Below are positions 1 through 64,000 of a stretch of DNA of 64,000 nucleotides, piece after piece (the first letter of the stretch is position 1; every line of letters begins with the position of its first letter). The stretch lies in contig JAFUTX010000031.1 of NCBI GenBank assembly GCA_017484065.1, positions 34,581 through 98,580 of the forward strand. The letters run 5' to 3'. The position numbers and the translations under genes were made by a program. The notes under the pieces were generated by a model. The model ran no database searches. It saw nothing but the letters and a program-made list of their open reading frames with translations, and was not told the origin of the DNA. The stretch comes from Bacilli bacterium. Lineage in GTDB: Bacteria; Bacillota_I; Bacilli_A; RF39; UBA660.

Positions 1-1
1 C

Positions 2-30
2 TTGGCAATAAAATAAATATGTGGTATAAT
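2..30 (+). promoter_or_regulatory. sigma-A type promoter (TTGGCA-17 bp-TATAAT, TG at -14) for the rimP-nusA-infB operon
   Basis: TTGGCA at 2-7, 17-bp spacer, TGG-TATAAT at 22-30, about 55 nt upstream of the first gene. Confidence 0.5.
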
Positions 31-40
31 TGCGTTAATT

Positions 41-66
41 AGTGAGAAGGAATTCTCACTTTTATT
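41..66 (+). promoter_or_regulatory. leader stem-loop plus U-tract (possible attenuator) between promoter and rimP
   Basis: AGTGAGAA-ggaa-TTCTCACT perfect 8-bp inverted repeat followed by TTTATTAT. Confidence 0.3.
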
Positions 67-85
67 ATAGTTTAGGAGTGTGTTT

Positions 86-337
86 ATGGATAGTGTATTA
101 GCTACAATTAAAAAAGAAGTTGAAGTTGCAATGAATAAAATGGATATTATTCTAACTAATATTGAATATGTTAAAGAAGGAAAGTATAACTTTTTAAGAA
201 TTGAACTTGATAAAGTAAATGGTATTGATTTGGATACTATTGTAGAAGCTACTAACGTAATTAATCCAATATTAGATGAACTAGATTTAATAGAAGATAA
301 TTATATCTTAGATGTAATAAGTAAGGAAAGAGGTTAA
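86..337 (+). CDS. rimP: ribosome maturation factor RimP, N-terminal domain only (84 aa; C-terminal domain absent)
   Basis: position upstream of nusA; the YVKEGKYNFLRIELDK motif resembles the RimP N-domain; ATG at 86 with AGGAG 7 nt upstream; ends where the SSPGLDRP-containing C-domain would start. Confidence 0.55.
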   Translation: MDSVLATIKKEVEVAMNKMDIILTNIEYVKEGKYNFLRIELDKVNGIDLDTIVEATNVINPILDELDLIEDNYILDVISKERG

Positions 338-341
338 AATT

Positions 342-1457
342 ATGGATAATAAAGAATTTATTAAAGCTTTAAAAAATATTGTTGAAGAAAAAAATATTAG
401 TGAAGATGTAATATTTGATGCTTTAGAAGTTGCACTTACAACTGCTTACAAAAAGAATTTTGATTCAAAAACTAATGTTAGAGTAGATATTAATCGTGAA
501 ACAGGAGATATTAAGGTTTATTCTTATTTAGTAGTTGTTGATGATGTTGATTTTGGTAGTGAAGAAATTGATGAAGAAGGAAATGTAGTTAAAATACCTC
601 CTGAAATCAATATTGATGCACAAATTATTCATGAACAAGCGGTAGAAATGGTACCAGGTATTAAAGTAGGAGAAACTATTGAAAAAGAAGTAACACCTAA
701 AGATTTTGGTCGTGTAGCAGCGGGTATTGCTAAACAAGTAGTTATGCAAAAAATAAGAGAAGCAGAAAAAGAAAGTATTATGGCAGAATTTGCTGATAAA
801 AAAGATGAAATGATGTTAGGTTTAGTTGCTCTTGAAGATAGTAAAAACTACTATATTGATTTAGGACGTACTAGAGGAATACTTCCTAAGTCAGAAATTA
901 TTCCAGGTGAAACTATTAAAATGGGTTCTAATATCCGTGTATATATTACTAAAGTTGAAAGTAACACCAAAGGTCCACTTATTCTTTTATCAAGAAAACA
1001 TTATGGTTTTGTTAAAAGATTATTTGAAAGTGAAATACCTGAATTAATGGATGGAACTATTATGTTATATGCAGTAGTTAGAGAAGCTGGTATACGTAGT
1101 AAAGTAGCAGTTTATTCTACTAATGAAAAAATTGATGCTGTAGGTTCTTGTATTGGTGAAAGAGGAAGTAGAATAGCAAGTATCTTAAAAGAATTAAATG
1201 GTGAAAAAGTAGATTTAGTGTTATATAGTGAAGATCCTGCTGAATTTATTAAAAATGCTTTATCTCCAGCAAAAGATGTAATAGTAAATATTACTGATCC
1301 TGTGAAAAAAGAAGCATTAGCTATAGTTAATAAAGATAATCTATCTTTAGCTATCGGTAAGAAAGGTACTAATGTTAAGTTAGCTAATCGTTTAACTAAA
1401 TATAAGATTGAAGTTAAAACATTAGAACAAATTAACGAAGAAGGAAACCAAGAATAA
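342..1457 (+). CDS. nusA: transcription termination/antitermination factor NusA
   Basis: N-terminal NusA domain, S1 and KH motifs, conserved operon context. Confidence 0.95.
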   Translation: MDNKEFIKALKNIVEEKNISEDVIFDALEVALTTAYKKNFDSKTNVRVDINRETGDIKVYSYLVVVDDVDFGSEEIDEEGNVVKIPPEINIDAQIIHEQAVEMVPGIKVGETIEKEVTPKDFGRVAAGIAKQVVMQKIREAEKESIMAEFADKKDEMMLGLVALEDSKNYYIDLGRTRGILPKSEIIPGETIKMGSNIRVYITKVESNTKGPLILLSRKHYGFVKRLFESEIPELMDGTIMLYAVVREAGIRSKVAVYSTNEKIDAVGSCIGERGSRIASILKELNGEKVDLVLYSEDPAEFIKNALSPAKDVIVNITDPVKKEALAIVNKDNLSLAIGKKGTNVKLANRLTKYKIEVKTLEQINEEGNQE

Positions 1458-1717
1458 TGAAAATGAAAAAAATACCAATGCGTTCTTGTGTAGTAACTCA
1501 CGAAAAATGTGAAAAGAAAGATTTAATTAGAGTAGTTAAAAATAAAGATAATGAAATATTTGTTGATACTACTGGGAAAGCAAATGGTAAAGGAGCTTAT
1601 CTAAAAAGAGATATATCTGTAATAGAAAAAGCTAAAAAAAATAAAGTATTAAATAAGGTATTTGAAAGTGAAATACCTGATAGTATTTATAATGAATTAA
1701 TAGAATTTATAAAATAA
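1457..1717 (+). CDS. ylxR: YlxR/RnpM family RNA-binding protein (DUF448)
   Basis: RSCVVTHEKCEKKDLIRVV motif; between nusA and infB. Confidence 0.8.
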   Translation: MKMKKIPMRSCVVTHEKCEKKDLIRVVKNKDNEIFVDTTGKANGKGAYLKRDISVIEKAKKNKVLNKVFESEIPDSIYNELIEFIK

Positions 1718-1737
1718 AAAAGAGAGGATGGATAATT

Positions 1738-3852
1738 ATGATGTCAGTAAAAGAATATGCGAATGATATGAATATGTCTGTTGCAGAAATACTAAAAAAA
1801 TGTAATGAAATGAGTATTGAAGTAAAAAGTGCTGATGATGAATTAAGTGAAGATGATATCATTATATTAGATAATGCTTTATCACTTATTTCAACTGAAG
1901 AAGAAGTAACATTTGAGGAAGCTGATGAAATCGACGATGTTGTTGATGATATTATGGAAAGTAACAACTTTACAAAGAAATTAAATACTACTGATAAGAA
2001 ACAAAAACTAAAAAAGAAAAGTCAACAAAGTAAAAATGAATTCTTAGAACAACGTAAAGCTATGTATAAACATAAAGAAAAATTACAAAGTAATACAGTA
2101 GCAGATAATGTAGTAATTTATAAAGATGGCATGAGTGTTAGTGATTTAGCTAGTAGCTTAAATGTTAGTGGAACTGAAATAATTAAGAAGTTAATGAGTT
2201 TAGGTTTAATGATTAACTTAAATCAAAGTATTGATTATGAAAATGCTGAAATAATTGCTCTTGATTATGGAAAAGAACTAAAAAAAGAAGAAACTCAAGA
2301 TGTATCTAATTTTGAAAATTTTGAAATAGTAGATAAAGAAGAAGATTTAGTTAGTCGTCCTCCAATTGTAACTATTATGGGTCATGTTGACCATGGTAAA
2401 ACAACTCTTTTGGATTATATTAGACATAGTAATGTAGTAAGCCAAGAATTTGGTGGTATTACTCAACATATTGGTGCTTATCAAATTGAAAAAAATGGTA
2501 GTAAAATTACATTTATTGATACTCCAGGACATGCTGCTTTTACAGAAATGCGTGCTCGTGGAGCTAATGTAACTGATATAGTAATTATAATCGTAGCCGC
2601 TGATGATGGTGTTATGCCTCAAACTAAAGAAGCAATTGACCATGCTAAGAGTGCTAATGTACCAATAGTGGTAGCAGTTAATAAAATAGATAAACCAGAA
2701 GCTAATATTGATAGAATTATGACTGAAATGGCTGAGGCTGGTATTACTCCAGAAGCATGGGGTGGAGAATATCCATTCGTTAACATTTCGGCTGTTACTG
2801 GTGAAGGCATTGATCTTTTATTAGAAACTATTCAAACTATTTGTGAAGTTAATGGTTATAAAGCTAATCCAAATCGTTATGCAGTCGGTTCAGTTATTGA
2901 ATCTCGTCAAGATAAAAAAATAGGTGGAGTAGCATCACTACTTATTATGAATGGTACACTTCGTCTAGGTGATCCAATAGTAGTTGGTACAACTTTCGGT
3001 AAAATTAGAACTATGAAAGATGCTGATGGTAATTCACTAGTAGAAGCTGGACCATCAACTCCAGTAGAAATAACTGGTTTAAATGATAATCCTTCAGCAG
3101 GAGATAAATTTATGGCTTTTGAAACTGAAAGTGAAGCTAAAAATGTTGCTAGTAAACGTTTAGAAGCATCTAGACAAAATAAATTTAAAAAAGAAACTAT
3201 TTCTTTAGATGATTTATTTGCTAAGATTAATGCTGGTCAAAAAGAGATTAATGTTGTCTTAAAAGCAGATGTTCGTGGTAGTGAAGAAGCTGTAAAGAAT
3301 GCTTTACAAAAAATAGACGTTGAGGGTGTACGTGTTAATGTAATTCGCAGTGGTATTGGTACAATTACTGAAAGCGATGTAGTACTTGCAAATGCTTCAA
3401 ATGCTATAATTATCGGATTTAACGTAAGTCCATCTAATATAACTAAAGAAGTAGCTAAAGAATATAATGTTGAAATTAGACTTTACACAATTATTTACAA
3501 AGTAGTTGAAGATATTGAACTTGCAATGCAAGGTATGTTAGATCCTGAATATGAAGAAAAAGTATTAGGTAATGCTGAAATTAGAAAGATATTTAAATTC
3601 TCTAAAGTTGGTAATATCGCTGGATGCTATGTAGTTGATGGTATTGTTAAGAGTAATGCTAAAGCTAGAGTTATTCGTGATGGAGTAATTATCTATGATA
3701 ATAAAATAGCAAGTATTCAAAGAGAAAAAGACACTGTTAAAGAAGTTAAAAAAGGTTTTGAATGTGGTATAACGCTCGAAAACTTTAGTGATATTAAAGA
3801 AGGAGATATTATTGAAGTTTATGAAATGGTTGAGGTGAAACGCCTTGGCTAG
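1738..3852 (+). CDS. infB: translation initiation factor IF-2
   Basis: [13 protein letters not shown]-domain, [13 protein letters not shown]; conserved position. Confidence 0.95.
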
Positions 3853-4189
3853 TCATAAAATAAATAGAGTAGAAAGTGATATTACTAGAGTAATTAGTGA
3901 AATAATTTTAAGTGAATCTCGTGATTCTTTACTACACAATATCACGATTACTGGTGCTAAAGTATCGAAAGATTTAGGCTATGCTAAAATATATTTTACT
4001 TCTATTTTAGATATGGAACACAGTACTTTAGAAAAAGAAGTTAACGAAGCAAGTGGTTTTATTCGTAGTGGTATAGCTTCTAAACTTGATTTAAGACACA
4101 CTCCAAAACTAACTTTTGTATATGATGATTCAATTGAATACGGTAATAGAATCGAAAATATAATTAAAGAAATACATGAAGATGAATAA
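3845..4189 (+). CDS. rbfA: ribosome-binding factor A
   Basis: RbfA-like 114 aa; TTG start overlapping the infB stop; GAGGTGA 8 nt upstream. Confidence 0.8.
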   Translation: MASHKINRVESDITRVISEIILSESRDSLLHNITITGAKVSKDLGYAKIYFTSILDMEHSTLEKEVNEASGFIRSGIASKLDLRHTPKLTFVYDDSIEYGNRIENIIKEIHEDE

Positions 4190-5027
4190 TGGAATATTAA
4201 TTGTTAATAAAGAAAAAGGTATGACTAGCCGTGATGTAGTAAATAGATTGAATAAAATATTTAATACTAAAAAAATAGGACATACTGGTACGCTTGATCC
4301 AATAGCAGAAGGTGTGTTAGTAACTTGCATAGGTAGTTATACTAAATTAGTAGATATGTTAACAAGCTTAGAAAAAGAGTATATTGCTGAATTTGAATTT
4401 GGTTATGAAACTGATACATTAGATAATACAGGCATTAAGATAAATGAAGATAATAAAAAGATAAGTAAAGATGAATTAGTTAATATTTTAAATTCTTTTG
4501 TTGGTGAGTATAATCAACAAGTGCCAAAATATTCAGCTGTTAAAATAAATGGTAAAAAACTTTATGAATATGCTAGAGAAAAAATTGATATAGAACTTCC
4601 TAGTAGGCTAGTTAATATTCATAATTTAGAATTACTAGAATTTAATGATAATAAAGTAGTAATTAAAACTAAAGTATCTAAAGGTACTTATATTCGTTCT
4701 TTAATTAGAGATATTGCATATGAATTAGACACTTATGCTACTATGACTAAATTAATTAGAACTAAACAAGGTAAGTTTAATATAGAAAATAGTTACTCTT
4801 TAAATGATATAGAAAATAATAATTATGAATTATTAAGTTTATCTGATATATTTGATTATCCTATAATTGATATGGATGATGAGATGTATTTCAAAGTTAA
4901 AAATGGCAGGAAGGTAATACTTGATAATAATAGTGATTATATATTATTTAAATATCAAGGTAAAGAAGTAGCTATATATCAAAAATATGAAGATACATTT
5001 AGAATGTATATTTATTTAGAAAAATAA
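4176..5027 (+). CDS. truB: tRNA pseudouridine(55) synthase TruB
   Basis: GHTGTLDPIAEGVL catalytic-Asp motif; follows rbfA. Confidence 0.9.
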   Translation: MKMNNGILIVNKEKGMTSRDVVNRLNKIFNTKKIGHTGTLDPIAEGVLVTCIGSYTKLVDMLTSLEKEYIAEFEFGYETDTLDNTGIKINEDNKKISKDELVNILNSFVGEYNQQVPKYSAVKINGKKLYEYAREKIDIELPSRLVNIHNLELLEFNDNKVVIKTKVSKGTYIRSLIRDIAYELDTYATMTKLIRTKQGKFNIENSYSLNDIENNNYELLSLSDIFDYPIIDMDDEMYFKVKNGRKVILDNNSDYILFKYQGKEVAIYQKYEDTFRMYIYLEK

Positions 5028-5058
5028 AGGATACACCTTAAAGGTGTATCCTTTTATA
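5027..5058 (+). terminator. intrinsic terminator after truB
   Basis: AAAGGATACACC-ttaa-GGTGTATCCTTT hairpin then T-rich tail. Confidence 0.65.
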
Positions 5059-5279
5059 TAAAAGTCGTATTATGGTAAGTTTTGACAACCTTTGTCGAAT
5101 CGGTTGAAATTCATAAAGATTTATCTATAATAAGATACTTAGAAAGCAAGTATTAGGAGGATTTCCGGCTTTTCAGGAGGGGTTTTGGATAGCCGCTAAA
5201 AAATAAAACATCTTATTGACTGATAATCGTTATGTATGATAATATTTACTTGTAATAAATTCAGGGGGAGCTAATAAAA

Positions 5280-6098
5280 ATGAATAACTTAGAAATATAT
5301 ACAGAAAAAGTATTTGAAGATATTAAACATATTGATGAATTTGGTAATGAGTATTGGTTAGCTAGGGAGTTAATGAAAGCATTAGATTATAAAGAGTGGA
5401 GAAAATTTAAAGGTGTAATTGAAAAAGCAATAATGTCTTGTACTCAAAGTGATATTAACTTTTATGACCATTTTGTCGGAGCCGACAAAATGGTCAAAAC
5501 GGGAGATTCAACTAGAAAAATTGTAGATTACAAATTATCACGTTATGCTTGTTATCTTATAGCTCAAAATGCAGATAATAGAAAAAAAGTAATAGCACTA
5601 GCTCAAACTTACTTTGCAATCCAAACAAGAAAACAAGAATTATTAGAAAGAGATTATGAATCTTTATCTGAAGACGAAAAAAGGCTTTATCAAAGAAGTT
5701 TAACAAAAAAAGGTAATTCTTCTTTAAATAAAACTGCTAAAGAAGCAGGAGTAAAGAACTTTGATAAATTTCATAATGCTGGTTATAAAGGACTATATAA
5801 TGGAGAAACTGCTAATGATATTGCCAAAAGAAAAGGCTTAAGATATAGAGAAGATATTTTAGATAATATGGGTAGTGTTGAATTAGCAGCTAATTTATTT
5901 AGGATTACCCAAACAGAACAAAAAATAAAAAATGACAATGTGGTTGGAGAAGCAAAAGCAAATGATACACATTATAAAATCGGTAAAATTGTTAGAAATG
6001 CTATTAAAGAAGCTGGAGGTACAATGCCAGAAGATTTACCAACACCAGATAAAAGTTTAAAAGAGTTAAAAAATGATAATAAAAGAAAATTAAAATGA
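5280..6098 (+). CDS. dinD: DNA-damage-inducible protein D family (DinD-like)
   Basis: RYACYLIAQN...AQTYFAIQTRKQEL block characteristic of the DinD family; own promoter TTGACT-17-ATAATA upstream. Confidence 0.65.
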   Translation: MNNLEIYTEKVFEDIKHIDEFGNEYWLARELMKALDYKEWRKFKGVIEKAIMSCTQSDINFYDHFVGADKMVKTGDSTRKIVDYKLSRYACYLIAQNADNRKKVIALAQTYFAIQTRKQELLERDYESLSEDEKRLYQRSLTKKGNSSLNKTAKEAGVKNFDKFHNAGYKGLYNGETANDIAKRKGLRYREDILDNMGSVELAANLFRITQTEQKIKNDNVVGEAKANDTHYKIGKIVRNAIKEAGGTMPEDLPTPDKSLKELKNDNKRKLK

Positions 6099-6150
6099 TT
6101 GCTTTAATCGCTAATTTATATTAAAATACCCATAGAAATGGCGTGATTAG

Positions 6151-7344
6151 ATGCAAGAAATAATAATGTTGAAATACGGGGAGTTATCAACAAAAAAGGC
6201 TAATATTAATTTCTTTTTAAAGACGTTAAAAAATAATATTAATAAGAAATTAAAAGATTATAATTGTAATGTCCTATATGATAAAGGTAGAATGTATGTT
6301 ACAAATATTGACAGTAATATAGATGAAATAATCGAAAAATTACAAACTATATTTGGTATTCATGAATTAGTAGTTGGATACTCATATAATGAATTAGATT
6401 TTAATAAAATAAAAGATATTGTATTAGAGTTAGTTAATACGAAAGCATTTAATACTTTTAAAGTGCAAACTAAACGTAGTAATAAAAAATATCCGTTAGA
6501 TAGTATGGAAATAAGTCGTAGTGTAGGAGCGCATCTTCTTAAAAATATTTCTAATATTAAAGTGGATGTTCATAATCCAGATTTATTAATTAATCTTGAA
6601 ATTCATAAAGATAGTGTAGTAGTTTATTTTGATACATATAAAGGTATAGGCGGATATCCAGTAGGAACTTTAGGTAAAGGATTACTTATGTTAAGTGGAG
6701 GTATAGATTCTCCAGTGGCTGGTTATCTTGCGATAAAAAGAGGAGTAAATATTCATGCATTGTATTTTGAAAGTCCTCCTCATACTTCTATTGAAGCTAA
6801 AAATAAAGTAATAGAACTAGCTCGTAAGTTAGCTAACTACAATAATGGTATTGTACATTTACATGTCATTAACTTTACAAACATTCAAGAAGAAATATAT
6901 AAGAAAGCTCCTAATGATTATTTAATTACTTTAATGCGTAGATGTATGTATCGTATTAGTGAAGGAGTTTTAAAAAGAATTAATGGCCAAATATTAATAA
7001 ATGGTGAAAGTATAGGTCAAGTAGCTAGCCAAACACTAACAAGTATGAATTGTATTAATAAAGTAGTATCTACGCCAGTTATTAGACCAGTAGCATGTTT
7101 TGATAAAAATGAAATTATTGATATAGCAAAAAAAATAGATACTTATGAAATTAGTATCTTACCATTTGAAGATTGCTGTACAATATTTGTGCCAGAACAT
7201 CCAGTTATTAATCCTAGTGAAGAAAAATGTATAGAATATGAAAAACTATATGATTATGAAAGTATGGTTAAAGAATGTATTTTTAATCATGAAATTATAA
7301 AAGTAGAAGAAACAAAAGAAAATAAGTTTGAAGATTTATTATAA
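6151..7344 (+). CDS. thiI: tRNA 4-thiouridine synthase / tRNA sulfurtransferase ThiI
   Basis: THUMP region followed by PP-loop SGGIDSPVAGYL. Confidence 0.9.
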   Translation: MQEIIMLKYGELSTKKANINFFLKTLKNNINKKLKDYNCNVLYDKGRMYVTNIDSNIDEIIEKLQTIFGIHELVVGYSYNELDFNKIKDIVLELVNTKAFNTFKVQTKRSNKKYPLDSMEISRSVGAHLLKNISNIKVDVHNPDLLINLEIHKDSVVVYFDTYKGIGGYPVGTLGKGLLMLSGGIDSPVAGYLAIKRGVNIHALYFESPPHTSIEAKNKVIELARKLANYNNGIVHLHVINFTNIQEEIYKKAPNDYLITLMRRCMYRISEGVLKRINGQILINGESIGQVASQTLTSMNCINKVVSTPVIRPVACFDKNEIIDIAKKIDTYEISILPFEDCCTIFVPEHPVINPSEEKCIEYEKLYDYESMVKECIFNHEIIKVEETKENKFEDLL

Positions 7345-7548
7345 TCTTTCTATAAAACTATCACAAAAAGTTTCTTTTTTCTTTTTACTAGATTTACCAG
7401 AAACCATGATACTAGCTAAACGGCATTTACCACATTTATCATAGTATACACAATTTTTAACATTGCACTTTATAAATTGATTAAAATAAATATTATTTTT
7501 CATATTATCACCATTATTAGTATGAATAATTAAAAGTGTTTTATACAT
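7339..7548 (-). CDS. small Cys-rich (CxxxxC...CxxC) hypothetical protein, possible zinc ribbon
   Basis: 69-aa ORF with 4 spaced Cys and a Lys-rich tail; convergent with thiI; no homology recognised. Confidence 0.25.
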   Translation of the reverse strand: MYKTLLIIHTNNGDNMKNNIYFNQFIKCNVKNCVYYDKCGKCRLASIMVSGKSSKKKKETFCDSFIERL

Positions 7549-7839
7549 ACTAAGAGTAGGTGAATAAAATGCAAAGAGATATTAATTATCGTTATAAAAG
7601 TTTTGATTTTTGTAATAGTATAGGCATGGATAAAATAAGATATGGCTTATTTAATGAATATGGTTATAATTTAGATGCTTCTTCTAAAAGAATTTTAGAT
7701 AATGAAAAGAATACTACTAGAAGTATGAATAATAATACTAAAAATCATGGATTAAAAAAGAAATCAAAATAATTAATTAACTTCAATATAATATTGTAAA
7801 GCAAATAATATTTATATATAATTGTTATGAGTGATATTT

Positions 7840-8535
7840 ATGAAAATTATAGATGTTGTAGAAAATCCAGGTACTGCTGGATTATTAAAAAAATATTATG
7901 AAGATAATAATATAAATGATTATAATATAACTTTTTTATGGTTATGTTTAAGCAAAGGTTATTTACATAATCGTATTGATTTTCTAAAAGAATATTATGA
8001 GTTTTGGGATTATGATAATCTTGTTGATAACTTTATAAATAATTTATCACTAGATACTAAAATAAGAATATGGTCTAGTACAAGTAATAATGATGATTAT
8101 TTATTAATTTTATATTTATGTAATCTTTTAAAAGATAAGTATGATTTAAGCATTATTATGACTAATAAAAATATAAATGAAATAAATAGTAAAGATATAG
8201 GAAAGTTATTAAAGGAAGAAAAAATATTAGCAATTCAAGAAATAAATGATTATTCTAATAAATGGAATGAATTAGTTAGGGTTAACAGTGAGTTAAGAAT
8301 ATACAAAGATGGCATTATAGAGAATAAAAATTATGATGATTATGATGCGCTAATATTAGAAAGATTAAAAAAATTAGGTAAATGTAAAATATCTACTTTA
8401 GTTGAAAGTTTATGGGTAGAAGATGATAATAATTTTACTTTAGACGATTATGAGTATTTGGTAAATAGATTAATTAATAATAATAAAATAAACTTAGTAG
8501 AAGATAAAAATGGTATTGATAGTATAATAGTTTAA
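7840..8535 (+). CDS. hypothetical protein
   Basis: 232-aa ORF with consistent codon usage; ATG at 7840 preferred over GTG at 7831 (GAGTGA 6 nt upstream). Confidence 0.5.
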   Translation: MKIIDVVENPGTAGLLKKYYEDNNINDYNITFLWLCLSKGYLHNRIDFLKEYYEFWDYDNLVDNFINNLSLDTKIRIWSSTSNNDDYLLILYLCNLLKDKYDLSIIMTNKNINEINSKDIGKLLKEEKILAIQEINDYSNKWNELVRVNSELRIYKDGIIENKNYDDYDALILERLKKLGKCKISTLVESLWVEDDNNFTLDDYEYLVNRLINNNKINLVEDKNGIDSIIV

Positions 8536-8551
8536 ATTAAATAGGAGTAAA

Positions 8552-8579
8552 AAAGATAGTAATCTTATCTTTTTTTTTG
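8552..8579 (+). terminator. weak hairpin plus T9 tract upstream of ackA
   Basis: AAGATA-gtaatc-TATCTT followed by TTTTTTTTT. Confidence 0.4.
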
Positions 8580-8608
8580 TATAATGAATATGTAAGGATG
8601 TGAAATAA

Positions 8609-9784
8609 ATGAAAATATTATCAGTTAATGCCGGTAGCTCTTCTTTAAAATTTACATTATTTGAATTACCAGAAGAAAAACCATTAATTAGTGGATATTT
8701 TGAAAGAATAGGATTAAGTAATAGTTTTTATACAATAAAATATAATGGAGAAAAACATAAAACTGAAATAGAGTTAACTAGTCATCAACAAGCTTTTGAA
8801 ATTTTAGTTCAAGAATTAGAAAATTATAAAATTGTTGAAAGTTTAGATGAAATAAAAGGTGTAGGGCATCGTGTAGTTCAAGGTGGTTCATACTTTGATA
8901 AGACTGTAGTAATCGATGATGATGTAATAGGAAGAATAGATGAATTATCAAGTTTGGCTCCTTTACATAATCCTGCTGCACTAGTCGGTATTAGAGCAAG
9001 TATGGAAGTTATCCCAGGTGCAGTTCAAACAGCAGTATTTGATACAGCATTCCATCAAACTATGCCAGATTATAATTATATTTATCCAGTGCCATATGAA
9101 TGGCTAGACCAATATCGTATTAGAAAATATGGTGCACATGGTACAAGTCATAAGTATATCTCAATGGAAATGAATAAAATATTAGGTAGAGAAGATACAA
9201 AATTAATAACATGCCATATTGGTAGTGGAGCAAGTATTAGTGCTGTAGAAAATGGTAAGTGTTTAAATACTTCTATGGGTCTTACTCCTAATGCAGGTGT
9301 TATGATGGGTACACGTTGTGGTGATATTGATGCTACTATTATTCCATATATGTTGGATAAAAGTTCAATGCCTACTAAAGAAATTGATAGAGTATTAAAT
9401 AAAGAAAGTGGGTTACTTGGAATTGCTGGAATTAGTAGTGATATGCGTGATATAGAAGCTGCTATTAAAGAAGGCAATGAAAGATGTGAATTAGCAGTTA
9501 AAATGTATGTTAGAAGAATAGCTGATTATATTGCTAAATATTATGTTGAAATGGGTGGCTGTGATGCAATTGTTTTAACTGCTGGTGTATGTGAAAATGC
9601 AATAAACATTCGTAGGAGAATATTAGAAGAGATCAAAGTTCTAGGTGTAGTGTTAGATGATGAAGCTAACGAGACAAGAGGTGAGACTGTTTGTATTACG
9701 ACAAGTGATAGTAAAATACCTGTATATGTAATACCTACTGATGAAGAATTAATGATTGCAATAGATACTTATAATTTAATATAG
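8609..9784 (+). CDS. ackA: acetate kinase
   Basis: MKILSVNAGSSSLKF N-terminus, acetate/propionate kinase signatures. Confidence 0.95.
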   Translation: MKILSVNAGSSSLKFTLFELPEEKPLISGYFERIGLSNSFYTIKYNGEKHKTEIELTSHQQAFEILVQELENYKIVESLDEIKGVGHRVVQGGSYFDKTVVIDDDVIGRIDELSSLAPLHNPAALVGIRASMEVIPGAVQTAVFDTAFHQTMPDYNYIYPVPYEWLDQYRIRKYGAHGTSHKYISMEMNKILGREDTKLITCHIGSGASISAVENGKCLNTSMGLTPNAGVMMGTRCGDIDATIIPYMLDKSSMPTKEIDRVLNKESGLLGIAGISSDMRDIEAAIKEGNERCELAVKMYVRRIADYIAKYYVEMGGCDAIVLTAGVCENAINIRRRILEEIKVLGVVLDDEANETRGETVCITTSDSKIPVYVIPTDEELMIAIDTYNLI

Positions 9785-9787
9785 GAA

Positions 9788-10768
9788 GTGGTTACTATAA
9801 TCGATAGTATAATTAAAAAAATATATAAGAAAATTAAGAGTTATGATGTTATTGTTCTAGCTCGTCATGTTGGACCAGATCCTGATGCTATAACTAGTCA
9901 AATAGCTTTAAGAGACTCTATTAGAAAAACTTTTCCAAATAAAAAAGTGTATGCCGTAGGTAAGGGAGTAGCTAGATTTAAAAAGTTTGGATCATTAGAT
10001 AAAATTCCCGAAGATGAGAATGTACTTTTAATAACTTTAGATGTTCCTAATATGTCTAGAATAGATGGATTAGAAAATATTAAGTATAAAGAAATAATCA
10101 AAATAGATCATCATCCTAAGGAAGATATTCCAGCTAGTATTGAATGGACTGATACATCAGCTTGTTCAACTTGTCAAATGATTACTGAACTTATTTTAAA
10201 AACTAAATTAGTTTTAGATAAAGATATAGCTAGTAATTTATTTTTAGGAATTGTTTCTGATAGTGATAGATTTTTACTATATTATACAAGTGCAAAGACT
10301 TATAGTTTAGTCTCAAAATTAATAGAGCTTACTAACTTAGACTTTACTCCTTTATATAAAAATTTATATGAAAGACCATTTAATGAAATTCAATTTAAGG
10401 CATATATAACTAACAATTTAAAAATAAATGAAAATGGTTTAGCTTATATAATATTGAATCCAGAAATATTTAAAGAATATGGAGTTGATTCATCAACTGC
10501 CTCTAATATGATTAATGATTTTAATTATATTAATGAAATATTAGTATGGACATTTATATCTTATGATAGTATGAATGATATTTATAAAGTTAGTATTAGA
10601 AGTAGAGGGCCTATAATTAATACAATTGCAGGTAATTATAATGGTGGAGGACATATCTATGCAAGTGGAGCTCGTATTAAGAATGAGGAAGATATTCCAA
10701 AATTTTTGAGCGAGTTAGATGCTGCTTGTATAGAATATAATAAAGAAAACATTGTTGAAGAAGAATAA
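9788..10768 (+). CDS. nrnA: DHH-DHHA1 phosphoesterase, NrnA-like oligoribonuclease/pAp phosphatase
   Basis: GPDPDAI and IDHHP motifs, GGGH; GTG start. Confidence 0.8.
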   Translation: MVTIIDSIIKKIYKKIKSYDVIVLARHVGPDPDAITSQIALRDSIRKTFPNKKVYAVGKGVARFKKFGSLDKIPEDENVLLITLDVPNMSRIDGLENIKYKEIIKIDHHPKEDIPASIEWTDTSACSTCQMITELILKTKLVLDKDIASNLFLGIVSDSDRFLLYYTSAKTYSLVSKLIELTNLDFTPLYKNLYERPFNEIQFKAYITNNLKINENGLAYIILNPEIFKEYGVDSSTASNMINDFNYINEILVWTFISYDSMNDIYKVSIRSRGPIINTIAGNYNGGGHIYASGARIKNEEDIPKFLSELDAACIEYNKENIVEEE

Positions 10769-10871
10769 AAATGGAATAAAAAAAATTCTGTTTTTTTTAA
10801 TTTTTACATTGACGTACATATGTTCTATATGATATAGTTGGCTTATAGGAAATATTCAGGAGGCTTTATTT

Positions 10872-11792
10872 ATGAATGAACTAGCGTTAAACGAAGAATT
10901 AAAGATTGAAGATATGATTTATGAAATTAGAGGTAAACAAGTTATGCTTGATAGCGATTTGGCTCGACTTTACAAATGTAAAAATGGTACAAAGTCTATT
11001 AATTTAGCAGTTAAAAGACATATCTATAGATTCCCAGAAAGATTTATGTTTCAATTAACTGAAGAAGAAAGTAAAATTATTTGGTTTCAATTTGAAACCA
11101 AAAATGGTAAAGCAGAGACTCGTGGTGGGAAATTTGATAAACCATTTGTATTTACAGAACAAGGTGTAGCTATGCTTGCTACTGTTTTAAAAACTGAAGT
11201 AGCAGAAGAAGTTAGTATTAAAATAATGGATGCATTTGTAGTTATGAGACATTATATATCAAATAATTTGTTAGAGCAAAAATTTATTAATAATCTGGTA
11301 TTAGAAAATAATGAACGTATTAATAAAAACAGTAAAGATATTACTTTATTACAAGAATCATTTAATAAATTAGAAGAAAATAAAGAAATTAATGAAATAT
11401 ATTTTGATGGAAAGATATATAATGCACATTCTTTAGTTTTAGATATTTTTAATATGGCTAAAAAAGAGTTAATTATAGTTGATAGATATACTGATAAAAC
11501 TATATTAGATATGATAAGGAACTTAAACTGCAATGTAATATTAATTACAGGTAAAAATTCTAAACTAACTAAATTAGATATAGAAAAATATAATAAAGAT
11601 TATAATAACTTAAAAGTATATTATGACGATACATTCCATGATAGATATTTTATTCTTGATAGAAACATAATATATCACTCTGGTAATAGTGTTAATTATA
11701 TAGGATATAGAAAGTCATCGTTAAACTTATTAAAGGATAAATCGGTAAAGGCATCAATATTAAAAGATGTCGATAAAATAATAATGCTTTAG
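10872..11792 (+). CDS. ORF6N (KilA-N-like) domain protein with ~170-aa C-terminal extension
   Basis: ORF6N domain signature (RGGKF...FTEQGVAMLATVLKTEVA); C-terminal region contains FHDRYFILD. Confidence 0.8.
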   Translation: MNELALNEELKIEDMIYEIRGKQVMLDSDLARLYKCKNGTKSINLAVKRHIYRFPERFMFQLTEEESKIIWFQFETKNGKAETRGGKFDKPFVFTEQGVAMLATVLKTEVAEEVSIKIMDAFVVMRHYISNNLLEQKFINNLVLENNERINKNSKDITLLQESFNKLEENKEINEIYFDGKIYNAHSLVLDIFNMAKKELIIVDRYTDKTILDMIRNLNCNVILITGKNSKLTKLDIEKYNKDYNNLKVYYDDTFHDRYFILDRNIIYHSGNSVNYIGYRKSSLNLLKDKSVKASILKDVDKIIML

Positions 11793-11810
11793 TCGGAGGG
11801 GTTTTAAATT

Positions 11811-12224
11811 ATGAATGAATTACTAGTTAATGAAGAATTAAAGATTGAAGATATGATTTATGAAATTAGAGGTAAACAAGTTATGCTGGATAGTGACTTG
11901 GCATATCTGTATAAATGTAAGAACGGGACAAAAGAAATTAATCAAGCAGTAAGCAGAAACATTAATAAGTTTCCAGAAAGATTTTCCTGGAAATTAACTG
12001 ATAATGAATCCGAAAATCTTTTGGTCACAATTTGTGACCAAAAAGGAAAAATAGATAGAAGGGGTGGAAAATTTAAAAATCCAAGAGTATTTTCTGAAGA
12101 AGGCGTAGCAATGCTTGCTACAATTCTTAAAACAGAAGTTGCTGATGAAATTAGTATCAAAATAATGGATGCATTTGTAGTTATGAGAAAATATATTTCA
12201 AATAGTCTAGTAGAACTAAAATAA
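11811..12224 (+). CDS. ORF6N (KilA-N-like) domain protein, stand-alone paralog
   Basis: same domain; first ~56 nt of coding sequence identical to the upstream paralog. Confidence 0.8.
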   Translation: MNELLVNEELKIEDMIYEIRGKQVMLDSDLAYLYKCKNGTKEINQAVSRNINKFPERFSWKLTDNESENLLVTICDQKGKIDRRGGKFKNPRVFSEEGVAMLATILKTEVADEISIKIMDAFVVMRKYISNSLVELK

Positions 12225-12251
12225 ATAAATTAAAGAATAAGTAGGTGTAAT

Positions 12252-13004
12252 ATGAAAATATTAAAATATACAAAATATAAAAGTAATCAATATAAACTAT
12301 TATTGGAAAATAATGAAGAAATTGTTTTATATGATGAAATTATTTTAAAATATGAGTTGTTAATAACTAAGAAAATAAAAAATATTAATGTAATAATAGA
12401 AGATAATAAATATTTAGAAAGTTACTATTTATTATTAAAAAAGTTAAATAGAAAACAACTAAGTGTTAAAGAAGCTAGGAATTATTTAAAACTGAATGGG
12501 TATACTGATTATAGTGTAATTGATAGATTAGTAAAAGAAAAGTATCTTGATGATGAAAAGTATTTATCTTCTTATATTAATACTCAAGTAAAATTAAAAG
12601 TAGTTGGGCCAGATAAAATAATAAATGATTTAATAAAACTAGGATTTAGCGAAGAAGATATAAAAAATAAAATATATAATATAGATAATGATATATGGTT
12701 TAATAAAATAAATAAATATTTAGATAATAAGATTAAGATAAATAAAAAATACAGTAATAATACATTAAAACAAAAACTATTATTGGATTTAATTAACAAA
12801 GGTTTTTATAAAGAAGACATAGTAGAGTGTTTGAATAAGAAAAAATTAAATGATGATTATGAAATACTAATTAAAGATTATGAAAGAATTAGTAAAGTTT
12901 TAAAAAGGAAATATACAGGTATTGAATATAAGAATAAATTAAAACAAAAATTAATTACAAAAGGGTATAGTTTAAATGATATAAACAAAGTTATAAACGA
13001 ATAA
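12252..13004 (+). CDS. recX: RecX-like regulatory protein (three-helix repeat architecture)
   Basis: repeated LxxxGYxxxxIxxxLxxxKYLDDEKY-type helical repeats; size 250 aa. Confidence 0.5.
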   Translation: MKILKYTKYKSNQYKLLLENNEEIVLYDEIILKYELLITKKIKNINVIIEDNKYLESYYLLLKKLNRKQLSVKEARNYLKLNGYTDYSVIDRLVKEKYLDDEKYLSSYINTQVKLKVVGPDKIINDLIKLGFSEEDIKNKIYNIDNDIWFNKINKYLDNKIKINKKYSNNTLKQKLLLDLINKGFYKEDIVECLNKKKLNDDYEILIKDYERISKVLKRKYTGIEYKNKLKQKLITKGYSLNDINKVINE

Positions 13005-13060
13005 TATATATTTTAGTTAATAAAAGTGTTATAATAACTAATATGAAATGAGGTATTCTT

Positions 13061-14155
13061 ATGAAAGAAAATATAATTTTAACTGGAGATAGACCAACTG
13101 GAAAATTGCATATAGGACACTTTGTTGGCTCATTAAGAGAAAGAGTAAAACTACAAAATGAAGGAAATTACAAAGAAATGTTAATTATGATTGCAGATAT
13201 GCAAGCATTAACAGATAATTCTGGTAATCCACAAAAAGTTAGAGATAATATTATAGAAGTTATGTTAGATTATTTATCAGTTGGCCTAGACCCTGAAAAA
13301 ACAATCTTTTTTGTTCAATCAGAAATAAAAGCATTAACTGAATTGACTATGTATTACATGAATTTAGTAACCTTACCTAGGTTATTAAGAAATCCTACCG
13401 TTAAATCTGAAATAAAAATGCGTGGTTATGATAATGATACAACTGGAGTCCCTGTTGGATTTGCTAACTATCCAATAAGTCAAGCGGCAGATATTACTGC
13501 ATTTAAAGCAAATGTTGTTCCAGTTGGAGATGACCAATTACCAATGATAGAGCAAACAAGAGAAATTGTAAAAAGCTTTAATAATACATATAATGAAGTT
13601 TTAATAATGCCAAATGCTAAAATACCAGATAACAAAGTGTGTTGTCGTTTGCCTGGAACTGATGGTAATGCTAAAATGAGTAAATCTTTAGGCAATGGAA
13701 TATATTTATCAGATACTAAAGAGGAAGTTAAGCGTAAGGTTATGAGTATGTATACTGATCCAAACCATTTAAAGATTAGTGACCCTGGAAATGTTGAGGA
13801 GAATACAGTATTTACATATTTGGATGCTTTCTGCACAGATGAAGATTTTATTAAATATTTACCAGAATATAAAAATTTAGATGAATTAAAGAATCATTAT
13901 CGTCGTGGAGGTTTAGGCGATGTTAAAATAAAACAATTTCTTAACCAAGTACTTGAAGGGGTATTAGAACCTATAAGAGAAAAAAGAAAATACTATGAAC
14001 AAAGAATACCTGAGGTAATTGAAATATTAAAATTAGGTACAGCTAAAGCTAATAGTTTAGCAAATGAAACATTAAATGAAGTAAAACATGCTATTGGTAT
14101 TGATTATTTTAATGAAGAATTCTTGAATGAACAATTAAATAAGTTTTCAAAATAA
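13061..14155 (+). CDS. trpS: tryptophan--tRNA ligase
   Basis: class I HIGH (TGKLHIGH) and KMSKS motifs, size 364 aa. Confidence 0.85.
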   Translation: MKENIILTGDRPTGKLHIGHFVGSLRERVKLQNEGNYKEMLIMIADMQALTDNSGNPQKVRDNIIEVMLDYLSVGLDPEKTIFFVQSEIKALTELTMYYMNLVTLPRLLRNPTVKSEIKMRGYDNDTTGVPVGFANYPISQAADITAFKANVVPVGDDQLPMIEQTREIVKSFNNTYNEVLIMPNAKIPDNKVCCRLPGTDGNAKMSKSLGNGIYLSDTKEEVKRKVMSMYTDPNHLKISDPGNVEENTVFTYLDAFCTDEDFIKYLPEYKNLDELKNHYRRGGLGDVKIKQFLNQVLEGVLEPIREKRKYYEQRIPEVIEILKLGTAKANSLANETLNEVKHAIGIDYFNEEFLNEQLNKFSK

Positions 14156-14187
14156 AAATATCCGGAAGGATATTTTTTTGTGTAAAG

Positions 14188-14988
14188 TTATCTTCTTATA
14201 ATATTGTTTTGTTCAATTATATCTAATTTATAATTAGTATTTAATACCAAGTTTTCAAAAAATTTAATTAAGTAATCAGATGATTGTAAGCTCATTATTG
14301 GATGATTATCTATAGCTAAGGCATTTCTAAAATATAAAGAGTTTTCCATGAATACAGAATTATCTATGTTGTAGCCACGACTTTTTAAATACTTAATTAA
14401 AAAGACACTTATGGTTCTAGTATTTCCTTCTCTAAATGGATGAGCTTGCCAAATATTACTTATAAATCTAGCTAATCTTTTTATTCTTTTATCCATAGGT
14501 AATTCATCATAATTATAATTTAATTCAATATTGAAGTCATAATCTAAATAATCACTTATTTTATTATAGTCGGCATACATTACTGTATTCCCATTTAATA
14601 TATTTTCTTCTTTATCTAAATTACATTTTCTATAATTACCTGCAAAAGAGTAGACGTCCTTAAAAAGATTGTAATGAATTTCTTTTAACATATTAGGTGA
14701 TATTTCAAAAGATGTATCACTGTTTAAATAATCAACAATTCTATTACTGACAATATCACATTCCATTTTATTTCTTAATTCTTTATTACTTAAATCTTGA
14801 ACTTTATAAAACCTAGAAAGAATGGCTTCTAATTCTTCATTACTAATAATTCCATTGATGTTCTTTGTGGCTAATATTTGTAAAAATTTAGAAGGAGTTA
14901 AACCATCTACTTGTTGTAAGCCAATTGCTGTAGCCCATGATTTAATTGTTTCCTTTGTTTCATCGTCATAATTAGAGTTTATAAGCAT
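14188..14988 (-). CDS. Fic/Doc family protein with variant active-site motif HPFREGNTRT
   Basis: Fic fold motif at 14413-14442 (minus strand). Confidence 0.8.
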   Translation of the reverse strand: MLINSNYDDETKETIKSWATAIGLQQVDGLTPSKFLQILATKNINGIISNEELEAILSRFYKVQDLSNKELRNKMECDIVSNRIVDYLNSDTSFEISPNMLKEIHYNLFKDVYSFAGNYRKCNLDKEENILNGNTVMYADYNKISDYLDYDFNIELNYNYDELPMDKRIKRLARFISNIWQAHPFREGNTRTISVFLIKYLKSRGYNIDNSVFMENSLYFRNALAIDNHPIMSLQSSDYLIKFFENLVLNTNYKLDIIEQNNIIRR

Positions 14989-15032
14989 ATAATCACTTCC
15001 TAAACATTATTATAACATAAAAAAACTAGTAA

Positions 15033-16052
15033 TTATTTACTAGTTTGTGATTGTAATTTAACGTTAGAAATATAATTAGAATATTGAGTATTTAATTCAG
15101 AATCATTTATTTCCATTCCTTGTTTATTACGATAATGTTGTAGGGCAGTTACGCTTAATGAACTATCATCAGTAATAGCTTTATTAGCTAAATCTTCAAT
15201 AATATCATCTTTAATATCTTCTAATTTATCTTTTTCTTTAGTTTTTTCTCTTAATATTACATGGTAACCTAATTCAGTTTTAATAACTTCAGATGAGTAT
15301 TCACCATCTTTTAATTTATAAGCAGCATCTAATAGATTTTTATAGTTATCATCTAAAATATCATAGTTGATATAATCCATGCTACCACCATCTTTTTTAG
15401 TAGCGTCATCTTGTGAATATTCTTTAGCTAAAGAAGTGAATGTTTCTTTAATATCTTTTCCTTCTTTTTTAGCTGTGTTTAACTTTTCAATAACTTCTTT
15501 AATTTTAGCTTCAGCAGCTTCTTCTTTCTTAGTCTTATCTTCATCTTTATCATCATCTTTAACATCTGGTGTAATTAAGATATGACTAACTAAAATATCA
15601 GGATATACATCATTTTCATAATATTTATTAATTTGATCTTCTGTTATAGTAGTTTTAGCATATGCTAAAATAGCTTTTTGTTTTAAATTATTTAAATATA
15701 AATAATCTTGGTAAGCTTCAATACTTGGCATTCCAGTATATTGTTGAATCATTGTTTGTAATTGATCTCCATAGCTTTCCTTCATAGTTTTAATTGTTGA
15801 TTCAGCATCTTTTTTAGCTTTTTCAACATCACTCTTAAATTCTTTTTCTAATACATGTTTATCAATTAAATTCATTAGAGTATTTAATCCATAAGTGTTT
15901 TTTATTTCTTCGTATAAGGTATCAACACTTATTTTATCTCCATTTTCAAATGATACTACTGCTTCGCTGCCATCTTTTAGTTTTGGTATTTCTTTACCGC
16001 AACCACATAATAATATACAACTTAATCCTAATAATACAATTTTCTTTTTCAT
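15033..16052 (-). CDS. prsA: PrsA-like foldase lipoprotein (parvulin-type PPIase domain)
   Basis: lipobox LLCGC; VSHILI...GYHVI parvulin motifs. Confidence 0.75.
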   Translation of the reverse strand: MKKKIVLLGLSCILLCGCGKEIPKLKDGSEAVVSFENGDKISVDTLYEEIKNTYGLNTLMNLIDKHVLEKEFKSDVEKAKKDAESTIKTMKESYGDQLQTMIQQYTGMPSIEAYQDYLYLNNLKQKAILAYAKTTITEDQINKYYENDVYPDILVSHILITPDVKDDDKDEDKTKKEEAAEAKIKEVIEKLNTAKKEGKDIKETFTSLAKEYSQDDATKKDGGSMDYINYDILDDNYKNLLDAAYKLKDGEYSSEVIKTELGYHVILREKTKEKDKLEDIKDDIIEDLANKAITDDSSLSVTALQHYRNKQGMEINDSELNTQYSNYISNVKLQSQTSK

Positions 16053-16139
16053 TTACGTTTAATCCTCCTTTAAACAACAATTATTATATCACAACTTTAA
16101 TTAAAAACAATAACAACCCTCACACTATTTGAAAAAAAC

Positions 16140-16148
16140 CATATTATA
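16140..16148 (+). promoter_or_regulatory. CATAnnnTA -10-like element (mother-cell sporulation sigma type) upstream of the yjcZ-like genes
   Basis: CATATTATA with AC about 16 bp upstream. Confidence 0.25.
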
Positions 16149-16181
16149 TAAGTGAAAAGACAAATAAAGGAGGAAAGATTT

Positions 16182-16283
16182 ATGAATAATTGTGGAAATA
16201 ATAACAATGGCTACGGATTTGGCCCTGCTATAATTTTAGTATTATTTATTCTTTTAATCATCATCGTAGGGGCTTTCATTTAG
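16182..16283 (+). CDS. YjcZ-like small hydrophobic sporulation peptide (33 aa)
   Basis: MNNCGNNNNGYGFGPAIILVLFILLIIIVGAFI; AAGGAGG 7 nt upstream; too short for the ORF track. Confidence 0.5.
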   Translation: MNNCGNNNNGYGFGPAIILVLFILLIIIVGAFI

Positions 16284-16312
16284 TCTTTTAATAAAAGTTT
16301 AAGGAGGTGTCT

Positions 16313-16426
16313 ATGAGCTGTTCATGTAAAAATAAAGGTAATAATAGTATCTCTTGCAATGCATTTATGATAATTATATTATATATATTATTAGCTATAA
16401 TACTTGGTGGAGTACTATTTTATTAA
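16313..16426 (+). CDS. second small hydrophobic peptide (37 aa), tandem to the first
   Basis: MSCSCKNKGNNSISCNAFMIIILYILLAIILGGVLFY; AAGGAGG 5 nt upstream. Confidence 0.45.
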   Translation: MSCSCKNKGNNSISCNAFMIIILYILLAIILGGVLFY

Positions 16427-16431
16427 ATAAC

Positions 16432-16460
16432 AAGAAGGAAAAGATAACCTTCTTTTTTTG
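16432..16460 (+). terminator. intrinsic terminator after the peptide pair
   Basis: AAGAAGG-aaaagataa-CCTTCTT plus TTTTTT. Confidence 0.6.
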
Positions 16461-16518
16461 TCGTTTTTTGTCGACTGCTTTTTCTTGGCTAAATGTTTTA
16501 CAAATGATAGTATTGATT

Positions 16519-16527
16519 GGGGGGGGG
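16519..16527 (+). repeat. G9 homopolymer in the abi ribosome-binding region
   Basis: 9 consecutive G ending 5 nt before the ATG at 16533. Confidence 0.7.
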
Positions 16528-16532
16528 TTATT

Positions 16533-17501
16533 ATGGTTGAATATAAAATATTAACTTCAGAAGAGTTAGTAAATCACTTAAAAGAAAAAAATATTAAATT
16601 TAATTATATTAGTGAAGAAGATGCTGTTAAATATTTAAAGAAAAATAATAGTTATTATAATTTAACATCTTATTTAAATAATTTTAAAAAATATCCATCT
16701 CCTGCTGGAAGATACGAAGGTATGTATATTGATTTAGATTTTGCTTACTTAAAAGATATGGCAATAGTAGATTATAGATTAAGGCTCATATTATTTAAAA
16801 TGACGACAGCAATAGAACATCATTTAAAATTAGAAATATTAAATAATATAAGTAAGTATAGTAATGATAATGGTTTATCATTAGTTAATAGTTATTTAGA
16901 AAAAGATTTTAATGATGAATTGTTTCCTAAAAAAATCCATCATAGTATTATAAGAAAAGTAGATAGTGATTATTATAAGAAACTATTTAACAATTATGAT
17001 ATAGACGGAGATAAAAAATTAGAAAATATACCACTATGGTTATTCTTAGAAGTTATAACATTTGGAGAATTAGTTAGATTTTATGAATATTATGCCCGTA
17101 CATATAGTTTAAAGAAAATAGTACATAATATTCATAATTTAAAAGATATAGTTAAATTAAGAAATGCTTGTGCACATAATACTAATATATTAAATGATTT
17201 AAATCAAAAAAATCATAATGTTAGTTTAAATTATGATATAACTCGCTTTTTAGAAAAATGCAATATTAATAAAAAAAGTAGACACAATAAAATGAGTAAT
17301 GCAAGAGTTAGACAAATAACTTGTACATTATTTGTATTTAATGAAATAGTCATTAGTGAAGGTGTTAGAAAAAGTGTTAAAAACGCTTTAAATAAATTCT
17401 TTTTTATAAGAATAAAAAGAAATAAAAAATACTATAATAATAATGAACTACTTATATCAGTATATAAATATTTTGAAAAAATAATTGGAAAAATATACTG
17501 A
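16533..17501 (+). CDS. Abi_2 (AbiD/AbiF-like) abortive-infection family protein
   Basis: Abi_2 family pattern; ATG at 16533 preferred over the longer track ORF starting 16458. Confidence 0.75.
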   Translation: MVEYKILTSEELVNHLKEKNIKFNYISEEDAVKYLKKNNSYYNLTSYLNNFKKYPSPAGRYEGMYIDLDFAYLKDMAIVDYRLRLILFKMTTAIEHHLKLEILNNISKYSNDNGLSLVNSYLEKDFNDELFPKKIHHSIIRKVDSDYYKKLFNNYDIDGDKKLENIPLWLFLEVITFGELVRFYEYYARTYSLKKIVHNIHNLKDIVKLRNACAHNTNILNDLNQKNHNVSLNYDITRFLEKCNINKKSRHNKMSNARVRQITCTLFVFNEIVISEGVRKSVKNALNKFFFIRIKRNKKYYNNNELLISVYKYFEKIIGKIY

Positions 17502-17508
17502 AAGGTAG

Positions 17509-17650
17509 TTGACATAAACGAATATCAATGATATATTGTTTATGCGAGTAAAAAAGAAATGTCTTTTTGCAAGGACACTATGATAGGTAGAGTCCTACTT
17601 TTTCTTTTATGAGAGATTACTTGTTGAGTAATCTCTTATTTTTTATATTT
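17509..17650 (+). ncRNA. candidate small RNA or leader: promoter followed by two tandem intrinsic terminators
   Basis: TTGACA-17-TATATT at 17509-17537; hairpin AGGAC..GTCCT plus U-tract (~17575-17610); hairpin GAGAGATTACT..AGTAATCTCTT plus U-tract (~17611-17650). Confidence 0.3.
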
Positions 17651-17698
17651 ACCCATTTATTTATAGTCTTTTTTTTTATTTAATGATATAATTATCTT

Positions 17699-18325
17699 GT
17701 GATGTTTATGAAAGTAGTAAAAAATGAAGAAGTAGAAAACGATACAAAGAAATATCGTGGGAGAAAGATAGTTATATTTATTATACTATTAATTGGATTT
17801 ATCTATTTAGGAACAATTGATTATAGCAAAGATGCTAATGATAATGAGAAGTTTAGTAATGAGTTTAATTTAGTTAGTAAAGATAATCACTTTGAGTATA
17901 TTAGTGCGTCTCGTGTTACTACTATTATGAAAAAAGAACAAGGAATTATCCTTTTTGGTTTTAGTGGTAATGAATGGACTAATTATTATGCATCTATCTT
18001 AAATGATGTTGCTAATGAACTTAAAATAGATAAAGTTTATTATTATGATATTTATAATGATCGAAGAAGTAATAATGCTGATTATGAAAGGGTAGTAGCT
18101 AATTTATCAAATGAGTTATTATCAAATGATTTATCAGTTCAAGAAATTTATGCTCCAAGTTTGTTAGTTGTAGCTAATAATAAAATATTAGCATATGATG
18201 ATGAAACTAGTTATCGTACAGGTAATATTAAACCAAGTGATTACTGGAGTGAATATCAAAAAGATTTAAAAAAGAAAACATTAAAAGTAATATTACAAAA
18301 TTACTTAGATGAAATAAAACATTAA
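17699..18325 (+). CDS. hypothetical N-terminally membrane-anchored protein
   Basis: one TM helix near the N-terminus; start uncertain (GTG 17699, ATG 17702 or 17708). Confidence 0.45.
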   Translation: MMFMKVVKNEEVENDTKKYRGRKIVIFIILLIGFIYLGTIDYSKDANDNEKFSNEFNLVSKDNHFEYISASRVTTIMKKEQGIILFGFSGNEWTNYYASILNDVANELKIDKVYYYDIYNDRRSNNADYERVVANLSNELLSNDLSVQEIYAPSLLVVANNKILAYDDETSYRTGNIKPSDYWSEYQKDLKKKTLKVILQNYLDEIKH

Positions 18326-18339
18326 AAGGAGAGATAAAA

Positions 18340-18873
18340 ATGAATTTAGAAATTGAAAGTAAAATGGGTAAAGCAATAGAAAGTTTAGATAATAGACTTG
18401 TTAATATTAGAGCTGGTAGAGCTAATCCAGCTATGTTAAATGGAATTATGGTAAGTTATTATGGAACACCAACACCATTAAAACAACTTGCTAACATTAC
18501 AGTACCAGAAGCTACTGAATTAATGGTTAAACCTTTTGATAAAGGTATATTAAAAGAAATTGAAAGAGCTATTAATGAAGCTAATTTAGGAATAAATCCT
18601 ACTAACAATGGAGAGGTTGTTATTCTAAAAGTTCCTCAACTTACTGAAGAAACTAGAAGAGATTATGTAAAACAAGCTAAAGCTATAGCTGAAGAGGCTA
18701 AAATAGCTTTACGTAATATTAGACAAGATGCAAATAATGATATTAAGAAATTAGAAATTACTGAAGATGAACAAAAAAGAGAATTAGATAAAGTACAAGA
18801 ATTAATTAACAAATATAATAAAATTGTTGATGAAAAATTAGGTGTTAAAGAAAAAGAGTTAATGTCAATATAA
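18340..18873 (+). CDS. frr: ribosome recycling factor
   Basis: full-length RRF similarity. Confidence 0.95.
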   Translation: MNLEIESKMGKAIESLDNRLVNIRAGRANPAMLNGIMVSYYGTPTPLKQLANITVPEATELMVKPFDKGILKEIERAINEANLGINPTNNGEVVILKVPQLTEETRRDYVKQAKAIAEEAKIALRNIRQDANNDIKKLEITEDEQKRELDKVQELINKYNKIVDEKLGVKEKELMSI

Positions 18874-18894
18874 TTAAATAAAGGGGATTTTGTT

Positions 18895-19392
18895 ATGTTG
18901 GATAGTTTATTTAGAATATTAAAAAAATCACAAACATCAGAAGAAGTATTAGCAAACAATTATGATTTAAAAAGCTTTTATATAAAAACTATAAAAGATA
19001 TGGATTGTGAAGATATTTTTATTAAATTTAATATTAATCAAGATGAGTTTACTTGTAGCATTTCTAAAATGAATGATGAAAAAGAAGAAGTGGGTACTAA
19101 GCATTGTATTATATTTGATAATAATGCTAATGATGATATTTTGAACTTAATTGAATATTTATATCAAGATAATGAACGTATTGAATATATTGAAAAAGTT
19201 GATATTGCTAGGTTCGATAATGATAATAAGAGTAAACTTCTTATAGAGGTTGAATACAATGATTTAAATAAGAATTATTTATATATGATTGAATTAAATG
19301 CTAATAGTTATATTATTAATAATTATGAAAATAGTATTAATGTTATGATGGGTAATGATACAAAAACATTAACCAAAAAGTTACATTTATAA
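18895..19392 (+). CDS. hypothetical protein
   Basis: 165-aa ORF, RBS AAAGGGG upstream. Confidence 0.45.
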   Translation: MLDSLFRILKKSQTSEEVLANNYDLKSFYIKTIKDMDCEDIFIKFNINQDEFTCSISKMNDEKEEVGTKHCIIFDNNANDDILNLIEYLYQDNERIEYIEKVDIARFDNDNKSKLLIEVEYNDLNKNYLYMIELNANSYIINNYENSINVMMGNDTKTLTKKLHL

Positions 19393-19404
19393 GGGTGGTT
19401 TGCA

Positions 19405-19935
19405 ATGGAATATACAATTAATGAATTTTGGTCAGATGGCTTTGATAAAATAGCTCCTAATAGTTTTAAATTAGTATTTAATATTAATAATGAAAGTATT
19501 AAGGGTAAATTTGTTGCATTAGAAAAAGACAATAATAACATAATAGAGAATGAGAATACAATAATGTTTGCAAATTTTAATTATACTAAACCTAATTTAG
19601 ATGCAGTATTGAGCATAGTTGAATCATTTTATTTAGCAAGTAATGATATAAGTGATTGTAAGGTATATCAATATAATGATAATAGAAAAAGTTTAAGTAG
19701 ATTAATAGTTAAGTTTGTTATTGATCAAAATGATTATGTGTTTTTTGAAATAGTAGGATTAACTACTTTAATAGAGCAATATAGAAATATAATAAATAAA
19801 ATATTAGATTTAAAAGATATGAAGTATAATTATAATATGTATAAGGAGTTACAAAATAAAACTAAAGCAGAATTAGTTGAAGAGTTAGATAAGAATGATT
19901 TAGTAGATGCAGTAATACTAAAAAGGACAAGATAA
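19405..19935 (+). CDS. hypothetical protein
   Basis: 176-aa ORF, RBS AAGGGTGG upstream. Confidence 0.45.
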   Translation: MEYTINEFWSDGFDKIAPNSFKLVFNINNESIKGKFVALEKDNNNIIENENTIMFANFNYTKPNLDAVLSIVESFYLASNDISDCKVYQYNDNRKSLSRLIVKFVIDQNDYVFFEIVGLTTLIEQYRNIINKILDLKDMKYNYNMYKELQNKTKAELVEELDKNDLVDAVILKRTR

Positions 19936-19950
19936 AAGGTGGGATACTTT

Positions 19951-21105
19951 ATGGTAAATAAAAATAAAGATAAAAATGAAATTAACAAAGGTGAAATTAA
20001 TGAGACAGTAGGGCTTTTAAAAAGAATATTAAAGCTCCTTTATATTGTAATGATAGTAGCAGGAATATTCATTATTACACTAATAGCACAAAAATGGGGG
20101 ATACTTGGTTTTATATTATCCTTATTAAAAGTTATGTCTCCATTATTTATTGGATTTGCAATAGCTTGGCTCTTTAATCCAGCAGTAGAAAAAATGGAAA
20201 GGAAAGGTTTGCCAAGATTTGCTGGTACAATGATAGTTTATTTAATACTAATTGTATTTTTAATAATATTCTTTAAACTATTTATACCAACTATGTATGA
20301 TCAAATAAATGAATTAATTAAATCAATACCTAATATTATTAAAAATTTAGAAGATATATTAGATAAAACTTTAACGAAAATGGAATCACCTAATATTGAT
20401 ATAAGTAGTATAAAGGATAACATTCTTAATACTTTAGGTACATTTACTACTAATTTCACTGGTACATTACCAGCAAAAATATTAGATATTATTTTAGGAT
20501 TAATATCTGGCTTGGGTACACTAGTATTTGGTCTTGTTGTAGGTTTATATATGCTATTGGATTTCGAAGCTATAAAGAAACAATTTGTTAAGTATATTCC
20601 AATAAAATATAGACATGAAGCTTCTACTTTAATTGGAAATATTGGTAGTGAAGTTAGAAAAAGTATCAATGGTACTTTATTAGTAGCATTTGCGGTATTT
20701 ATTGGAGATTTCTTAGGATTTGCTGTAGTAGGATTACAAGGAGCATTAATTTTTGCCTTATTCTGTGGATTAACAGATCTAATTCCATATATTGGACCTT
20801 ATATAGGAGGAGCAGCAGCTGTTGTGGTAGGATTTAGTACAAGTACTCCAACTGGTATAGCGGTACTTGCAATAGTAATAATAGTACAATTATTAGAAAA
20901 CTTTGTATTGCAACCAGTTATTATGAGCAAAACTATGAAATTAAATCCAGTAACTATTATTATAGGTTTGTTGATTTTTAACCATTTCTTTGGTATTGTA
21001 GGTATGATTTTAGCAACACCAACTATTGCATTATTAAAAGTTATATATGAATTTATAGCAATGAAATATAATTTCTTTGGTGAAAATGAATTAAAAGAAA
21101 GTTAA
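19951..21105 (+). CDS. AI-2E family transporter (PerM-like)
   Basis: 8 TM helices, YIGPYIGG motif; ATG at 19951 with AAAGGTGGG RBS preferred over GTG at 19939. Confidence 0.8.
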   Translation: MVNKNKDKNEINKGEINETVGLLKRILKLLYIVMIVAGIFIITLIAQKWGILGFILSLLKVMSPLFIGFAIAWLFNPAVEKMERKGLPRFAGTMIVYLILIVFLIIFFKLFIPTMYDQINELIKSIPNIIKNLEDILDKTLTKMESPNIDISSIKDNILNTLGTFTTNFTGTLPAKILDIILGLISGLGTLVFGLVVGLYMLLDFEAIKKQFVKYIPIKYRHEASTLIGNIGSEVRKSINGTLLVAFAVFIGDFLGFAVVGLQGALIFALFCGLTDLIPYIGPYIGGAAAVVVGFSTSTPTGIAVLAIVIIVQLLENFVLQPVIMSKTMKLNPVTIIIGLLIFNHFFGIVGMILATPTIALLKVIYEFIAMKYNFFGENELKES

Positions 21106-21106
21106 G

Positions 21107-21655
21107 GTGAATGATATGAAATTAATCTTGTTAGCAGGAAAAGCGAATTGTGGTAAAACTTCAATGGCTAATTTTATAAGAGAATATTACGTAACAAGAA
21201 GAGTTAATTGTGTTGCTACTGAAATGGGTAAATATTTAAAAATGTATGCTAGAGAATTAACTGATTGGGACGGGAACGAAGCAACTAAACCTAGAAAATA
21301 TTTACAAGATTTAGGTATGCTTATTCGTAAAGATATGAATAATCCATTATTTTTAATTAATCGTATTAAAGAAGATATTGAATTATATCGTAGAGATAAC
21401 GAAGTAATTATAATTAGTGATGTCCGTTTACCAGAAGAGATAGAAGAATTTAGAAATAGTTATGATGATGTTGTAACTATTAATGTAGTTAATCAATATG
21501 GTAACAATACTCTAACTATGGAAGAACAAACTCATTATACTGAATTAGCTTTAGAGAATTATAGTGATTATGATTATACAGTAATTAATGAAGATTTAAA
21601 AACTGCTAGAGAAAAGATACATGAAATTTTAGGGGAGTTAGAAAATGAACATTAA
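21107..21655 (+). CDS. P-loop NTPase, dNMP kinase-like
   Basis: Walker A LLAGKANCGKTS near the N-terminus. Confidence 0.5.
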   Translation: MNDMKLILLAGKANCGKTSMANFIREYYVTRRVNCVATEMGKYLKMYARELTDWDGNEATKPRKYLQDLGMLIRKDMNNPLFLINRIKEDIELYRRDNEVIIISDVRLPEEIEEFRNSYDDVVTINVVNQYGNNTLTMEEQTHYTELALENYSDYDYTVINEDLKTAREKIHEILGELENEH

Positions 21656-23396
21656 AGATAAATATATTAGTTTTTTTGAGAGTAAAGGTCATAAACATAT
21701 ACCTTCAGCACCTATAATACCGGAAAATGACCCAACTAGTTTATTTAATACTGCTGGAATGCAACCATTAGTTCCATATTTGACTGGTAAAGAACATCCA
21801 TTAGGTAAAAGATTAGTTGATTATCAAAAATGTGTTAGAACTAATGATTTAGATGAAGTAGGAGATACAACTCATCATACTTTTTTTGAAATGTTAGGTA
21901 ATTGGAGTTTAGGAGATTATTACAAAGAAGAATCAATTAAGATGAGTTTTGAATTCTTAACTAAAGAATTAAATATCCCATTAGAAAGATTAGCTGTAAC
22001 TGTATTTGCTGGTGATCAATTTATTCCAAGAGATGAGGAATCTGTTGGTATTTGGAAGAGTTTAGGAATAAGTGAAGAAAGAATTGTTTATTTATCAGAT
22101 AATTTTTGGATAGCGGGTAATAGTGGGCCATGTGGTAGTGATACCGAAATCTTTTATTGGCGTAGTGATAAAGAGATTCCACAAGTTTTTGATCCAGAAG
22201 ATGATACTTGGGTAGAGATATGGAATAATGTATTTATGGGCTATTTCAAAGATGAAGAAGGCAATATTACTGAGTTGCCTAAAAAGAATGTTGATACTGG
22301 TATGGGCTTAGAACGTATAGTAGCGGTATTAGAAGGAGTTAATGATAATTACGAATCAAGTATATGGCGACCAATTATTAAAAAAATTGAAGAAATAACT
22401 GGTTTAAGTTATAGTGATGATGAAAATAAAAAAGCTATTAGAATTATAGCTGATCATATTAGAGCTATTGTAATGATTAGTGGAGATAATGCTAATGTTA
22501 CTCCATCTAATACTGATCAAGGGTATATTTTAAGAAGATTAATTAGAAGAACTATTCGTTATGCTAAAAAGTTGAATATCAATATTGAAAGTGATTGGGA
22601 TAAAGAACTTGCTTTAATCGTTATAGATGAATATAGTAAATATTATCAAGAATTAGAAGCTAATAAAGATAAGATATTAACTGTCTTGGAACAAGAAAAA
22701 ATAAAATTTAATCGTACATTAGAAAAAGGATTAAAAGAATTTGAAAAAGTAGTTAATGCTATGGATGGAGATACTATTAATAAAGATAATGCTTTTAGAT
22801 TATATGATACTTTTGGATTTCCAATAGAACTTACTTGTGAACTGGCTAGTGAAAAAAGTTTAAAAGTAGATGTTGATGGATTTAAAGAAAAGTTTAAGGA
22901 ACATCAAGAAAAATCTAAAATGGGAGCAGATAAGAAATTTGCTGGAGGTTTATCAGGACATGGTGAAATAGAAACTAAATATCATACTGCTACTCATTTA
23001 CTTAATGCTGCTTTAAAAGTAATATTAAATAAAGATGTTCATCAAAAAGGAAGTAACATAACTCCAGAGAGAATGCGCTTTGATTTTTCATTTGATCGTA
23101 AGATGACTGATGAAGAGAAAAAAGCTACTGAAGATTTAGTAAATAAGTGGATTAATGAAGGGTTAGAAGTTAGTTGTTTAACTATGAGTAAACAAGAAGC
23201 GATTGATAGTGGAGCAGAATGTATGTTTATAGAAAAATATCCTGATACTGTAACTGTTTATAAAATTGGGGATGTATCTTTAGAAATATGTGGTGGACCA
23301 CATGTTACTAACACTAAAGAAATAGGTACATTTAAAATAAAAAAGGAAGAAGCTTCTTCCGCAGGTGTAAGAAGAATTAAAGCTATAATTGAATAA
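21645..23396 (+). CDS. alaS: alanine--tRNA ligase, unusually short (583 aa; no C-Ala domain, shortened middle region)
   Basis: class II AlaRS motifs (FESKGH..NDPTSLFNTAGMQ, HHTFFEMLGNWS, GPCGSDTEIFYW, GMGLERI) plus editing-site HTATHLL and CGGPH. Confidence 0.8.
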   Translation: MNIKDKYISFFESKGHKHIPSAPIIPENDPTSLFNTAGMQPLVPYLTGKEHPLGKRLVDYQKCVRTNDLDEVGDTTHHTFFEMLGNWSLGDYYKEESIKMSFEFLTKELNIPLERLAVTVFAGDQFIPRDEESVGIWKSLGISEERIVYLSDNFWIAGNSGPCGSDTEIFYWRSDKEIPQVFDPEDDTWVEIWNNVFMGYFKDEEGNITELPKKNVDTGMGLERIVAVLEGVNDNYESSIWRPIIKKIEEITGLSYSDDENKKAIRIIADHIRAIVMISGDNANVTPSNTDQGYILRRLIRRTIRYAKKLNINIESDWDKELALIVIDEYSKYYQELEANKDKILTVLEQEKIKFNRTLEKGLKEFEKVVNAMDGDTINKDNAFRLYDTFGFPIELTCELASEKSLKVDVDGFKEKFKEHQEKSKMGADKKFAGGLSGHGEIETKYHTATHLLNAALKVILNKDVHQKGSNITPERMRFDFSFDRKMTDEEKKATEDLVNKWINEGLEVSCLTMSKQEAIDSGAECMFIEKYPDTVTVYKIGDVSLEICGGPHVTNTKEIGTFKIKKEEASSAGVRRIKAIIE

Positions 23397-23515
23397 ATTA
23401 TAGCTTTTTTAAAACAATCTAGTTGACTTTAAATAAAATATATATTATATTGATACAGAAAGTTGATATTTAGTAAACATGTATATTTATTAGTTTATAT
23501 TCCATAATATAAATA

Positions 23516-23992
23516 TCAATTTTTGATAGTAACACGTTTCTTAATTGTAAACATATCATCCACACGACAACAAACATAATCCATAGATACATTATATTTT
23601 TTACATATTTGATATGCAAAAGCAGTAAGTATACAAGTCTTACCAGTTTCATAAGCGGATATAGTAGATGAAGTAGTATTTAGTTCTTTAGCTAAACTTC
23701 TTAAGGAAAGATTAAAGTGCTCTCTGATTTTTTTTAATCTTAATCCTATCTCTTTTTTATTAATATTATCTTTTACTTTTAAGTTACGTGTACTATCACT
23801 TAATTTTAACATATAATCCATATCGACATTATAATAGTTACATAAAGTATTTAAATGGGTAAGAGGAATAATCTTGATTCCATTTTCCCATGCAGAATAA
23901 GCCGGCTGTGTTACTCCTAACATATTAGCAATGTATCTTTGACTTAAACCATTATAATCTCTTAAATAAAATAATCTATTGTACATAAGCAT
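23516..23992 (-). CDS. XRE family regulator with two HTH domains
   Basis: two Cro/C1-type HTH units; divergent from the paralog pair. Confidence 0.8.
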   Translation of the reverse strand: MLMYNRLFYLRDYNGLSQRYIANMLGVTQPAYSAWENGIKIIPLTHLNTLCNYYNVDMDYMLKLSDSTRNLKVKDNINKKEIGLRLKKIREHFNLSLRSLAKELNTTSSTISAYETGKTCILTAFAYQICKKYNVSMDYVCCRVDDMFTIKKRVTIKN

Positions 23993-24108
23993 ACACCATC
24001 TAAATTTTCCTATGTATATCTTAAAAATTATTAAAATATATAACCAAATACGAGCGACTTATGTTATAATGATTTTAGCATAGATAAAAATAGAAGTAGG
24101 AGGAGTAT

Positions 24109-25707
24109 ATGACAAATAAAAAGAAGATAATATCTTTAATACTTGTGTTGTGCTTATTAGTAGCACTAGGAGTAAGTTATGCTTTATGGACGACTAGTGA
24201 TAGCCAAAGTGATAATAATGAGTTAACTACAGATGATTGTATAGATATAGTATTTGAAGATAAAAGTAGTAATATAACATTAACAGATACAGTACCAGTA
24301 TTAGATAAGTTTGGTATGCAAAAGGCTGGTTATAGTTTTAAGATAACTAATAATTGTACTAAAAATGTCTCATATGATGTTAATTTAGAAAGTTTATCAA
24401 ATGTAGCAGAAGAAAATAGAACTAATTTAAATTATGTAAAGGTAGCATTAATAGAAAAGAGTAGTAATGAAACATATGCTTTTAATACATTAAATAATTT
24501 TGATACAACTAATAGTGTATTAGCTAGCGGTACTGCTTATGATACAAGAGTAATACTAAGAGATGTATTAAGGCCAAATAAATCAGTAGAATATACATTA
24601 AAGATGTGGATGGATGAGTCAACTCCTAATAGTGAACAAAATAAGACATATAATAGTCAAATTACTATATATGGAACACTAACTAATTCATATAATGCAG
24701 TAGAATATTTAACTGAATTAGCTAAGACTAATACAAATGAAATGTATTATGATGGAGCAAGTTATACTGATCCAGATACTAATGAATTAGTAGTAGATAA
24801 TAACCTAAGATATATGGGAGCTAATCCTAATAATTATGTCTGGTTTAATAATGAACCATGGCGAATAATAGGAGTGATGAACAATGTTAAAGGTTCATCT
24901 ACAGATGATGGTAGTGGTGAAACAAGAATTAAGTTGATTAGAGCAGAAAGTTTGGGAGAGTTTCCATACATTGATAGTTGTGCAGATGAATATTGGACAG
25001 ATAATGGTGATGGAACTTATACTTGTTCTTCTAAAAGATATAATAATAACTGGCCAAATAGTACAATAAATAGTTTATTAAATGATTTGTACTGGAATAG
25101 AAAAAATCATGAATCATATCATGGATGGGTTTTTAAAAATGGAACATGGCAAGATTATTTAACAGAAAAAATTGAATTTAAAAAGGATGGTTTAAGAACC
25201 AGTGATAAATCATTAATCGGAAATGCTGTATATTATTTGGGTGGCTACACAAAACAAAGCGAAAATAATTATTATGACTTAAATATGAATACTTCAAAAT
25301 GGTATGAAGCAGAACGAATAAATCAGGGAAATAATAACGAACTAACGTGGATAGGTAATTTGGGTTTAATGTATCCAAGTGATTATAGTTATGCTTCAAA
25401 ATATATATTATCTGATGATTGTAAAAATATCTCATTGTATTCTTGGGCTGAAAGTTTTAATAATAAATGTAAAAATAATGATTGGTTATATAATAGTGTG
25501 TTTTGGGAATGGACAATAACTCCGCGTGCTGATTCAAATGTAAGTTATGCTCATCAAAGCGGTGGCTACATCCGTAATAGTGATTATGGAACAATAGCCA
25601 GTTTTAGTATTCATCCTGTTTTATACCTAAAGAAAAATGTAGAAATGGCTAGTGGAGATGGGTCAAGAACAAATCCATATAGATTAACTATAGAGGAGGG
25701 AGTATAA
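24109..25707 (+). CDS. N-terminally anchored extracellular protein of unknown family (paralog 1, 532 aa)
   Basis: N-terminal TM/signal anchor; shared blocks DGASYTDPDT, NNYVWFNNE-WRIIGVMN, SSKRYNNNWPNST, NELTW-GNLGLMYPSDY, C-terminal NPYRL. Confidence 0.7.
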   Translation: MTNKKKIISLILVLCLLVALGVSYALWTTSDSQSDNNELTTDDCIDIVFEDKSSNITLTDTVPVLDKFGMQKAGYSFKITNNCTKNVSYDVNLESLSNVAEENRTNLNYVKVALIEKSSNETYAFNTLNNFDTTNSVLASGTAYDTRVILRDVLRPNKSVEYTLKMWMDESTPNSEQNKTYNSQITIYGTLTNSYNAVEYLTELAKTNTNEMYYDGASYTDPDTNELVVDNNLRYMGANPNNYVWFNNEPWRIIGVMNNVKGSSTDDGSGETRIKLIRAESLGEFPYIDSCADEYWTDNGDGTYTCSSKRYNNNWPNSTINSLLNDLYWNRKNHESYHGWVFKNGTWQDYLTEKIEFKKDGLRTSDKSLIGNAVYYLGGYTKQSENNYYDLNMNTSKWYEAERINQGNNNELTWIGNLGLMYPSDYSYASKYILSDDCKNISLYSWAESFNNKCKNNDWLYNSVFWEWTITPRADSNVSYAHQSGGYIRNSDYGTIASFSIHPVLYLKKNVEMASGDGSRTNPYRLTIEEGV

Positions 25708-27323
25708 TGAAAAATAAGAAAGTATTAGTAATAGTTATAGTTCTTCTTCTAGTAGTAGTTATTCTAGGTGCTTCATATGCTTTATGGACAACTACAGCAC
25801 ATCAAGATGGTAATAATAGTGCAGCGTTATCTTGTTTAGATATAACTTATGAAAGTATTAGTGAAAATAATATAGAATTAAATGAAGTTTTACCTATAAC
25901 AGATGAAGCAGGTTTAGCTTTAGAAGGATACACTTTTAAAATAACAAATAATTGTAATAGTATAGTAAGATATCAAGTTAATTTAGAAACATTAAATATA
26001 AGTAATGATACTAAGTATTTAAATATAGATTATTTAGATGCTACTATAGATAATGAGTTTATTGAAACATTAGGTAATTATGAAAGTACAACTACACTAC
26101 TAAGTGATAATGAAGCTAGAGATGCTAGAATAATAAAAGAAGGATTATTAGATAAAAGTAGTAATACATCTACTAATAGTGTAATTCATACTTTAAGAGT
26201 ATGGTTAGATAAAGATACTCCTACTAGTGAGAAGTATGCACAATGGAGAGGTAAGATAACTATAAATGCTACAACTCCAACAGAAGATATAATCTATGAT
26301 ACAGCAGCTAACTATTTAACAAATGTAGTAAAACCTACAACAGATGAACTTGTATATGATGGAGCAAGTTATACTGATCCAGATACAGGAGTAGAAATAG
26401 TAGATAATAACTTAAGATATGTTGGAGCCAATCCAGATAACTATGTTTGGTTTAATAATGAGTTATGGAGAATTATTGGTGTAATGAACCATGTAAAAGG
26501 TGGAGAGAATGCACCTAGTGAAGGAGAGACAAGACTTAAGTTAATAAGAGATGAAAGTTTGGGAAATTTTCCGTATTATGAAGATTGTTTAGAAGAAAAT
26601 ATGAATTATGACGCTCAAACTGATAAATGGACATGTTCAAGTAAAAGATACAATAATAATTGGCCAAATAGTACGGCTAATGAAATACTAAATGATTTGT
26701 ATTGGAATCGAAGGCCTCATGCTCCATATAATGGTTACATGTATTTAAAAACCGGCAATCAAACATCTTTTACATGGCAAGATTATAAAACTGAAGCTGT
26801 CGATTTTAGGAATAGTGGACTTAAGAAAGTTTATCAAAATATGATGGAAACTGCTACATATTATTTAGGCGGATATACTTGGGATAATGGTGGTACTTAT
26901 GATGGAGTAACAATGAATACTAAACAGTATTATACAGCTGAAAGAACAAATCAAGGAATTAATAACGAGTTAACGTGGGCAGGAAATTTAGGCTTAATGT
27001 ATCCAAGTGATTATGGCTATGCAAGCAGTGGTTCTGTATCAGGTAGTAGCTGTAGAAATATAGTCCTTAGTACATGGAGTCAGGCAGCAAATGCAAATTG
27101 CAGAAATAACAACTGGTTATTTAGCAGTGCATTCTGGCAATGGACAATGACTCTGCGTGTTGATTATACAATCAATGTGGCAGATGTGAGCATTAGTGGC
27201 AATGTTTCCCACGATAACACGCATATCGGTTTTGGCTTGCGCCCTGTAGCATACCTAAAATCACAAGTCAAAATAATTGGTGGTATAGGTTCTTCAGATA
27301 ACCCATATCGCTTAAGCTTATAA
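25707..27323 (+). CDS. N-terminally anchored extracellular protein of unknown family (paralog 2, 538 aa)
   Basis: same conserved blocks as paralog 1; start overlaps the stop of paralog 1. Confidence 0.7.
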   Translation: MKNKKVLVIVIVLLLVVVILGASYALWTTTAHQDGNNSAALSCLDITYESISENNIELNEVLPITDEAGLALEGYTFKITNNCNSIVRYQVNLETLNISNDTKYLNIDYLDATIDNEFIETLGNYESTTTLLSDNEARDARIIKEGLLDKSSNTSTNSVIHTLRVWLDKDTPTSEKYAQWRGKITINATTPTEDIIYDTAANYLTNVVKPTTDELVYDGASYTDPDTGVEIVDNNLRYVGANPDNYVWFNNELWRIIGVMNHVKGGENAPSEGETRLKLIRDESLGNFPYYEDCLEENMNYDAQTDKWTCSSKRYNNNWPNSTANEILNDLYWNRRPHAPYNGYMYLKTGNQTSFTWQDYKTEAVDFRNSGLKKVYQNMMETATYYLGGYTWDNGGTYDGVTMNTKQYYTAERTNQGINNELTWAGNLGLMYPSDYGYASSGSVSGSSCRNIVLSTWSQAANANCRNNNWLFSSAFWQWTMTLRVDYTINVADVSISGNVSHDNTHIGFGLRPVAYLKSQVKIIGGIGSSDNPYRLSL

Positions 27324-27335
27324 AAAATTCAATGA

Positions 27336-27365
27336 AAATTACTAAGAAATTAGTAATTTTTTTAT
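27336..27365 (+). terminator. intrinsic terminator after the paralog pair
   Basis: AAAATTACTAA-gaaa-TTAGTAATTTT plus T-run. Confidence 0.6.
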
Positions 27366-27368
27366 GCC

Positions 27369-27385
27369 TTCGACACCATTCGACA
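27369..27385 (+). promoter_or_regulatory. two TTCGACA (Spo0A-box-like) motifs 10 bp apart in the repeated YhcG leader
   Basis: TTCGACAccaTTCGACA; reverse complement is TGTCGAA. Confidence 0.35.
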
Positions 27386-27468
27386 AATTTTTGAAAGTAA
27401 TTGTGTTATAGTCTGATTAGAAAAGGGAAATAGTTGATTTACTAAACTATAGAAAAGAGGATAACACA

Positions 27469-27813
27469 ATGAATAAAGTAAAAAAATTAGATAAAAATGC
27501 AACACAAGATTTTAAAAATATAGTTAATAATATTAAAAATGAAATTAAAACAACTCAAATTAAAGTTGCAATAGAAGCAAATAAAAATTTAATTAATCTT
27601 TATTTTAGAATAGGAAAAATATTAAATGATAATTTTAAATATGGCAATAAATTTATAGATGATGTATCACGTGAAATAAAACTAGAATTCCCAAATATTG
27701 AAGGCTTCTCGGTTAGAAATCTCAAATATATGAAAAAATTTTATTTAGAATATAAAGATAATGAAGTTGTGCAACGCGTCGTTGCACAACTTCCGTGGAG
27801 ACAAATTATTTAA
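27469..27813 (+). pseudogene. YhcG/DUF1016-family nuclease, N-terminal fragment (copy A)
   Basis: LEFPNIEGFSVRNLKYMKKFY...QLPW motifs; ends after 114 aa. Confidence 0.55.
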
Positions 27814-27838
27814 GTCTTATATGTTATAGTGCTTTTAA

Positions 27839-27846
27839 GGGGGGGG
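27839..27846 (+). repeat. G8 homopolymer inside a repeated leader copy
   Basis: AAGGGGGGGGAAAA where the other leader copies have AAGGGAAA. Confidence 0.6.
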
Positions 27847-27889
27847 AAAATTAGTTGATTTACTAAAATATAGAAAAGAGGATAACACA

Positions 27890-28810
27890 ATGAATAAAAC
27901 TAAAGATTTAAAAGATGATTATTATAATGAAATTAAAGAAAAATTAATTGAAGATATAGCTTATAGTGCTGTAAAAGATATGTCTAAAGAAAGACATAGA
28001 GTAGCAACTTATTATGATGTTGGCAAAATATTAGCAGAAGCTGGTAAACATTATGGTGATGGTATCATTAAAGAATATTCTAACAAATTAAAAAATGAAC
28101 TTGGAAAAAAATACAACGAACGAACATTGAGAAGTATGCGTCAGCTATATTTATTTTTTGGAAAACAAAAATGGTCCCCAGTGGGGACCAAATTGTCAAT
28201 CAGTCATATTAGACTGTTATTTTGCTTTGATGATAACAATAAAGTAAATTATTATGCTGAACAAGTGGAAAAAAGAAGTCTTTCAAAAAGACAACTGGAA
28301 GAATTAATTAAATCTAAAGAATATGAAAGATTAGATGAAGAAGCTAAATTATAATTAATTAATAAAGAAGATACTGCAATTACTGATTTAATACCAAATC
28401 CTATTATTATTAAAAATACGGCTAATGTTAATGAAGATAATCTAAAAGAAAAAGTCCTTCAACAAATAATTATGGAAGATATTCCATCATTTTTAGAAAA
28501 TCTTGGTAATGGCTATACTTTTATTAAAAATGAGTACAAAATAAAGATAGGTGATCATTTTAATTACATTGATTTGTTACTGTACAATTATAAATGTAAT
28601 TCGTTTGTAGTTGTCGAGTTAAAGGTATCAGAATTAAAGAAAGAACATATAGGACAGATTCATGTATATATGAATTATATTGATGATAATGTAAAGACTA
28701 TAAATCAAAATGCAACTATTGGGATTATTTTAGTTAGAAAAAATAATGAGTTTATTATGGAATATTGTAGTGATGAAAGAATAAAAGCTCGTGAATATGA
28801 ATTAGTTTGA
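27890..28810 (+). pseudogene. YhcG/DUF1016-family PDDEXK nuclease interrupted by a single in-frame TAA at 28352-28354 (copy B)
   Basis: ORFs 27890-28354 and 28472-28810 share a frame; the only stop between them is the TAA; downstream part carries PDDEXK-like D..ELK (IDLLLYN...VVVELKVSELKKEHIGQ). Confidence 0.65.
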
Positions 28811-28821
28811 TTTTTTATCTG

Positions 28822-28838
28822 TTCGACACTATTCGACA
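28822..28838 (+). promoter_or_regulatory. two TTCGACA (Spo0A-box-like) motifs 10 bp apart, second leader copy
   Basis: TTCGACActaTTCGACA. Confidence 0.35.
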
Positions 28839-28921
28839 AATTTTTGAAAGCAGTTATGTTATAGTCTAATTAGAAAAGGGAAATAGTTGATTTACTAAAC
28901 TATAGAAAAGAGGATAACACA

Positions 28922-29518
28922 ATGAAGAAAACGAAAAACTTAAAAGATAATTATTATAATAAAATTAAAGAAAAATTAATTGAAGATATAGCTTATAGTG
29001 CTATAAAAGATATGTCTAAAGAAAGACATACAGTTCAAACTAATTATGAGGTAGGTAAAATACTAGCAGAAGCCGGTAAAAATTATGGGGAAAATATTAT
29101 AGGAAAATATGCTGAAAAATTAGTTGCTGAAGTCCATAAAAAATACCACGAGCGGACATTAAGAAGATATCGTCAATTCTATCTTACTTTTGAAAATCAA
29201 AAATGGTCGCAAGCGGCGACCATTTTGAACTGGTCTCATTACGTAGAACTTTTACCTTTAAAAAATAGTAATGCAATATTATATTATATAGAACAATGTA
29301 AACAATTACATTTAACTAGGAATAAATTAAGAAATAAAATTAAGTCAAAAGAGTATGAAAGATTAGATGATGAAACTAAATTAAAACTAATTAATAAAGA
29401 AGAAATTACTTTAAATGATTTAATTCCTAATCCTATTATTATAAAGGCTAGTAGTATAGAAGATAAGGAGCATATTAAAGAGTATATGTTAAAGAAAATA
29501 ATAATATTAAGAAATTAG
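28922..29518 (+). pseudogene. YhcG/DUF1016-family N-terminal domain fragment, no nuclease domain (copy C)
   Basis: 198 aa with DUF1016 N-domain motifs; ends before the PDDEXK region. Confidence 0.5.
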
Positions 29519-29589
29519 AATTATTAGAAAATGATAGCAATTTATTGATTAGTAATAAGAATTAATAATTTTTTATTTCTTTACATCAG

Positions 29590-29596
29590 TTCGACA
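29590..29596 (+). promoter_or_regulatory. single TTCGACA (Spo0A-box-like) motif upstream of spoIIGA
   Basis: same heptamer about 60 nt upstream of the spoIIGA start. Confidence 0.3.
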
Positions 29597-29656
29597 ATTT
29601 ATTCAAATCTTATGTGATATTCTGATAATAGAAAGGAGCAAAAATATGGAATTATT

Positions 29657-30409
29657 ATGAAAGTATATCTTGATATAGTTATAATACTTAATTTTGTAAT
29701 AGATAGTATGTTACTTTTTACAGTTGCATCTATATTAAAAAGACAAACTAGTATTAAAAGAATAATACTAGCTAGCTTAGTCGGAGAACTATCTATTATT
29801 CATTTATTTATTCATATGAATACTTTTATTTTATTTATATATAAAATGTTAATAAGTTTTATTATGGTAATAGTAGCATTTAAATATGAAGATATTAAAT
29901 TTACTTTAAATAACTATGTATATTTATTTATGACTAGTTTTATTTTGGGAGGTACGTTAACATTTCTTGATAGCGAAGGGATAAGTTACTATATCTTATT
30001 AATATTTATACCAATCGTATTATATGGATATATTAAGACACAAAAGAAAATAACTACTGATTATAGTTTTTATTACAATATAAAAATAGTATTTAATAAT
30101 AATAAAGAAGTGTGTCTAACCGCATTTTTAGATACTGGTAATAAACTAGTAGATCCAATTACTAACGAAGGAATTATTTTAGTAGAAAAAGAAGTATTAG
30201 ATGGTTTAGTAAGAGTAAGAAGTCCTATCTATGTACCATATAATAGCTTAAATAATCATAGTTTACTTAAGTGTATTAAACCAAAGTATATTGAAATAAA
30301 TAATCATAAATTCACTAATTACTTAATAGGTATTAGTGAAGTTAAATTTAATATTGATGGAGTAAAATGTATTTTAAATTATAAGATAATGGAGGATATT
30401 AATGCTTAA
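29657..30409 (+). CDS. spoIIGA: sigma-E processing peptidase SpoIIGA
   Basis: 5 N-terminal TM helices, aspartic protease DTGN motif, followed by sigE. Confidence 0.8.
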   Translation: MKVYLDIVIILNFVIDSMLLFTVASILKRQTSIKRIILASLVGELSIIHLFIHMNTFILFIYKMLISFIMVIVAFKYEDIKFTLNNYVYLFMTSFILGGTLTFLDSEGISYYILLIFIPIVLYGYIKTQKKITTDYSFYYNIKIVFNNNKEVCLTAFLDTGNKLVDPITNEGIILVEKEVLDGLVRVRSPIYVPYNSLNNHSLLKCIKPKYIEINNHKFTNYLIGISEVKFNIDGVKCILNYKIMEDINA

Positions 30410-31082
30410 AAAATTTATAATATGGTTAAAAAGAAAATGCAGTAAATGTTTTTATGTTGGTAGTACAGATAAATTACCACCACCTTTATCCAAAGAAGAA
30501 GAAATGCATTATTTAGTATTAAGTAAAGAAGGAGATAAAGATGCTACTAATAAATTAATTGAACATAATTTAAGATTAGTTGTATTCTTAGCCAAAAAAT
30601 ATGAAGGTACGGGAGAATCTATAGAGGATTTAGTTAGTATTGGTTCAATAGGACTTATTAAAGGAATTAATACTTATAAAATAGATAAGAATATTAAACT
30701 TGCCACTTATGCTTCTCGTTGTATTTCCAATGAAATATTAATGTTTTTAAGAAAAAATAAAAAAAGAAAAATGGAAGTTAGTTTAGAAGATAGCCTAAAT
30801 TATGATAGTGAAGGTAATGAATTAAGATTAGAAGACGTACTTGGTACAGAAGATGATATTGTCCCTAAAGAATTTGAAAATAATATGGATAAAGAAAGAT
30901 TAAAAGAACAAATAAGTAAATTAAATAAAAGAGATAAACAAATTATGATACTTAGATATGGTTTAAATAACGGAGATGAATATACACAAAAAGAAGTAGC
31001 AGAAATGTTAAATATTAGTCAGTCGTATATATCAAGAATAGAAAAGAAAATAATTAGTAATTTACAAGAAACATTAAATTAA
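30402..31082 (+). CDS. sigE: sporulation sigma factor SigE (pro-sigma-E)
   Basis: pro-sequence, sigma-70 regions 2 and 4, follows spoIIGA. Confidence 0.85.
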   Translation: MLKKFIIWLKRKCSKCFYVGSTDKLPPPLSKEEEMHYLVLSKEGDKDATNKLIEHNLRLVVFLAKKYEGTGESIEDLVSIGSIGLIKGINTYKIDKNIKLATYASRCISNEILMFLRKNKKRKMEVSLEDSLNYDSEGNELRLEDVLGTEDDIVPKEFENNMDKERLKEQISKLNKRDKQIMILRYGLNNGDEYTQKEVAEMLNISQSYISRIEKKIISNLQETLN

Positions 31083-31083
31083 A

Positions 31084-31111
31084 AAAGTTCCGATAGTGGA
31101 ACTCTTTTTTT
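31084..31111 (+). terminator. intrinsic terminator after sigE
   Basis: AGTTCC-gatagt-GGAACT plus T8. Confidence 0.65.
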
Positions 31112-31137
31112 AGATGATGCTTAAAAATCAAGTGACT

Positions 31138-31166
31138 TTGTAATTGATGATAATTTATGGTATAAT
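31138..31166 (+). promoter_or_regulatory. sigma-A type promoter TTGTAA-17-TATAAT
   Basis: TG at -14; precedes the S1-domain gene. Confidence 0.45.
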
Positions 31167-31177
31167 TACCTTATTAG

Positions 31178-31519
31178 GTGATTAAAATGATTATTAAAGG
31201 AAGGGTTGTTGGAATTCAAAACTATGGGGTATTCTTAGAATTTGATAATGGTTATACTGGATTACTTCATATATCAAGAATTGGAACTAAATATATTAAA
31301 GATATAAATACTTTATTTAAAAAAAATGATGAAATATATTGTAAGGTAATAGAAGAAGATAAAAAAGAAAAACATTATTTATTAACTACTTTAGACATTG
31401 ATTATCATACTGGAGACAAATTTAAATACTATAATAATGGATTCTATATATTAAAAAAGAATTTACCTAAATGGGTAGAAGATAAAAAGAAAGAATATAA
31501 TATTACTGTAGAAAGTTAA
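31178..31519 (+). CDS. S1 RNA-binding domain protein (YugI-like)
   Basis: S1 domain GRVVGIQNYGVFLEF...GLLHIS. Confidence 0.7.
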   Translation: MIKMIIKGRVVGIQNYGVFLEFDNGYTGLLHISRIGTKYIKDINTLFKKNDEIYCKVIEEDKKEKHYLLTTLDIDYHTGDKFKYYNNGFYILKKNLPKWVEDKKKEYNITVES

Positions 31520-31635
31520 CAAAAATACTACTATTTGACAATTTTTTATAATTTGAATTAAAACTCATTGCAAAGTTAGCTATTATTTGATAAACTTATT
31601 TAGTAGAATAATGAATACTAAAGGAGGATTTAATC

Positions 31636-32034
31636 ATGGCATTTAATAAATTTAAAAAGATGTTTACTGATGAAGATGAAGAGATGGGTGCTGAAGATGA
31701 ATTCTATAATATAAGTGATAACCCATTAGAAGATGCTAGCAAAGTAGGCAATAAAATGATTTTACTAGAACCTAGAGCATATTCTGAGTCTCAACAAATA
31801 GCAGATCATTTAAAAAATCGTAATAGTGTAGTAGTTAACTTAAAAAGAGTTACTTCTGCTCAAGCTAAAAGAATTATTGACTTTTTAAGCGGATGTATTT
31901 ATGCTATTGGTGGAACTATGCAAAAAATAGGTGTTGGAATTTATCTTTGTACACCTAAAAATGTAAATGTTCAAGGTAAAATATCTGATGAAAATGAAAA
32001 AGCAAAAACAAATGAAGAAGATATAGAATGGTAA
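31636..32034 (+). CDS. sepF: cell division protein SepF
   Basis: DUF552 core LLEPRAYSESQQIADHLKNRNSVVVNLKRV. Confidence 0.8.
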   Translation: MAFNKFKKMFTDEDEEMGAEDEFYNISDNPLEDASKVGNKMILLEPRAYSESQQIADHLKNRNSVVVNLKRVTSAQAKRIIDFLSGCIYAIGGTMQKIGVGIYLCTPKNVNVQGKISDENEKAKTNEEDIEW

Positions 32035-32058
32035 GATAATTAGTCTCGAGGTGAGATG

Positions 32059-32484
32059 ATGAAAAGTTTTAATACAAGTAGAAAAGGATATGCTAAAGAA
32101 GAAGTTAATGAATTTGTTAAAGAAGTAACTAAAGAATATGAAAGTATGTTAAACAAATTGAAAGAACGTGATACAGAAATAAATAATCTTAAAGCTTCTT
32201 TACAACAATATAAAAATATTGAAGATTCATTATCTCGAGCTGTTACATTAGCAGAAAATAGTGCGGCAGAGATTAAAAAAGCGGCTAGAGAAGAAGCTAA
32301 AAGCATTGTTGATGATAGTAAGAGACAAGCTTCTCGTATCTTAAATGATGCTCTTATTAAAGCAGATAAAGTAGAACAAGAAGCAGTAATCCTTAAAAGA
32401 AGAGTAGTATCGTTTAAAAAAAGGTTTAAAACAGCTATAGAAGAACAAATAGATTTTGTCGATAATATTCCTGAAAATATATAG
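32059..32484 (+). CDS. DivIVA domain protein
   Basis: DivIVA N-terminal motif FNTSRKGYAKEEVNEFV then coiled coil; ATG at 32059, 4 nt after GAGGTGA. Confidence 0.7.
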   Translation: MKSFNTSRKGYAKEEVNEFVKEVTKEYESMLNKLKERDTEINNLKASLQQYKNIEDSLSRAVTLAENSAAEIKKAAREEAKSIVDDSKRQASRILNDALIKADKVEQEAVILKRRVVSFKKRFKTAIEEQIDFVDNIPENI

Positions 32485-32547
32485 ACTAATAAATGTTTGT
32501 TTATTGGTCATTTTTTGATTAAATATAAAGATAGTTTGGTGGTAAAT

Positions 32548-33339
32548 ATGAAGAAAAGAGTTATAAGTGCAATAATAGCATTACTTATTGTTGTTCCATT
32601 AGTATATTTTGGTGGTAAGCCATATATTATTGGAGTAGGTATTTTAAGTGTATTATGTTTAAAAGAAGTATTTGATTTAAAAGTTAGTCATAAAGAAATA
32701 CCTAACATAGTTAAAATATTAAGTATAGTTTGTATGCTATTACTAGTTTATTCGGAATTTGATGGATATTCATTAATGTATGGTTTAACTTATCGAGGAC
32801 TTGCAATAACCATGTTATCCTTACTAATTCCAACATTGTTTTATAAAAATGAAAAATATACAACAAAAGATGCATTCTTTTTAATCGGCTCTGTTATTTT
32901 TTTAGGATTATTCTTTAATGGCTTAATATTAGTTAGAATAATAGATATTAAATTATTTATATATTTAATACTAATTGCAACTATGACAGATACATTTGCT
33001 TATATAGTTGGATCATTAATTGGTAGAAATAAAATAGTGCCTAGAATTAGTCCAGGGAAAACTTGGGAAGGTAGTATAGGGGGTTCCTTACTTGGTAGTT
33101 TTATTGCCATAAGTTACTATAGTATAGCTATATCATCAATTAGTTTTAAATTACTAGTTATAACAGTTGTTTTATCAATAATAGGCCAACTAGGGGATTT
33201 ATTATTTAGTAAGATTAAAAGAGAAAATAAAATTAAAGACTTTTCAAATATTATGCCTGGACATGGTGGTATTTTAGATAGATTAGATAGCATATCATTT
33301 ATTGTATTATCTTATTTAATTATATATTCTTTAATATAG
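32548..33339 (+). CDS. cdsA: phosphatidate cytidylyltransferase
   Basis: multi-TM protein with CdsA C-terminal signature (GKTWEG...PGHGGILDRLDS). Confidence 0.8.
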   Translation: MKKRVISAIIALLIVVPLVYFGGKPYIIGVGILSVLCLKEVFDLKVSHKEIPNIVKILSIVCMLLLVYSEFDGYSLMYGLTYRGLAITMLSLLIPTLFYKNEKYTTKDAFFLIGSVIFLGLFFNGLILVRIIDIKLFIYLILIATMTDTFAYIVGSLIGRNKIVPRISPGKTWEGSIGGSLLGSFIAISYYSIAISSISFKLLVITVVLSIIGQLGDLLFSKIKRENKIKDFSNIMPGHGGILDRLDSISFIVLSYLIIYSLI

Positions 33340-33351
33340 GAGGAAAATAAA

Positions 33352-34407
33352 TTGGACATAATTGTTAATATTTTATTATTAATTCTAATATTAGGTATTA
33401 TTATTTTGATTCATGAATTTGGCCATTTTATTTGGGCCAAGAAATTTGGTGTGTATATTTATGAATTCTCTTTAGGTATGGGGCCAGTAGTTTATTCTAA
33501 AAAAGGAAAAGATGGAATAGATTATAATATTCGTGCTTTACCTATTGGTGGATTTGTGCAAATGGCTGGAGAAGTTTATGAAGATGATAAAAAGGTTAAA
33601 AAAGAAAAATTTATGTGTAATAAGCCTTGGTATCAAAGAATTATTATTGTTGTAGCAGGAGTTGTTAACAACTTTATACTTGCTATTGGCTTACTATTTA
33701 TAATTGCTCTTATTTGGGGAGCACCTAAACAATCAATGGTTATTAGTGATGTAGTTGCAGATTCAGCATTTAGTGAAGCGGGGATAGTAGCAGGAGATAG
33801 AATTTTAGAAATAAATAATCATAGTGTTAGTAACTTTGATAAAGCTCAAATTCTTTTATATATGAAGAGTAAGAATAATAATTATGAATTTGTTGTAGAA
33901 AAAACAAATGGTGATAAAAAAACATATAATATTACACCACATATAAAGAAAGATAAAGATGGTAATGAAACTAAAACTTTTGGTTTTCAAGTAGAATCTA
34001 CTAAAGAAAAAGGAATAATAGCAAGTATTAAATTTGCATTTAAAAAGTTTTGGAGTTTAATTGAAACAATGTGGTTAACTATTAGTGGTTTAGTTACAGG
34101 TAAACTTTCAGTTAAATCATTATCAGGTCCTGTTGGTATATATCAAATAGTTGGCGAAACTAAAAAGAGTGGAATTGAAAATATCATTTATTTAATTGCA
34201 TTATTAAGTGTTAATGTTGGTTTTATTAACATTTTACCATTCCCAGCTTTTGATGGTGGTAGAGCCTTATTTATGTTAATTGAAAAGATTAAAGGTAGTC
34301 CAATTAATAGTAAGATAGAAAACACTATTCATACTATTGGATTTATTCTACTAATGATTTTAATGATTTTTATAACTGGACAGGATATATTGCGAATATT
34401 TAAGTAG
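33352..34407 (+). CDS. rseP: RIP site-2 metalloprotease RseP/RasP
   Basis: HEFGHF zinc motif, PDZ, LDG motif; TTG start with GGAGGA 8 nt upstream. Confidence 0.85.
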   Translation: MDIIVNILLLILILGIIILIHEFGHFIWAKKFGVYIYEFSLGMGPVVYSKKGKDGIDYNIRALPIGGFVQMAGEVYEDDKKVKKEKFMCNKPWYQRIIIVVAGVVNNFILAIGLLFIIALIWGAPKQSMVISDVVADSAFSEAGIVAGDRILEINNHSVSNFDKAQILLYMKSKNNNYEFVVEKTNGDKKTYNITPHIKKDKDGNETKTFGFQVESTKEKGIIASIKFAFKKFWSLIETMWLTISGLVTGKLSVKSLSGPVGIYQIVGETKKSGIENIIYLIALLSVNVGFINILPFPAFDGGRALFMLIEKIKGSPINSKIENTIHTIGFILLMILMIFITGQDILRIFK

Positions 34408-34489
34408 ATAATTAATTTGATTATCTATTTTTTTAATCTTTTATTTTGATTTATTTCTTGATATAATTGTATAGTCAGGATGTGATGTG

Positions 34490-35677
34490 ATGGCAACAAC
34501 AAAAAAAAGAAATGTTAGTAAATCTCCTAGTAATAAGAAGAAACAAAGTACTAAGGTAAATAGTACTAAAAAAAGGAATACTAATCCTAAAAAAACAGTT
34601 AAAAATAGTAATGTGTCGAAAGCAAGAAAAAGTAATCAACAAAAGAAAAGTAATTCAGAGAGTATTAAAAATCCAGAAATTAAAATAGAGAAAAAGATAG
34701 AAAATGTTTCAATAGATAATAAGAAAAAAAGTCATCCATCTGTTTATGTCTTATTGGTATTATTAATAGTTATAGTTTTGTTAGGTATGCAAGTAATCAT
34801 TCTCATTAAAGAAAGTGTTGCTTTTAATTATAATAAAGTAGTAGAGGCAGAACCAATTATGTCAGATAATAAAATATATGATTATAATTATTGTATTAAT
34901 GAATTTAGTAATAATTTAAGTGATAATATTAATAATAAAATAAATGAGATTAATGAATATATAAAAAAATATAATGTGTATGTTAAATATGAAGATTTAA
35001 AAACTGGATTTAGTTATGGATATAGGGAAGATGAGCCTTTATATGGGGCAAGTCTAATTAAACTAGTTGATGCTTTATATTTAATAGATAAGGATATAGA
35101 TTTAAACGATACAATAAAATATACTAACAATTATCGTCGAGCTGGTAGTGTTAATATGAATGATGAAAAAATCAATTCTTTGATAAGTTTAAAAAAATTA
35201 ATGGAATATTCTATAACATTAAGTGATAATACTGCACATATAATGTTAATAGATTATATTGGTAAAAATAATCTAAAAGAATATGGTCATAGTTTAGGAG
35301 CAATTAATATATTGAATAGCTCAGATGAATTTGGTAGTCAATCTGCTAGTGATATGATCATTTATTTAAAAAAAGCTTATGAGTTAAGTGAAAAAGAAAA
35401 TGGTAAATTACTAATTGATTATATGAAAAATTATTATCAAAATAATCTATATTTAAGTGCTGTAAATAATGTGGCTCATAAATACGGGGCATATAATGAG
35501 TATTATCATGATGTAGGCATTGTATATGATTTTAATCCATATGTAATTGCCGTTCTTACTAAAGAGGGAAATAATGGTAATGTTATTAAAGAAATACATC
35601 AAAAAATATATGAATTACATCAGTTATATTATCAAGAAATGATGGACATTTGTAATAATAAAGTATATAATGGCTAG
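34490..35677 (+). CDS. membrane-anchored class-A beta-lactamase-like serine hydrolase with Lys-rich N-terminal tail
   Basis: SxxK (ASLIK), SDN motif, one TM after an ~80-aa basic region. Confidence 0.5.
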   Translation: MATTKKRNVSKSPSNKKKQSTKVNSTKKRNTNPKKTVKNSNVSKARKSNQQKKSNSESIKNPEIKIEKKIENVSIDNKKKSHPSVYVLLVLLIVIVLLGMQVIILIKESVAFNYNKVVEAEPIMSDNKIYDYNYCINEFSNNLSDNINNKINEINEYIKKYNVYVKYEDLKTGFSYGYREDEPLYGASLIKLVDALYLIDKDIDLNDTIKYTNNYRRAGSVNMNDEKINSLISLKKLMEYSITLSDNTAHIMLIDYIGKNNLKEYGHSLGAINILNSSDEFGSQSASDMIIYLKKAYELSEKENGKLLIDYMKNYYQNNLYLSAVNNVAHKYGAYNEYYHDVGIVYDFNPYVIAVLTKEGNNGNVIKEIHQKIYELHQLYYQEMMDICNNKVYNG

Positions 35678-35695
35678 AGTGGTAGGTGAAGTATT

Positions 35696-37018
35696 GTGAA
35701 AAAGAATAAAAAGACTAAGTTGGAAAAGAAAAAAGAAAAATTAGAAAATAAGTTAAGAGTAAAAGAAAATGAGATATTAAAATCTAAAAAAATAATTATA
35801 TTATCATTAATAACAATTCCATTTTTATTTGTATTATTTGTTATTTCAAGACATAGCAATAGATTGGTTACTAAACCATTAGCAATAATTGTAACTATCT
35901 TACTTATTATGTTTTTAATATGTTTATTATATGGAATATATAAGTATATTAAAGAGTTTAAACATCATAAAATGAAATACATTCAAAGTAAAATAAAAAA
36001 AGTATTATTAACAATCTTTTTGATAGTTTATATTTCAGGATGTACAACATTTTTAATATTATTATACTCTCCATATGAAGCGTTCCGTAATTGGCTTATT
36101 ACAACTGCGATGCAAACAATGACACATAAGTATTTATGTCAATGGTTCTATAGTGATGAAGAAATAAATAAAGTAATGAGTAATAACTATATTATTGAAT
36201 CTGAGGAAGATACTAATTTGGATTTAATTAATAAAGAAGAGGAAGTTACATATGCAAATGAATATGAAAAAACAGTATTGCAAAGGGATAAAGATGCTAC
36301 ATATAAAATGGTTAAATTTGAAGTAAATGGATGTAATGCTTATTTGGCGATAGTTTATGATCCAGCTGATGTAAGTGTGGCTGTATCTAAGTATGTTCAT
36401 AAATCTGGTCAATATGTAGTAGATATGGCAAAAGAGAATAATGCTGTAGTAGCCATTAATGGTGGAGGATTTGTTGATCCAAACTATAATGGTTCAGGTG
36501 GTAATCCAATTGGTGTTACATATTCTAATGGTAAATTAATAACTAATAATACTTATGGTATGAGTGGAACTGGAGGTATGATTGGATTTACTAGTGATAA
36601 TAAACTTGTATTAAAAAGACAAGCTACTGCAGCACAAGCAGAGGCTTTAGGTGTTAGAGATTCTGTAAGTCATGGACCATTTTTAATTGTTAATGGTAAA
36701 CCTGCCTTCATTAAAGGTAATGGTGGTTGGGGTTATGCAGCTAGAAGTGCTATAGGCCAAAGAGCTGATGGTATTGTATTATTGTTAGTTGTTGATAGTA
36801 ATGCAACTCGTACTAAGGGTGCGGATATGGTTAATTTAACTGAAATAATGCAAAATTATGGAGCAGTAAATGCAGCTAATTTAGATGGTGGTACATCTAG
36901 TGTAATGGTTGAAAATGGCGAACTTATTAGTAATCCTATAGATGGAGCCCTAAGACATAGAACAAGACCTATAGCAACATCTATAATAGTAAAAGAACAT
37001 AAGAAACAGGTGGAATAA
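35696..37018 (+). CDS. phosphodiester glycosidase (NAGPA-like) family membrane protein
   Basis: C-terminal NLDGGTSS motif typical of PF09992; GTG start. Confidence 0.65.
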   Translation: MKKNKKTKLEKKKEKLENKLRVKENEILKSKKIIILSLITIPFLFVLFVISRHSNRLVTKPLAIIVTILLIMFLICLLYGIYKYIKEFKHHKMKYIQSKIKKVLLTIFLIVYISGCTTFLILLYSPYEAFRNWLITTAMQTMTHKYLCQWFYSDEEINKVMSNNYIIESEEDTNLDLINKEEEVTYANEYEKTVLQRDKDATYKMVKFEVNGCNAYLAIVYDPADVSVAVSKYVHKSGQYVVDMAKENNAVVAINGGGFVDPNYNGSGGNPIGVTYSNGKLITNNTYGMSGTGGMIGFTSDNKLVLKRQATAAQAEALGVRDSVSHGPFLIVNGKPAFIKGNGGWGYAARSAIGQRADGIVLLLVVDSNATRTKGADMVNLTEIMQNYGAVNAANLDGGTSSVMVENGELISNPIDGALRHRTRPIATSIIVKEHKKQVE

Positions 37019-37956
37019 TGGCATATATACTCTTAGTAGTAGGTTTCATTTTATTAATTAAAGGTGCAGACTTTTTTGTAGATGGAAGTTCTAGTATTGC
37101 AAAAGTACTAGGTGTTCCTTCTTTAATTATTGGTTTAACTATAGTAGCTTTTGGAACAAGTGCTCCAGAAGCTTCTGTTAGTATTTCAGCAGCACTTCAT
37201 AACAGTAATGAAATAGCTATTGGTAATGTAGTAGGGTCAAATATATGTAATTTATTATTAGTATTAGGCGTAAGTTCAATATTTGGTGAGATTACTACAT
37301 CTAGAAAAGTAGTTTATAAAGATTATTTATATTCAATATTAGCTTCACTTGTATTATGTGCATTAGTTATAGTTCCTTTTATGAATAAAGCAAAATCAGT
37401 TAATATTGGTTTTAAAGGAGGAATTGTTCTTTTAATTTTATTGGCTATTTATTTAATAATGTTGCTAAAAGAAGGATTAAGTAAAGAAAAACTAACTAAA
37501 AATAAAGAAAAATTTAAAATTAAATATATATTATTTTTTGTAGTTGGTTTAATTGGTGTAATATTTGGTGGAAATGTAGTTGTTGAAAATGCTACTAAAA
37601 TAGCTCAAGATTTAGGGCTAAGTGAGCATTTTATTGGGTTAACAGTAATAGCTATTGGTACCAGTTTACCAGAATTAGTTACTAGTGTAGTAGCAGCTAA
37701 AAAGGGTGAAGATGATATAGCAATTGGTAATGTAATAGGATCTAATATATTTAATATATTATTTATTTTAGGAGCATCAGCTGCTATTAGTCCTCTTACT
37801 ATGAGTTTATCAGTATTTAAGGCATTAATATTCTTAATAATTGTTAACATATTAGTATTCTTTGTATTGAGAAGCAAATATTCTTTAGTAAGAAGAGAAG
37901 GTATAATAATGTTTATACTTTATATTCTATATACTGTATATTTGATTTATAATTAG
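37018..37956 (+). CDS. CaCA family cation/calcium antiporter (YrbG-like)
   Basis: duplicated alpha-repeats GTSAPE and GTSLPE. Confidence 0.8.
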   Translation: MAYILLVVGFILLIKGADFFVDGSSSIAKVLGVPSLIIGLTIVAFGTSAPEASVSISAALHNSNEIAIGNVVGSNICNLLLVLGVSSIFGEITTSRKVVYKDYLYSILASLVLCALVIVPFMNKAKSVNIGFKGGIVLLILLAIYLIMLLKEGLSKEKLTKNKEKFKIKYILFFVVGLIGVIFGGNVVVENATKIAQDLGLSEHFIGLTVIAIGTSLPELVTSVVAAKKGEDDIAIGNVIGSNIFNILFILGASAAISPLTMSLSVFKALIFLIIVNILVFFVLRSKYSLVRREGIIMFILYILYTVYLIYN

Positions 37957-37963
37957 AAATTAT

Positions 37964-37992
37964 TTGACATTCAGCTGATATTATAATATAAT
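37964..37992 (+). promoter_or_regulatory. consensus sigma-A promoter TTGACA-17-TATAAT for rpsO
   Basis: exact consensus hexamers. Confidence 0.6.
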
Positions 37993-38077
37993 CTACATTG
38001 AAGTTTTTACTTTGTTGTAACTTTCTCCAAATTACTACAAGGTTTAAACCGATTAATATTTATAAGGAGGAAATATA

Positions 38078-38347
38078 ATGGATATTACAAAGATGACAAC
38101 TGCTGAGATCATTAAAGAATTCGGTGAAAATGAAACTGATAGTGGATCTTCAAGTGTTCAAATAGCTCTTTTAACAAAAAGAATTAATATCTTAACTGAT
38201 CACTTAAAAGAACACATTCATGATTTTCATTCTAAACGTGGATTATTAATGATGGTAGGTAAAAGAAGAAAATTATTAAATTACTTAAAAAATAATGATG
38301 TTGTTAAATATCGTGAAGTAATTAAAAAATTAAATTTAAGAAAATAG
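38078..38347 (+). CDS. rpsO: 30S ribosomal protein S15
   Basis: full-length S15. Confidence 0.95.
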
Positions 38348-38397
38348 GCACTGTACTTTTTAGTGTCTATTTTTTTATTAATAAAAAGGAGTAATAT

Positions 38398-40584
38398 ATG
38401 AAAAAAGTTTATGAATTAGATTTTTTAGGGAGAAAATTAGTTGTTGAAACAGGAGAACTTGCTAAACAAGCAAATGGTTCTGTATTAGTTAGATATGGCG
38501 ATACTGTAATATTATCAGTATGTGTAATGGGGAAAAATCAAGTAACTCAAGATTTCTTTCCATTACAAGTTCTATATCAAGAAAAATTATATTCTGTAGG
38601 TAAAATACCTGGTGGGTTTATTAAAAGAGAAGGTCGTCCTAGTGATGAAGCAACACTTGCTGCAAGAATTATTGATAGACCAATAAGACCAATGTTTGAT
38701 GAAAATTTACGTAATGAAATTCAAGTAGTTAATACTGTATTAAGTGTTGATCAAGACAATAGTCCAGTTATGGCAGCGTTATTTGGTTCTTCTTTATGTT
38801 TAGGAATAAGTGAAATACCTTTTGATGGTCCAGTTAGTGGTGTAGTAGTAGGTAAAATAGGTAAAGAATTTATTATTAATCCAACTGCAGAACAAATGGA
38901 AGAAAGCGAGCTTAATTTAACAGTAGCAGGTACTAAAGATGCTATATGTATGGTTGAAGCTGGTGCTAGTGAGTTAAGCGAAAAGGAAATGTTAGATGCT
39001 ATTATGTTTGGTCACGAACATATTAAAATGTTATGTGAATTCCAACAACAAATAATAGATGAAATAGGTAAAGAAAAAGTTGAACTTCCTCTCGCTGAAT
39101 TAGATCCTGATTTAAAAAAAGAAGTAGAAGAATTTGCAACTGAAAAAATGTTAGAAGCAATCCAAATTAAAGATAAATTAGCGAAGTATGCCAAAATTGA
39201 TGAAGTTAAGGAAGAAACTTTAGCAGAATTTACTGAAAGATATGCGAGTGACGAAGAATTAGAAGAAGTAATTAAACAAGTACAAAAGATTGTTAATTTA
39301 ATTGAAGGTAACGAAGTTAGAAAATTAATTACTGATAAAAAAATTCGTCCAGATGGTAGAAAAATGGATGAAATAAGAGATTTAAGTGCTATGATTGATA
39401 TCCTACCAAGAACTCATGGTTCAGCTGTATTTACTAGAGGAGAAACTCAAAGTTTAGCAACAACTACTTTAGGAGCTATTGGTGAACATCAAATACTAGA
39501 TGGTTTAGGCTTAGAAGATGCTAAGAGATTTATGTTACATTATAACTTTCCAGCATTTTCAGTAGGAGAAACTGGTCGTTATGGTTCGCCTGGAAGAAGA
39601 GAAATTGGTCATGGAGCTTTAGGTGAAAGAGCCTTAGCTCAAGTTATTCCTAGTGAAGAAGAATTCCCTTATACTATCAGAGTAGTTAGTGAAATATTAG
39701 AAAGTAATGGTAGTAGTAGCCAAGCTACAATTTGTGCTGGATGTTTAAGTTTAATGGCAGCAGGTGTACCTATTAAGGCACCAGTAGCAGGTATTGCTAT
39801 GGGATTAATTCAAAATGGGAAAAAATATACTATACTAACTGATATTCAAGGTTTAGAAGATCATATGGGAGATATGGACTTTAAAGTAGCAGGAACAACC
39901 AAAGGTATTTGTGCTTTACAAATGGATATAAAAATAAAAGGTGTTACTAAAGCTATATTAAAGGAAGCTTTAGCTCAAGCTAAAAAAGCTCGTTTAGAGA
40001 TTCTAGATGTTATGACTGATGTAATTGAAAAGCCAAGAAAAGAGTTAAGCCCTTATGCACCTAAGATTGATACATTTATGATTAATCCAGAAAAGATTAA
40101 AGATGTAATTGGTCGTGGTGGAGAAATGATTACAAAAATTATCTTAGAAGCAAGTAATGTTAAAACAGTTAATGATAAAGATGCTGTTAAAGTTGACTTA
40201 GAAGATGATGGTAGAGTAATTATTTATCATACAGATGCTAATATTATTGCTAAAACACGTAAAATGATAGAAGATGTAGTTAAAGAAGTAGAAGTAGATA
40301 AAATTTATACAGGTAAAGTTGTAAAAGTAGAAGACTTTGGCGTATTTGTAGAGTTATGGCCTGGATGTGAAGGACTTGTTCATGTATCACAACTTGCCCA
40401 TGAAAGAGTTGATAAGCCAAAAGATATAGTTAGTGTTGGTGATGAAATTATAGTTAAAGCTACTGGCTATGATAATCGTGGTAGATTAAATCTATCTCGT
40501 AAAGATGCTTTACCTAAAAAAGATAAAAAAGATTACAAAGATAAAGATAAAGACAAAAAGGATAAACATAAACATAGGGATTAG
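38398..40584 (+). CDS. pnp: polynucleotide phosphorylase
   Basis: two RNase PH domains, KH, S1; Lys/Asp-rich tail. Confidence 0.95.
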
Positions 40585-40587
40585 AAA

Positions 40588-41001
40588 ATGAATAAAAAAA
40601 GTTTATTAGCTATAGAAAGAGTTATTACTTGTATAAATGAATTAACTATATTAACCAAAGATAAAAAAGCTGAATATTTCTTTGATAGTTGGACAATAAA
40701 TGCTTTAATAGATTTGATTTATGAGGTAGAAGATAATTTAGATAAAGTTAGTATTAAAATAAAAGAAAAATATCCTGATATTAAATGGGATATTATTAAC
40801 AAAAGTAAAGAATATGATAAAATATTTGGTGAATCTACAGATATGAATCTTGGAAAAGTGTGGTTACTTGCTAGTGAATCTTTAAGAAAAGAAATCCTGT
40901 ATGATTTAGAAGAAGTATTAAATAATGAATTATTAGATTATTATACTGAACTTTGTAATAATGAACATGAAAAAGCTATAAAAGAAAAGGCATTATCATA
41001 A
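40588..41001 (+). CDS. hypothetical protein, weak DUF86/HepT-like pattern without the RxxxxH motif
   Basis: KYPDIKWDII and VWLLASESL resemble DUF86 helices. Confidence 0.35.
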   Translation: MNKKSLLAIERVITCINELTILTKDKKAEYFFDSWTINALIDLIYEVEDNLDKVSIKIKEKYPDIKWDIINKSKEYDKIFGESTDMNLGKVWLLASESLRKEILYDLEEVLNNELLDYYTELCNNEHEKAIKEKALS

Positions 41002-41014
41002 TTGATAATGTCTT

Positions 41015-42079
41015 TTAATGTGCTATATATAAATCATAGTATTCATCATAGGTTAATCCTGATTCTGTTACTTTAGTAGCAAACTCAACTCCTAGATATC
41101 TTAAATGCCAAGATTCTTCTATATAACCAGTTATTGGAGTGCTACCTTTTGGATATCTTAGAATAAAACCAAACTTATAACAGTTTTTCTTTATCCAATC
41201 ATAATCACTGTCACTTAGTCTAGTACCGCTAACATTAGGATCTCTAACATCTACTGCATAACCAGTTTGATGTTCACTAAATCCAGGGCGAGCAGAGTAG
41301 GTATCAGCATTAACAACTCCATCCTTATTAACATAATTAGTATATAAAGTATTTTGAAATGAATAACTACGATAAGCAGTTGTAGCAAGTAAACTAAATC
41401 CTCCTTCACTTTTAGCAGCAGCAACCAATTCTTCGAATGCATCAGCAGCAACTTTAATCATTTTTGCACCCATAGTAGTGCTTTTAATATCTACTATATT
41501 ATCTGGTACATAATCTTTTGGTAAATAATTATATTTATTGAGAAGGATATCTATATCACTTGGATTTTCTATTTCTTTAGTATGAGTATATTGTTCATAG
41601 TCTAAATTCAAATTTACTCTAGTAACAGCATCTTGATAATCTATATTATTTTTATTTTTGTATTCAACATATCTGCTATAATTTTCTAGTTCAAAGTTTC
41701 TTAAATCAATGTAATTTTCTAATTCCATCTTTTCATTATCAATGATGTATTCAATTTTAGTACTATCATATTTTTTCAATATTTTATTAATGATTTCTGT
41801 ACTATAACCTTTATCTAGTAATGAATTAACATATTCTTCAAAGTTATCTATATTAGTGTATTCGATTTCTTTATAAACATTTTTGTATTTAGAATTGTAA
41901 TTATCGCTTTCTTTTAAACGCTCAACTGTTTTATCATTATTAGGATTATTACCTTTGCTATCATTTTTTAATAAAAATTTTATTAAAAACAGAATAATTA
42001 TTACTACTATAATAATGTTAATAATAAATAAAATTAATTTCTTTACTTTTAATTTTTTCTTTTTCCTTCTTGGATTCAT
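41015..42079 (-). CDS. M15B (VanY-type) D-alanyl-D-alanine carboxypeptidase, membrane anchored
   Basis: SARPGFSEHQTGYAVDV zinc-ligand motif; N-terminal TM. Confidence 0.8.
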   Translation of the reverse strand: MNPRRKKKKLKVKKLILFIINIIIVVIIILFLIKFLLKNDSKGNNPNNDKTVERLKESDNYNSKYKNVYKEIEYTNIDNFEEYVNSLLDKGYSTEIINKILKKYDSTKIEYIIDNEKMELENYIDLRNFELENYSRYVEYKNKNNIDYQDAVTRVNLNLDYEQYTHTKEIENPSDIDILLNKYNYLPKDYVPDNIVDIKSTTMGAKMIKVAADAFEELVAAAKSEGGFSLLATTAYRSYSFQNTLYTNYVNKDGVVNADTYSARPGFSEHQTGYAVDVRDPNVSGTRLSDSDYDWIKKNCYKFGFILRYPKGSTPITGYIEESWHLRYLGVEFATKVTESGLTYDEYYDLYIAH

Positions 42080-42138
42080 ATAATATCACCTAGTATGATT
42101 ATATCATTAAATAAAAAAATTAGTTACATAATTTATAA

Positions 42139-42738
42139 CTAATTTTTAAAGTTATTTTCATACCAAGATTTAGAATGTGTTTTTACATATTCTTTAGCAT
42201 CATCAGCTTCATTTTTTAAATAATCATACGCATTATCTTTAGCATTACCTATTTTTTCATATCTTTCATCACCAATTAGATTTTTGAACTTATTACCTGC
42301 ATCAGTTTTATATTGATTTAATTTATTGCTTACATTTTCTTTATAATCAGGATCAAATTCTTTAATAGAATCATCTAATTCTTTAACATCTTCTAATAAT
42401 TCTTTTTTAGCTTCTTCACTTAAATCATCATAAGTAATACCATTTATTTGTTTACCATAATAGATAAAATCAATAGTATTTGTAAAATAATCAGCAACAT
42501 CATCTTTAAGTTCTGCTATTGCATCATTTTCTATGTCTTGTTCTATTTGTTCTTTTTGCATAACTAAATCCAATTCAGTAGTAACTTCACTAGTAGGTTC
42601 AATTGTACTTTGTTCTATTACTGGTTCTGGTTTTATTATTTCAGGATTATTATTCTTGTTACTACATGCAGTAGTAGATATTAAAATACTATATATTAAT
42701 AAGCTTTTCTTTAAATATAATAATTCCTTTTTTTTCAT
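42139..42738 (-). CDS. acidic lipoprotein, hypothetical
   Basis: lipobox TTAC-S; start placed at MKKKELL (GAAGGGG RBS) rather than the longer track start. Confidence 0.5.
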   Translation of the reverse strand: MKKKELLYLKKSLLIYSILISTTACSNKNNNPEIIKPEPVIEQSTIEPTSEVTTELDLVMQKEQIEQDIENDAIAELKDDVADYFTNTIDFIYYGKQINGITYDDLSEEAKKELLEDVKELDDSIKEFDPDYKENVSNKLNQYKTDAGNKFKNLIGDERYEKIGNAKDNAYDYLKNEADDAKEYVKTHSKSWYENNFKN

Positions 42739-42830
42739 ATAATTCATCCCCTTCAAATGCGTATTATAACATATTTCTTAGTATTTTACAAATTGACTAA
42801 ATTATAGTATATTATTTCTGGTGATAACTT

Positions 42831-43079
42831 ATGAATTTAGAAGATAGTATAAAGAATATAATTAATAATAATAAGCTAGTGAAAATAAATGATAATATTT
42901 ATTTATCAAAATATCAAATAGAGATATTGGATAAGTATCAAATAAATTATAATGTTAGTAGTGTAAGTGAAATATTATTTGAAATAGATGAAGTATTAGA
43001 ATGTATTGATGCTCCTGATTTAGAAGAAGTAGCTAATAGCTTACAAGAATTTGAATATTATAATAATACAAACAAATAA
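42831..43079 (+). CDS. hypothetical small protein
   Basis: 82-aa ORF. Confidence 0.35.
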   Translation: MNLEDSIKNIINNNKLVKINDNIYLSKYQIEILDKYQINYNVSSVSEILFEIDEVLECIDAPDLEEVANSLQEFEYYNNTNK

Positions 43080-43081
43080 AA

Positions 43082-43108
43082 AAAGCCTTTAATAAGGCTT
43101 TTGAATTC
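43082..43108. terminator. bidirectional terminator hairpin
   Basis: AAAAGCCTT-taat-AAGGCTTTT between convergent genes. Confidence 0.55.
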
Positions 43109-43112
43109 AATT

Positions 43113-43189
43113 TGGTGGAGAATAAGGGATTCGAACCCTTGACCCCCACGGTGCAAGCGTGGTGCTCTAGCCAGCTGAGCTAATTCCCC
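43113..43189 (-). tRNA. tRNA-Ala (anticodon TGC)
   Basis: cloverleaf with GGGGAAT acceptor, TTCGAAT T-loop, CCA end; anticodon loop cTTGCAc. Confidence 0.85.
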
Positions 43190-43328
43190 AAGAACAAAAA
43201 TATATTATCATACTTTTTTTTACTTGACAAGTATTTTTTTGACTTTTGTCTAATTTTTATGATTATGAATAGATAAATATAATCTATTCTATTTAAATAT
43301 AAGCATATCTTATAGTAAGGTGGTAATT

Positions 43329-43583
43329 ATGAAAACAATTAAATTAAGTGAATATCAAACTTATATGGGTATACTTATTGATATTAGAAATCCTTTAACG
43401 TATAAAGAAAAGCATATTGATGGAAGTACTAATATTCCTTATGATAAATTATTATTGCATTATAAAGAGTATTTAGATAAGAATAAATCTTATTATATTA
43501 TGTGTTCTAGTGGAATAAAAAGCAAAAAAGCTGTTAGAATCTTAGAATATTACGGATATGATGTTACCCAAGTTGAAACTTAG
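43329..43583 (+). CDS. rhodanese-like single-domain sulfurtransferase
   Basis: active-site Cys loop IMCSSGIKS. Confidence 0.7.
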   Translation: MKTIKLSEYQTYMGILIDIRNPLTYKEKHIDGSTNIPYDKLLLHYKEYLDKNKSYYIMCSSGIKSKKAVRILEYYGYDVTQVET

Positions 43584-43618
43584 TAACATTTTTTCTTATT
43601 TCATGTTATAATAATATC

Positions 43619-44203
43619 GTGATTATTATGGAAAATATATTTGATTGGTTTAATAGTTTTATTGATAGTTTAGTAAATAATTTAAGTATTACTAGTGCTT
43701 TAATATGTTGTTTTTTAATAACAATAGAATCGATAGTACCAGTGCTTCCTTTATTTGCTTTTATTACAGTTAACTTTTTAGTATTTGGTAAAATAATTGG
43801 ATTTATTATTTCTTATATTTTTACAGTAATAGGATGTAGTATATCTTTCTTTTTATTTCGTAAATTAAAAAATGGCTATTTTAAAAAGAAAAGTAAAGAA
43901 GCTGGTAAAATTATCAAAACTCTTAATAAAATAAAATTAACTCATTTAGCAGTAGTACTAGCAGTACCATTTACACCAGCTTTTGCTGTTAATATAGCAG
44001 CAGCTTTAAGTAAAATGCCTTATAAAAAATATTTAACAGCATTACTTATTGGAAAAATATTTTTAGTTTATTTCTGGGGCTTTGTGGGTACTAGCTTACT
44101 TGATAGTATAAAAAATCCAATTGAATTAGCTAAAATAGGGGTTATGATGTTAATAGCTTATTTAATAAGTGTAGTAGTTAATAAAAAATATAAGTTAGAT
44201 TAG
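43619..44203 (+). CDS. TVP38/TMEM64 (DedA-related) family membrane protein
   Basis: DedA-like TM pattern. Confidence 0.65.
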   Translation: MIIMENIFDWFNSFIDSLVNNLSITSALICCFLITIESIVPVLPLFAFITVNFLVFGKIIGFIISYIFTVIGCSISFFLFRKLKNGYFKKKSKEAGKIIKTLNKIKLTHLAVVLAVPFTPAFAVNIAAALSKMPYKKYLTALLIGKIFLVYFWGFVGTSLLDSIKNPIELAKIGVMMLIAYLISVVVNKKYKLD

Positions 44204-44211
44204 GTGGTATT

Positions 44212-45309
44212 ATGTTATACATAGTCATTAGTTTATTAGTTATAATAATTATCCTTTTAATAATACTTTTATTAAGAAAAAATGGTAGTATAGAGCTTAC
44301 TGATCGAATGGGTAGATTAGAGACCAATATGATTAAAGAAATAGCTGATTTTAAATTAAATTTTACTAGTGATTTACGAAAAGATTTTGACAATATGAAT
44401 GATAGAGTAGATGCTAGACTTAAATTAATGGATGCTCGAGTTAGTGAAAGATTAGACCAAAATTATGAAAAAACTAATAGAACTTTTAATAGTGTTTTAG
44501 AACGTTTATCTAAAATAGATGAAGCTCAAAAAAAGATAGATGGTTTATCTACTGATATTGTTTCTTTACAAAGTGTATTAACCGATAAAAAGACCAGGGG
44601 AATATTTGGTGAAGTTAATCTTAATTATATATTAAATAATGTATTTGGTGATAAATCTAATGGTATATATGATTTACAACATAAATTAAGTAATGGCTAC
44701 ATAGCTGATGCTATTCTTTATGCTCCGGATCCTTTAGGGACTATTGTCATAGATAGTAAATTTCCTTTAGAAAACTATCAAAGGATGATTGATAGAACTT
44801 TATCTAAAGAAGCCAGAGAACTAGCTGAAAAAAATTTTAAATTAGATGTTAAAAAACACATTGATGCTATTAGTAATAAATATATAGTACCTGGGGAAAC
44901 TGCTAATGAAGCTATTATGTTTTTACCAGCTGAAGCTATATTTGCGGAAATAAATGCTTATCATAGTGATATTTTAGCATATGCTTATAATAAAAAGGTA
45001 TGGATTACTGGACCAACTACCTTAATGAGTACACTATCAATTATTAGTATGATTCTTAAAAATATGGAAAGAGATAAATATGCCCAAGTAATTCATGATG
45101 AATTAAATAAGCTATCACAAGAATTTGCAAGATATAAAGAACGTTGGGATAGGTTATCAAGAAATATTGACACTGTAAATAAAAGTGTTAAAGAATTACA
45201 CACTACTAGTGAAAAGATTACAAAAAGGTTTGATAGTATAAATAAAGTGGATATGAATAATCTGATTGAATATAATGATGAATTATTATTAAATGATGAA
45301 ATAGAGTAG
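44212..45309 (+). CDS. rmuC: DNA recombination protein RmuC
   Basis: N-terminal TM, coiled coil, RmuC C-terminal domain. Confidence 0.8.
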   Translation: MLYIVISLLVIIIILLIILLLRKNGSIELTDRMGRLETNMIKEIADFKLNFTSDLRKDFDNMNDRVDARLKLMDARVSERLDQNYEKTNRTFNSVLERLSKIDEAQKKIDGLSTDIVSLQSVLTDKKTRGIFGEVNLNYILNNVFGDKSNGIYDLQHKLSNGYIADAILYAPDPLGTIVIDSKFPLENYQRMIDRTLSKEARELAEKNFKLDVKKHIDAISNKYIVPGETANEAIMFLPAEAIFAEINAYHSDILAYAYNKKVWITGPTTLMSTLSIISMILKNMERDKYAQVIHDELNKLSQEFARYKERWDRLSRNIDTVNKSVKELHTTSEKITKRFDSINKVDMNNLIEYNDELLLNDEIE

Positions 45310-45352
45310 TGAAAACTACTTTTTTCTATGAAAAAAGTACCTTACGGTACTT
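45305..45352. terminator. two adjacent hairpins between convergent rmuC and the glucosaminidase gene
   Basis: AGTAGT-gaaa-ACTACT plus T6, and AAGTACC-ttac-GGTACTT. Confidence 0.55.
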
Positions 45353-45977
45353 AAGCATTTTTAATTCTTTCGATATAATTATTAACTTTTCTAGCCCATT
45401 CAGTGCTTTCAGCATATTTATGATTCATTTTTTCTGGAGTGTCTAAACCATAAGCATAGTAATTTCTAGCTAAGTTAGATATAAATCTATCTATACCTTC
45501 TTCCATAGTAGAAAAACTTGCAAATGATCCACCATTACATCCAGGAGCACCTTTCATACCACCAACATTGTGGCAGTACTTAGTTAAGGAGCTACATGAA
45601 CCATTACCACAACCACTTTCAAGTAAAGTAATAGATACTGCTACATATGGATCAACTCCATATTCTAATGATTTACTTGCATATGTATAACCATAGTTAG
45701 TTAAATCACTTTTTAAAACTCTATTTAATTTATTGGTTAATTCTACTATAGTCATTCCATCATAAACTATCTTATTAGCTTCTAAATCTTCAATTATATT
45801 AGCATCATTCATTTTATAGGAAAATGATGTGTTACTTAATTTAGTATTATTTACAATTTTTTGATTTATTAATAAGCTCGAACTAGAATCAACTGTTAAA
45901 AATACTGTTAAAAGAATTAAAATCATTCCAAGATGTATAAAGTATTTAGGAATACTAATTATCTTCTTGTTTTTCAT
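45351..45977 (-). CDS. membrane-anchored glucosaminidase-domain (endo-beta-N-acetylglucosaminidase) peptidoglycan hydrolase
   Basis: YVAVSITLLESGCG glucosaminidase motif. Confidence 0.7.
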   Translation of the reverse strand: MKNKKIISIPKYFIHLGMILILLTVFLTVDSSSSLLINQKIVNNTKLSNTSFSYKMNDANIIEDLEANKIVYDGMTIVELTNKLNRVLKSDLTNYGYTYASKSLEYGVDPYVAVSITLLESGCGNGSCSSLTKYCHNVGGMKGAPGCNGGSFASFSTMEEGIDRFISNLARNYYAYGLDTPEKMNHKYAESTEWARKVNNYIERIKNA

Positions 45978-47214
45978 CTTCTATCACCTTATTAAACTCT
46001 TTTGCTAATGTTCCATTTTTATATAAAGACATATAAGCTTTATGATTAATAATTAAATCATATTCACCTATGAATTCATATAATTTAGGATTAAATCCAA
46101 TTTTAAATTGGTTTAAACCATGATATGGACTTTCTTTACTGAAATCCCCTGTAATTCCATTTAAATCAGCAAAAGCAAATTTATCTTTATAATATTCTAA
46201 TATTTTATAATATAAGAAATGATTTGGATTAAATGAACCATAGTTTTTATCAAAACCACTAATTACTATATTAATGCGATTATGATGTTTCATAACTAAT
46301 GCTCCAGCTATATAGGTTTTAGCAAATTGGTTCATTCCTTTAGTAGCTAATGTTATATCATTTTTGTATGCTGCTAAAGCTTTATCTGAATTCATTTTCT
46401 TATTTACTAAATGAGGATTGTTACTACGAGATAACATAATGTTTAGATTATTATTTTTTTCTTCTTCAATAGAGTACGCTTCTCTTGAATTTAACATAAA
46501 ATCATTATAGTCTAAATTAACTAAGAATAAATCTATATTATCAAATTTATTAAATATATTATAATAATCTTTATAGTATATTACATCTTTATTCTTTTTA
46601 TCCTTAATAAACTCATATAGGATATCGATACCACGACGATCACTTATTTCAAAGTGTAATCCTTTTCTAGTAGCTTTTTTTACTTTATTTCTTGTATTTT
46701 TACTAATACTATTAATATTAAATTCTTTTAATGGAATAATAGCATTAAATCTAGGAAATAAAGATTCAAAATATAAGTTATCTTTTAATTTTAAGTAATC
46801 CATTTGTAATAAATAATCTTTAATTCTAATGTTAGAATTATAAGATATTTCATGAGTTTTAGGATTTATTTCTCCAATTGCTATTTCTGGATTTATTTTA
46901 ATAAAAGCAAAATTTTTATGCTTGTAGTATTCTTTTAAATCATTGGTGAAGTTTCTTAATAAATTTAAGTCATAGTAATCTATTAAAAAACCTTTAGGAG
47001 CATAACCATATTTTGAAAACATGGATATTTTTTTATAAAGAATAAGAGTAGCTGCTTTAATATTATTGTTATCATCTAGATAACCAATTAAGTCATATTC
47101 AAACCCGTTTTCAGCCATTAATAGGGCATAGTTTGAACTTTGATAATAATTCCCTAGTGGATGATTAATAGCATAGTTATCAAATTGGGGAATTGTTAAT
47201 TCTACTATTCTCAA
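45955..47214 (-). CDS. FemAB-family peptidoglycan cross-bridge aminoacyl/peptidyl transferase
   Basis: 419-aa FemABX-like N-terminus MRIVELTIPQFDNYAINHPLGNYYQSSNYALL; overlaps the downstream glucosaminidase gene by 23 nt. Confidence 0.8.
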   Translation of the reverse strand: MRIVELTIPQFDNYAINHPLGNYYQSSNYALLMAENGFEYDLIGYLDDNNNIKAATLILYKKISMFSKYGYAPKGFLIDYYDLNLLRNFTNDLKEYYKHKNFAFIKINPEIAIGEINPKTHEISYNSNIRIKDYLLQMDYLKLKDNLYFESLFPRFNAIIPLKEFNINSISKNTRNKVKKATRKGLHFEISDRRGIDILYEFIKDKKNKDVIYYKDYYNIFNKFDNIDLFLVNLDYNDFMLNSREAYSIEEEKNNNLNIMLSRSNNPHLVNKKMNSDKALAAYKNDITLATKGMNQFAKTYIAGALVMKHHNRINIVISGFDKNYGSFNPNHFLYYKILEYYKDKFAFADLNGITGDFSKESPYHGLNQFKIGFNPKLYEFIGEYDLIINHKAYMSLYKNGTLAKEFNKVIEDEKQEDN

Positions 47215-47293
47215 AACATTTTCCTCCTCATTAGTACATAATTATACCATAAAATAGGATAAATTTCAAATCGAGGGCACTTGTATACGTATT

Positions 47294-48856
47294 TTAACTA
47301 TTTTTTAATACCGCATGAACTACTAATCTAGTGTTATTATAACTACATGTCGATAGGGTAAGTATCTTATCATCATTACCAACTTGGGCATCAAATTTAG
47401 CTATACTTCTATCTCTAAGCATTTTAATAAAACTTTGCCATTCTGTATTATTATCAAATTTTATTTGTAAATAATCACTAGTTTTAGGAATCTTATATGT
47501 ACTAAATATTTCAAATTCATAAGTATCATATAAAGTACTTAATGTAATAATCAAATTATCTTTATTAGTATACCATTTCTTTTCTTGCATTTTATATAAA
47601 GTACCAAACATAATACCACTATAATATCTATTATGACCATAAAGAATAGTGTTTTTATCTAAATCAATAGTATTATTACGGTAATCCATGAATATCCAAC
47701 CATTTTGATCTTCTTCATCATTAAAATTATGTTTAAGATAGTAATCATTATCTACTGTTTGTAGTACTGAATAGTCAATGTTAGTATTTTTTACATTCAC
47801 CCATGCTACAGTATTAGGATTAATACTTAATAATGATGCTATATATGGATTAGTAATTACTTTATCATTATTATTACTTGGTTCAGTAGGAATTACATTA
47901 TTCTTTTCATCTTCTTTTATTTTTTTGCTAATATTCTCTTGTATTTTAGTTACTTCCTTCATAGAAGTATAATTAGTAATAAGTATATAACCAGATACAA
48001 AGACAATTAAAGAGAATATAATAAAACCACATATTTTTAAAATATTTACAAGCAATTGATTAAATACATTATTTTTTAAATATTCATTAGAGTATTTTAA
48101 ACCAAAAGATATTCTATATCTTCTTTTATATTTACGGTTTATTTTCTTTAAATATTCGACAGTTTTTTCGTTAGTAATATTACTATGTATTACTATTTTT
48201 ATGTTACTAACTTTATTACTTTTTAATATATTTACTATATAATCAATATCATCTTTATCAGCTTTGTTTATGTGAATAGTTTGTAAATATCTATTAATTT
48301 TAAAGAATGTATTAATATCTTCTTTTTCATCTTTATTAAGAGGAAATCTTATTCTTATAGATAATTTATAATAGATTGTACTAAATTCATTTAAGTTATT
48401 TCCTTGCATGAAATCACTAGTAAAGAATAGTTCTATTCTTGATTTAACAATAATTCCATTTTTATCTAATAAATCAATCATAAAAGTAGGTACGTTATAA
48501 CAATTTAAATATTTTATAAATTTGTTTTTAACAATTTTTTCACATATTTCATATGGTAATGATACATCTTCAAGTAAACATAAATGTTCAATCAATGGGT
48601 TATTTTTTATAACACTTAAAACAAGTAAAGCTAAGTCATTAACTTCAACATTTACTTTAGTTATATTTTTTTCTTTACATAACTCTTTTATGAATAAACT
48701 AACTATTTTAGTATTATTAACTATATATTCATCTGTAAATAACAATTTGTTATTATTTATTACATTAGTATTGAGCATTTTAGTTTCATCGGTCTTAACA
48801 TTATTATAAGAAAATATAAGAGTATTATTGTTAATAGTAATTAAAACTTTTTTCAT
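47294..48856 (-). CDS. class B sortase catalytic domain fused to a novel ~265-aa N-terminal cytoplasmic domain, single TM between them
   Basis: C-terminal half resembles the SrtB catalytic domain (NPY..SLL...NIDY..L...YYL..NF, NTILYGHN, TLSTC, R in TRLVVHA); the N-terminal 265 aa matches no family I recognise. Confidence 0.8.
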   Translation of the reverse strand: MKKVLITINNNTLIFSYNNVKTDETKMLNTNVINNNKLLFTDEYIVNNTKIVSLFIKELCKEKNITKVNVEVNDLALLVLSVIKNNPLIEHLCLLEDVSLPYEICEKIVKNKFIKYLNCYNVPTFMIDLLDKNGIIVKSRIELFFTSDFMQGNNLNEFSTIYYKLSIRIRFPLNKDEKEDINTFFKINRYLQTIHINKADKDDIDYIVNILKSNKVSNIKIVIHSNITNEKTVEYLKKINRKYKRRYRISFGLKYSNEYLKNNVFNQLLVNILKICGFIIFSLIVFVSGYILITNYTSMKEVTKIQENISKKIKEDEKNNVIPTEPSNNNDKVITNPYIASLLSINPNTVAWVNVKNTNIDYSVLQTVDNDYYLKHNFNDEEDQNGWIFMDYRNNTIDLDKNTILYGHNRYYSGIMFGTLYKMQEKKWYTNKDNLIITLSTLYDTYEFEIFSTYKIPKTSDYLQIKFDNNTEWQSFIKMLRDRSIAKFDAQVGNDDKILTLSTCSYNNTRLVVHAVLKNS

Positions 48857-48954
48857 ATAATCTCGACCTCACTATTTATTCTATATAGATTTTAACATAT
48901 TTTACATAGTTTTGGGAAAAAAATATATAAAAATACAAATCTTTTTATCTAATC

Positions 48955-48983
48955 TTGAAATTAATACAACCCTTTGTTATAAT
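48955..48983 (+). promoter_or_regulatory. sigma-A promoter TTGAAA-17-TATAAT for essC-esaB
   Basis: in the divergent intergenic region. Confidence 0.5.
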
Positions 48984-49013
48984 TATAGATAGTAGAATAT
49001 TGGGGTGAATCAT

Positions 49014-52000
49014 ATGAAGGTATTAATTATTAAAAATAATCAAATCATTAATTATGATTTGCCTTCTAAAATCTTTGGTAATTATTGGATTAAAGATACT
49101 GATTTAAATGGTAATGAAAGAAATCTAATAAATGTTGAAGAATATAATGGAAAATGGAAGATAAAAAGCAATAATGATTGTAAAATTATTTATAATAATA
49201 CTTATCAAGAAGCGGTTTATTTAGCTGAATATAGTTATTGTGAATTAGAAGTAAAAGGGGAAGTAGAACACTTTATACTTTATTGTTGTCCAGTTTATGA
49301 AAAATCTTATAATATTTATGCTATTAAAGGAACTAGAGTACTACTAGTAGGTAATGATTCATCTAACCATATTATTTATAAAAGTAATGATATAGCACGC
49401 CAACAAATAAAGTTAACAAGCAATAATGTTTTTTGGAACTTGCAAAATATTCAAGAGAATAGGAAAGTGTATGTTAATAACTTAGCAGTTACTAACAAAA
49501 ATCTAGTATATGGCGATATTATATTCTTAATGGGATTAAAAATAATTGTTTTAAACAATTATATATTAATAAATAATCCTAATAATTTAGTAGAGGTTAA
49601 TACTCAGAATCTTGAATTAATTAATTTAACAGAAGTTGAAGATAATCCTGAAGAAGATGATGATACATTAGAAGTTTATTCTAAAAATGATTATTATTAT
49701 CGTTCTCCTAGATTTAAAAGTAATATAGCTAAAGAAGATTTAACAATTGATCCTCCTCCTGGAGCTCAAAATAACAATCAACTACCTTTTTGGCTAGCTA
49801 TGGGTTCAATGATGGTTATGGGCATGCGTTCTGTATTTGGTTTGATGGATGTTATTAATAGTGTTAGTACTGGAAAAACTACTTGGGGCGACGCAATGCC
49901 TAGCTTACTTACTAATGGTTCAATGATTTTTGGGTCATTAATGATTCCAGTAATGACAAGAATGTATCAAAAAAAAGCAGCTAAAAAATACGAAAGAAAA
50001 AGACAAAAAAAATATAGTGATTATTTGGCAATGCAACGTAATGTTATTAGTAATATTATGAAAAAGCAAAAAGATATTTTACTTAATAATTATCCGTCAG
50101 TAGAAGAGTGCTATAACATAATAGTTAATCGTAAAAGAAATCTTTGGGAAAGAAAAATTGATAATGAAGACTTCTTAACATTGCGGGTAGGTTTAGGCAA
50201 TACTAAAGTAGAATTAGATTTAAAGTATCAAGAAAAGCATTTTTCGATGGATGAAGATAATTTACTTAATGATATGTATCGAATGACTGATGAATTACAA
50301 GAATTAAAAGATGTGCCAGTTACTATTTCTTTAACTGAAAAATTTGTATCAGCTATTCTTGGTAATAGCAACGTTATATCAAATTATTTAGAAACATTAA
50401 TTATTCAAATGATTACATATCATAGCTATGAAGATTTAAAAATAGTAGTTCTTACTGATGAAAAGAATGCTTATAAATATGAATACTTAAAAGTATTACC
50501 TCATTGTTGGAGTAATGATAAAAGCATTAGATTCTTTGGTACTAATAATGATGATATAAATAAAATATCAATGTATTTAATGAATGAATTTAAAGAACGT
50601 AAGTATCAAGATGAAGAAGAACAAAACTCTTCTAAAGAAGATGATTATAAGAGTTATTCACCGTACTACATGATTATTACAGATAATTTTGCTAATGCCA
50701 GAAAAGTAGAGATAATTAGAAATACTTTAGAACAAACAATTAATTATGGGTTTAGTTTGCTTATACTTGCTAATAGATTAAATGAGTTACCTAATGAATG
50801 TACGTCTTTCTTAAATATCGATACTAACATATCAGGTATGATTGAAAATGATTTATCATTAGAAAGTCAAAAGCCGTTTAAAGCTGATTTTAATAGTAAG
50901 GTAAATATTTATGAATGTGCTACTAGACTTGCTAATATACCAATAGAATTATCTAATGGTAGCTATGATTTACCTAATATGATTAGTTTTTTAGAAATGT
51001 ATAATGTTGGTAATGTTGATCAATTAAACTCTATGGAACGTTGGAAAAACAATAATCCTGTTGCATCTCTTCAAGTTCCAGTTGGAGTTAACGAAAGTGG
51101 CGATTTATTCAAACTAGATTTACATGAAAAAGCTCATGGCCCTCATGGTTTAATTGCAGGTACTACAGGTAGTGGTAAATCAGAATTTATTATTACTTAT
51201 ATTTTAAGCCTTGCTGTTAATTATCATCCTTATGAAGTTAGTTTTGTTTTAATTGACTACAAAGGTGGAGGATTAGCTGGGGCTTTTGAAAATAAAGATA
51301 CTGGTGTAAAATTACCACACTTAGCAGGTACAATTACTAACTTGGATATCACTGAGATTAATCGTTCGCTAGCTAGTATAGAAAGTGAACTTAAAAGACG
51401 TCAAAGAATATTTAATGAAGCTCGTGATAAACTAGAAGAAAGTACAATAGATATTTATAAATATCAAAGATATTATCGTGAAGGTTTAGTTACAGAACCA
51501 GTAAGTCATTTGTTTATTATAAGTGATGAGTTTGCTGAATTAAAAGCACAACAACCTGAGTTTATGGCACAACTTATACAAACAGCTCGTATTGGTCGTA
51601 GTTTAGGAGTACACTTAATTTTAGCAACACAAAAACCAAGTGGGGTTGTAGATGATCAAATATGGTCTAACTCTAAATTTAGAGTATGTTTAAAAGTTCA
51701 AGATAAATCAGATAGTAATGACATGATTAAATGCCCAGACGCAGCAAAACTATCAAATCCTGGTAGATTCTATTTACAAGTAGGATATAATGAGTTGTTT
51801 GCTTTAGGACAATCAGCATGGTGTGGAGCACCTTATTATGCAACTGATATGCGTAAAAAGACTATTGATGCTAATCTTAATTTCTTAGATACAGTTGGAG
51901 AAGTAGTAAAAAGTGTTGATCGTCAAAAAGGTGTAAACGCTGTAAAAGCAGATGGAGAAGAATTACCTCATATTGTCAAATATTTGACAAAGATAGCTAA

Positions 52001-53642
52001 GGCAGAAAATATTAATATTAGACCTTTATGGATTGATAGAATACCTGATGTAATCTTTATTGATCAGTTAAAAGAAAAATACAATTATAAACCTGAGAGA
52101 TTAAAACTTAATCCTATAATTGGTGAATATGATGATCCACATAATCAAAGACAAGATATTCTTACATTACCAATAGAAGGTAATAGTGTTATTTATGGTA
52201 TTACTGGTAGTGGTAAAGATTTACTTATTAATTCAATTATATATTCTTGTGTAACTAATCATTCAGTAGATGAAATTAATTTCTACTTACTAGATTTTGG
52301 CTCTGAAACACTTAGAATGTTTAAAAATATTCCACATGTTGGAGATGTATTATTCTCAAATGATGCTGATAAAATAGACAATCTATTTAAAATGTTAAAA
52401 GAAGAATGTGAAATAAGAAAGAATCTATTTGCTGATTATAATGGTAGTTATGAATATTATTGTAATAATAGTGGTAATGTGATTCCAAAAATTGTTGTAA
52501 TCTTCAATGCCTTTGAAGCATTTACAGAATTATTCCCAGATTATAATGATATCTTAGTTACATTAACTAGAGAAGCTACTAGATATGGAATATATTTCAT
52601 AATAAGTACAAGTGGTACTAATTCAATTCGTTATAAATTAGCTGCCAACTTCACACAAAGTATTGCTTTACAATTAAATGATAAGAGTGATTATACATCA
52701 GTTCTAGGAAATACTGGCGGAGTTCTTCCAAGTAAAATATATGGTCGTGGAGTAATTAATCTAAATGGTGGTTACTATGAGTTCCAAACTGCATACATGT
52801 ATGAAAGAGATAAAACTTTAGAATTTGTTAATGCTTTATCTAAAAAACTTAACGAAGTTTATAAACATCGTGCTAAAAAGATCCCAGTATTACCTGAGGT
52901 AGTAACTATTGAAGAAATAGAAAGTGAAATAAATACACTAGATAATGTACCAATTGGTATACGTAAAGATGACTTAGTAATAGAAACATTTGACTTTGAT
53001 AGTAAATTTGTTACTAATATTGCAAGTCAAGATATTGAAGCTTTTACACCATTTGTACCATCATTAATTAATTTATTATGTACTAAATATAAGAATAAAA
53101 TATCTATATTAGATGCTGCTGGTATATTTAAGAAGAATAAATTCACTTGTGATTATGTATCAAGTGGCTTTAATAAATACTTTGATAGTTTAGAAGCTAC
53201 TATAAATGAGTTAGACAAAGAGGCTAGTAGCAAAGGATATAGTGATGATTATTTAAATACATTTGAAAAAAGATTTATCATAATTACGGGAATTCAAGAT
53301 TGGTCAGTTAATATGGGTGGTACTGAATTTGGTAAACGTTATGAAGAATTCTTAAATAAATGTAATAAATTAAAAGTAGTTAAAATTATTTATGTAGATA
53401 TGATTGATAAATTAAAGAAACTAGATTTTGAATCATGGTATAAAAACTTTAATGAAGCTAATCGTGCTATTTGGGTTGGTAGTGGACTAGGTGGACAATT
53501 TACTATTAAGTTAAATAAAAATCCAAGATATTTAAATGATCAAATTGATAATAATTATGGTTATACTATTAACAATGGTAATGTATCTACATTAGTTAAA
53601 TTACTTGATGACCAGCCTAAAAGTGGTATGGACACATTATAG
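49014..53642 (+). CDS. essC: type VII secretion system FtsK/SpoIIIE-family ATPase EssC
   Basis: N-terminal FHA-like region, two TM helices, three FtsK-like ATPase domains (D1 Walker A GTTGSGKSEF); ATG at 49014 with GGGGTGA RBS. Confidence 0.9.
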   Translation: MKVLIIKNNQIINYDLPSKIFGNYWIKDTDLNGNERNLINVEEYNGKWKIKSNNDCKIIYNNTYQEAVYLAEYSYCELEVKGEVEHFILYCCPVYEKSYNIYAIKGTRVLLVGNDSSNHIIYKSNDIARQQIKLTSNNVFWNLQNIQENRKVYVNNLAVTNKNLVYGDIIFLMGLKIIVLNNYILINNPNNLVEVNTQNLELINLTEVEDNPEEDDDTLEVYSKNDYYYRSPRFKSNIAKEDLTIDPPPGAQNNNQLPFWLAMGSMMVMGMRSVFGLMDVINSVSTGKTTWGDAMPSLLTNGSMIFGSLMIPVMTRMYQKKAAKKYERKRQKKYSDYLAMQRNVISNIMKKQKDILLNNYPSVEECYNIIVNRKRNLWERKIDNEDFLTLRVGLGNTKVELDLKYQEKHFSMDEDNLLNDMYRMTDELQELKDVPVTISLTEKFVSAILGNSNVISNYLETLIIQMITYHSYEDLKIVVLTDEKNAYKYEYLKVLPHCWSNDKSIRFFGTNNDDINKISMYLMNEFKERKYQDEEEQNSSKEDDYKSYSPYYMIITDNFANARKVEIIRNTLEQTINYGFSLLILANRLNELPNECTSFLNIDTNISGMIENDLSLESQKPFKADFNSKVNIYECATRLANIPIELSNGSYDLPNMISFLEMYNVGNVDQLNSMERWKNNNPVASLQVPVGVNESGDLFKLDLHEKAHGPHGLIAGTTGSGKSEFIITYILSLAVNYHPYEVSFVLIDYKGGGLAGAFENKDTGVKLPHLAGTITNLDITEINRSLASIESELKRRQRIFNEARDKLEESTIDIYKYQRYYREGLVTEPVSHLFIISDEFAELKAQQPEFMAQLIQTARIGRSLGVHLILATQKPSGVVDDQIWSNSKFRVCLKVQDKSDSNDMIKCPDAAKLSNPGRFYLQVGYNELFALGQSAWCGAPYYATDMRKKTIDANLNFLDTVGEVVKSVDRQKGVNAVKADGEELPHIVKYLTKIAKAENINIRPLWIDRIPDVIFIDQLKEKYNYKPERLKLNPIIGEYDDPHNQRQDILTLPIEGNSVIYGITGSGKDLLINSIIYSCVTNHSVDEINFYLLDFGSETLRMFKNIPHVGDVLFSNDADKIDNLFKMLKEECEIRKNLFADYNGSYEYYCNNSGNVIPKIVVIFNAFEAFTELFPDYNDILVTLTREATRYGIYFIISTSGTNSIRYKLAANFTQSIALQLNDKSDYTSVLGNTGGVLPSKIYGRGVINLNGGYYEFQTAYMYERDKTLEFVNALSKKLNEVYKHRAKKIPVLPEVVTIEEIESEINTLDNVPIGIRKDDLVIETFDFDSKFVTNIASQDIEAFTPFVPSLINLLCTKYKNKISILDAAGIFKKNKFTCDYVSSGFNKYFDSLEATINELDKEASSKGYSDDYLNTFEKRFIIITGIQDWSVNMGGTEFGKRYEEFLNKCNKLKVVKIIYVDMIDKLKKLDFESWYKNFNEANRAIWVGSGLGGQFTIKLNKNPRYLNDQIDNNYGYTINNGNVSTLVKLLDDQPKSGMDTL

Positions 53643-53656
53643 TTAGTGAGGCGTTT

Positions 53657-53908
53657 ATGAATAAAGTACTAGTAGAATTATATGTTCCTAAAATAGAAAA
53701 AAAATATGAAATATTCTTACCAGTTTCTAAACAAGTAAGAACCGTAATTAGATTATTAGTTAAGTCTATAAACGAACTTACTAATCAAGAATTTCCTTTA
53801 GATTATAAAGCAATTCTATGTGATAAATTTACTGGAAATATATTTGATTTAAATAAAACTATTAAAGAATTAGGAATAATGAATGGAGCTAAATTAATAT
53901 TAATTTAG
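53657..53908 (+). CDS. esaB: EsaB/YukD ubiquitin-like T7SS protein
   Basis: 83 aa, YukD-like pattern ending GAKLILI, immediately downstream of essC. Confidence 0.75.
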   Translation: MNKVLVELYVPKIEKKYEIFLPVSKQVRTVIRLLVKSINELTNQEFPLDYKAILCDKFTGNIFDLNKTIKELGIMNGAKLILI

Positions 53909-53967
53909 TTCTTTTTTTATTGTTTTTGTAAGTTTTAAAGTTATAATTTGTACTGTTAGTTAAAAAA

Positions 53968-53996
53968 TTGACAAAATATAAATATTATGATAATAT
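53968..53996 (+). promoter_or_regulatory. TTGACA-17-TAATAT promoter for the candidate antisense RNA, copy 1
   Basis: identical element at 54362-54390 in copy 2. Confidence 0.4.
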
Positions 53997-54002
53997 GTAT
54001 TT

Positions 54003-54101
54003 ATCAAAGAAATTTGAATAAAATAAAAAGAGGAACATTCAATTTCGTACGTTGAATGTCTACCTCAATATATTGAGTTAGACATTTCAGTTCATATTTT
54101 T
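54003..54101 (+). ncRNA. candidate cis-antisense antitoxin sRNA, copy 1, convergent with the toxin gene
   Basis: hairpins ACATTCAA..TTGAATGT and AATGTCTA-cCTCAATATATTGAGt-TAGACATT followed by a T-run; co-varying stems in copy 2. Confidence 0.3.
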
Positions 54102-54118
54102 AAATATGTTCTGAAGTG

Positions 54119-54232
54119 TCATTTTTTTATACTAATAATTATTAGTAATATTACAAAACCTAAGAAGGCTAAATGTAACACAAGGACAGAAAACTTAGAG
54201 ATAAGCTTTAAAATGAAAGATTTTGTTTTCAT
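54119..54232 (-). CDS. 37-aa hydrophobic type I toxin-like peptide (MKTKSFILKLISKFSVLVLHLAFLGFVILLIIISIKK)
   Basis: hand-translated from the minus strand; SD GGAAGGA lies inside hairpin ATCCTT-aatgg-AAGGAT; single TM then a KK tail; paralog in copy 2. Confidence 0.55.
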   Translation of the reverse strand: MKTKSFILKLISKFSVLVLHLAFLGFVILLIIISIKK

Positions 54233-54296
54233 TCAATAAACATCCTTCCATTAAGGATAAGAGGTAGACACCAACAACTGAATGATCCATATTGAC

Positions 54297-54325
54297 ATTA
54301 TATCAACTTCTATGATATTTATCAA
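54297..54325 (-). promoter_or_regulatory. minus-strand TTGATA-17-TATAAT promoter for the toxin mRNA, copy 1
   Basis: reverse complement of 54297-54325; conserved as 54679-54707 in copy 2. Confidence 0.45.
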
Positions 54326-54361
54326 TAACAAATATTACAAAATGTAATACTTGTTGGAAAA

Positions 54362-54390
54362 TTGACAAAATATAAATATTATGATAATAT
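54362..54390 (+). promoter_or_regulatory. TTGACA-17-TAATAT promoter for the candidate antisense RNA, copy 2
   Basis: identical to the copy 1 element. Confidence 0.4.
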
Positions 54391-54503
54391 GTATTTATCA
54401 AAGAAATTTGAATAAAATTAAAAAAGGAAGTATTCAGTATTCGTGTGCTGAATGCCTACCCTAATTAATGGTGCGACATTTAAGTCAAATACTTAAGTGC
54501 CTT

Positions 54504-54611
54504 TTATTTTGCTAAAAATATTAGCAGTATTACTAAGCCTAATAAGGCTAAATGTAATATTAGAGAGGAAACTAGCGAAATAAGTTTTAAAATAAAATTT
54601 GTTAGTTTCAT
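54504..54611 (-). CDS. 35-aa hydrophobic type I toxin-like peptide (MKLTNFILKLISLVSSLILHLALLGLVILLIFLAK)
   Basis: hand-translated; SD GAAAGGAAGGG lies inside perfect hairpin CCTTTCAT-tctag-ATGAAAGG; conservative substitutions relative to copy 1. Confidence 0.55.
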   Translation of the reverse strand: MKLTNFILKLISLVSSLILHLALLGLVILLIFLAK

Positions 54612-54678
54612 CTTAAACCCTTCCTTTCATCTAGAATGAAAGGGTAGACACTCAGCTACTAAATAATTCCATGTTGAC

Positions 54679-54707
54679 ATTATATCAATTTTTATGATGT
54701 TTATCAA
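54679..54707 (-). promoter_or_regulatory. minus-strand TTGATA-17-TATAAT promoter for the toxin mRNA, copy 2
   Basis: reverse complement gives TTGATA aacatcataaaaattga TATAAT. Confidence 0.45.
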
Positions 54708-54799
54708 CAGTAAATGTTGCAAAATGTAATACTTTTTAACCTTTACTTTTAGTATTTTAAGTGATAAAATACACTTAATTGATGAAGAAATTATCTAAG

Positions 54800-55010
54800 T
54801 AGTTATATTAAAAACTTAAAAGAGAATAGTAATCATGGCTGGAAGTTACTAAAGTAAATTTAATATAATGAATTTCAATAATGGAGTCAAATCGTTATAG
54901 AGCGTTAATCTAATAGAGTGCTAATTAATTTTAGAACAAAGGTGGTACCGCGGATTTAACAGTAATTCGTCCTTTATAAGGATAATTACTGTTTTTATAT
55001 TGGAAAGGAT
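54800..55010 (+). ncRNA. T-box riboswitch leader of pheS-pheT
   Basis: AGAGA stem I start, T-box sequence AAAGGTGGTACCGCGG at 54938-54953, terminator AACAGTAATT..AATTACTGTT plus TTTTAT at 54959-55000. Confidence 0.8.
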
Positions 55011-55018
55011 AGATAATA

Positions 55019-56071
55019 ATGAATGATAAGATTAAAACTTTAAAAGAAGAAATAGCTAAAAATATTCAAGAAGTAAAAGATGAAGTTAATCTAAATGTAC
55101 TTAAAGCTAAGTATTTAAGTAAAAAAGGTGAAATAGGAGAATTATCTAGTTATTTAAAAGAATTACCTTATGAAGAAAAGAAATCATTTGGAATGATGCT
55201 AAATGAATTAAAACAAGAAGTAACTAATCTATTTGAAGAAAAGAAAAAGAATATTGAAGAAGCTATTCTTAATAAAAAGTTAGCTAGTGAAAATATAGAT
55301 ATTACTTTACCTGCTACAAAAATTGAATTAGGAAAACCTAATATATTAGAAAAGCTAATTGAAGAAATAGAATCTGTTTTAATGAGCATGGGGTATGATG
55401 TAGTGGATGGACCGGAAATAGAAGAAGATAAGTTTAATTTTGAAATGCTTAATATACCTAAAGGTCATCCAGCTCGTGATGCTCAAGATACATTCTATGT
55501 AAAAGATGAAGAATACTTACTTCGTAGTCAAACATCTCCTGTTCAAGTTAGAACAATGTTACAAGCTAATGGCGATAAACCAATTAGAATGATTTGCCCA
55601 GGTAAAACTTATCGTAGAGATGATGATGATGCTACTCATTCACATCAATTTATGCAAATTGAAGGATTAGTTGTTGATAAAGATATAAGTTTATCTGATT
55701 TAAAAGGAACTATAGATATTGTTGTTAAAAAATTATTTGGTGAATCTATAGAAACTAGATTTAGACCAAGTTATTATCAATTTACTGAACCATCCGTTGA
55801 AGTTGATATCAGTTGTTTTAATTGTAAAGGTAAAGGCTGTAACATTTGTAAACAAACAGGTTGGATTACTGTAGCAGGAGCAGGTATTGTCCATCCTAAT
55901 GTATTAAGAAATGGTGGATATGATCCAAATGTTTGGAGTGGTTTTGCATTTGGTTTTGGAGCAGAGCGACTTGCAATGCTTAAATATGATATTAAAGATT
56001 GTCGTACTTTTTATAATAATGATTTAAGAGAGAATAAAATATTTGATAGAGAGGAGCCAACTAATGATTAG
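55019..56071 (+). CDS. pheS: phenylalanine--tRNA ligase alpha subunit
   Basis: class II motifs; 350 aa. Confidence 0.95.
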   Translation: MNDKIKTLKEEIAKNIQEVKDEVNLNVLKAKYLSKKGEIGELSSYLKELPYEEKKSFGMMLNELKQEVTNLFEEKKKNIEEAILNKKLASENIDITLPATKIELGKPNILEKLIEEIESVLMSMGYDVVDGPEIEEDKFNFEMLNIPKGHPARDAQDTFYVKDEEYLLRSQTSPVQVRTMLQANGDKPIRMICPGKTYRRDDDDATHSHQFMQIEGLVVDKDISLSDLKGTIDIVVKKLFGESIETRFRPSYYQFTEPSVEVDISCFNCKGKGCNICKQTGWITVAGAGIVHPNVLRNGGYDPNVWSGFAFGFGAERLAMLKYDIKDCRTFYNNDLRENKIFDREEPTND

Positions 56072-58433
56072 TTTAGAATGGGTTAAAGATTATATTGATA
56101 TAGCTGATGAAGATTTAAAAGAGTTAGCTGTTAAAATAACAAAGGCTGGTATTAATATTGAAAAAGTAATATCTAATACAATTGATAACTTGGTTATTGG
56201 TGAAGTAGTTGAATGTGTTAAACATCCTGATAGCGATCATTTACATATTTGCCAAGTAAATATTGGAGATAGTACTACTCAAATAGTTTGTGGTGCACCT
56301 AATGTTAGAACCGGTCTTAAAGTTATAGTAGCTTTACCTGGTGCTAAATTACCAGAATTTGAAATTAAGAAAAGTAAAATTCGTGGAGTAGAGTCTAATG
56401 GTATGTTATGTGCTTTATGTGAAATAGGGTTAGAAGAAAAAACAGAAGAAAACTATAATAAAGGTTTACATGAGTTAGATGCTCAAGCTCCAGTAGGTAA
56501 AGATCCTATTGCTTATATGGGGTTAGCTGATACTTTATATGAATTAGATGTTCATAAACATCGTAATAATGATTGTTATTATCATATAGGTTTTGCTTAT
56601 GAAATAGCATGTATTCTAAATAAAAAGGTAACATTACCTAACGATGACTATAAAGAAATAGATGATGATATTAATAATCATTTCAAGTTGGAAATAGAGA
56701 CTACTAAATGTCCTTATTATTTAGCTAAAATGGTTACTAATATATCTGTAGGAGAATCTCCAGAGTTTATTAAGAAAAGACTTATTAGTGCTGGAATGCG
56801 CCCTATTAATAATGTAGTAGATATATCTAACTATGTAATGCTTGAGTATGGTCAACCTCTACATTTCTTTGATAAAGATAAATTAGGTAATAAAGTTTTA
56901 GTAAGAGATGCATTAGATAATGAAGAAATAACTACATTAGATAGTAAAGTTAGAGTACTTAATAGTAATGATATAGTTATAACTGATGGTGAAAAAGCTG
57001 TATGTATAGCTGGTGTTATGGGCGGAGAAAATACCGAAGTAACTGAAAATACTAAGAATATCTTAATTGAAAGTGCGATATTTGATGCTGTTAGCATACG
57101 TAATACTGCTAGTAAGTTAAACTTAAAAAGTGAAGCTTCTGTTCGTTATGGTAAAGGACTTAACTATGAATATACTTTAAAAGCTATTAATAGAGCTTGT
57201 CATTTATTAGAAAAGTATGCTAACGCTAAGATATTAAAAGGCATGGTTACTTATGATAAAGTAGATAAGAGTGAAAAGAAAGTTGAATTCTATCCAGAAC
57301 AAATTAATAAAATGTTAGGTATTACTATAAGTAGTGAAGATATGGAATATGAGTTACAAAGATTAGACTTTCCTTATACAATTAAAGATAATAAATTTAT
57401 TGTAACTATTCCAAAAAGAAGATTAGATATTGATCCTTATGTTAATGATATAGCAGAGGAAATAGGTCGTTTATATGGTTATCATAATTTAGTATCAACA
57501 TTACCAGTATCAACTACTAAACAAGGTAAATATGTTGGTGATGTGTATACTAGAAAAATAATATCTAAAAGATTAAGAGCACTTGGTTTAAATGAATGTA
57601 AAACTTATACTTTAACTAGTAGAGACATGGCTAATACTTTTAATTATGATGAAAAGATACAAAAAGAGTTGCCAAATCCAATGAGTATGGATAAGAGTGT
57701 TATAAGAACAACTTTAATACCTTCATTAATCAATGTTTATGAATATAATAAAATGCGTAAAATAGAAGATATATTCATTTATGAAATAGCTAAAACTTAT
57801 GATAATGAATTTAATGAAGAAAGTAAGATAGCAATACTTATGAAAGGTAATTACTTAGCTAGTAGTTGGAATAATGCTATAGTTAAGACTAACTTTTATT
57901 TAATAAAAGGAATAATAGAAAATTTATTAGATTATTTAGGATTTAAAAATCGTTATGATTTTGTTAAGAGTGAGAAGCCTAATATGCATCCAGGTATTTG
58001 TGCTACTATTAGATTGGATAGAAAAGAAATAGGTATAGTAGGTAGAGTTCATCCATCTACGCAAAAAGATGATGTTTATGTAGCAGAATTATCTTTAAAT
58101 GAATTAAGAAAAACTAATAAACAATTAAAATTTAAAGAAATAAGTAAATATCCAAGTATTAATAAAGATATGGCTTTCATTGTTGATGAATCAGTTGAAT
58201 CAAATGAAATAGAAACTATTATCAAGAAAAGTGGAGCAAGACTTCTAACGGATTTAAAAGTATTTGATGTATATGTAGGTCCTAATGTAGGATTAGGTAA
58301 GAAATCGATTGCTTATAGTTTAACATTTAATAGTAGTGAAAGAACTTTAACTGATGATGAAGTTACTGAAGTATTTAATAAAATAATAAATGATGTAACT
58401 AGTAAAACAAATGCTGTATTAAGGGATAAATAA
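56043..58433 (+). CDS. pheT: phenylalanine--tRNA ligase beta subunit
   Basis: 796 aa with tRNA-binding, B3/B4, B5 and FDX-ACB domains. Confidence 0.95.
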   Translation: MIERSQLMISLEWVKDYIDIADEDLKELAVKITKAGINIEKVISNTIDNLVIGEVVECVKHPDSDHLHICQVNIGDSTTQIVCGAPNVRTGLKVIVALPGAKLPEFEIKKSKIRGVESNGMLCALCEIGLEEKTEENYNKGLHELDAQAPVGKDPIAYMGLADTLYELDVHKHRNNDCYYHIGFAYEIACILNKKVTLPNDDYKEIDDDINNHFKLEIETTKCPYYLAKMVTNISVGESPEFIKKRLISAGMRPINNVVDISNYVMLEYGQPLHFFDKDKLGNKVLVRDALDNEEITTLDSKVRVLNSNDIVITDGEKAVCIAGVMGGENTEVTENTKNILIESAIFDAVSIRNTASKLNLKSEASVRYGKGLNYEYTLKAINRACHLLEKYANAKILKGMVTYDKVDKSEKKVEFYPEQINKMLGITISSEDMEYELQRLDFPYTIKDNKFIVTIPKRRLDIDPYVNDIAEEIGRLYGYHNLVSTLPVSTTKQGKYVGDVYTRKIISKRLRALGLNECKTYTLTSRDMANTFNYDEKIQKELPNPMSMDKSVIRTTLIPSLINVYEYNKMRKIEDIFIYEIAKTYDNEFNEESKIAILMKGNYLASSWNNAIVKTNFYLIKGIIENLLDYLGFKNRYDFVKSEKPNMHPGICATIRLDRKEIGIVGRVHPSTQKDDVYVAELSLNELRKTNKQLKFKEISKYPSINKDMAFIVDESVESNEIETIIKKSGARLLTDLKVFDVYVGPNVGLGKKSIAYSLTFNSSERTLTDDEVTEVFNKIINDVTSKTNAVLRDK

Positions 58434-58452
58434 ACAAAAAAGTTATTGAAAT

Positions 58453-58496
58453 ATTTACAGATTAGTGTTAGAATTAATTCTGTAAATATTTTTTAT
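58453..58496 (+). terminator. intrinsic terminator after pheT
   Basis: ATTTACAGA..TCTGTAAAT 9-bp stem plus T-run. Confidence 0.65.
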
Positions 58497-58572
58497 GTCT
58501 CCTTAGCTCAGTTGGTAGAGCAACTGACTCTTAATCAGTGGGTCTAGGGTTCGAATCCCTAAGGGGACACCA
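58497..58572 (+). tRNA. tRNA-Lys (anticodon CTT)
   Basis: GTCTCCT acceptor, TAGCTCAGTTGGTAGAGC D-arm, anticodon loop cTCTTaa, GGTTCGAATCC T-arm, CCA. Confidence 0.85.
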
Positions 58573-58584
58573 GTTAGTATGTTA

Positions 58585-58609
58585 AAGCCTTTAAATAAAG
58601 GCTTTTTTT
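58585..58609 (+). terminator. intrinsic terminator after tRNA-Lys
   Basis: AAAGCCTT-taaata-AAGGCTTT plus T7. Confidence 0.65.
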
Positions 58610-58610
58610 A

Positions 58611-58638
58611 TTGACAAAATGAAGATTTTTTGTATAAT
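58611..58638 (+). promoter_or_regulatory. sigma-A promoter TTGACA-16-TATAAT for the downstream hypothetical genes
   Basis: consensus hexamers. Confidence 0.55.
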
Positions 58639-58666
58639 AATGTAATCAAAAAAGGGGGATTTCATT

Positions 58667-59710
58667 ATGGATTTATCTAATCCTGATTTCAAAGAAGTAT
58701 GTAAAGAAGTTATAGCTGAATTATCAAACAGTTATGGTTTTGTACCATTAGCTGATTTTGAACATGAAATAGGTAAAATATTAACCGAAGGATATCAGTA
58801 TAATCGATTATTATTACATGTATTAAAAAATAATATTAAAGTTATTAAAAACATTCAACATAATAACGATGAATTATCTAAGCAACAAAGAGAATACTCT
58901 AAATTGGTAGTAGAACCAACTATAGAGTTAGAAACATTTGAAAAAGATATTAAATCTTCAAAACTAAATAAAACAAATAATAGTATAGTTGATAAAATAG
59001 TTAGCTTTAGAAATAGTGACGATTTAGGAGAGTATCTTGAAGAAAATAATAGTCTAATTGATGAAAAAACTTTAAAACTAGCTATATTAAAGCTAAAAAT
59101 AGAAATTAATGAATATTACAAATTAAAAAAAGAAGTAACAACAGAAGAGGATTTAGATATTATTAATCTAGATATAGATGAATTAAAAGATAAGATTGAA
59201 GTATTACATTATTTTATTGATATTATAAATGGTAAAACAGATATTAGTGAATCTGATAAACCAATTAATGATATTTTCTTTTTTGAAAGTAGTGCTTTAA
59301 ATCCATTAATATTAAATGATTTAAAAGATATGGATCGTAATTATTTAAAACGTGTTAAAGGCTTAATTGATTCATTAATATATGATAAACCAAAATGTAT
59401 AAAGAAATTTGTTCATAATTCTAATATTAGTAATATTTATGAAGTGCGCGATATTAGTGGTAAAGTTCGTGTAACATTTGTTTATATAACACCAAATAAA
59501 CTCATGCTATTATCAGCATTTAAGAAAAAGAATAATGGAGTAGTAGGTTATGAAATGGCTAATTTATCCGAAATTAATAAAAAGTATTTAGCTAATTTAA
59601 GTACTATTAAAGAAGATATTAATAATGAATCATCTGATTATTATATTCGTAATCAAAAAAACTTATTAGAATTAAATAATATATTAGACGTAGGTAAAAA
59701 GAGGGGTTAA
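58667..59710 (+). CDS. hypothetical protein (347 aa, no signal peptide)
   Basis: long ORF with RBS AAAGGGGGA; no family recognised. Confidence 0.5.
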   Translation: MDLSNPDFKEVCKEVIAELSNSYGFVPLADFEHEIGKILTEGYQYNRLLLHVLKNNIKVIKNIQHNNDELSKQQREYSKLVVEPTIELETFEKDIKSSKLNKTNNSIVDKIVSFRNSDDLGEYLEENNSLIDEKTLKLAILKLKIEINEYYKLKKEVTTEEDLDIINLDIDELKDKIEVLHYFIDIINGKTDISESDKPINDIFFFESSALNPLILNDLKDMDRNYLKRVKGLIDSLIYDKPKCIKKFVHNSNISNIYEVRDISGKVRVTFVYITPNKLMLLSAFKKKNNGVVGYEMANLSEINKKYLANLSTIKEDINNESSDYYIRNQKNLLELNNILDVGKKRG

Positions 59711-59712
59711 TA

Positions 59713-61581
59713 ATGGAAAAAATATTAAAACAATTAAAAGAGTTAGTGAATAAAGTAGCAATGGAATCATTGTCAAAAGAATATACTGAATCATATGAAG
59801 AAAAATTATTAGCAAAAATAAATCATATACGTACTTATGAAGACTTAGCCAATAATGAATTAATAGACCTTTTTAATTTATTTAAGTATTTAGAAGATGA
59901 TGAAACAAATGAAAATGATAATTCAAATGATTATAATATCTTAATTAATCTTTTAGAGAAGATGAACTTTAAAAATGTATATGAGTTTGCTTATTTTTAT
60001 ACATATTTATATAGTTTAAGATTTACATTTCCTACTGTTTATGATTATATTAATAATCCTGATGAACAAGCTCTATTAGATGATGAAGAATATTTACATT
60101 ATCTTATGTACCAAAAATATTCACAAGATTTTTTTAGTGAGAATAAAAGTGTTAAAGAAAAGACTTATAATGCACTAGTAGAAGCCTTAAAGTCACGATA
60201 TTCTGTAACATTTCTACATTTATATTGTTTAATACGTGAACAAAGAGCAAGCGAATTAGATATTAAACTAAATCGCCGTTATCGAAATATGATATTTGAA
60301 GCAAAAGTTGTTAATACAGGTGTTTTCCAACTTATTAAAAATGCTAAAAAGAAATATGTGGAAGATAAAGATAATTTTAATAAAAAAATGATTAAAATAA
60401 CCAGATCCTTAAAAGATTTTTACGTATACTTAAATAGTATTAAAGAAAATGAAATAATTGATATATCTAAATTAGATACTGAATTATTAAGTCTTAAAGA
60501 TGCTCAATATATAATTGAATATGTTATAAAGTATAATGAACAGATTTTTGATAAAGAAATACAAAGTTATACAAACTATATAAATGATAAATATACGGTA
60601 TTTAAAAATATTTTTAAAAAATATAATTTTGATTTTACTAAATATACATATGATCAACAAGAGTATTTAATGAATACTCTAGAAATGAATGATTTATTTG
60701 AATTATTAGAAATAATAAATGAATTATTTCATAAAAATACTATACCAATGGATATGTTATTTTATATATTAAAGGAATCAGATATAAAAGATTTACAATC
60801 GATAGCTACTATGCATATTAATCCAGAATTTTTACTTAACAATTATACTATTTTTAATAAAGGTATATTAAATAATGTTCATAATAATGTTCAATTATTT
60901 AAAGAAAAAGAAATTAAATGGCGTAGAGAAGAGAATAAAAATAATCCTGTTATATTAGTTGATAACTCATTCTTAAGTTATAATATTAAACTATTAGAGT
61001 TATATCGTAAAAATATGAAAGATAAAGAATTAACTAATTTTGATTATTTAAAAAATGAAGATTATATTATTAATATTGAAAGATTAATTGAACTAGGTAT
61101 AGAACAAAAAGAAATAAATAAAATAATTAATAATCCTGCTATTTCTGTAAAACATTTAACTTTATTAGTAAAAAGATTGTTAATTGAAAAAGAGTTAGGA
61201 AGTAATAATATTACAGAAGATTATTGGTTAGAGGATGAAGTTTTAGATGAATTTATTATCAATGACATTAATGATTATATAGATAATGATACTAATAATA
61301 TTATTAATAGTAGTTATCAAATTAATATAAGTGGTGATAATCCATATATTACTATTTTAGATAAAGAATATAAAATAGATAATTATAGGTATAATATTAA
61401 TGGTATAAATATTTCTAGAAATAAAGTAATTAGAAATATAAGTAAATTAAATAAAGAAGTATTATCAAATAATGAATTATTAACTATATTAATTCATAAT
61501 AGTATACTTAATACTTATGAAATAGAAATAGTAAAAGAAAGTATTACTAAGTTATTTAATACTAATATATTAAAAAGATAA
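59713..61581 (+). CDS. hypothetical protein (622 aa, no signal peptide)
   Basis: long ORF translationally coupled to the previous gene; no family recognised. Confidence 0.5.
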   Translation: MEKILKQLKELVNKVAMESLSKEYTESYEEKLLAKINHIRTYEDLANNELIDLFNLFKYLEDDETNENDNSNDYNILINLLEKMNFKNVYEFAYFYTYLYSLRFTFPTVYDYINNPDEQALLDDEEYLHYLMYQKYSQDFFSENKSVKEKTYNALVEALKSRYSVTFLHLYCLIREQRASELDIKLNRRYRNMIFEAKVVNTGVFQLIKNAKKKYVEDKDNFNKKMIKITRSLKDFYVYLNSIKENEIIDISKLDTELLSLKDAQYIIEYVIKYNEQIFDKEIQSYTNYINDKYTVFKNIFKKYNFDFTKYTYDQQEYLMNTLEMNDLFELLEIINELFHKNTIPMDMLFYILKESDIKDLQSIATMHINPEFLLNNYTIFNKGILNNVHNNVQLFKEKEIKWRREENKNNPVILVDNSFLSYNIKLLELYRKNMKDKELTNFDYLKNEDYIINIERLIELGIEQKEINKIINNPAISVKHLTLLVKRLLIEKELGSNNITEDYWLEDEVLDEFIINDINDYIDNDTNNIINSSYQINISGDNPYITILDKEYKIDNYRYNINGINISRNKVIRNISKLNKEVLSNNELLTILIHNSILNTYEIEIVKESITKLFNTNILKR

Positions 61582-61606
61582 AACATATAATTTCTTAGGT
61601 GATAAC

Positions 61607-61846
61607 ATGTTTAATAACCTAAGAAATTATTTTTTTGATGATAATTATGTTATTAATATTTATGAAGGATATTTTCATATATGTAATTATACTAGAGTTG
61701 ATCATTTAAGTGATAAGGAAGTTATAATAACTATAAATAACTTTAAAATAGATGTTAAAGGTAAAGATTTTTTAGTTAGTAAAATGTTAGATAATGAAAT
61801 ATTAATTAAAGGTAGTATTGCTGATATGAGGTTTATTTATGAATAA
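61607..61846 (+). CDS. yqfC: sporulation protein YqfC-like
   Basis: 79 aa immediately upstream of and overlapping yqfD. Confidence 0.5.
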   Translation: MFNNLRNYFFDDNYVINIYEGYFHICNYTRVDHLSDKEVIITINNFKIDVKGKDFLVSKMLDNEILIKGSIADMRFIYE

Positions 61847-63008
61847 ACATAAGGTTATTATCAAAATTATTACTAATAACTTTAATAAATTAATAAATAA
61901 AATAAATGATTTAGATATAATAATATATAGTATTAGTTATCTTAATGATTCAATAATTATTAAAGTTAATTATGATGATTATGTAAAGATAAAGAAGAGA
62001 TTATTTTATTATGATATATATTTATTAAGTGATTTAGGTATTTATAAAATAAAAAATAAAATAAGAAAATATTATATATTATTAATATCTTTAGTAATAG
62101 GCTTAATACTATTTTTCTTTTTAAATAATATAATTATTAAAGTTAATGTTATACATTCTAATTCTTATATTAGATATATTGTATCTAAAACTCTAGAAGA
62201 AGAGGGTATAGCTAAATTTAGACTAAAAAAGAGTTATGATGAAATAGCTAAGATTAAAGAAAGAATATTAAATAAATATCCAGAAGATTTAGAATGGATT
62301 GAAATTGAAGTAGTGGGTATGACTTATCAAGTTAAAATTGAACAAAGAGTATTAACTAAAGAAAAACAAGTAGATAAAGCTTGTCATGTAGTTGCAAGTA
62401 AAAATGCAGTTATTACAAGAATAATTCCTGAAAAAGGGGAAAGTATAGTAAATGTAAATAAATTTGTCAAGAAAGATGATATATTAATTACGGGAGAAAT
62501 TAAATATAATGAAGAAGTAAAAAGTAATGTATGTGCCAAAGGTTTAGTTTATGGTGAAGTGTGGTATACGGTTAAAGTTACATTACCACTAGAATACGAA
62601 AGTAATAATTATACCGGTAAGAAAAGATTTAATTTAAGTTATGAATATAAAAAGAGTAGTAAGACTATATTTAAAAATAGATTAAAGAATTATGTAACCA
62701 AGAAAAAGAAATTATTTAGTTTATTTGGTGCTACAATTTATTTAAATACTGATTATGAAGTAGTAAAAGAAAATAAAAAATATAGCCAAAAAGAAGCTTT
62801 AAATAAAGGTTTAGAACTGGCTAAAGAAAAGATTTTGCTTGAATTAAATGAAAATGAACGTATTTTGTCACAAAAAGTTTTGAAAAAAAGTATAAATGAT
62901 AGTAAAATGGAATTAGAAGTTTTTACTTCTGTGGAAGAGTTAATTAGTAAGAGTGTTTATTATGATGCCCTACCACCAGAGAATAAGGAGAGTAATGATG
63001 AAAGTTGA
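61839..63008 (+). CDS. yqfD: sporulation protein YqfD-like (stage IV)
   Basis: 389 aa, central TM, YqfD-like organisation. Confidence 0.65.
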   Translation: MNKHKVIIKIITNNFNKLINKINDLDIIIYSISYLNDSIIIKVNYDDYVKIKKRLFYYDIYLLSDLGIYKIKNKIRKYYILLISLVIGLILFFFLNNIIIKVNVIHSNSYIRYIVSKTLEEEGIAKFRLKKSYDEIAKIKERILNKYPEDLEWIEIEVVGMTYQVKIEQRVLTKEKQVDKACHVVASKNAVITRIIPEKGESIVNVNKFVKKDDILITGEIKYNEEVKSNVCAKGLVYGEVWYTVKVTLPLEYESNNYTGKKRFNLSYEYKKSSKTIFKNRLKNYVTKKKKLFSLFGATIYLNTDYEVVKENKKYSQKEALNKGLELAKEKILLELNENERILSQKVLKKSINDSKMELEVFTSVEELISKSVYYDALPPENKESNDES

Positions 63009-63618
63009 TACTTTAGTAGATGCCTTGTCAGGTATATGGCCAATGCTTACTATATTTTTAGTAGTAATAGTTACAATTAGAGTAGTATATTTATTACAAA
63101 ACCATGAAAAGATAGTATTTTATAAAGAATTTATGATGCTAGTTTCAGTAATCTATGTATTATTATTATATCAATTACTTACTAGTACTGAACTTAATAA
63201 TACTAGTGGTGGATTAAATTTAGTACCATTTACAGAAATAATGCGTTATAAGTTTGGCAGTCCACTTTTCTATACCAATGTAATAGGGAATATACTTATA
63301 TTTGTACCCTTAGGATTTTTTATATCTAAATATATTAAACCACAAAAGATAACACCTATCTTTATAGTAAGTTTGGTAATAAGTGTTACAGTTGAATTAG
63401 TTCAATTAAATATTGGTAGATCATTTGATATAGATGATATTATCTTAAATATAATCGGAGCCATTTTAGGTTTTTTAGTTTATATATCATTAAATGCTAT
63501 CAATAAACATTTACCTAAGGTATTACAAAGCGATTTATTTTATAATATTATTTGTATAATTATTATAATCGTAGCTTTTCTATATTTTGCAAATAATTGG
63601 AAGGGATTAATGATTTAA
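62996..63618 (+). CDS. VanZ family membrane protein
   Basis: VanZ-like TM pattern (GNILIFVPLGFF); start moved to the ATG after AAGGAG. Confidence 0.6.
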
Positions 63619-64000
63619 TGAAGTATGATTATGTCGACGAATATGGTTTTAAAGAGGATTATTCTTATTTAGATGGAGTAATTGACGCAACTTTAAAACA
63701 TGAAAATGTTAAAAATGCTATTTTTACTATTATATTCGTTGATGAAGAAAAAATTCAGAATTTAAATCGAGAATATCGTAATATCGATAGAGTTACTGAT
63801 GTAATAAGTTTTGCATTAGAAGATAATAGTGATTTTAAATTTGATGACTTTAGAGTACTAGGGGATATCTATATATGTATACCTAGAATGATAGAACAAG
63901 CTAAAGATTATGGACATTCTATTAAAAGAGAGTTATCATTTTTAACAGTACATGGCTTACTTCATTTACTTGGATATGATCATATGACTAAAGAAGATGA
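63618..64000 (+). CDS. ybeY: endoribonuclease YbeY, 3-prime partial at window end
   Basis: HGLLHLLGYDH zinc-binding motif. Confidence 0.85.
   Translation, partial: MKYDYVDEYGFKEDYSYLDGVIDATLKHENVKNAIFTIIFVDEEKIQNLNREYRNIDRVTDVISFALEDNSDFKFDDFRVLGDIYICIPRMIEQAKDYGHSIKRELSFLTVHGLLHLLGYDHMTKED

What the first reader, a model, noticed from the sequence alone, without database searches (positions are those of the whole stretch)
16519..16527. G9 and G8 homopolymer tracts in an AT-rich genome: possible phase-variation switches
Nine consecutive G residues end 5 nt upstream of the Abi_2 start codon, functioning as or embedded in its Shine-Dalgarno region. An 8-G run at 27839-27846 sits in the YhcG leader exactly where the other leader copies have GGG (AAGGGAAA versus AAGGGGGGGGAAAA), so it arose by homopolymer expansion. 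Long poly-G tracts in so AT-rich a sequence are unlikely by chance. In other bacteria such tracts mediate slipped-strand phase variation. A tract in the RBS of an abortive-infection gene could switch phage defence ON and OFF by altering translation initiation.
Basis: partly seen in the sequence, partly recalled or inferred. Interest (0 to 1): 0.55.

Follow-up and report, generated by a model that had tools for sequence, protein, structure and literature searches.

The report
Slippage-prone poly-G at an Abi gene start
A run of nine G's forming the ribosome-binding site of a phage-defence (AbiD-like) gene in an uncultured gut bacterium changes length (G9/G10) between otherwise identical natural populations, so it is a real mutational hot spot, but nothing shows that it turns the gene on and off.

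Summary
Both tracts are real. G9 lies at 16519-16527 and G8 at 27839-27846. They are the only G/C runs of 6 or more in a 25.7 % GC window (about 0.03 runs of 8+ expected).

G9 ends 5 nt before the ATG of a 322-aa Abi_2/AbiD gene. It fits this genome's GGGG(G)-type Shine-Dalgarno sequences and starts 5 nt after a predicted extended -10, so transcription probably starts inside it.

Key result: one public assembly (ERZ27256836) matches the window over 20,114 bp except that the tract is G10. In run SRR12529329 the assembly breaks exactly at the tract, with G9 on both contig ends, as an unresolved G9/G10 mixture would give. Three other assemblies have G9. The tract is therefore hypermutable in nature.

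An ON/OFF translational switch is not supported. The tract's 3' edge is fixed, so spacing does not change. Predicted anti-SD pairing barely changes (G8 -13.5, G9 -14.2, G10 -14.8 kcal/mol), and no length-dependent mRNA fold appears. A graded effect or none is more likely.

G8 is different. It lies in the 5' leader, 43 nt before the start codon, of a YhcG copy inactivated by an in-frame TAA, and it is G8 in all four assemblies.

Verdict: a candidate contingency locus of a known kind, with function untested.

The parts
16519..16527 (+). G9 homopolymer. It is the probable Shine-Dalgarno sequence and probable transcription start region of the Abi gene. It is G10 in one other assembly.
   Evidence: presence and excess; GGGG/GGGGG SDs are common in this genome; anti-SD pairing; G10 allele in ERZ27256836; assembly break at the tract in SRR12529329.
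16533..17501 (+). Abi_2 / AbiD-like abortive-infection gene, 322 aa.
   Evidence: Pfam Abi_2 1.8e-24; PADLOC AbiD 3.4e-21. The N-terminal alignment shows that ATG 16533 is a normal start for the family. The gene is absent at this site in the nearest sister species.
16485..16513 (+). Predicted sigma-A promoter: -35 TTGGCT (16485-16490), 17-nt spacer, extended -10 TGaTAGTAT (16505-16513). The tract starts 5 nt downstream.
   Evidence: Read. The site scores below the threshold of the consensus scan. It is supported by analogy: 39 of 63 distinct homologue upstream regions carry TGnTAnWWT, and in most of them the motif ends 22-31 nt before the start codon. Inferred, not shown.
16432..16461 (+). Hairpin plus T-run, the terminator of the upstream tiny-peptide genes. 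It marks the left edge of the Abi cassette.
   Evidence: fold, weak: z -1.36. The same hairpin is present in the sister species, and the sequences diverge immediately after it.
16504..16506 (+). Upstream ATG that is in frame with the Abi ORF only when the tract is G7 or G10 (it would add MIVLIGGGVI). With G9 it opens a 16-codon overlapping ORF. It has no SD and lies inside the predicted -10.
27839..27846 (+). G8 homopolymer in the 5' leader of YhcG copy B. It lies 8 nt after an extended -10-like TGTTATAGT (27822-27830) and 43 nt before the ATG.
   Evidence: G8 is present in four assemblies.
27890..28810 (+). YhcG/DUF1016 copy B. It is full length (DUF1016_N + YhcG_C) but carries an in-frame TAA at 28352-28354, so it is a probable pseudogene.
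   Evidence: Copy C has AAA at the same codon.
27469..27813 (+). YhcG copy A, a 5' fragment (DUF1016_N positions 1-97). Its leader has GGG where B has G8.
28922..29518 (+). YhcG copy C, N-terminal domain only. Its leader has GGG where B has G8.

Best explanation
The G9 run is a real slippage-prone homopolymer. It forms the Shine-Dalgarno sequence, and probably the first transcribed bases, of a horizontally acquired AbiD-like abortive-infection gene. Replication slippage changes its length, and G9 and G10 alleles coexist in natural populations of one clone (shown). The tract's 3' edge stays 5 nt from the ATG and any 5-6 G's can pair with the anti-SD. One-base changes should therefore tune expression slightly, through the SD register or the length of the G-run that RNA polymerase must clear at initiation, rather than switch it off (inferred). 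The tract is best described as a mutable volume control of small or unknown amplitude, not a binary switch. The G8 run is a second tract of independent origin near the predicted start of the leader of a nonsense-inactivated YhcG copy. It shows no length variation, and I see no way it could control a functional gene.
For: Tract presence and excess. G10 is the only difference over 20,114 bp in ERZ27256836. In SRR12529329 the contigs end at 16527 and start at 16519, each with G9, which is the pattern an unpopped G9/G10 de Bruijn bubble gives. This genome often uses GGGG or GGGGG as SD, with a 6-11 nt gap (mostly 8-9) to the ATG. Some Abi homologues have G5-G6 SDs at the same place. Duplex energies with the anti-SD: G5 -11.9, G8 -13.5, G9 -14.2, G10 -14.8 kcal/mol. 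No length-dependent leader fold is predicted. The extended -10 just upstream is a family-wide feature. The run-length spectrum over 837 kb of this lineage has a second mode at 8-9 (5 and 2 observed against 0.27 and 0.04 expected, none at 7), and all seven such tracts lie at gene 5' ends. For G8: separate SD, in-frame stop, and invariance. Precedents for graded effects of G(n) tracts near a transcription start or in a leader: PMC7864442, PMC7302503, PMC11898584.
Against: No expression data exist. The transcription start is predicted only, and the promoter scores 8/12 plus TG, below the scan threshold. The anti-SD sequence was assumed, because the 16S rRNA gene is not in the window. Tract lengths come from assembly consensus and contig topology, not read counts. 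All samples appear to come from one project and one clone, so independence is limited. In uspA1 and the tpr genes, one-G changes do give large expression changes without an obvious geometric reason, so a strong effect cannot be excluded.
Confidence: 0.45

Rival explanations
1. Neutral mutational hot spot. A GGGGG-type SD drifted to G9 by slippage. The length fluctuates, but expression of the Abi gene is not measurably affected and the tract is not maintained by selection. G8 is likewise a neutral product in decaying DNA.
For: SD pairing and spacing are insensitive to +/-1. No structural effect is predicted. G4-G5 SDs are common starting material. G8 sits in front of a pseudogene among three defective, 12-18 % diverged YhcG copies.
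Against: The run-length spectrum has a gap at 7 and a second mode at 8-9 rather than a smooth tail. All long tracts in 837 kb lie at gene 5' ends. Uninterrupted G8-9 persists in a 25 % GC genome. In a related lineage a G8 tract of this kind is conserved across 26 paralogous copies in many metagenomes.
Confidence: 0.3
2. Classical ON/OFF phase variation of abortive infection. One-base slippage in the RBS or start region toggles Abi synthesis and gives defended and undefended subpopulations.
For: G9 and G10 alleles coexist in one clone. Tract length is in the hypermutable range. The gene is a defence or toxin-like gene, for which bet-hedging is plausible. uspA1 (G9 low, G10 high in some strains) and the T. 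pallidum tpr genes (8 or fewer G permissive) show large effects of single-G changes near a transcription start.
Against: The tract is outside the ORF and not between -35 and -10. SD spacing is unchanged and SD strength nearly flat. No alternative fold is predicted. No allele seen so far (G9, G10) removes any recognisable signal.
Confidence: 0.15
3. Frame-dependent alternative start. With G10 (or G7) the ATG at 16504 is in frame and gives a 332-aa Abi protein with a hydrophobic N-terminal extension. With G9 it gives a 16-codon upstream ORF that overlaps the true start.
For. The two alleles observed are exactly the out-of-frame (G9) and in-frame (G10) states. Many homologues are 329-342 aa long.
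Against: There is no SD before ATG 16504, and it lies inside the predicted extended -10. The extension MIVLIGGGVI does not resemble homologue N-termini, and several homologues start even later than ATG 16533. The strong SD plus ATG 16533 remains in both alleles.
Confidence: 0.05
4. Sequencing or assembly artefact. The tract length, or its apparent variation, is a homopolymer error.
For: Illumina indel errors rise in long G runs. All data seem to come from one project. Tract lengths were read from assemblies, not reads.
Against: The same G9 and G8 occur in several assemblies made with different assemblers. A majority-rule assembler produced G10 in an otherwise identical 20-kb stretch. Two other runs from the same accession series assembled straight through the tract, while SRR12529329 broke exactly at its edges.
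Confidence: 0.05

Closest known systems
Treponema pallidum poly-G tracts at tpr / tp0126 promoters (PMC7864442)
   Same: A G8-G11 homopolymer lies next to the transcription start of a gene. It varies in length within isolates, mostly around G9, and modulates transcription without changing the -35/-10 spacing (tprL).
   Different: There the tract lies upstream of the start site and overlaps the -10. Here it lies downstream of the predicted -10 and doubles as the SD. The genome here is AT-rich and the gene is a phage-defence gene, not a surface antigen. The effect is untested here.
Moraxella catarrhalis uspA1 G(n) tract (PMC7302503)
   Same: The G(n) tract lies upstream of the ORF, not in the coding sequence. 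Switching is graded (high/low) rather than ON/OFF, and single-G differences matter.
   Different: The uspA1 tract is separate from the RBS. Its effect is on mRNA level and has been measured. Here the effect is unknown and the tract is itself the probable SD.
Mycobacterium tuberculosis espR 5'UTR poly-G (PMC11898584)
   Same: A poly-G at the 5' end of a transcript's leader. A +1 G variant arises frequently and changes translation efficiency.
   Different: There the effect is attributed to refolding of a long structured GC-rich leader. The leader here is about 13 nt and no length-dependent fold is predicted.
Campylobacter / Neisseria / Haemophilus poly-G/C contingency loci (PMC8355987)
   Same: AT-rich genomes with very few G/C tracts of 8 or more, concentrated at gene 5' ends, and modal lengths of 8-10.
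   Different: Most of those tracts are intragenic frameshift switches. Here the tract is in the leader, and no census of the whole genome was possible.
Phase-variable phage defence (type I/III R-M phasevarions, PMC5909438; C. difficile CwpV, PMC4737114; Streptomyces Pgl/BREX pglX G-tract, from memory)
   Same: Stochastic heritable variation of an anti-phage function.
   Different: Those cases use intragenic repeats or DNA inversion and have shown phenotypes. I found no documented SSR-controlled Abi_2/AbiD gene in the literature searches.
Reiterative transcription at G runs (Bacillus subtilis pyrG; from memory, not checked here)
   Same: A run of G's at the transcription start lets RNA polymerase slip and add extra G's, which affects productive initiation.
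   Different: pyrG uses GGG and a downstream attenuator that the poly-G pairs with. No attenuator follows here. The only U/C-rich partner is upstream, and it pairs with the tract only at G11 or more in a read-through transcript.

Membership tests
Simple-sequence-repeat contingency (phase-variable) locus | Uninterrupted homopolymer in the hypermutable length range (G/C of about 7-8 or more), in excess of chance | tested here: met
   G9 and G8; expected 0.025 runs of 8+.
Simple-sequence-repeat contingency (phase-variable) locus | Tract placed where its length can affect expression (promoter, leader/RBS or 5' coding region) | tested here: inconclusive
   G9 lies between the predicted -10 and the ATG, inside the SD. 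Modelling shows no length sensitivity. G8 lies in the leader of a pseudogene.
Simple-sequence-repeat contingency (phase-variable) locus | Length polymorphism within or between populations of one strain | tested here: met
   For G9: G10 in ERZ27256836 with no other change in 20,114 bp, and an assembly break at the tract in SRR12529329. For G8: not met, because all four assemblies have G8. This rests on assembly-level evidence, not read counts.
Simple-sequence-repeat contingency (phase-variable) locus | Reversible switching of expression or phenotype with tract length | not testable with these tools
   Needs reporters or transcript and protein measurements.
Abi_2 / AbiD-type abortive infection protein | Abi_2 domain above the curated threshold | tested here: met
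   Pfam PF07751, 87.5 bits against a cut-off of 25.6; PADLOC AbiD 3.4e-21.
Abi_2 / AbiD-type abortive infection protein | Abortive-infection phenotype against phage | not testable with these tools
Shine-Dalgarno sequence | Complementarity to the 16S 3' tail at a workable distance from the start codon | tested here: met
   Duplex -14.2 kcal/mol with an assumed CCUCC tail. GGGGG registers are available at 5-9 nt from the ATG, and other genes here use GGGG(G) at 6-11 nt, mostly 8-9. The 16S gene of this organism is not in the window.
YhcG / DUF1016 PD-(D/E)XK nuclease (gene behind G8) | Intact ORF with DUF1016_N and YhcG_C domains | tested here: not met
   Both domains are present, but there is an in-frame TAA at codon 155. 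Copies A and C are truncated.
Promoter-spacer phase variation (porA / tp0126 type) | Tract between the -35 and -10 hexamers | tested here: not met
   No -10-like element fits between either tract and the start codon. Both tracts lie downstream of the best extended -10.

The most novel reading that the evidence does not exclude
The poly-G that is both the transcription start and the ribosome-binding site of an AbiD-like toxin gene is a selected bet-hedging device. Slippage between G9, G10 and neighbouring lengths would create heritable subpopulations with different Abi levels, possibly including an N-terminally extended isoform in the G10 frame. This would trade phage protection against Abi toxicity. 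G8-9 tracts at gene 5' ends would then form a small 'phasome' in this group of uncultured, AT-rich gut Bacilli.
Probability: 0.2. Interest if true: 0.6.

Novelty: new member of a known kind. Interest (0 to 1): 0.4.

Why it matters
Phase variation by simple repeats has been studied almost entirely in cultured pathogens. This case gives assembly-level evidence that a poly-G tract mutates in natural populations of an uncultured commensal gut bacterium, directly in front of an abortive-infection gene. If tract length tunes Abi expression, it would add abortive infection to the defence functions known to vary stochastically (R-M, BREX/Pgl, CwpV). It would also be a case where the repeat is itself the ribosome-binding site. 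If it does not, it is still a useful warning: a hypermutable tract in an RBS need not be a switch.

Tried and rejected
- **Exact-flank DNA scans.** Scans for the Abi tract with a variable gap in genome contigs and metagenome contigs found nothing. The organism is rare.
- **Other strains of the species.** The PrsA neighbour has no relative between 72 % and 100 % identity among 5.8 billion proteins. The 72 % sister contig lacks the Abi gene at this site, so no orthologous tract exists to compare.
- **Homologous Abi loci in 74 other species.** They have ordinary SDs, a few with G5-G6, and no long tract at this position.
- **Consensus promoter scan.** It is uninformative in this AT-rich DNA, because sites found equal the shuffled expectation.
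- **Length-dependent mRNA folding.** None was found for either leader. In a hypothetical read-through transcript the tract pairs with the upstream U/C-rich terminator arm only at G11 or more. I rejected this as a working mechanism for G9/G10.
- **Known RNA families near either tract.** None was found.
- **Tract inside a -35/-10 spacer, or a leaderless mRNA.** Both were rejected from the sequence.
- **N-terminal extension from ATG 16504.** Considered and judged unlikely.
- **Plasmid similarity.** None was found.
- **Precedents in the literature.** Searches for an SSR-controlled Abi gene or an SD-embedded tract found no direct precedent.

Full report
**Observation.**
The window is 25.7 % G+C. 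Its only G or C runs of six or more are G9 at 16519-16527 and G8 at 27839-27846. A first-order model expects 0.025 runs of 8+ and 0.004 of 9+. Dinucleotide shuffles give 0.05 GGGGGGGG matches against 3 observed. G9 is followed by TTATT and the ATG at 16533 of a 322-aa ORF. That ORF matches Pfam Abi_2 (87.5 bits) and PADLOC AbiD.

**Organism and locus.**
Homologous Abi loci and neighbouring proteins come from uncultured gut 'Bacilli / Tenericutes / Mycoplasma sp. CAG' metagenome-assembled genomes. The window is ordinary chromosome. It carries nusA, infB, ackA, frr, alaS, pheST, spoIIGA-sigE and others.

The Abi gene sits after a small terminator hairpin that closes two tiny-peptide genes. In the nearest sister species (PrsA 72 % identical) the same hairpin is followed by a different gene. 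The Abi cassette, with its promoter and G-tract, is therefore a species-specific insertion. No Abi protein between 61 % and 99 % identity exists in the database, so there is no orthologous tract to compare.

**Anatomy around G9.**
- The best promoter reading is TTGGCT, a 17-nt spacer, then TGaTAGTAT at 16485-16513. It scores only 8/12 plus the TG extension and is missed by the consensus scan.
- 39 of 63 distinct homologue upstream regions carry TGnTAnWWT, and in most of them the motif ends 22-31 nt before the start codon. A promoter immediately upstream with a very short leader is therefore the family pattern.
- Here the -10 ends 5 nt before the tract, so the usual +7 start falls on about the second G (inference).
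- Other genes in the window often use GGGG or GGGGG as SD, 6-11 nt (mostly 8-9) before the ATG. Some Abi homologues have G5-G6 SDs. The G9 is thus an over-long version of a normal SD type.
- The N-terminal alignment shows ATG 16533 is a normal start.

**Does the tract vary?**
Yes. The same clone occurs in several public assemblies.
- G9 is found in ERZ27256833 (3 substitutions in 20 kb), and in the Logan assemblies of SRR12529357 and SRR12529324 (both 100 % identical).
- ERZ27256836 contig k141_642606 is identical to the window over 20,114 bp except for one inserted G, giving G10.
- In the Logan assembly of SRR12529329 one contig ends exactly at 16527 (...ATTGATT + G9). Another starts exactly at 16519 (G9 + TTATTATGG). 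Both are otherwise 100 % identical. This is the topology expected when a de Bruijn graph contains G9 and G10+ paths that are not resolved.

This is not a read count, and the samples seem to come from one project. Even so, a single-base tract change is the only difference in 20 kb. Together with a break at precisely the tract edges, that is the signature of a hypermutable site.

**Would a length change switch the gene?**
The evidence is against a binary translational switch.
- The 3' edge of the tract, and hence the minimum SD-ATG gap, is fixed.
- Predicted pairing with an assumed CCUCC tail is -11.9 (G5), -13.5 (G8), -14.2 (G9) and -14.8 (G10) kcal/mol.
- Leader folds do not change with length.
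- Only at G11 or more, and only in a read-through transcript, does the tract pair with the upstream U/C-rich arm.
- The tract is not in a -35/-10 spacer.

Two graded effects remain possible. First, a GGGGG register at the genome's usual 8-9 nt gap exists only when the tract has 8-9 or more G's. Second, a long G run at the start site may favour polymerase slippage. G10 also brings an upstream ATG (16504) into frame. That ATG has no SD, lies in the predicted -10, and would add an N-terminus unlike the family's.

Published cases show that single-G changes near a start site or in a leader can matter without an obvious geometric reason. These are T. pallidum tpr, uspA1 and espR. A functional effect is therefore open, not excluded.

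**Lineage context.**
Across 837 kb (the window plus 74 related-species loci) G/C run counts are 6 at length 6, 0 at length 7, 5 at length 8 and 2 at length 9. A geometric fit expects 11.9, 1.8, 0.27 and 0.04. All seven long tracts lie at gene 5' ends.
- In L015 two G8 tracts lie in the first codons of paralogous glycine-rich membrane proteins that flank an Abi_2 homologue.
- In L057 G8/G9/G8 tracts (C-runs on the locus + strand) lie about 45 nt upstream of at least two paralogous genes of the same family, again flanking an Abi_2 homologue.
- The L015-type tract was found 26 times in metagenomes: 20 G8, 2 G9, 3 GAGGGGGG and 1 GGGGGGAGG.

Long G tracts in these bacteria thus form a distinct, position-specific class with some +1 variants.

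**The G8 tract.**
It lies 8 nt after TGTTATAGT (27822-27830) and 43 nt before the ATG at 27890. That ATG has its own SD, AGAGGA.

The gene behind it (copy B) has both YhcG domains but an in-frame TAA at codon 155, where copy C has AAA. Copies A and C are truncated. Leaders A and C have GGG at this place. However, the net length difference is +3 and the flanks also differ.

Four assemblies all have G8. The simplest reading is a slippage product in a decaying duplicate. It has no demonstrable switching role.

**Verdict.**
The tracts are real and non-random, and the G9 tract is shown to be length-polymorphic. A phage-defence ON/OFF switch through the RBS is not supported by the geometry, and a graded effect or none is more likely. 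This is a candidate new member of the known class of SSR contingency loci, with its function untested.

Noticed in passing
window 27763-27793, 28172-28190, 29200-29226: Each of the three YhcG copies has a perfect palindrome (14-, 8- and 11-bp stems) of different sequence at the homologous position inside the DUF1016_N coding region. On the minus strand they look like intrinsic terminators followed by T-runs. Copy A is truncated about 7 nt after its palindrome.
   Followed up: partly
window 27369-27385, 28822-28838, 29590-29596: TTCGACA, the reverse complement of the Spo0A-box consensus TGTCGAA as I recall it, occurs as a tandem pair in YhcG leaders A and C and once in front of spoIIGA-sigE (29657..31082). 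The window has 8 matches against 2.1 expected. The YhcG leaders look like duplicates of the spoIIG promoter region. TGTCGAC and GTCG repeats also lie just upstream of the Abi promoter (16458-16475).
   Followed up: partly
L015 4398-5650 and 6953-7060; L057 21-1460 and 2896-3945; L082-L105: In two other species the Abi_2 homologue is flanked by paralogous glycine-rich membrane or surface protein genes (motif TGTYKIE(L/T)WGAQGG). These carry G8/G9 tracts in their first codons (L015) or about 45 nt upstream (L057). In metagenomes the L015-type tract is G8 in 20 of 26 copies, with interrupted variants that mostly keep the 8-nt frame. The only SD-preceded ATG upstream is out of frame at G8.
   Followed up: partly
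window 24109-25707 and 25707-27323: Tandem paralogous genes encode 532- and 538-aa secreted or membrane-anchored proteins with no Pfam or PADLOC match. Another assembly (ERZ27256833) breaks here, and the apparent 'SNPs' at its contig ends are paralogue mix-ups.
   Followed up: no
window 17510-17698: Between the Abi stop and the next gene lies a near-consensus promoter (TTGACA, 17 nt, TATATT). It is followed by about 130 nt with hairpins and T-runs. This may be a small RNA or a structured leader. There is no Rfam match.
   Followed up: no
window 10872-12224, 14188-14988: Other defence-associated genes lie near the Abi gene among housekeeping genes. Two ORF6N paralogues share a stretch about 78 % identical, and the larger one matches PADLOC PDC-S05. 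A Fic protein matches PDC-S72.
   Followed up: no
window 16182-16283 and 16313-16426: Two tiny genes (33 and 37 aa) encode Gly/Cys-rich peptides with hydrophobic tails. They are conserved with their terminator in the sister species.
   Followed up: no
window 49014-53642: A 1542-aa protein with FtsK/SpoIIIE domains (possibly EssC-like) lies next to a sortase-domain protein and a FemAB protein.
   Followed up: no

Follow-up and report, generated by a model that had tools for sequence, protein, structure and literature searches.

A tandem pair of paralogous proteins with a predicted, enlarged DUF6273-like C-terminal domain in a Bacilli bacterium

Introduction

Two adjacent genes of a Bacilli bacterium, whose products are both labelled 'hypothetical protein [Bacilli bacterium]' in GenBank, raise the question of what kind of proteins they encode and whether these act outside the cell. 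The genes, here called A and B, lie in a 64,000-nt stretch of contig JAFUTX010000031.1 (assembly GCA_017484065.1), referred to below as the window; positions are window coordinates. The original prediction described them as tandem paralogs with a signal anchor that could not be placed in a known family. Here, we analyzed their organization, domains, relatives, and neighboring regulator.

Gene Organization and Paralogy

24109..25707, + strand: gene A, 532 aa (MBR1414104.1, IJ574_05510)
25707..27323, + strand: gene B, 538 aa (MBR1414105.1, IJ574_05515; exact match to P0003)

Both predicted open reading frames were found, and the TAA stop codon of A (25705-25707) overlaps the ATG of B (25707-25709) by one base. 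A Shine-Dalgarno sequence, GAGGAGGGAG, is located a few bases 5′ of the B start. The two genes probably form a co-transcribed operon in which B is translationally coupled to A. The GC content is even throughout the region. By BLASTP, A and B align as paralogs over their full length (47% identity, 64% positives, E 1e-151), and every collinear block listed in the original prediction was seen in the alignment. The A protein ends with ...NPYRLTIEEGV and the B protein with ...NPYRLSL. The mature proteins contain six cysteines each, at equivalent positions (44, 83, 291, 306, 438, and 454 in A; 43, 83, 294, 310, 449, and 465 in B). Among 89 family members, conservation is at least 90% for C44 and C83 and complete for C438 and C454, in agreement with the conserved Cys pairs that had been predicted.

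N-Terminal Leader and Jelly-Roll Domain

24127..24189, + strand: hydrophobic helix of A (aa 7-22) and S-Y-A-L-W (aa 23-27), from the model helix (4-22) and motif conservation
24238..24684, + strand: jelly-roll β-sandwich of A (aa 44-192) with the Cys44/Cys83 pair; strands at 45-192, pLDDT about 90
within 25707..27323, + strand: N-domain of B (about aa 43-196), same architecture as in A

Both proteins begin with a K-rich segment, followed by a hydrophobic stretch of ~16-17 residues and the sequence G-[VA]-S-Y-A-L-W-T-T. In the family alignment, the motif [ST]-Y-A-x-[WF] is strongly conserved (S/T23 in 85, Y24 in 80, A25 in 81, and W/F27 in 83 of 85 non-gap sequences), and a motif of this type was observed in 218 of 256 family representatives. 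Judging from sequence, the leader of A could be a type II membrane anchor or else a signal peptide that may be cleaved behind SYA. The S-Y-A|L at its end is compatible with a signal peptidase I site, and the long uncharged stretch, together with the 18-aa strongly basic cytoplasmic tail of short paralogs, would favor an anchor. Of the signal anchor originally proposed, the hydrophobic N-terminal segment of an exported or membrane-anchored protein thus stands, and a cleavable signal peptide has to be considered equally. A sorting motif of the LPXTG type ([LS]P.[TSA]G) was absent from A and B, so cleaved proteins, having no wall-anchoring motif, would simply be released. No lipobox Cys follows the leader, which reads S-Y-A-L-W and not L-x-x-C, and the prepilin motif G-F-x-x-x-E is absent from both proteins.

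The N-domain is predicted to be a generic jelly-roll β-sandwich of no known family. A Foldseek search with the N-domain of A returned generic jelly-roll, CBM, and pilin-like matches with E about 1e-3, and no sequence family was found for it in Pfam or NCBIfam. The family profiles of the N- and C-domains found nothing among PDB sequences.

We considered whether A and B are TasA/camelysin-like fiber subunits, with a SipW-type leader, a donor strand following it, jelly-rolls that polymerize, and lectin-like heads that decorate the fiber. The family sequences G-x-S-Y-A-L-W-T-T and N-x-V-x-S-G-C-F-N-I resemble G-G-T-W-A-A-F-N-D and A-T-F-A-S-G-T-L-D-L of TasA. Residues 28-261 of TasA, and with them the second motif and the final A-F-N-D of the first, were checked against 8AUR; the rest of its leader is the sequence that we take to be that of TasA, along with invariant columns of a TasA-family alignment. 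A constant 14-15 residues separate the leader motif from Cys44, Q33 and N37 are conserved, and the AlphaFold pLDDT falls below 50 at aa 19-41 of A, where a donor strand could lie. Archaeal donor-strand fiber subunits also appeared among the fold matches of the N-domain (AbpA, 7UEG, E 1.8e-3; the Sulfolobus 0406 filament, 7PNB; CanA, 9HDI), and hhalign placed the first three strands in the register expected for TasA. However, no match to PF12389 or TIGR04088 was obtained, even at E≤1-10, with full-length A and B, with fragments comprising their leaders (42-43 aa) or first 200 residues, or with ten relatives that carry motif variants. The alignment of 51 family N-regions with 37 PF12389 proteins reached a probability of only 2.4% over 48 columns (1.4% with TasA alone). 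TasA itself (5OF1, 8AUR) was absent among the 50 best fold matches, and these included generic viral jelly rolls and carbohydrate-binding modules with E-values similar to those of the fiber subunits. Neither the window nor any of 82 loci contained SGSM[EQ]P, the motif of ER/archaeal-type signal peptidases. Moreover, the same leader precedes the paralogs P0014, P0016, and P0018, which have no N-domain, and the motif is therefore part of the anchor or signal rather than of a sandwich donor strand. A TasA/SipW-like N-terminus found no support in either the HMM searches or the profile-profile comparison, and we regard the fiber-subunit explanation as unlikely.

C-Terminal Domain

24742..25692, + strand: C-domain of A (~320 aa, aa 212-528), DUF6273-like/C-type-lectin-like, from the 9QA6 match and the PF19789 hits of relatives
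within 25707..27323, + strand: C-domain of B (about aa 212-538), same architecture as in A
25579..25608, + strand: most variable segment of A (aa 491-500), before the conserved '[RH]-P-V-x-Y-L-K' strand, from column entropy

In searches of Pfam, NCBIfam, PHROGs, and PDB sequences, A and B had no significant match, and clear homology to a known enzyme or adhesin family was thus not found. The AlphaFold2 model of A (pLDDT 85.4, pTM 0.82) has the C-type-lectin-like fold seen in solved and predicted DUF6273 domains. Its top PDB match was 9QA6, the IgA peptidase of T. ramosa (E 7.3e-6, probability 1.0, 331 columns), with low TM-scores of 0.30 and 0.20 and from a search that gives no list of aligned residues. 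Gut-phage 'DUF6273 domain-containing' proteins were matched as well (A0A8S5VBN9, probability 1.0, 297 columns).

The Pfam model of this domain, PF19789, gave no hit in A or B at E≤1 or E≤0.1, and its gathering score of 23.5 bits was not reached. The score was exceeded in six relatives: P0027 (35.2 bits), P0029 (32.4), P0041 (30.1), P0005 (28.2), P0058 (26.0), and P0022 (23.9). The full-length matches in P0022 and P0027 fall within the module that corresponds by homology to A 229-526, and 17 of 89 aligned family members matched at E≤0.1. Since the relatives match PF19789 and A and B themselves do not, their DUF6273 membership is transitive and holds at the superfamily level. The PF19789 model has 172 positions, which means that the A/B subfamily carries insertions of about 150 aa. 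Taken together, the ~320 C-terminal residues are predicted to adopt a C-type-lectin-like fold and to represent an enlarged, divergent version of the DUF6273 domain. The proteins that the original prediction could not place are now partly placed, at the superfamily level.

The alignment of 89 members contains both very conserved and very variable positions. The YPSDYxYA block (YPSDYGYA) has an entropy of 0.24 bits. Residues 491-500 of A, at the C-terminal end of the domain, form the 10-residue block with the highest mean column entropy (3.21 bits). The invariant polar residues of A are R234, N242, Y243, R252, K275, Y399, E402, Y422, S424, and D425, and they could represent one conserved ligand or catalytic site instead of diversified binding. 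An enzyme of lectin-like/FGE-like fold, acting on an extracellular substrate as a modifying enzyme or hydrolase, would account for R234, R252, K275, E402, S424, and D425 and for the invariant Cys pair. The FGE-sulfatase family is also lectin-like in fold, and one relative, L074, showed a borderline match to it (23.1 bits, cutoff 23.3). Nevertheless, the C-domain matched no enzyme family in sequence or fold, and the HExxH at A334 is not kept in B. The many diverged paralogs per small genome, tandem modules, and pilin and dockerin fusions described below would be unusual for enzymes. PMC10743442, bioRxiv 10.1101/2024.10.15.618418, and PMC12237041 report no catalytic activity of DUF6273 domains. 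We consider an enzymatic function quite improbable.

Family Size and Modular Use of the C-Domain

A and B belong to an unnamed, uncharacterized, and very large family that comprises 15,290 clusters at 50% identity (E≤1e-3). More than 580 loci were found in GTDB species representatives, all of them MAGs of uncultured gut Bacilli/'Tenericutes', some labelled Tenericutes or Mycoplasma. These carriers are abundant in animal and human guts. The source organism has at least 15 paralogs and one rabbit-gut MAG about 19 family ORFs, which is a notable share of the coding capacity of very small genomes. Paralogs are 35-48% identical, and most family loci lie amid housekeeping genes with no recurrent neighbor. 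The pair had been put forward as a candidate novel surface or secreted factor; it is not an isolated novelty.

The C-domain occurs in several contexts. It is repeated in tandem, with up to seven matched stretches in P0121. The source organism also has a Tad/type IV pilus locus, L003, in which the C-domain is joined to prepilin-type N-termini. The prepilin motif and the C-domain were found together in two L003 proteins (15860-17374 and 19492-20904 of that locus) and in P0150; TIGR02532 was confirmed for the first (27.1 bits, cutoff 16.3), the other two being assigned by motif only. The domain also stands alongside a dockerin in P0098 and alongside Flg_new and PKD repeats in other members. With such tandem copies and combinations, the head appears to behave as a display module.

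The same module could instead serve as an anchor that binds the envelope polymer of its own, sortase-less cell, with the N-domain or the whole assembly as a structural component of the envelope. The low entropy of the YPSDYGYA block suits one common ligand, and tandem repetition is typical of wall-binding repeats. Sortases of the srtA/B type are reportedly missing from the related orders RFN20 and ML615J-28 (PMC10868615), and A and B have no LPXTG motif. On the other hand, the module forms the far end of type IV pilin-like proteins and also follows a dockerin, as would suit an outward-facing binder, and its relatives include phage receptor-binding proteins. The family is also present in MAGs labelled Tenericutes/Mycoplasma, and some related lineages are predicted to have no peptidoglycan. 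An anchoring role is, in our view, improbable, and we favor the outward-facing, ligand-binding head.

Divergent XRE Regulator

23516..23992, − strand: XRE-family regulator with two HTH_3 domains (Pfam HTH_3), divergent from A
23993..24108, no strand: divergent intergenic region of 116 bp with a candidate extended −10 and Shine-Dalgarno for A
24062-24070, intergenic: candidate extended −10 TGTTATAAT; the aligned position in locus L001 reads TGTTACAAT
24099-24103, intergenic: Shine-Dalgarno GGAGG for A, from the sequence

As predicted originally, an XRE gene is oriented divergently from A. Its product matches HTH_3 in two stretches (E 2.2e-26, 92.1 bits, cutoff 23), as well as HTH_19 and HTH_31. 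The −10 sequence TGTTATAAT is no more than a candidate, since the promoter scan did not exceed the shuffle expectation. No operator for the XRE protein was identified. L001, from the same organism, is a second cassette of this kind, in which a 145-aa double-HTH gene takes the same position before a paralogous pair; the two XRE proteins are 37% identical (E 1e-21). The layout was also observed in L029, a locus of a mouse-gut MAG. Thus, the idea of a dedicated regulator gains from this recurrence, but it does not extend to the whole family, as the association was seen in 3 of about 81 loci. In the two cassettes of the source organism, the XRE gene probably represses or switches the neighboring operon.

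The XRE protein matches transcriptional regulator/repressor PHROGs (phrog_8, E 6.9e-31), which brings in a further explanation, namely that the XRE-A-B cassette is a remnant of a prophage or mobile element, in which a phage-type repressor would control A and B, phage-derived proteins for receptor binding or superinfection exclusion. Bro-N, ORF6N, and KilA-N genes flank the L001 cassette, degraded DUF1016/YhcG nuclease copies follow the window cassette, and DUF6273 is frequent in receptor-binding proteins of gut phages. Against this, tblastn with A found no match in 50,697 phage records, and no PHROG was matched by A; the best for B (E 0.036) was not significant. No phage structural, integrase, or reverse-transcriptase genes adjoin the cassette, whose neighbors are housekeeping and sporulation genes (an alaS-like gene, spoIIGA, and sigE). 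The uniform regional GC and the housekeeping surroundings of most family loci also speak against it. A phage origin of the cassette seems to us very unlikely.

Proposed Role

Most likely, A and B are surface-displayed or secreted ligand-binding proteins. We hold it to be somewhat more probable than its opposite that they are an operon pair composed of a leader, a jelly-roll stalk, and a lectin-like ligand-binding head diversified among paralogs. The Sec-type hydrophobic segment, which ends with [ST]-Y-A-x-[WF], would be kept as a membrane anchor or cleaved. The disulfide-containing β-sandwich would serve as a stalk or spacer, and the ~320-aa enlarged DUF6273 head would be the working part that binds the ligand, its conserved core carrying variable loops. 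The many diverged paralogs of a genome would then differ in specificity, with possible targets including glycans of the host or the diet, mucus, phages, and other cells. In two cassettes, the divergent double-HTH XRE gene would repress or switch the operon.

A broader proposal, which is possible but doubtful, is that the family provides sortase-poor gut Bacilli with small genomes (RFN20/RF39-like) with their main set of variable surface proteins. Its [ST]-Y-A-x-[WF] segment would be a previously undescribed anchor or sorting signal, its lectin-like heads would be diversified by gene duplication at the loop on which diversity-generating retroelements (DGRs) act in phages, and an XRE switch would act in some cassettes. 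In a bolder version, the jelly-roll stalks may polymerize like TasA. The related orders RFN20 and ML615J-28 are assumed to be poor in surface proteins because they are reported to lack sortases (PMC10868615); a sortase-independent lectin-like family would change this view. It would also supply candidates for attachment to the host, food particles, and other microbes.

Comparison with Known Systems

The variable surface proteins of mycoplasmas are multigene families of host-associated Bacilli with reduced genomes. They resemble the A/B family in their many diverged paralogs, small genome, and N-terminal membrane attachment without sortase, and the carriers of the A/B family are host-associated lineages related to Mycoplasmatales. 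In contrast, A and B have no lipobox Cys and no sequence relationship to them. Phase-variation tracts or repeats were not seen at A/B in the window.

With TasA, CalY, and camelysin, the A/B proteins share a leader of the form small-aromatic-Ala-x-aromatic, a first strand of the form N-x-hydrophobic-x-small-G-x-hydrophobic, and a jelly-roll domain with an 'F-x-I-x-N-x-[GC]' strand. They differ in the large extra head domain, and no SipW-like gene was seen in the window or across the 82 loci.

The gut-phage DGR proteins (tentaclins and Mtd-like DUF6273 proteins) share the DUF6273/C-type-lectin-like fold. In phage DUF6273 receptor-binding proteins, the DGR variable region is located at the C-terminal end of the domain (bioRxiv 10.1101/2024.10.15.618418; PMC10743442), and the variability of the A/B family peaks at the corresponding place, aa 491-500. 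Unlike in the phages, the diversity of A/B arises from gene duplication and divergence, and A has no phage homologs by tblastn. No DGR template/variable repeat was found in the 64-kb window, where only A-to-B paralog matches (74-78% identity) appeared, and no window ORF had an RT-like YxDD context.

The IgA peptidase of Thomasclavelia ramosa, an extracellular protein of a gut Bacillota bacterium, as A and B probably are, has a 291-aa N-terminal domain annotated as DUF6273 (PMC12402451). This is a C-type lectin-like domain that carries decorations and reaches twice the normal size; it is dispensable for catalysis, and its function is not known (PMC12237041). The likeness lies in the unusually large size (about 320 aa in A/B) and in a C-type-lectin-like core with extra decorations. 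The peptidase domain contains a structural Zn site but no tethering disulfides (PMC12237041), whereas the A/B family has an invariant Cys pair; the former is an accessory domain of a protease, whereas the A/B domain makes up the C-terminal head of a protein with two domains. No demonstrated ligand has been reported for DUF6273 domains. A cellular family is now tied to the fold shared by gut-phage DGR proteins and the T. ramosa IgA protease, and a ligand found for one of these three groups would inform all three.

Organisation of the gene pair and its locus

As the original prediction had described, A and B are adjacent tandem paralogous genes whose stop and start overlap, and they lie next to a divergent double-HTH regulator gene. 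The two HTH domains of the regulator are of the HTH_3 type. All three open reading frames of this 'Bacilli bacterium' MAG were found at the following coordinates.

23516-23992, minus strand: XRE regulator gene
24109-25707, plus strand: gene A, 532 aa, MBR1414104.1 (IJ574_05510), 'hypothetical protein' in GenBank
25707-27323, plus strand: gene B, 538 aa, MBR1414105.1 (IJ574_05515), 'hypothetical protein' in GenBank

The last base of the TAA stop codon of A is the first base of the ATG of B, and GAGGAGGGAG is present a few bases 5' of this ATG. It is very probable that the two genes share a transcript and are coupled in translation. BLASTP aligned A with B over their full length (47% identity, E 1e-151), and each of the collinear blocks previously listed as common to both proteins was present in this alignment. 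The mature proteins contain six cysteines each, at equivalent positions. Over 89 family members, C44 and C83 are conserved in at least 90% and C438 and C454 are invariant. The GC content is ~26-28% across the region, with no compositional island.

Directly upstream of the cassette is a 583-aa ORF (21645-23396), the start of which resembles the catalytic region of alanyl-tRNA synthetase. It is far shorter than the full synthetase and is a candidate only; a neighbour akin to it (median 583 aa) was found at four other family loci. The region between B and spoIIGA/sigE (27358-29518) contains a DUF1016_N/YhcG_C (PDDEXK nuclease) gene in two to three degraded tandem copies, with repeats of 82-88% identity among them. 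They look like frameshifted or truncated pseudogenes and comprise the following ORFs.

27469-27813: DUF1016_N/YhcG_C ORF
27890-28354: DUF1016_N/YhcG_C ORF
28472-28810: DUF1016_N/YhcG_C ORF
28922-29518: DUF1016_N/YhcG_C ORF

The divergent XRE regulator

The same layout was found at a second locus of this organism (L001), where a double-HTH XRE gene is separated by a spacer of ~105 bp from the divergent tandem pair P0001/P0008. The XRE protein encoded there shares 37% identity (E 1e-21) with that of the A/B cassette. At L029, from a mouse-gut MAG, a single-HTH version stands ahead of a tandem pair. Because the arrangement persisted through divergence of the proteins to 37-48% identity, it argues for a functional link between the XRE gene and the gene pair. 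The claim that the regulator is dedicated was partly borne out: the layout recurs at these two loci, but the arrangement is present in only 3 of ~81 loci.

The three XRE-linked intergenic regions contained no convincing common palindrome or box that could serve as an operator, except a -10-like element, TGTTA[TC]AAT, and a promoter scan was not above background. Judged by its sequence, TGTTATAAT at 24062-24070, with its counterpart TGTTACAAT in L001, is a plausible candidate for an extended -10 element.

The second cassette (L001 8136-16505) is flanked by genes with Bro-N, ORF6N and two KilA-N domains, which are phage-associated DNA-binding or antirepressor-like; the sporulation genes spoVA and yunB lie upstream of it.

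Structural model and fold assignment

A and B gave zero matches in Pfam, NCBIfam, PHROGs and PDB sequences, and profiles of the two domains across the family (A4 for the C-domain, A5 for the N-domain) likewise found nothing among PDB sequences. A derivation of the cassette from a mobile element or phage is the least probable of the alternatives considered here, and very improbable in itself. As the main explanation, phage origin was rejected: A had no phage match in tblastn and neither protein a significant PHROG match. An AlphaFold2 model of A, built from 89 homologs, was confident (pLDDT 85.4, pTM 0.82) and consisted of the following parts.

aa 4-22: N-terminal helix
aa 19-41: low-confidence segment
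aa 45-192: beta-sandwich
aa 212-528: large alpha/beta domain, preceded by a short helix

Among solved structures, the best match of the model was 9QA6, the IgA peptidase of Thomasclavelia ramosa (E 7.3e-6, prob 1.0, 331 columns). Gut-phage 'DUF6273 domain-containing' proteins were among the best matches in predicted viral structures. Relatives of A and B attain the gathering score of PF19789 (DUF6273), and the full-length matches of two of them, P0022 and P0027, are located within the module homologous to A 229-526; at E<=0.1, PF19789 matched 17 of the 89 aligned members. One further relative had a borderline match to the FGE-sulfatase family, which also has a lectin-like fold. On these several lines of sequence and model evidence, we place the C-domain in the DUF6273/C-type-lectin-like superfamily and read it as a probable divergent DUF6273 domain with insertions of ~150 aa. 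The membership is transitive, with A and B themselves below the HMM.

In the 9QA6 enzyme, the N-terminal 291 residues are annotated as DUF6273 (PMC12402451). This domain consists of a C-type-lectin-like core with large decorations, is twice the normal size, is not needed for catalysis and is of unknown function (PMC12237041). Since DUF6273 has no known function, no clear homology to a well-characterised family emerged. The statement that the pair could not be placed in a known family thus holds for A and B with respect to curated families, but not for the C-domain at the superfamily level.

The highest variability along the family alignment (3.21 bits) is at aa 491-500, immediately before the conserved final strand. 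As a target of a diversity-generating retroelement (DGR) the pair was rejected, with neither a template repeat nor a reverse transcriptase found in the window. A C-domain acting as an enzyme is improbable, somewhat more so than the fibre discussed below; the HExxH motif at A334, which would point to a metalloprotease, is not kept in B and was attributed to chance.

A dedicated model of the N-domain (pLDDT 84.7) gave only generic jelly-roll matches at E ~1e-3, including birnavirus VP2, the carbohydrate-binding modules CBM3a, CBM35 and CBM27, Pgp3 and archaeal fibre subunits. No sequence family matched this domain in Pfam, NCBIfam or the search of its profile against PDB sequences. It is also joined to other, unassigned C-terminal regions, in proteins of ~660 aa.

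Leader motif

After the hydrophobic stretch, S/T23, Y24, A25 and W/F27 are strongly conserved, and a fixed spacer of 14-15 residues with conserved Q33 and N37 leads to Cys44. The motif also stands ahead of paralogs without the N-domain and is therefore part of the anchor or signal, not of the sandwich. The sequence S-Y-A-L, cut between A and L, is compatible with a signal peptidase I site. The uncharged stretch extends to ~23-29 residues, and in the short paralogs P0014, P0016 and P0018 a strongly basic tail of 18 aa precedes the helix; these two features favour a predicted type II anchor over cleavage. A role as a general sorting signal was rejected, as the motif was found in 87 of 120 family ORFs versus 0 of 912 non-family neighbouring ORFs, and the DNA of the fetched loci gave no evidence of its use outside the family.

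The leader motif resembles that of TasA, which would suggest a TasA-like donor-strand fibre. None of five tests supported TasA/SipW: HMMs run on whole proteins, leaders and motif variants; the dedicated N-domain model with its fold search; hhalign against TasA; hhalign against the real PF12389 alignment (2.4%); and a scan of the surroundings of family genes for SipW-type peptidase motifs. For this reason the fibre was demoted to an improbable alternative.

Family size, distribution and modularity

A family profile search against 1.84 billion representatives recovered 15,290 clusters at E<=1e-3; at the stricter cut-off of E<=1e-30 there were 3,601. Among GTDB species representatives, more than 580 family loci were confirmed, all in uncultured gut MAGs ('Bacilli', 'Tenericutes', Mycoplasma sp. 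CAG:956, Clostridium sp. CAG:451 and Ca. Ventrenecus) from human, mouse, rabbit, chicken and other guts. The organism studied here has at least 15 copies, i.e., A and 14 named IJ574 paralogs among the best 120 matches, and one rabbit-gut MAG has ~19 family ORFs. Within this organism, the paralogs differ from one another to about the same degree (35-48% pairwise identity). The pair had been called a candidate novel factor; the subfamily is indeed undescribed, but the pair is no isolated oddity and belongs to a very large subfamily.

As a mobile module, the C-domain is found in tandem copies, with up to seven matched stretches in one protein of 2,446 aa, and also in combination with Flg_new and PKD repeats. 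P0098 (IJ574_02045), a family member of the same organism, carries a type I dockerin (PF00404, E 1.7e-16, aa 201-255) between its N-domain and C-domain, a hint of cohesin-dockerin display there.

A further locus of the same organism (L003 15131-21533) is a Tad/type IV pilus locus with TadE, a CbiA/ParA-type ATPase, T2SSE and T2SSF. Two prepilin-type proteins encoded there have an A/B-type C-terminal DUF6273-like module. Just upstream, three family paralogs in tandem (790, 512 and 510 aa) adjoin glycosyltransferase/Wzy genes.

L003 15860-17374: prepilin-type protein, 504 aa
L003 19492-20904: prepilin-type protein, 470 aa

When 710 neighbouring ORFs of the fetched loci were clustered, no neighbour family recurred in more than eight loci, and a conserved partner or secretion gene was not evident. 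The recurring neighbours were mobile-element-like or housekeeping genes.

Other features of the window

A duplicated unit of ~385-395 bp (copies 86-88% identical) was found at 53941-54737. Each copy has a near-consensus promoter, TTGACAAAATATAAATATTATGATAATATG, and, on the opposite strand, an ORF for a small hydrophobic peptide. The units resemble tandem type I toxin-antitoxin loci; they had no Rfam match. At 49005-53908, a 1,545-aa ORF precedes one of 83 aa, a layout that suggests a putative type VII secretion EssC-like ATPase and a YukD/EsaB-like small protein.

54119-54232, strand opposite the promoter: small hydrophobic peptide, 37 aa
54504-54611, strand opposite the promoter: small hydrophobic peptide, 35 aa

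Proposed function and comparison with known systems

We propose that A and B would be exported via the Sec pathway, after which the N-terminal helix would retain them or they would be released. The stalk would be the jelly-roll domain, and the DUF6273/lectin-like head would bind a ligand via variable loops on a conserved core. Different specificities would come from paralog expansion, and the XRE protein may repress or switch the cassette. We lean slightly towards this reading as a whole, in which localisation, binding and regulation are predicted steps. What the analysis shows is the structure of the genes, the protein architecture and its fold relationship, the modularity and expansion of the family, and where the variable loop lies. 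That the C-domain would instead anchor the proteins to the cell's own envelope appears about as improbable as the TasA-like fibre.

Large families of paralogous surface proteins are expected in host-associated bacteria. The present family is worth study for its size and its restriction to little-known gut lineages reported to be sortase-less; the related lineages RFN20 and ML615J-28 were described as lacking sortases (PMC10868615). It is also worth study because it connects to a fold that phages and an IgA protease use, but that has no known function. The likeness of A and B to TasA/CalY is at the motif level only. Their closest known counterparts include PF19789/DUF6273, whose only solved example is the N-terminal domain of the IgA peptidase. 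The fold is also common to A/B and the DGR-diversified phage receptor-binding proteins, but the way of diversifying differs. The phage DUF6273 proteins have their DGR variable region at the C-terminus of the domain (bioRxiv 10.1101/2024.10.15.618418), and the variability peak of the present family (aa 491-500) is likewise C-terminal in its domain.

Follow-up and report, generated by a model that had tools for sequence, protein, structure and literature searches.

The locus comprises genes for an EssC-type membrane ATPase and a YukD/EsaB-type ubiquitin-like protein, facing divergently transcribed genes for a class B sortase, a FemAB-family transferase and a glucosaminidase, within the 64-kb stretch of DNA analyzed here (the window). 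All five genes of the preliminary description are present at the positions it assigned to them. The features of the locus are as follows:

45335-45352, bidirectional terminator-like hairpin after the glucosaminidase gene
45351..45977, minus strand, membrane-anchored GH73 N-acetylglucosaminidase, 208 aa (PF01832)
45955..47214, minus strand, FemAB-family peptidoglycan cross-bridge aminoacyl transferase, 419 aa (PF02388)
47269-47241, minus strand, strong promoter-like site for femAB, TTGAAA-17-TGnTATAAT, in the 79-nt spacer between sortase and FemAB
47294..48856, minus strand, class B sortase, 520 aa (TIGR03064, residues 272-511)
48857-49013, divergent intergenic region of 157 nt between sortase and essC, with promoter-like sites on both strands
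48955..48983, plus strand, promoter-like site for essC (TTGAAA, 17 nt, TG-extended TATAAT; a consensus match only)
49014..53642, plus strand, EssC-type T7SS membrane ATPase, 1542 aa (TIGR03928)
53657..53908, plus strand, YukD/EsaB-type ubiquitin-like protein, 83 aa, recognized by its fold and its position beside EssC

EssC scores 1051 bits against TIGR03928 (cut-off 778) and contains an FtsK_SpoIIIE match in Pfam (E 2.3e-50). With the ATG at 49014 as start codon (ribosome-binding site GGGGTG), the product has 1542 aa, and an alternative GTG at 49005 would yield 1545 aa; the length of 1536 aa given previously is incorrect. The N-terminus consists of tandem FHA-like domains, for which the Pfam matches to FHA (E 0.007) and Yop-YscD_cpl are weak and homologues with precomputed FHA matches exist; the phosphothreonine-binding residues appear by eye to be missing from the Pfam-aligned stretch. 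Two moderately hydrophobic transmembrane segments lie at approximately residues 256-317, and the remainder holds three P-loop domains, D1-D3, with Walker A motifs in D1 and D2 (GTTGSGKS at residue 716 and GITGSGKD at 1062) and a degenerate D3. The closest relative of solved structure is B. subtilis YukB (9qks, E 4e-127). The layout of EssC is therefore that of a T7SSb ATPase, and the domain calls made earlier from the sequence stand.

The identity of the 83-aa protein rests on its fold and its place beside EssC, its Pfam YukD score being sub-threshold (18.8 bits vs 27). A PDB sequence search with the YukD profile returned ubiquitin-like matches only, all insignificant. An AlphaFold2 model, made with database homologues, reached a pLDDT of 94.6. 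In Foldseek it is closest to ubiquitin-like domains of EccD, a component of ESX systems (7np7 and 7npt, TM 0.82-0.83, and 4kv2), with ubiquitin and UBX folds next. The fold agrees with the earlier call of a YukD/EsaB-like ubiquitin fold directly after EssC. The C-terminus lacks Gly-Gly. Two type-I-toxin-like modules are found after YukD in the window; Pfam returned nothing for peptides of 35-37 aa.

The 520-aa protein scores 173.8 bits against TIGR03064 (cut-off 153.75) and carries an additional N-terminal region (residues 1-265). In finer detail, the protein has a cytoplasmic LRR-like N-domain (residues 1-255), a long transmembrane helix (approximately 257-318) and, outside the cell, a SrtB domain (337-517) with the catalytic triad His408, Cys504 and Arg510. 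A Pfam scan of the N-domain gave no match, and this domain is almost confined to the combination with SrtB; the sortase with an LRR-like cytoplasmic domain is a lineage-restricted architecture. At 7 of 8 related sortase-fusion loci, a divergent neighboring gene encodes the sortase's own putative substrate. These proteins of 179-198 aa are equipped with a signal peptide and a transmembrane segment, carry either N(P/A)(K/E)TG or QVNTG as their motif, and share the conserved tail K(M/L)Y(K/R)(I/M). With an N-terminal signal peptide, these substrates look Sec-dependent. Sorting signals were sought among the called ORFs and across a six-frame translation of the window; this gave antisense noise only, with no sortase substrate. 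The catalytic fold and the His-Cys-Arg triad are shared with the class B sortases of B. anthracis and Clostridium, whose SrtB enzymes act on NPKTG or (S/P)PXTG substrates, and the B. anthracis-type motif (NPKTG, NAKTG or NPETG) also occurs on the substrates encoded beside the related sortases (PMC11987632, PMC5118464). The window sortase differs from those enzymes in adding a cytoplasmic LRR-like domain of approximately 265 aa before the membrane anchor and in having no substrate gene in the window. The protein would be the class B sortase of its lineage, anchoring secreted proteins that carry an N(P/A)(K/E)TG sorting signal, and its cytoplasmic domain would be a family trait with no tie to T7SS. 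The pairing of LRR-like-domain sortases with substrates bearing a conserved cytoplasmic tail hints at substrate recognition from inside the cell.

The FemAB protein matches PF02388 over essentially its full length (171.7 bits, E 2.9e-50, residues 7-395) and scores 41.8 bits on the FemX equivalog model, short of the cut-off of 500. The glucosaminidase matches PF01832 (43.4 bits, cut-off 30.2), which identifies it as GH73, and has an N-terminal membrane anchor in the form of a transmembrane segment at residues 5-23. At loci L003 and L004, an orthologue with 45% identity is encoded 3 kb away from the sortase gene, without FemAB. Together with TIGR03064, these matches uphold the calls of a sortase B fusion, a FemAB transferase and a glucosaminidase, all three acting on the cell wall, and the latter two would be ordinary peptidoglycan genes. 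The further proposal that the three form an operon is not established: a candidate promoter lies in the 79-nt spacer, and FemAB and glucosaminidase, with a 23-nt overlap, are the sole overlapping pair. In DNA this rich in AT, such promoter-like sites show no enrichment: 84 were found, and shuffled sequence predicts 83.9. Divergent promoters 150 nt apart could nevertheless permit co-regulation in the source species.

The preliminary description took this arrangement to suggest an apparatus dedicated to envelope export or anchoring and comprising EssC-YukD and the divergent sortase, FemAB and glucosaminidase. In such an apparatus, EssC would export or energize proteins, the sortase would attach them to cross-bridges built by FemAB, and the glucosaminidase would open the wall first; a T7SS linked to sortase and cell-wall synthesis would, if true, amount to a novel type of envelope machine. 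The idea draws on the 157-nt spacing of the divergent genes with promoter-like sites on both strands, on the cell-wall activity of all three neighbors, and on the reproducibility of the arrangement. The same order of EssC, sortase, FemAB and glucosaminidase recurs in three Logan assemblies made independently for this species, two of which include YukD, so the arrangement is no assembly artefact and misassembly was rejected.

Comparison with relatives argues against any such apparatus. Across 91 loci of the clade that carry EssC-YukD, inspected with flanks of up to 10 kb each side (80 of them from a metagenome scan with alignment A2 that is biased towards the L009-type lineage), a homologue of the sortase fusion or the glucosaminidase occurs at none, and a FemAB homologue at one, approximately 10 kb off. 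Reciprocally, EssC is found at 0 of 8 related sortase-fusion loci, which represent 5 distinct neighborhoods at 46-69% identity. The nearest relative, GCA_947629125.1, carries EssC (81% identity) and YukD (93%) on contig 6, and its sortase (69% identity) on contig 64 with pheT, beside its own substrate gene. EssC-YukD occupies at least five different chromosomal contexts. In the sister species, contigs reaching upstream of EssC were sought and none was found. A mobile island was also considered; no integrase and no composition shift were detected. The Sec-dependent appearance of the relatives' sortase substrates, the lack of both sortase and T7SS substrates in the window, and the separate promoter-like site of FemAB likewise speak against a joint apparatus. 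Unlinked divergent genes in related genomes, which the preliminary description itself had named as evidence against its proposal, are what the neighborhood comparison revealed. The proximity of EssC-YukD to the sortase and cell-wall genes is peculiar to this species, a chance adjacency. Given an accidental gene order, a joint envelope apparatus is highly improbable and the idea should be dropped.

What does accompany EssC-YukD in related genomes is a small set of T7SS-like genes. YukD lies beside EssC in 88 of the 91 loci, and in 67-68 of them it is followed by two small genes, K4 (~68 aa) and K3 (~71 aa). Pfam gave no match for either product, and in hhalign both match the WXG100 profile with 92% probability; one of the two ~70-aa WXG100-like proteins ends in a conserved LE(A/V)LG(N/D)D tail. 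K3 and K4 are the only conserved neighbors with a T7SS signature across the 91 loci, the other recurrent neighbors resembling ordinary synteny. Other clade members carry WXG100, a LysM-WXG100_2 protein and DUF4176, a known chaperone of T7SSb toxins (PMC12478183), as well as proteins of 610-673 aa whose N-termini look LXG-like by eye, with no significant Pfam match. In the sister species, YukD is followed by unrelated paralogues, with no WXG-like genes there. The EssC relatives of Lachnospiraceae loci L014 and L017 (40-42% identity) share three further gene clusters, two of them a putative kinase and PP2C-type phosphatase judged by eye.

None of this cargo was detected in the window. Searches for WXG100, LXG and DUF4176 relatives, by tblastn with the relatives' cassette proteins and by our own HMMs, found none in the 64 kb; in the six-frame window neither tblastn nor the WXG100, K3 and K4 HMMs produced an E value better than 0.07, compared to 3.7e-38 for the YukD control, and no EsxA-type WXG100 protein is clustered with EssC in the 64-kb window. 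A Pfam scan of ORFs of at least 75 aa between 40.6 and 63 kb of the window uncovered no EssA, EssB or EsaA domains (pheS and pheT in this region were identified by similarity to L007, outside the Pfam scan). The preliminary observation that no EsaA, EssA, EssB or WXG100/LXG gene lies near EssC is thereby confirmed. YukC, EssA and EsaA domains are also lacking at the three Pfam-annotated loci L009-L011, no conserved membrane-protein cluster recurs across the 91 loci, and thus neither the window nor the related loci display a cluster with EssB/YukC, EsaA/YueB and EssA. We infer that EssA, EssB and EsaA are truly absent.

A canonical T7SSb split between loci, with EsxA, EsaA, EssA and EssB encoded at another locus and the window holding two of six core genes, would account for the missing parts as well. 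It accords with the match of EssC to the T7SSb equivalog TIGR03928, with YukB as its best solved relative and with FHA domains that, by eye, lack phosphothreonine-binding residues as in T7SSb; moreover, the core-gene searches in the source genome covered the window. We nonetheless consider a split system unlikely, since the 91 loci, inspected over as much as 10 kb in either direction, share no conserved neighbor with a T7SS signature apart from the two small WXG-like genes, and since L009-L011 are devoid of YukC, EssA and EsaA domains. Characterized T7SSb species, to our knowledge, keep the six core genes in one cluster, which also counts against it.

The missing substrates may alternatively mark an orphan remnant, in which EssC-YukD has outlived its substrate genes and is now either in decay or serving a purpose other than secretion. 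Such a history would fit 64 kb without a WXG-like gene, the unrelated paralogues that replace WXG-like genes after YukD in the sister species, and the toxin-like modules in the same position here. The genes themselves speak against decay: the 1542-codon EssC frame is intact with its Walker motifs kept, and the dN/dS values of EssC (0.154, against the L012 orthologue) and YukD (0.071) do not exceed that of PheT (0.19) between the same two species, all three values being approximate because dS is ~0.9, near saturation. EssC and YukD are under purifying selection, and a decaying or repurposed remnant is accordingly a distinctly poor prospect, less probable than the split system. As EssC and YukD are under selection despite the lack of a WXG-like gene in the window, their partners and substrates are probably encoded elsewhere in the genome, although the system of the source genome could also lack substrates. 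Of the two fall-back explanations in the preliminary description, a minimal EssC-YukD system and partners elsewhere, both are probably true in part.

We therefore regard it as likely that three unrelated transcription units have come to adjoin through lineage-specific rearrangement, and that essC-yukD is the core of a reduced T7SSb-like system. This pair would supply the membrane ATPase and a ubiquitin-like assembly factor to the reduced system, which occurs throughout a large clade of gut Bacilli that are uncultured and low in GC. If the pair works as YukB-YukD does in B. subtilis, YukD would bind EssC and stabilize the translocon, and EssC would spend ATP on the export of small helical WXG100-like proteins together with bound LXG-type toxins. 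This export mechanism is extrapolated from the YukB-YukC-YukD complex as resolved by cryo-EM (PMC12637312). The YukD of B. subtilis connects YukB with the pseudokinase YukC; near the clade members no YukC/EssB-like gene was seen, and the mechanism of assembly may therefore differ. More tentatively, and with the balance somewhat against it, the clade may represent an unclassified minimal T7SS subtype, widespread among uncultured gut and rumen Bacilli and made up solely of an EssC with FHA domains, a YukD-like protein and a pair of truncated ~70-aa WXG100-like proteins, with no need for EssA, EssB or EsaA. If this is true, the translocon would be built from a ubiquitin-like protein and an ATPase and nothing else. 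The gut Bacilli of this large uncultured clade appear to manage with a much smaller set of T7SS components than the B. subtilis/S. aureus model, which bears on the question of which parts are truly required to build a T7SSb channel. Because EssC-YukD is separable from its substrate cassettes, annotation pipelines based on gene clustering would miss such systems.

Compared with known systems, the architecture of EssC matches that of the T7SSb of B. subtilis and S. aureus (YukE/EsxA, YukD/EsaB, YukC/EssB, YukB/EssC, YueB/EsaA and EssA). The likeness extends to a separate ubiquitin-like YukD/EsaB directly beside EssC, to FHA domains that by eye lack phosphothreonine-binding residues, and to the WXG100, LXG-like and DUF4176 cargo genes in relatives of the window locus. 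In contrast to T7SSb, EssB/YukC, EsaA/YueB and EssA were seen neither in the window nor within 10 kb at the 91 related loci, EsxA is missing from the window, and most relatives have, as their conserved small partners, a pair of truncated ~70-aa WXG-like proteins. The T7SSc-T7SSj systems have a near-universal core of TsxA (WXG100), TsxB (ubiquitin-like) and TsxC (ATPase) with variable extras (Garrett, Higginson and Palmer 2024, PMC11217815), and the EssC-YukD clade follows the same core logic. None of those extras, whether Ser/Thr kinase, PPM phosphatase, DUF6382-FHA, vWA, DUF5050 propeller, Ig-repeat TsxI or AAA+ ATPase, was found in the window or at the loci of Bacilli MAGs. T7SSg is similarly simple and possesses a WXG protein pair, as do most relatives of the window locus, whereas its ATPase TsgC lacks the FHA domains that the window EssC has (PMC11217815).

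The five open reading frames of the preliminary description were all recovered within this very AT-rich window (G+C approximately 25%), and each domain assignment was supported by profile searches or, for the 83-aa protein, by its AlphaFold2 fold:

45351-45977 (-), glucosaminidase of family GH73 (PF01832, 43.4 bits in a profile search)
45955-47214 (-), FemAB transferase (PF02388, E 2.9e-50 in a profile search)
47294-48856 (-), 520-aa sortase fusion, with a class B sortase domain in its C-terminal half (TIGR03064, 173.8 bits against a cut-off of 153.75)
49014-53642 (+), EssC of the firmicute type (TIGR03928, 1051 bits against a cut-off of 778)
53657-53908 (+), YukD-like protein of 83 aa

The identity of EssC was upheld, whereas its described length was not: the most likely start is the ATG at 49014, giving a protein of 1542 aa, with which independent gene calls concur. 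Its nearest solved relative is Bacillus subtilis YukB. Walker A motifs are canonical in the P-loop domains D1 and D2, the D3 domain is degenerate, FHA matches are weak in profile searches, and the FHA phosphothreonine-binding residues are missing by inspection of the Pfam-aligned stretch only. The 83-aa protein scored only 18.8 bits on the Pfam YukD profile, and a search of PDB sequences with a YukD profile was uninformative. Its AlphaFold2 model is confident (pLDDT 94.6, 35 homologues in the alignment), and in the PDB the model best matches the EccD ubiquitin-like domains of ESX-5 and ESX-1 (TM 0.82-0.83), with ubiquitin and UBX folds next.

The preliminary description had proposed a dedicated envelope export or anchoring apparatus coupling EssC to the sortase and cell-wall enzymes, a proposal refuted by the separation of these genes in relatives, an outcome that the description itself had set against it. 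Five sortase-fusion homologues with 46-69% identity led to eight loci (L001-L008) in five distinct neighborhoods, none of which contains EssC or a FemAB gene adjoining the sortase. Conversely, we collected 91 EssC loci, 11 from protein look-ups and a genome scan and 80 from a YukD-profile metagenome scan, the latter biased to one lineage by search patterns drawn from the dominant YukD subfamily; 42 of the 91 are at least 12 kb long, and genes in the comparison loci are our own greedy ORF calls. Homologues of the sortase fusion or the glucosaminidase occur in none of these loci, while a FemAB homologue (approximately 10 kb away) and pheST are each found in one. In the nearest relative, the rabbit-gut MAG GCA_947629125.1, contig 6 carries EssC (81% identity) and YukD (93%) followed by eight paralogous secreted proteins, and contig 64 carries the sortase (69%), with pheT on one side and its own substrate gene on the other. 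The window gene order recurs in three independent assemblies of the window species and is therefore real yet species-specific. The linkage of EssC-YukD to the sortase genes is a local rearrangement that offers no evidence of shared function.

The sortase, FemAB and glucosaminidase genes had also been described as one operon. FemAB and glucosaminidase overlap by 23 nt, and ahead of them lies a strong promoter-like site, within the 79-nt spacer 3' of the sortase gene, so the trio forms a single unit in part at most. In this AT-rich DNA, promoter and terminator matches are to the consensus only and show no enrichment compared with shuffled sequence.

The sortase has over 100 full-length homologues and belongs to a conserved family. 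Its three-part model starts with a predicted N-terminal domain in which beta-alpha repeats alternate (residues 1-255), continues into a single long transmembrane helix and ends with the SrtB domain. The N-terminal domain is LRR-like, cytoplasmic and lineage-restricted, with 180 representative proteins among 1.84 billion. We know of no described sortase with a cytoplasmic LRR-like domain, and a literature search for this architecture turned up none. The divergent neighbor of the sortase in seven of eight related loci is a protein of 179-198 aa that combines a signal peptide with an N(P/A)(K/E)TG or QVNTG motif and a transmembrane segment; its cytoplasmic tail, K(M/L)Y(K/R)(I/M), is conserved over and above the usual positive charges. 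This neighbor is predicted to be a classic SrtB-type substrate, the motif of Bacillus anthracis SrtB being NPKTG (PMC11987632), and the LRR domain might recognize its tail from inside the cell. The signal peptide suggests that the substrate is exported via Sec, a further argument against involvement of EssC. The slot held by the substrate gene in relatives is taken by essC in the window, and no sorting signal was found anywhere in the 64 kb.

Across the clade, EssC adjoins YukD in 88 of the 91 loci, YukD lying almost always directly downstream. Two small genes, K4 and K3, follow YukD in 67-68 loci (e.g. L009 14881-15293, L084 10258-10476). K4 encodes approximately 68 aa, including an invariant W; its low-complexity tail is variable but closes with LE(A/V)LG(N/D)D. 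K3 encodes approximately 71 aa. Neither has a Pfam match; in profile-profile comparison both align to the WXG100 alignment (approximately 92% probability), K4 covering the W-containing turn and K3 the second helix. K4 and K3 resemble halves of WXG100, and EssC has a candidate export signal in the conserved end of K4. A richer cassette lies beside EssC-YukD in the closer relatives L010 and L011 (EssC identity 50-53%), with genuine WXG100 genes, a WXG100_2-LysM protein, proteins of 631-673 aa whose N-termini are LXG-like by eye without a significant Pfam match, and DUF4176, for which recent work has demonstrated a chaperone role towards T7SSb toxins (PMC12478183). EssB/YukC, EsaA/YueB and EssA were seen at none of the EssC-YukD loci. 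Small helical proteins are the only recurrent neighbors with any T7SS signature, and the other frequent neighbor clusters look like ordinary chromosomal synteny.

The window itself holds no WXG-like gene in its 64 kb: of 16 cassette proteins searched by tblastn, YukD alone matched, and HMMs of WXG100, K4 and K3 gave E >= 0.07 on all six-frame segments, against 3.7e-38 for a YukD control. Between the window species and its sister, dN/dS values, approximate at a dS of about 0.9, are 0.154 (EssC), 0.071 (YukD), 0.189 (PheT) and 0.217 (sortase), and EssC and YukD are under purifying selection. Since the pair is so maintained yet lacks any WXG-like gene nearby, we infer that the genes for its partners and substrates lie elsewhere in the genome.

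Other features of the window are as follows:

24109-25707 and 25707-27323 (+), two paralogous proteins of approximately 535 aa, N-terminus ..G(V/A)SYALWTT..
54119-54232 and 54504-54611 (-), paralogous hydrophobic ORFs of 35-37 aa, each with a near-consensus TG-extended promoter in front
54776-54977 (+), T-box leader upstream of pheS (67.8 bits against an Rfam gathering score of 93, E 2.7e-14)
58667-61581 (+), adjacent ORFs of 347 and 622 aa without clear family, flanked by a tRNA gene on one side and by yabP and yqfD, both sporulation genes, on the other

The T-box leader makes pheST a separate tRNA-regulated unit, without read-through from yukD. The hydrophobic ORFs lie in two tandem modules of approximately 390 nt (53941-54740, between yukD and the pheS leader), each also with a convergent promoter on the plus strand (TTGACA-17-TAATAT). 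In the first module, the RNA downstream (53997-54120) has an unusually stable fold (z = -6.1). Assemblies of the window species break at these modules, which have no Pfam or Rfam match and look like a duplicated type I toxin-antitoxin pair. The N-terminal 180-210 aa or so of the 535-aa pair share 35% identity with the eight-gene paralogue array directly 3' of EssC-YukD in the sister species (L012 3782-9621), where the counterpart of the ..G(V/A)SYALWTT.. stretch has a sub-threshold Camelysin (Peptidase_M73) Pfam match (E 7e-4). The 347-aa ORF has a weak Gp49/HigB-like stretch (E 2e-5), and neither a Pfam match nor a transmembrane segment was found in the 622-aa ORF.

The window pair is best interpreted as the core, ATPase plus ubiquitin-like protein, of a reduced system related to T7SSb. 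In B. subtilis, YukD binds YukB extensively and is needed for assembly and killing (PMC12637312), and the window pair would, by analogy, work as YukB-YukD does. It shares the EssC and YukD features of T7SSb but lacks EsxA, EssB, EsaA and EssA in cis, and the accessory signatures that mark T7SSc to T7SSj are all absent. PMC11217815 describes no T7SS subtype that combines FHA domains with a component set of A, B and C alone (WXG100, ubiquitin-like and ATPase). At clade level, the EssC-YukD system would therefore be a variant of type VII secretion, as judged from gene neighborhoods. Lachnospiraceae relatives of EssC with 40-42% identity (L014 6616-10257, L017 15575-19187) share three further gene clusters beside EssC-YukD, two of which look by eye, from N-terminal sequences, like a Ser/Thr kinase and a phosphatase of the PP2C type; WXG100 pairs occur in L014 only, not L017. 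If the kinase/phosphatase reading is right, these loci would resemble T7SSe and T7SSj (Garrett et al., PMC11217815), and the system of the Bacilli MAGs may have arisen by reduction from one like T7SSe/T7SSj.

Follow-up and report, generated by a model that had tools for sequence, protein, structure and literature searches.

An uncultured, low-GC lineage of gut Bacilli carries a gene for a membrane-anchored class B sortase, predicted to be functional, which appears to belong to an old SrtB sub-lineage with a folded domain of ~265 residues in place of the short basic cytoplasmic stub. With modest confidence, we favor the reading that this SrtB works as an enzyme and that its cytoplasmic repeat domain may serve to dock it to the machinery of cell-envelope assembly. 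The gene lies within the 64,000-nucleotide stretch of DNA analyzed here (the window) and is composed as follows.

47294..48856, minus strand: whole gene for N-domain, transmembrane (TM) segment, linker, and class B sortase (ORF list and translation; 520 aa, ATG start, stop codon at 47294-47296)
48867..48870, minus strand: GAGG ribosome-binding site, 10 nt upstream of the ATG (sequence read directly)
48059..48856, minus strand: cytoplasmic N-domain, residues 1-266 (AF2 model and homologous clusters; without library match)
48056..48148, minus strand: basic stretch KKINRKYKRRYR (residues 237-248) and juxtamembrane helix YSxEYxxKNxxxQ (255-267), from family conservation
47972..48055, minus strand: single TM anchor, residues 268-295, predicted N-in/C-out (Kyte-Doolittle maximum 2.64; charge asymmetry)
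47852..47971, minus strand: extracellular linker, residues 296-335, of variable length and 30% mean identity
47297..47851, minus strand: class B sortase catalytic domain, residues 336-520 (TIGR03064, Pfam Sortase, SrtB structures)
47633-47635, minus strand: catalytic His408 (YGHN motif; coordinates verified)
47345-47347, minus strand: catalytic Cys504 (TLSTC motif; coordinates verified)
47327-47329, minus strand: catalytic Arg510 (TRLVVHA motif; coordinates verified)

Judged by its sequence, the protein is a genuine class B sortase (MEROPS C60B), with activity predicted. It exceeds the curated family thresholds both of TIGR03064, where residues 272-511 reach 173.8 bits (cutoff, 153.75), and of Pfam Sortase (48.4 against 26.6 bits; residues 354-517). 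In a PDB sequence search, E-values of 1e-36 to 1e-27 were obtained against the SrtB structures of B. anthracis, S. aureus, and C. difficile. An earlier note had assigned this half of the protein to class B on motifs that were all recovered here, i.e., YGHN, TLSTC, and TRLVVHA. The columns of H408, C504, and R510 are conserved in at least 90% of 57 family members, and the His-Cys-Arg triad and TLxTC are present. With SrtB of S. aureus and B. anthracis (TIGR03064; PDB 1ng5, 1qwz, 1rz2, 2oqw), the window protein shares the catalytic domain (E=1e-27 to 1e-36), the His/Cys/Arg triad, the TLSTC motif, and an N-terminal membrane anchor.

The two proteins differ ahead of that anchor. Canonical SrtB has merely a short basic stub there, as do the 270-300-aa relatives P0224 and P0265, whereas the window protein carries a conserved, folded domain of ~265 residues. 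Its only strong hydrophobic segment spans residues 268-295, and no signal-peptide-like segment was found at the N-terminus. Net charge is +4.6 on the N-terminal side of the TM segment and -4.0 on the C-terminal side, with the same sign of difference in all 68 family members compared, which predicts a single-pass N-in/C-out protein with the SrtB hallmarks on its outer part. This agrees with the early description of a cytoplasmic N-domain and of a KR-rich stretch, KKINRKYKRRYR, followed by the TM segment. Y255 and Y259 of the juxtamembrane helix, which would keep the inner module at the membrane, are among the most conserved positions of the family.

A domain of this size could also be an artifact of frameshifting or misassembly that joined two genes, or the gene could be a decaying pseudogene. 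We regard the chance of this as negligible. The ORF is uninterrupted and has a ribosome-binding site, and constraint acts on both halves of the protein. The 520-aa product (NCBI MBR1414131.1, labeled "class B sortase") is on record in identical form on nine contigs; the gene order around the sortase is the same across the listed contigs, which derive from three sequencing runs. Intact orthologues of 514-551 aa occur in 11 other species genomes and four more in metagenomes, and the databases hold more than 50 full-length family members. The one observation in favor of an artifact comes from a metagenomic homologue, L001, which a single frameshift at ~5040 splits into ORFs of 335 and 130 aa on a contig of ~5x coverage. 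Identity across nine contigs and the eleven intact orthologues rule out a two-gene or misassembly artifact and leave a single gene, as first proposed.

The N-domain had been described as unassignable to any family. That holds for the sequence libraries, but its fold can be modeled. Residues 1-266 have no match in Pfam, NCBIfam, or PDB sequences, and the reported TM-linked fusion of SrtB to a large cytoplasmic domain without library annotation stands; a PDB profile search with the N-domain likewise found nothing. The AF2 model, by contrast, is of a beta/alpha-repeat, LRR-like fold, in which an N-terminal beta unit (residues 1-41) and a helix (49-63) precede eight beta/alpha repeats (67-263). 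Built on an 81-sequence MSA, the model reached a pLDDT of 93.4 and a pTM of 0.86 (pLDDT of 73 from four sequences only), and structure comparison gave weak matches to LRR-class folds. LRR domains of the Ribonuclease-inhibitor/SKP2/tropomodulin type are among the closest known systems. The modeled N-domain shares with RI-like or LRR_6-type repeats the tandem beta-strand/helix units of 20-30 residues but differs in having no match to curated LRR sequence models; Pfam LRR is absent in the window protein and in all 57 full-length members. A profile match of the family to P0122 (Pfam LRR_6) consists of many small repeat matches. Because hhalign gives this pair 10% probability, the sequence link to LRR_6 was set aside and the match used as a hint only.

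Mean pairwise identity is 53% in the N-domain versus 30% in the linker, and conservation of the N-domain nearly equals that of the catalytic domain. The part predicted to lie inside is an autonomous, strongly conserved module. Its most conserved residues lie in an irregular repeat (R140, S147, F149, N153) and in an NTN loop of lower confidence (T30, N31). Such a cluster could form a ligand or partner site and, together with the level of conservation, might speak for a regulatory or oligomerization domain that senses a cytoplasmic cue (e.g., a cell-wall precursor or growth state) or dimerizes to switch the extracellular sortase. This is improbable in our view: a single TM segment and a 40-residue, poorly conserved, length-variable linker make a poor allosteric conduit, no known ligand-binding or enzymatic family is matched, and the stand-alone forms described below have no extracellular part to regulate.

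To call the N-domain novel was an overstatement. An exhaustive profile search (E<=1e-3) placed at least 213 clusters (50% identity) in the family, stand-alone proteins among them. This overturned the near-uniqueness suggested by a word-indexed search that had found three proteins only; the protein itself had already been deposited. Over its whole length, the window protein can be aligned with 80 members of the family, stand-alone forms included, and it has the family signature of a ~265-residue domain at the extreme N-terminus, a YSxEYxxKNxxKQ juxtamembrane helix, and one TM segment. Besides the fused form, there are complete stand-alone N-domain+TM proteins, tail-anchored and without a sortase domain, and a "mini" SrtB form that has lost ~190 residues of the N-domain; a metagenome scan with a three-sequence alignment of stand-alone proteins returned only fused forms. 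The N-domain+TM module is an uncharacterized but sizeable family without a name. A sortase with a large cytoplasmic domain or an N-terminal extension of such architecture is not described in the literature searched, an absence that is no proof.

In the window, the sortase has two divergently oriented neighbors, EssC (1051 bits to TIGR03928) and a gene with weak similarity to YukD, which also adjoin it in the same organism's other contigs. An interaction of the N-domain with the type VII secretion ATPase EssC had been suggested; such docking, to EssC or to YukD/EsaB, would couple T7 secretion with sortase anchoring. However, this adjacency is confined to contigs of the window's organism, and EssC and YukD are absent in 16 of 16 other fused-form loci and in mini-form loci. 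Even in the closest orthologue (L002, 68.5% identical), the sortase is flanked by a substrate gene and pheT, with no EssC/YukD. T7SS substrates, moreover, are not known to carry sorting signals. On synteny we therefore reject the EssC/YukD partnership, which has only a very slight likelihood. Nor do EssC or other T7SS genes accompany the sortase across the 16 other fused-form and the mini-form loci, as would be expected for a T7SSb accessory component. The position of EssC in this genome is precisely the one that the substrate gene has in relatives, which fits a rearrangement or insertion; the EssC/YukD module probably reflects a lineage-specific rearrangement and not a functional partnership.

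The ORFs of the 64-kb window include none with a C-terminal sorting signal in a sorting-signal scan, just as the earlier note had stated, and tblastn of the window with the substrates of 13 relatives was negative. In this genome, the cognate substrate gene does not lie beside the sortase, and the EssC/YukD module takes that position. The lack of a substrate concerns the window only; relatives do have an adjoining sorting-signal protein (L001-L013, L027, L028, and mini-form loci). A secreted NPxT(G/S)-type protein, in some cases with a variant signal, adjoins the sortase in all 13 loci first retrieved (L001-L013), and a sorting-signal protein does so in the three mini-form loci and, of the four loci that a metagenome scan added later, in two (L027, L028). 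The gene pair is therefore present in 15/17 fused-form loci plus the three mini-form loci. Signals are NP(Q/K/T)TG or NPKTS in L001-L003, L007-L009, L011, L012, L027, L028, and L031-L033, and variant TP(D/N)TG or xTGY in L004-L006, L010, and L013. The substrates are small secreted proteins in which an NPxT(G/S) signal is followed by a hydrophobic stretch and a tail of basic residues. When the L002 substrate was searched against the database, the only match was that substrate itself. In these relatives, both the NP(Q/K/T)TG-type signal, which resembles NPQTN and NPKTG, and the adjoining substrate gene are shared with canonical SrtB. Because no Pfam family besides the anchor motif was found in the five neighboring substrates scanned, the heme-uptake role of staphylococcal SrtB (PMC8225981) is not supported for them. 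C. difficile SrtB recognizes (S/P)PxTG signals and is a general, not heme-specific, sortase (PMC8225981). That enzyme (CD2718; PDB 4ux7, 5gyj) is likewise a class B sortase of a gut Firmicute, and the window protein matched its structure with an E-value of 4e-30. It lacks a large cytoplasmic domain, however, and serves several dispersed substrates, whereas most loci of the fused family contain a single substrate gene in tight linkage.

Although the passenger domains of these substrates are highly divergent, their 10-11-residue cytoplasmic tails keep a motif to the extreme C-terminus (e.g., RKKAKIYHV, KKNTKMYKI, RRHNKVYKI, RKQSKFPQSL, RKKNRFPQA, RKKQLFKQL). The repeat domain might thus be a receptor for the cytoplasmic tail of the cognate sorting signal, holding the precursor or licensing its cleavage. 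Tight linkage of sortase and substrate in fused-form and mini-form loci would fit this idea, as would the common use of LRR-like surfaces in peptide binding. Yet the mini SrtB, short of ~190 N-domain residues, is still paired with the same tail type, and stand-alone N-domain+TM proteins have neither a sortase nor a sorting-signal protein nearby. Common descent of the sorting signal may alone explain the tail similarity; both the type of tail and the sortase clade follow phylogeny, and the two are therefore inseparable here. On balance, we hold a tail receptor to be unlikely.

The docking reading draws on a different genomic theme. Peptidoglycan and division genes recur near family genes (FemAB, MurD, PBP-MraY-FtsW, an mraZ cluster, LCP), and stand-alone N-domain+TM genes occur beside division, cell-wall, and LCP genes. 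We infer that the sortase would cut the NPxT|G signal and move the protein onto the lipid II cross-bridge amine made by FemAB-type enzymes. The cytoplasmic repeat domain, as a protein-protein docking module, may tie the sortase, or other envelope enzymes in the case of the stand-alone form, to the machinery of peptidoglycan synthesis and division on its cytoplasmic face. In that case, anchoring would be located where lipid II and fresh secreted substrate emerge. A more far-reaching proposal, which we advance tentatively as a possibility, is that N-domain+TM proteins constitute an unrecognized family of membrane-tethered cytoplasmic adaptors of reduced-genome gut Bacilli, coupling extracytoplasmic wall-decorating enzymes (SrtB when fused; LCP/PBP-type with the stand-alone form) to the cytoplasmic peptidoglycan-precursor/divisome machinery.

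Sortases are usually regarded as extracellular enzymes with a token cytoplasmic stub. In E. faecalis, focal localization of SrtA and SrtC reportedly depends on a positively charged cytoplasmic segment, a possible precedent, by analogy, for a sortase whose cytoplasmic end sets its position in the membrane. The determinant there is a few basic residues, whereas the candidate in the window family is a folded repeat domain of 265 residues, which is also found on its own as a tail-anchored protein. In LRRC8 volume-regulated anion channels, a cytoplasmic LRR domain modulates or organizes a function exerted in or across the membrane (PMC8440666); these are eukaryotic multi-pass channels with no homology to the window protein, and the analogy is architectural only. 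How sortases are placed with respect to secretion sites and to the supply of lipid II is a general question in Gram-positive cell biology, on which a large SrtB sub-lineage with a conserved, folded cytoplasmic domain would offer a handle. If true, the adaptor proposal would imply inside-out spatial control of sortase anchoring, not described for any sortase, and the docking reading predicts a specific cytoplasmic binding partner. Since the hosts are uncultured, tests must be heterologous. The analysis further gives a structural description to roughly half the length of every protein in a family of >200 clusters labeled only "class B sortase" or unnamed. A dedicated surface protein with an NPxTG signal is recognized as well, in uncultured gut Bacilli whose biology has otherwise been read from genomes alone.

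Downstream of the sortase, the window holds two further envelope genes and a hairpin that closes the string.

45955..47214, minus strand: FemAB-family peptidyltransferase gene, 79 nt downstream of the sortase (Pfam FemAB, 2.9e-50)
45351..45977, minus strand: Glucosaminidase-domain peptidoglycan hydrolase gene, overlapping FemAB by 23 nt (Pfam Glucosaminidase, 6.6e-11)
45335..45352, both strands: bidirectional terminator-like hairpin closing the sortase-FemAB-glucosaminidase string (hairpin scan)

FemAB-family enzymes make the lipid II cross-bridge, the target of sortases, and we infer a functional tie between the two neighbors. FemAB had also been named as a candidate partner of the N-domain; its adjacency to a fused sortase recurs once, in L028, as part of the broader peptidoglycan-gene theme. 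In L003 and L011, the fused sortase has a homologue of the glucosaminidase gene at a distance of ~4 kb. Co-transcription of sortase and FemAB is possible. The gap between them contains a promoter-like site and no terminator; because promoter-like sites are no more numerous in this AT-rich DNA than expected from shuffled sequence, operon structure is suggested only by the missing terminator. The hairpin at 45335..45352 is the only terminator-like one in 45200-49100, counting as two sites (one per strand) versus 0.2 expected in shuffles.

The sortase gene occupies the minus strand of the window, whose G+C content is 25.7%:

47294-48856, minus strand: fused sortase, a single uninterrupted ORF of 520 aa with an ATG start
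GAGG, 10 nt upstream of the ATG, minus strand: ribosome-binding site by sequence reading

By all available sequence tests, the C-terminal part of its product is a class B sortase (SrtB). TIGR03064 (NCBIfam) matches residues 272-511 with 173.8 bits (curated cutoff, 153.75), Pfam Sortase covers residues 354-517, and the SrtB structures of B. anthracis, L. monocytogenes, C. difficile and S. aureus are retrieved with E values of 1e-36 to 1e-27. The catalytic residues are His408 (YGHN), Cys504 (TLSTC) and Arg510 (TRLVVHA). The sole strong hydrophobic segment (268-295) follows the basic stretch KKINRKYKRRYR, and residues 1-266, the N-domain, had no match in Pfam, NCBIfam or PDB sequences. The earlier note had described the ORF, sortase class, transmembrane (TM) segment and unmatched N-terminal region accurately, omitting only the strand. 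NCBI records the protein as MBR1414131.1, "class B sortase [Bacilli bacterium]". All class B features tested were found except a substrate; as previously noted, a scan of the 64 kb detected no sorting-signal protein.

The earlier note also considered that the long N-terminal region might arise from a frameshift or misassembly joining two genes. The identical 520-aa protein is recorded on 9 contigs, and those shown, from three sequencing runs, share the same gene order. A one-genome-per-species scan identified 12 loci with a sortase homologue, all in gut MAGs (rabbit, goat, mouse, human) labelled uncultured Bacilli or "Mycoplasma sp."; 11 of them carry an intact 514-551-aa ORF with the N-domain/TM/linker/SrtB layout, and the remaining one runs off its contig. 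Metagenome contigs added four further fused genes. An artefact is thus so improbable as to be negligible. Constraint acts on both halves of the protein; mean pairwise identity is 53% in the N-domain and 61% in the catalytic domain versus 30% in the extracellular linker. The window protein is very probably a real SrtB with a folded cytoplasmic domain. At one homologous metagenomic locus (L001, 4038-5575), a single frameshift at ~5040 (…cccttttaac…) splits the fused sortase into 335-aa and 130-aa ORFs; on this contig of ~5x coverage a sequencing error is the probable cause, the alternative being a recent pseudogene.

A word-indexed protein search returned only three N-domain relatives, and the domain seemed near-unique. 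This was overturned by an exhaustive HMMER profile search of 1.84 billion cluster representatives, which recovered 213 clusters at E≤1e-3 (147 at E≤1e-10). The word-indexed search, which with the catalytic domain gave no full-length fused protein among the best 120 matches listed, had missed nearly the whole family, and rarity claims based on it alone would be wrong. Most profile matches carry the domain from residue 1 in proteins of 510-565 aa. Pfam Sortase was detected in 55/57 full-length members, and TLSTC and R(L/F)V(V/I)H are retained in nearly all. The N-domain is thus uncharacterised yet not unique.

An AlphaFold2 model built on an 81-sequence alignment (mean pLDDT, 93.4; pTM, 0.86) predicts a β unit (1-41) ahead of a helix (49-63), then eight β-strand/α-helix units (67-263) that repeat every ~25-28 residues. 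We therefore describe it as a β/α-repeat, LRR-like domain; it lacks a close relative among solved structures and lies outside the Pfam LRR families. The most conserved positions (T30, N31, F40, Y44, N48, C119, R140, S147, F149, N153, D180, F184, N188, L191, I194, Y255 and Y259) cluster in the N-terminal unit, the irregular fourth repeat and an Asn-containing F..IN..L..I element. Net charge is +4.6 over the 32 residues before the TM segment versus -4.0 after it, with the same direction in 68/68 members, and the N-terminus has no signal-peptide-like segment; an N-in topology is therefore predicted. As a type II membrane protein, the window protein carries an intact SrtB domain on its outer side; the inner side has a conserved, autonomous β/α-repeat module that a conserved juxtamembrane helix tethers to the membrane.

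The N-domain occurs in three architectures, i.e., fused (as in the window), stand-alone and mini. Stand-alone proteins are complete 278-301-aa products without a sortase domain, consisting of the N-domain and a C-terminal TM segment and ending at most ~20 residues past it; P0140, P0052, P0065, P0070, P0098 and P0135 all have their stop codon within the contig. The mini form is a SrtB of ~323-335 aa, found on many contigs, that retains just the last ~70-75 N-domain residues.

L014 6001-6855: stand-alone N-domain and TM gene, unnamed in databases
L019 6001-6861: another such gene (others in loci L017, L018, L021 and L022)
L031 6001-6984: mini SrtB P0283 (also P0242, P0247, P0260 and P0275), its cytoplasmic part matching only profile positions 195-265

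In a neighbor-joining tree of catalytic domains, rough and built without outgroup or bootstrap, the sampled canonical short SrtBs mostly form one clade and fused forms the rest. Nested among the fused ones are the mini forms and two or three of the short SrtBs, an arrangement which suggests that the long N-domain is old in this SrtB sub-lineage and was occasionally reduced. A canonical 276-aa SrtB with a 49% identical catalytic domain (P0265; L035 5158-5988) adjoins a Peptidase_S55 (SpoIVB-family) gene, with SpoIIM nearby on a longer contig (L034). It comes from run SRR12529381, of the accession series shared with the window's contigs; a single community, perhaps even a single genome, may therefore contain both short and fused SrtBs.

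Relatives encode a dedicated substrate beside the sortase. At 13/13 loci (L001-L013), a divergent gene ~100-200 nt upstream specifies a 180-237-aa protein that carries a signal peptide. Its C-terminal sorting signal reads NPQTGS, NPKTGS or NPTTGS (variants TPDTGS, TPNTGN and xTGY) and precedes a hydrophobic segment, after which comes a basic tail.

L002 1247-1864: substrate gene of the closest orthologue
L011 9135-9812: substrate gene
L031 5063-5893: divergent 276-aa NPKTG protein of the mini-form loci

At two metagenomic loci (L027/L028), the gene directly upstream on the sortase strand encodes a protein of 424 or 461 aa bearing ENPKTS or DNPKTG; no sorting-signal neighbour is upstream-adjacent at two others (L029 and L030, the latter with short upstream sequence). 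The L003 substrate passes the Pfam Gram_pos_anchor threshold, and no other Pfam domain was found in the five substrates scanned. Several have Cys-rich repeats, e.g., YYD(K/A)(D/N)GN...C in L028. At L029 (10974-13218), the fused SrtB lies ~1.3 kb from a pilin-like pair made up of a 225-aa sortase, the second at this locus, and a SpaA-fold protein of 527 aa (VPKTG signal); candidate PP2C-phosphatase-like and 583-aa kinase-like ORFs upstream were assigned by eye only.

Sorting signals mostly end in short, generic basic tails. Here, the cytoplasmic tails of the L001-L013, L027, L028 and L031 substrates keep an unusual motif, (R/K)(K/R)xx(K/R)-hydrophobic-(Y/F/P)-(H/K/Q)-(V/I/L/S/A), to the last residue (…RKKAKIYHV, …KKNTKMYKI, …RKQSKFPQSL, …RKKQLFKQL), and their passenger domains are strongly divergent. 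That the cytoplasmic domain recognises this tail is unlikely in our estimate, and a regulatory or oligomerisation role appears less probable still.

The earlier note had suggested docking of the N-terminal domain to EssC or FemAB. Next to the sortase lie:

within 49005-53908: EssC, 1545 aa, FHA-like N-terminus (TIGR03928, 1051 bits)
within 49005-53908: YukD-like gene, 83 aa, weak match

This adjacency is confined to the window organism. No other fused or mini-form locus examined has EssC/YukD, not even that of the L002 orthologue (68.5% identical), whose sortase lies between the substrate gene and pheT; the scanned neighbours of the window module include no recognisable gene for EssB, EsaA, EssA or WXG100. 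Coupling to EssC thus lacks comparative support and is very improbable. Since the module holds the position of the relatives' divergent substrate gene, and a database search with the L002 substrate returned only itself, the window organism's substrate is elsewhere in the genome or lost.

FemAB lies 79 nt downstream of the sortase on the same strand, with no terminator in the gap; a glucosaminidase gene overlaps it by 23 nt, the only terminator-like hairpin of 45200-49100 follows, and VanY is ~5 kb off. L027 has the string PBP(transpeptidase+PASTA)-MraY-FtsW-substrate-sortase, L028 has FemAB and MurD, and L030 has MurD. Of the stand-alone genes, P0140 is transcribed divergently from mraZ-rsmH-(98 aa)-PBP/PASTA, and P0070 lies 14 nt downstream of LCP in an LtaS-(203 aa)-LCP string. 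Unrelated neighbours (e.g., P-type ATPase, pheST) occur at other loci, and the recurrence of cell-envelope biogenesis genes is suggestive only.

Following established sortase biochemistry, Cys504 would attack the T-G bond of the sorting signal, and the acyl-enzyme would be resolved by the amine of a lipid II cross-bridge made by FemAB-type enzymes. Architecture and neighbourhoods lead us to propose, tentatively, that the cytoplasmic domain serves for docking and places the enzyme where peptidoglycan precursors are made or exported, or at the divisome. The hosts are uncultured organisms.

What is uncharacterised is the conserved cytoplasmic module, with its stand-alone relatives; the enzyme itself is ordinary. 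Characterised SrtBs (S. aureus, B. anthracis, C. difficile; PMC8225981) and 270-300-aa relatives in the same database have a short basic stub, whereas the window protein has ~265 folded cytoplasmic residues. RF39 keeps srtA/B and most peptidoglycan genes (PMC10868615); a SrtB with a large cytoplasmic domain is unmentioned in that lineage study, and no description was found in the literature searched. Such a domain would surprise a sortase specialist and offers a concrete route to how sortases are positioned.

Between the YukD-like gene and pheS lies a gene-free stretch of 1.1 kb (53908-55019), within which other samples' contigs break. It holds two copies of a ~390-nt direct repeat, each with a near-consensus TTGACA-17-TATAAT promoter on the plus strand:

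53941-54035 / 54335-54429: direct repeat pair, 88%
54286-54355 / 54668-54737: direct repeat pair, 86%
54119-54232 and 54504-54611, minus strand: hydrophobic 35-37-aa mini-ORFs, one per copy
54776-54977: T-box leader (67.8 bits, E=2.8e-14; under the Rfam gathering score of 93)

The mini-ORF repeat pair could be type I toxin-antitoxin-like or encode small membrane peptides.
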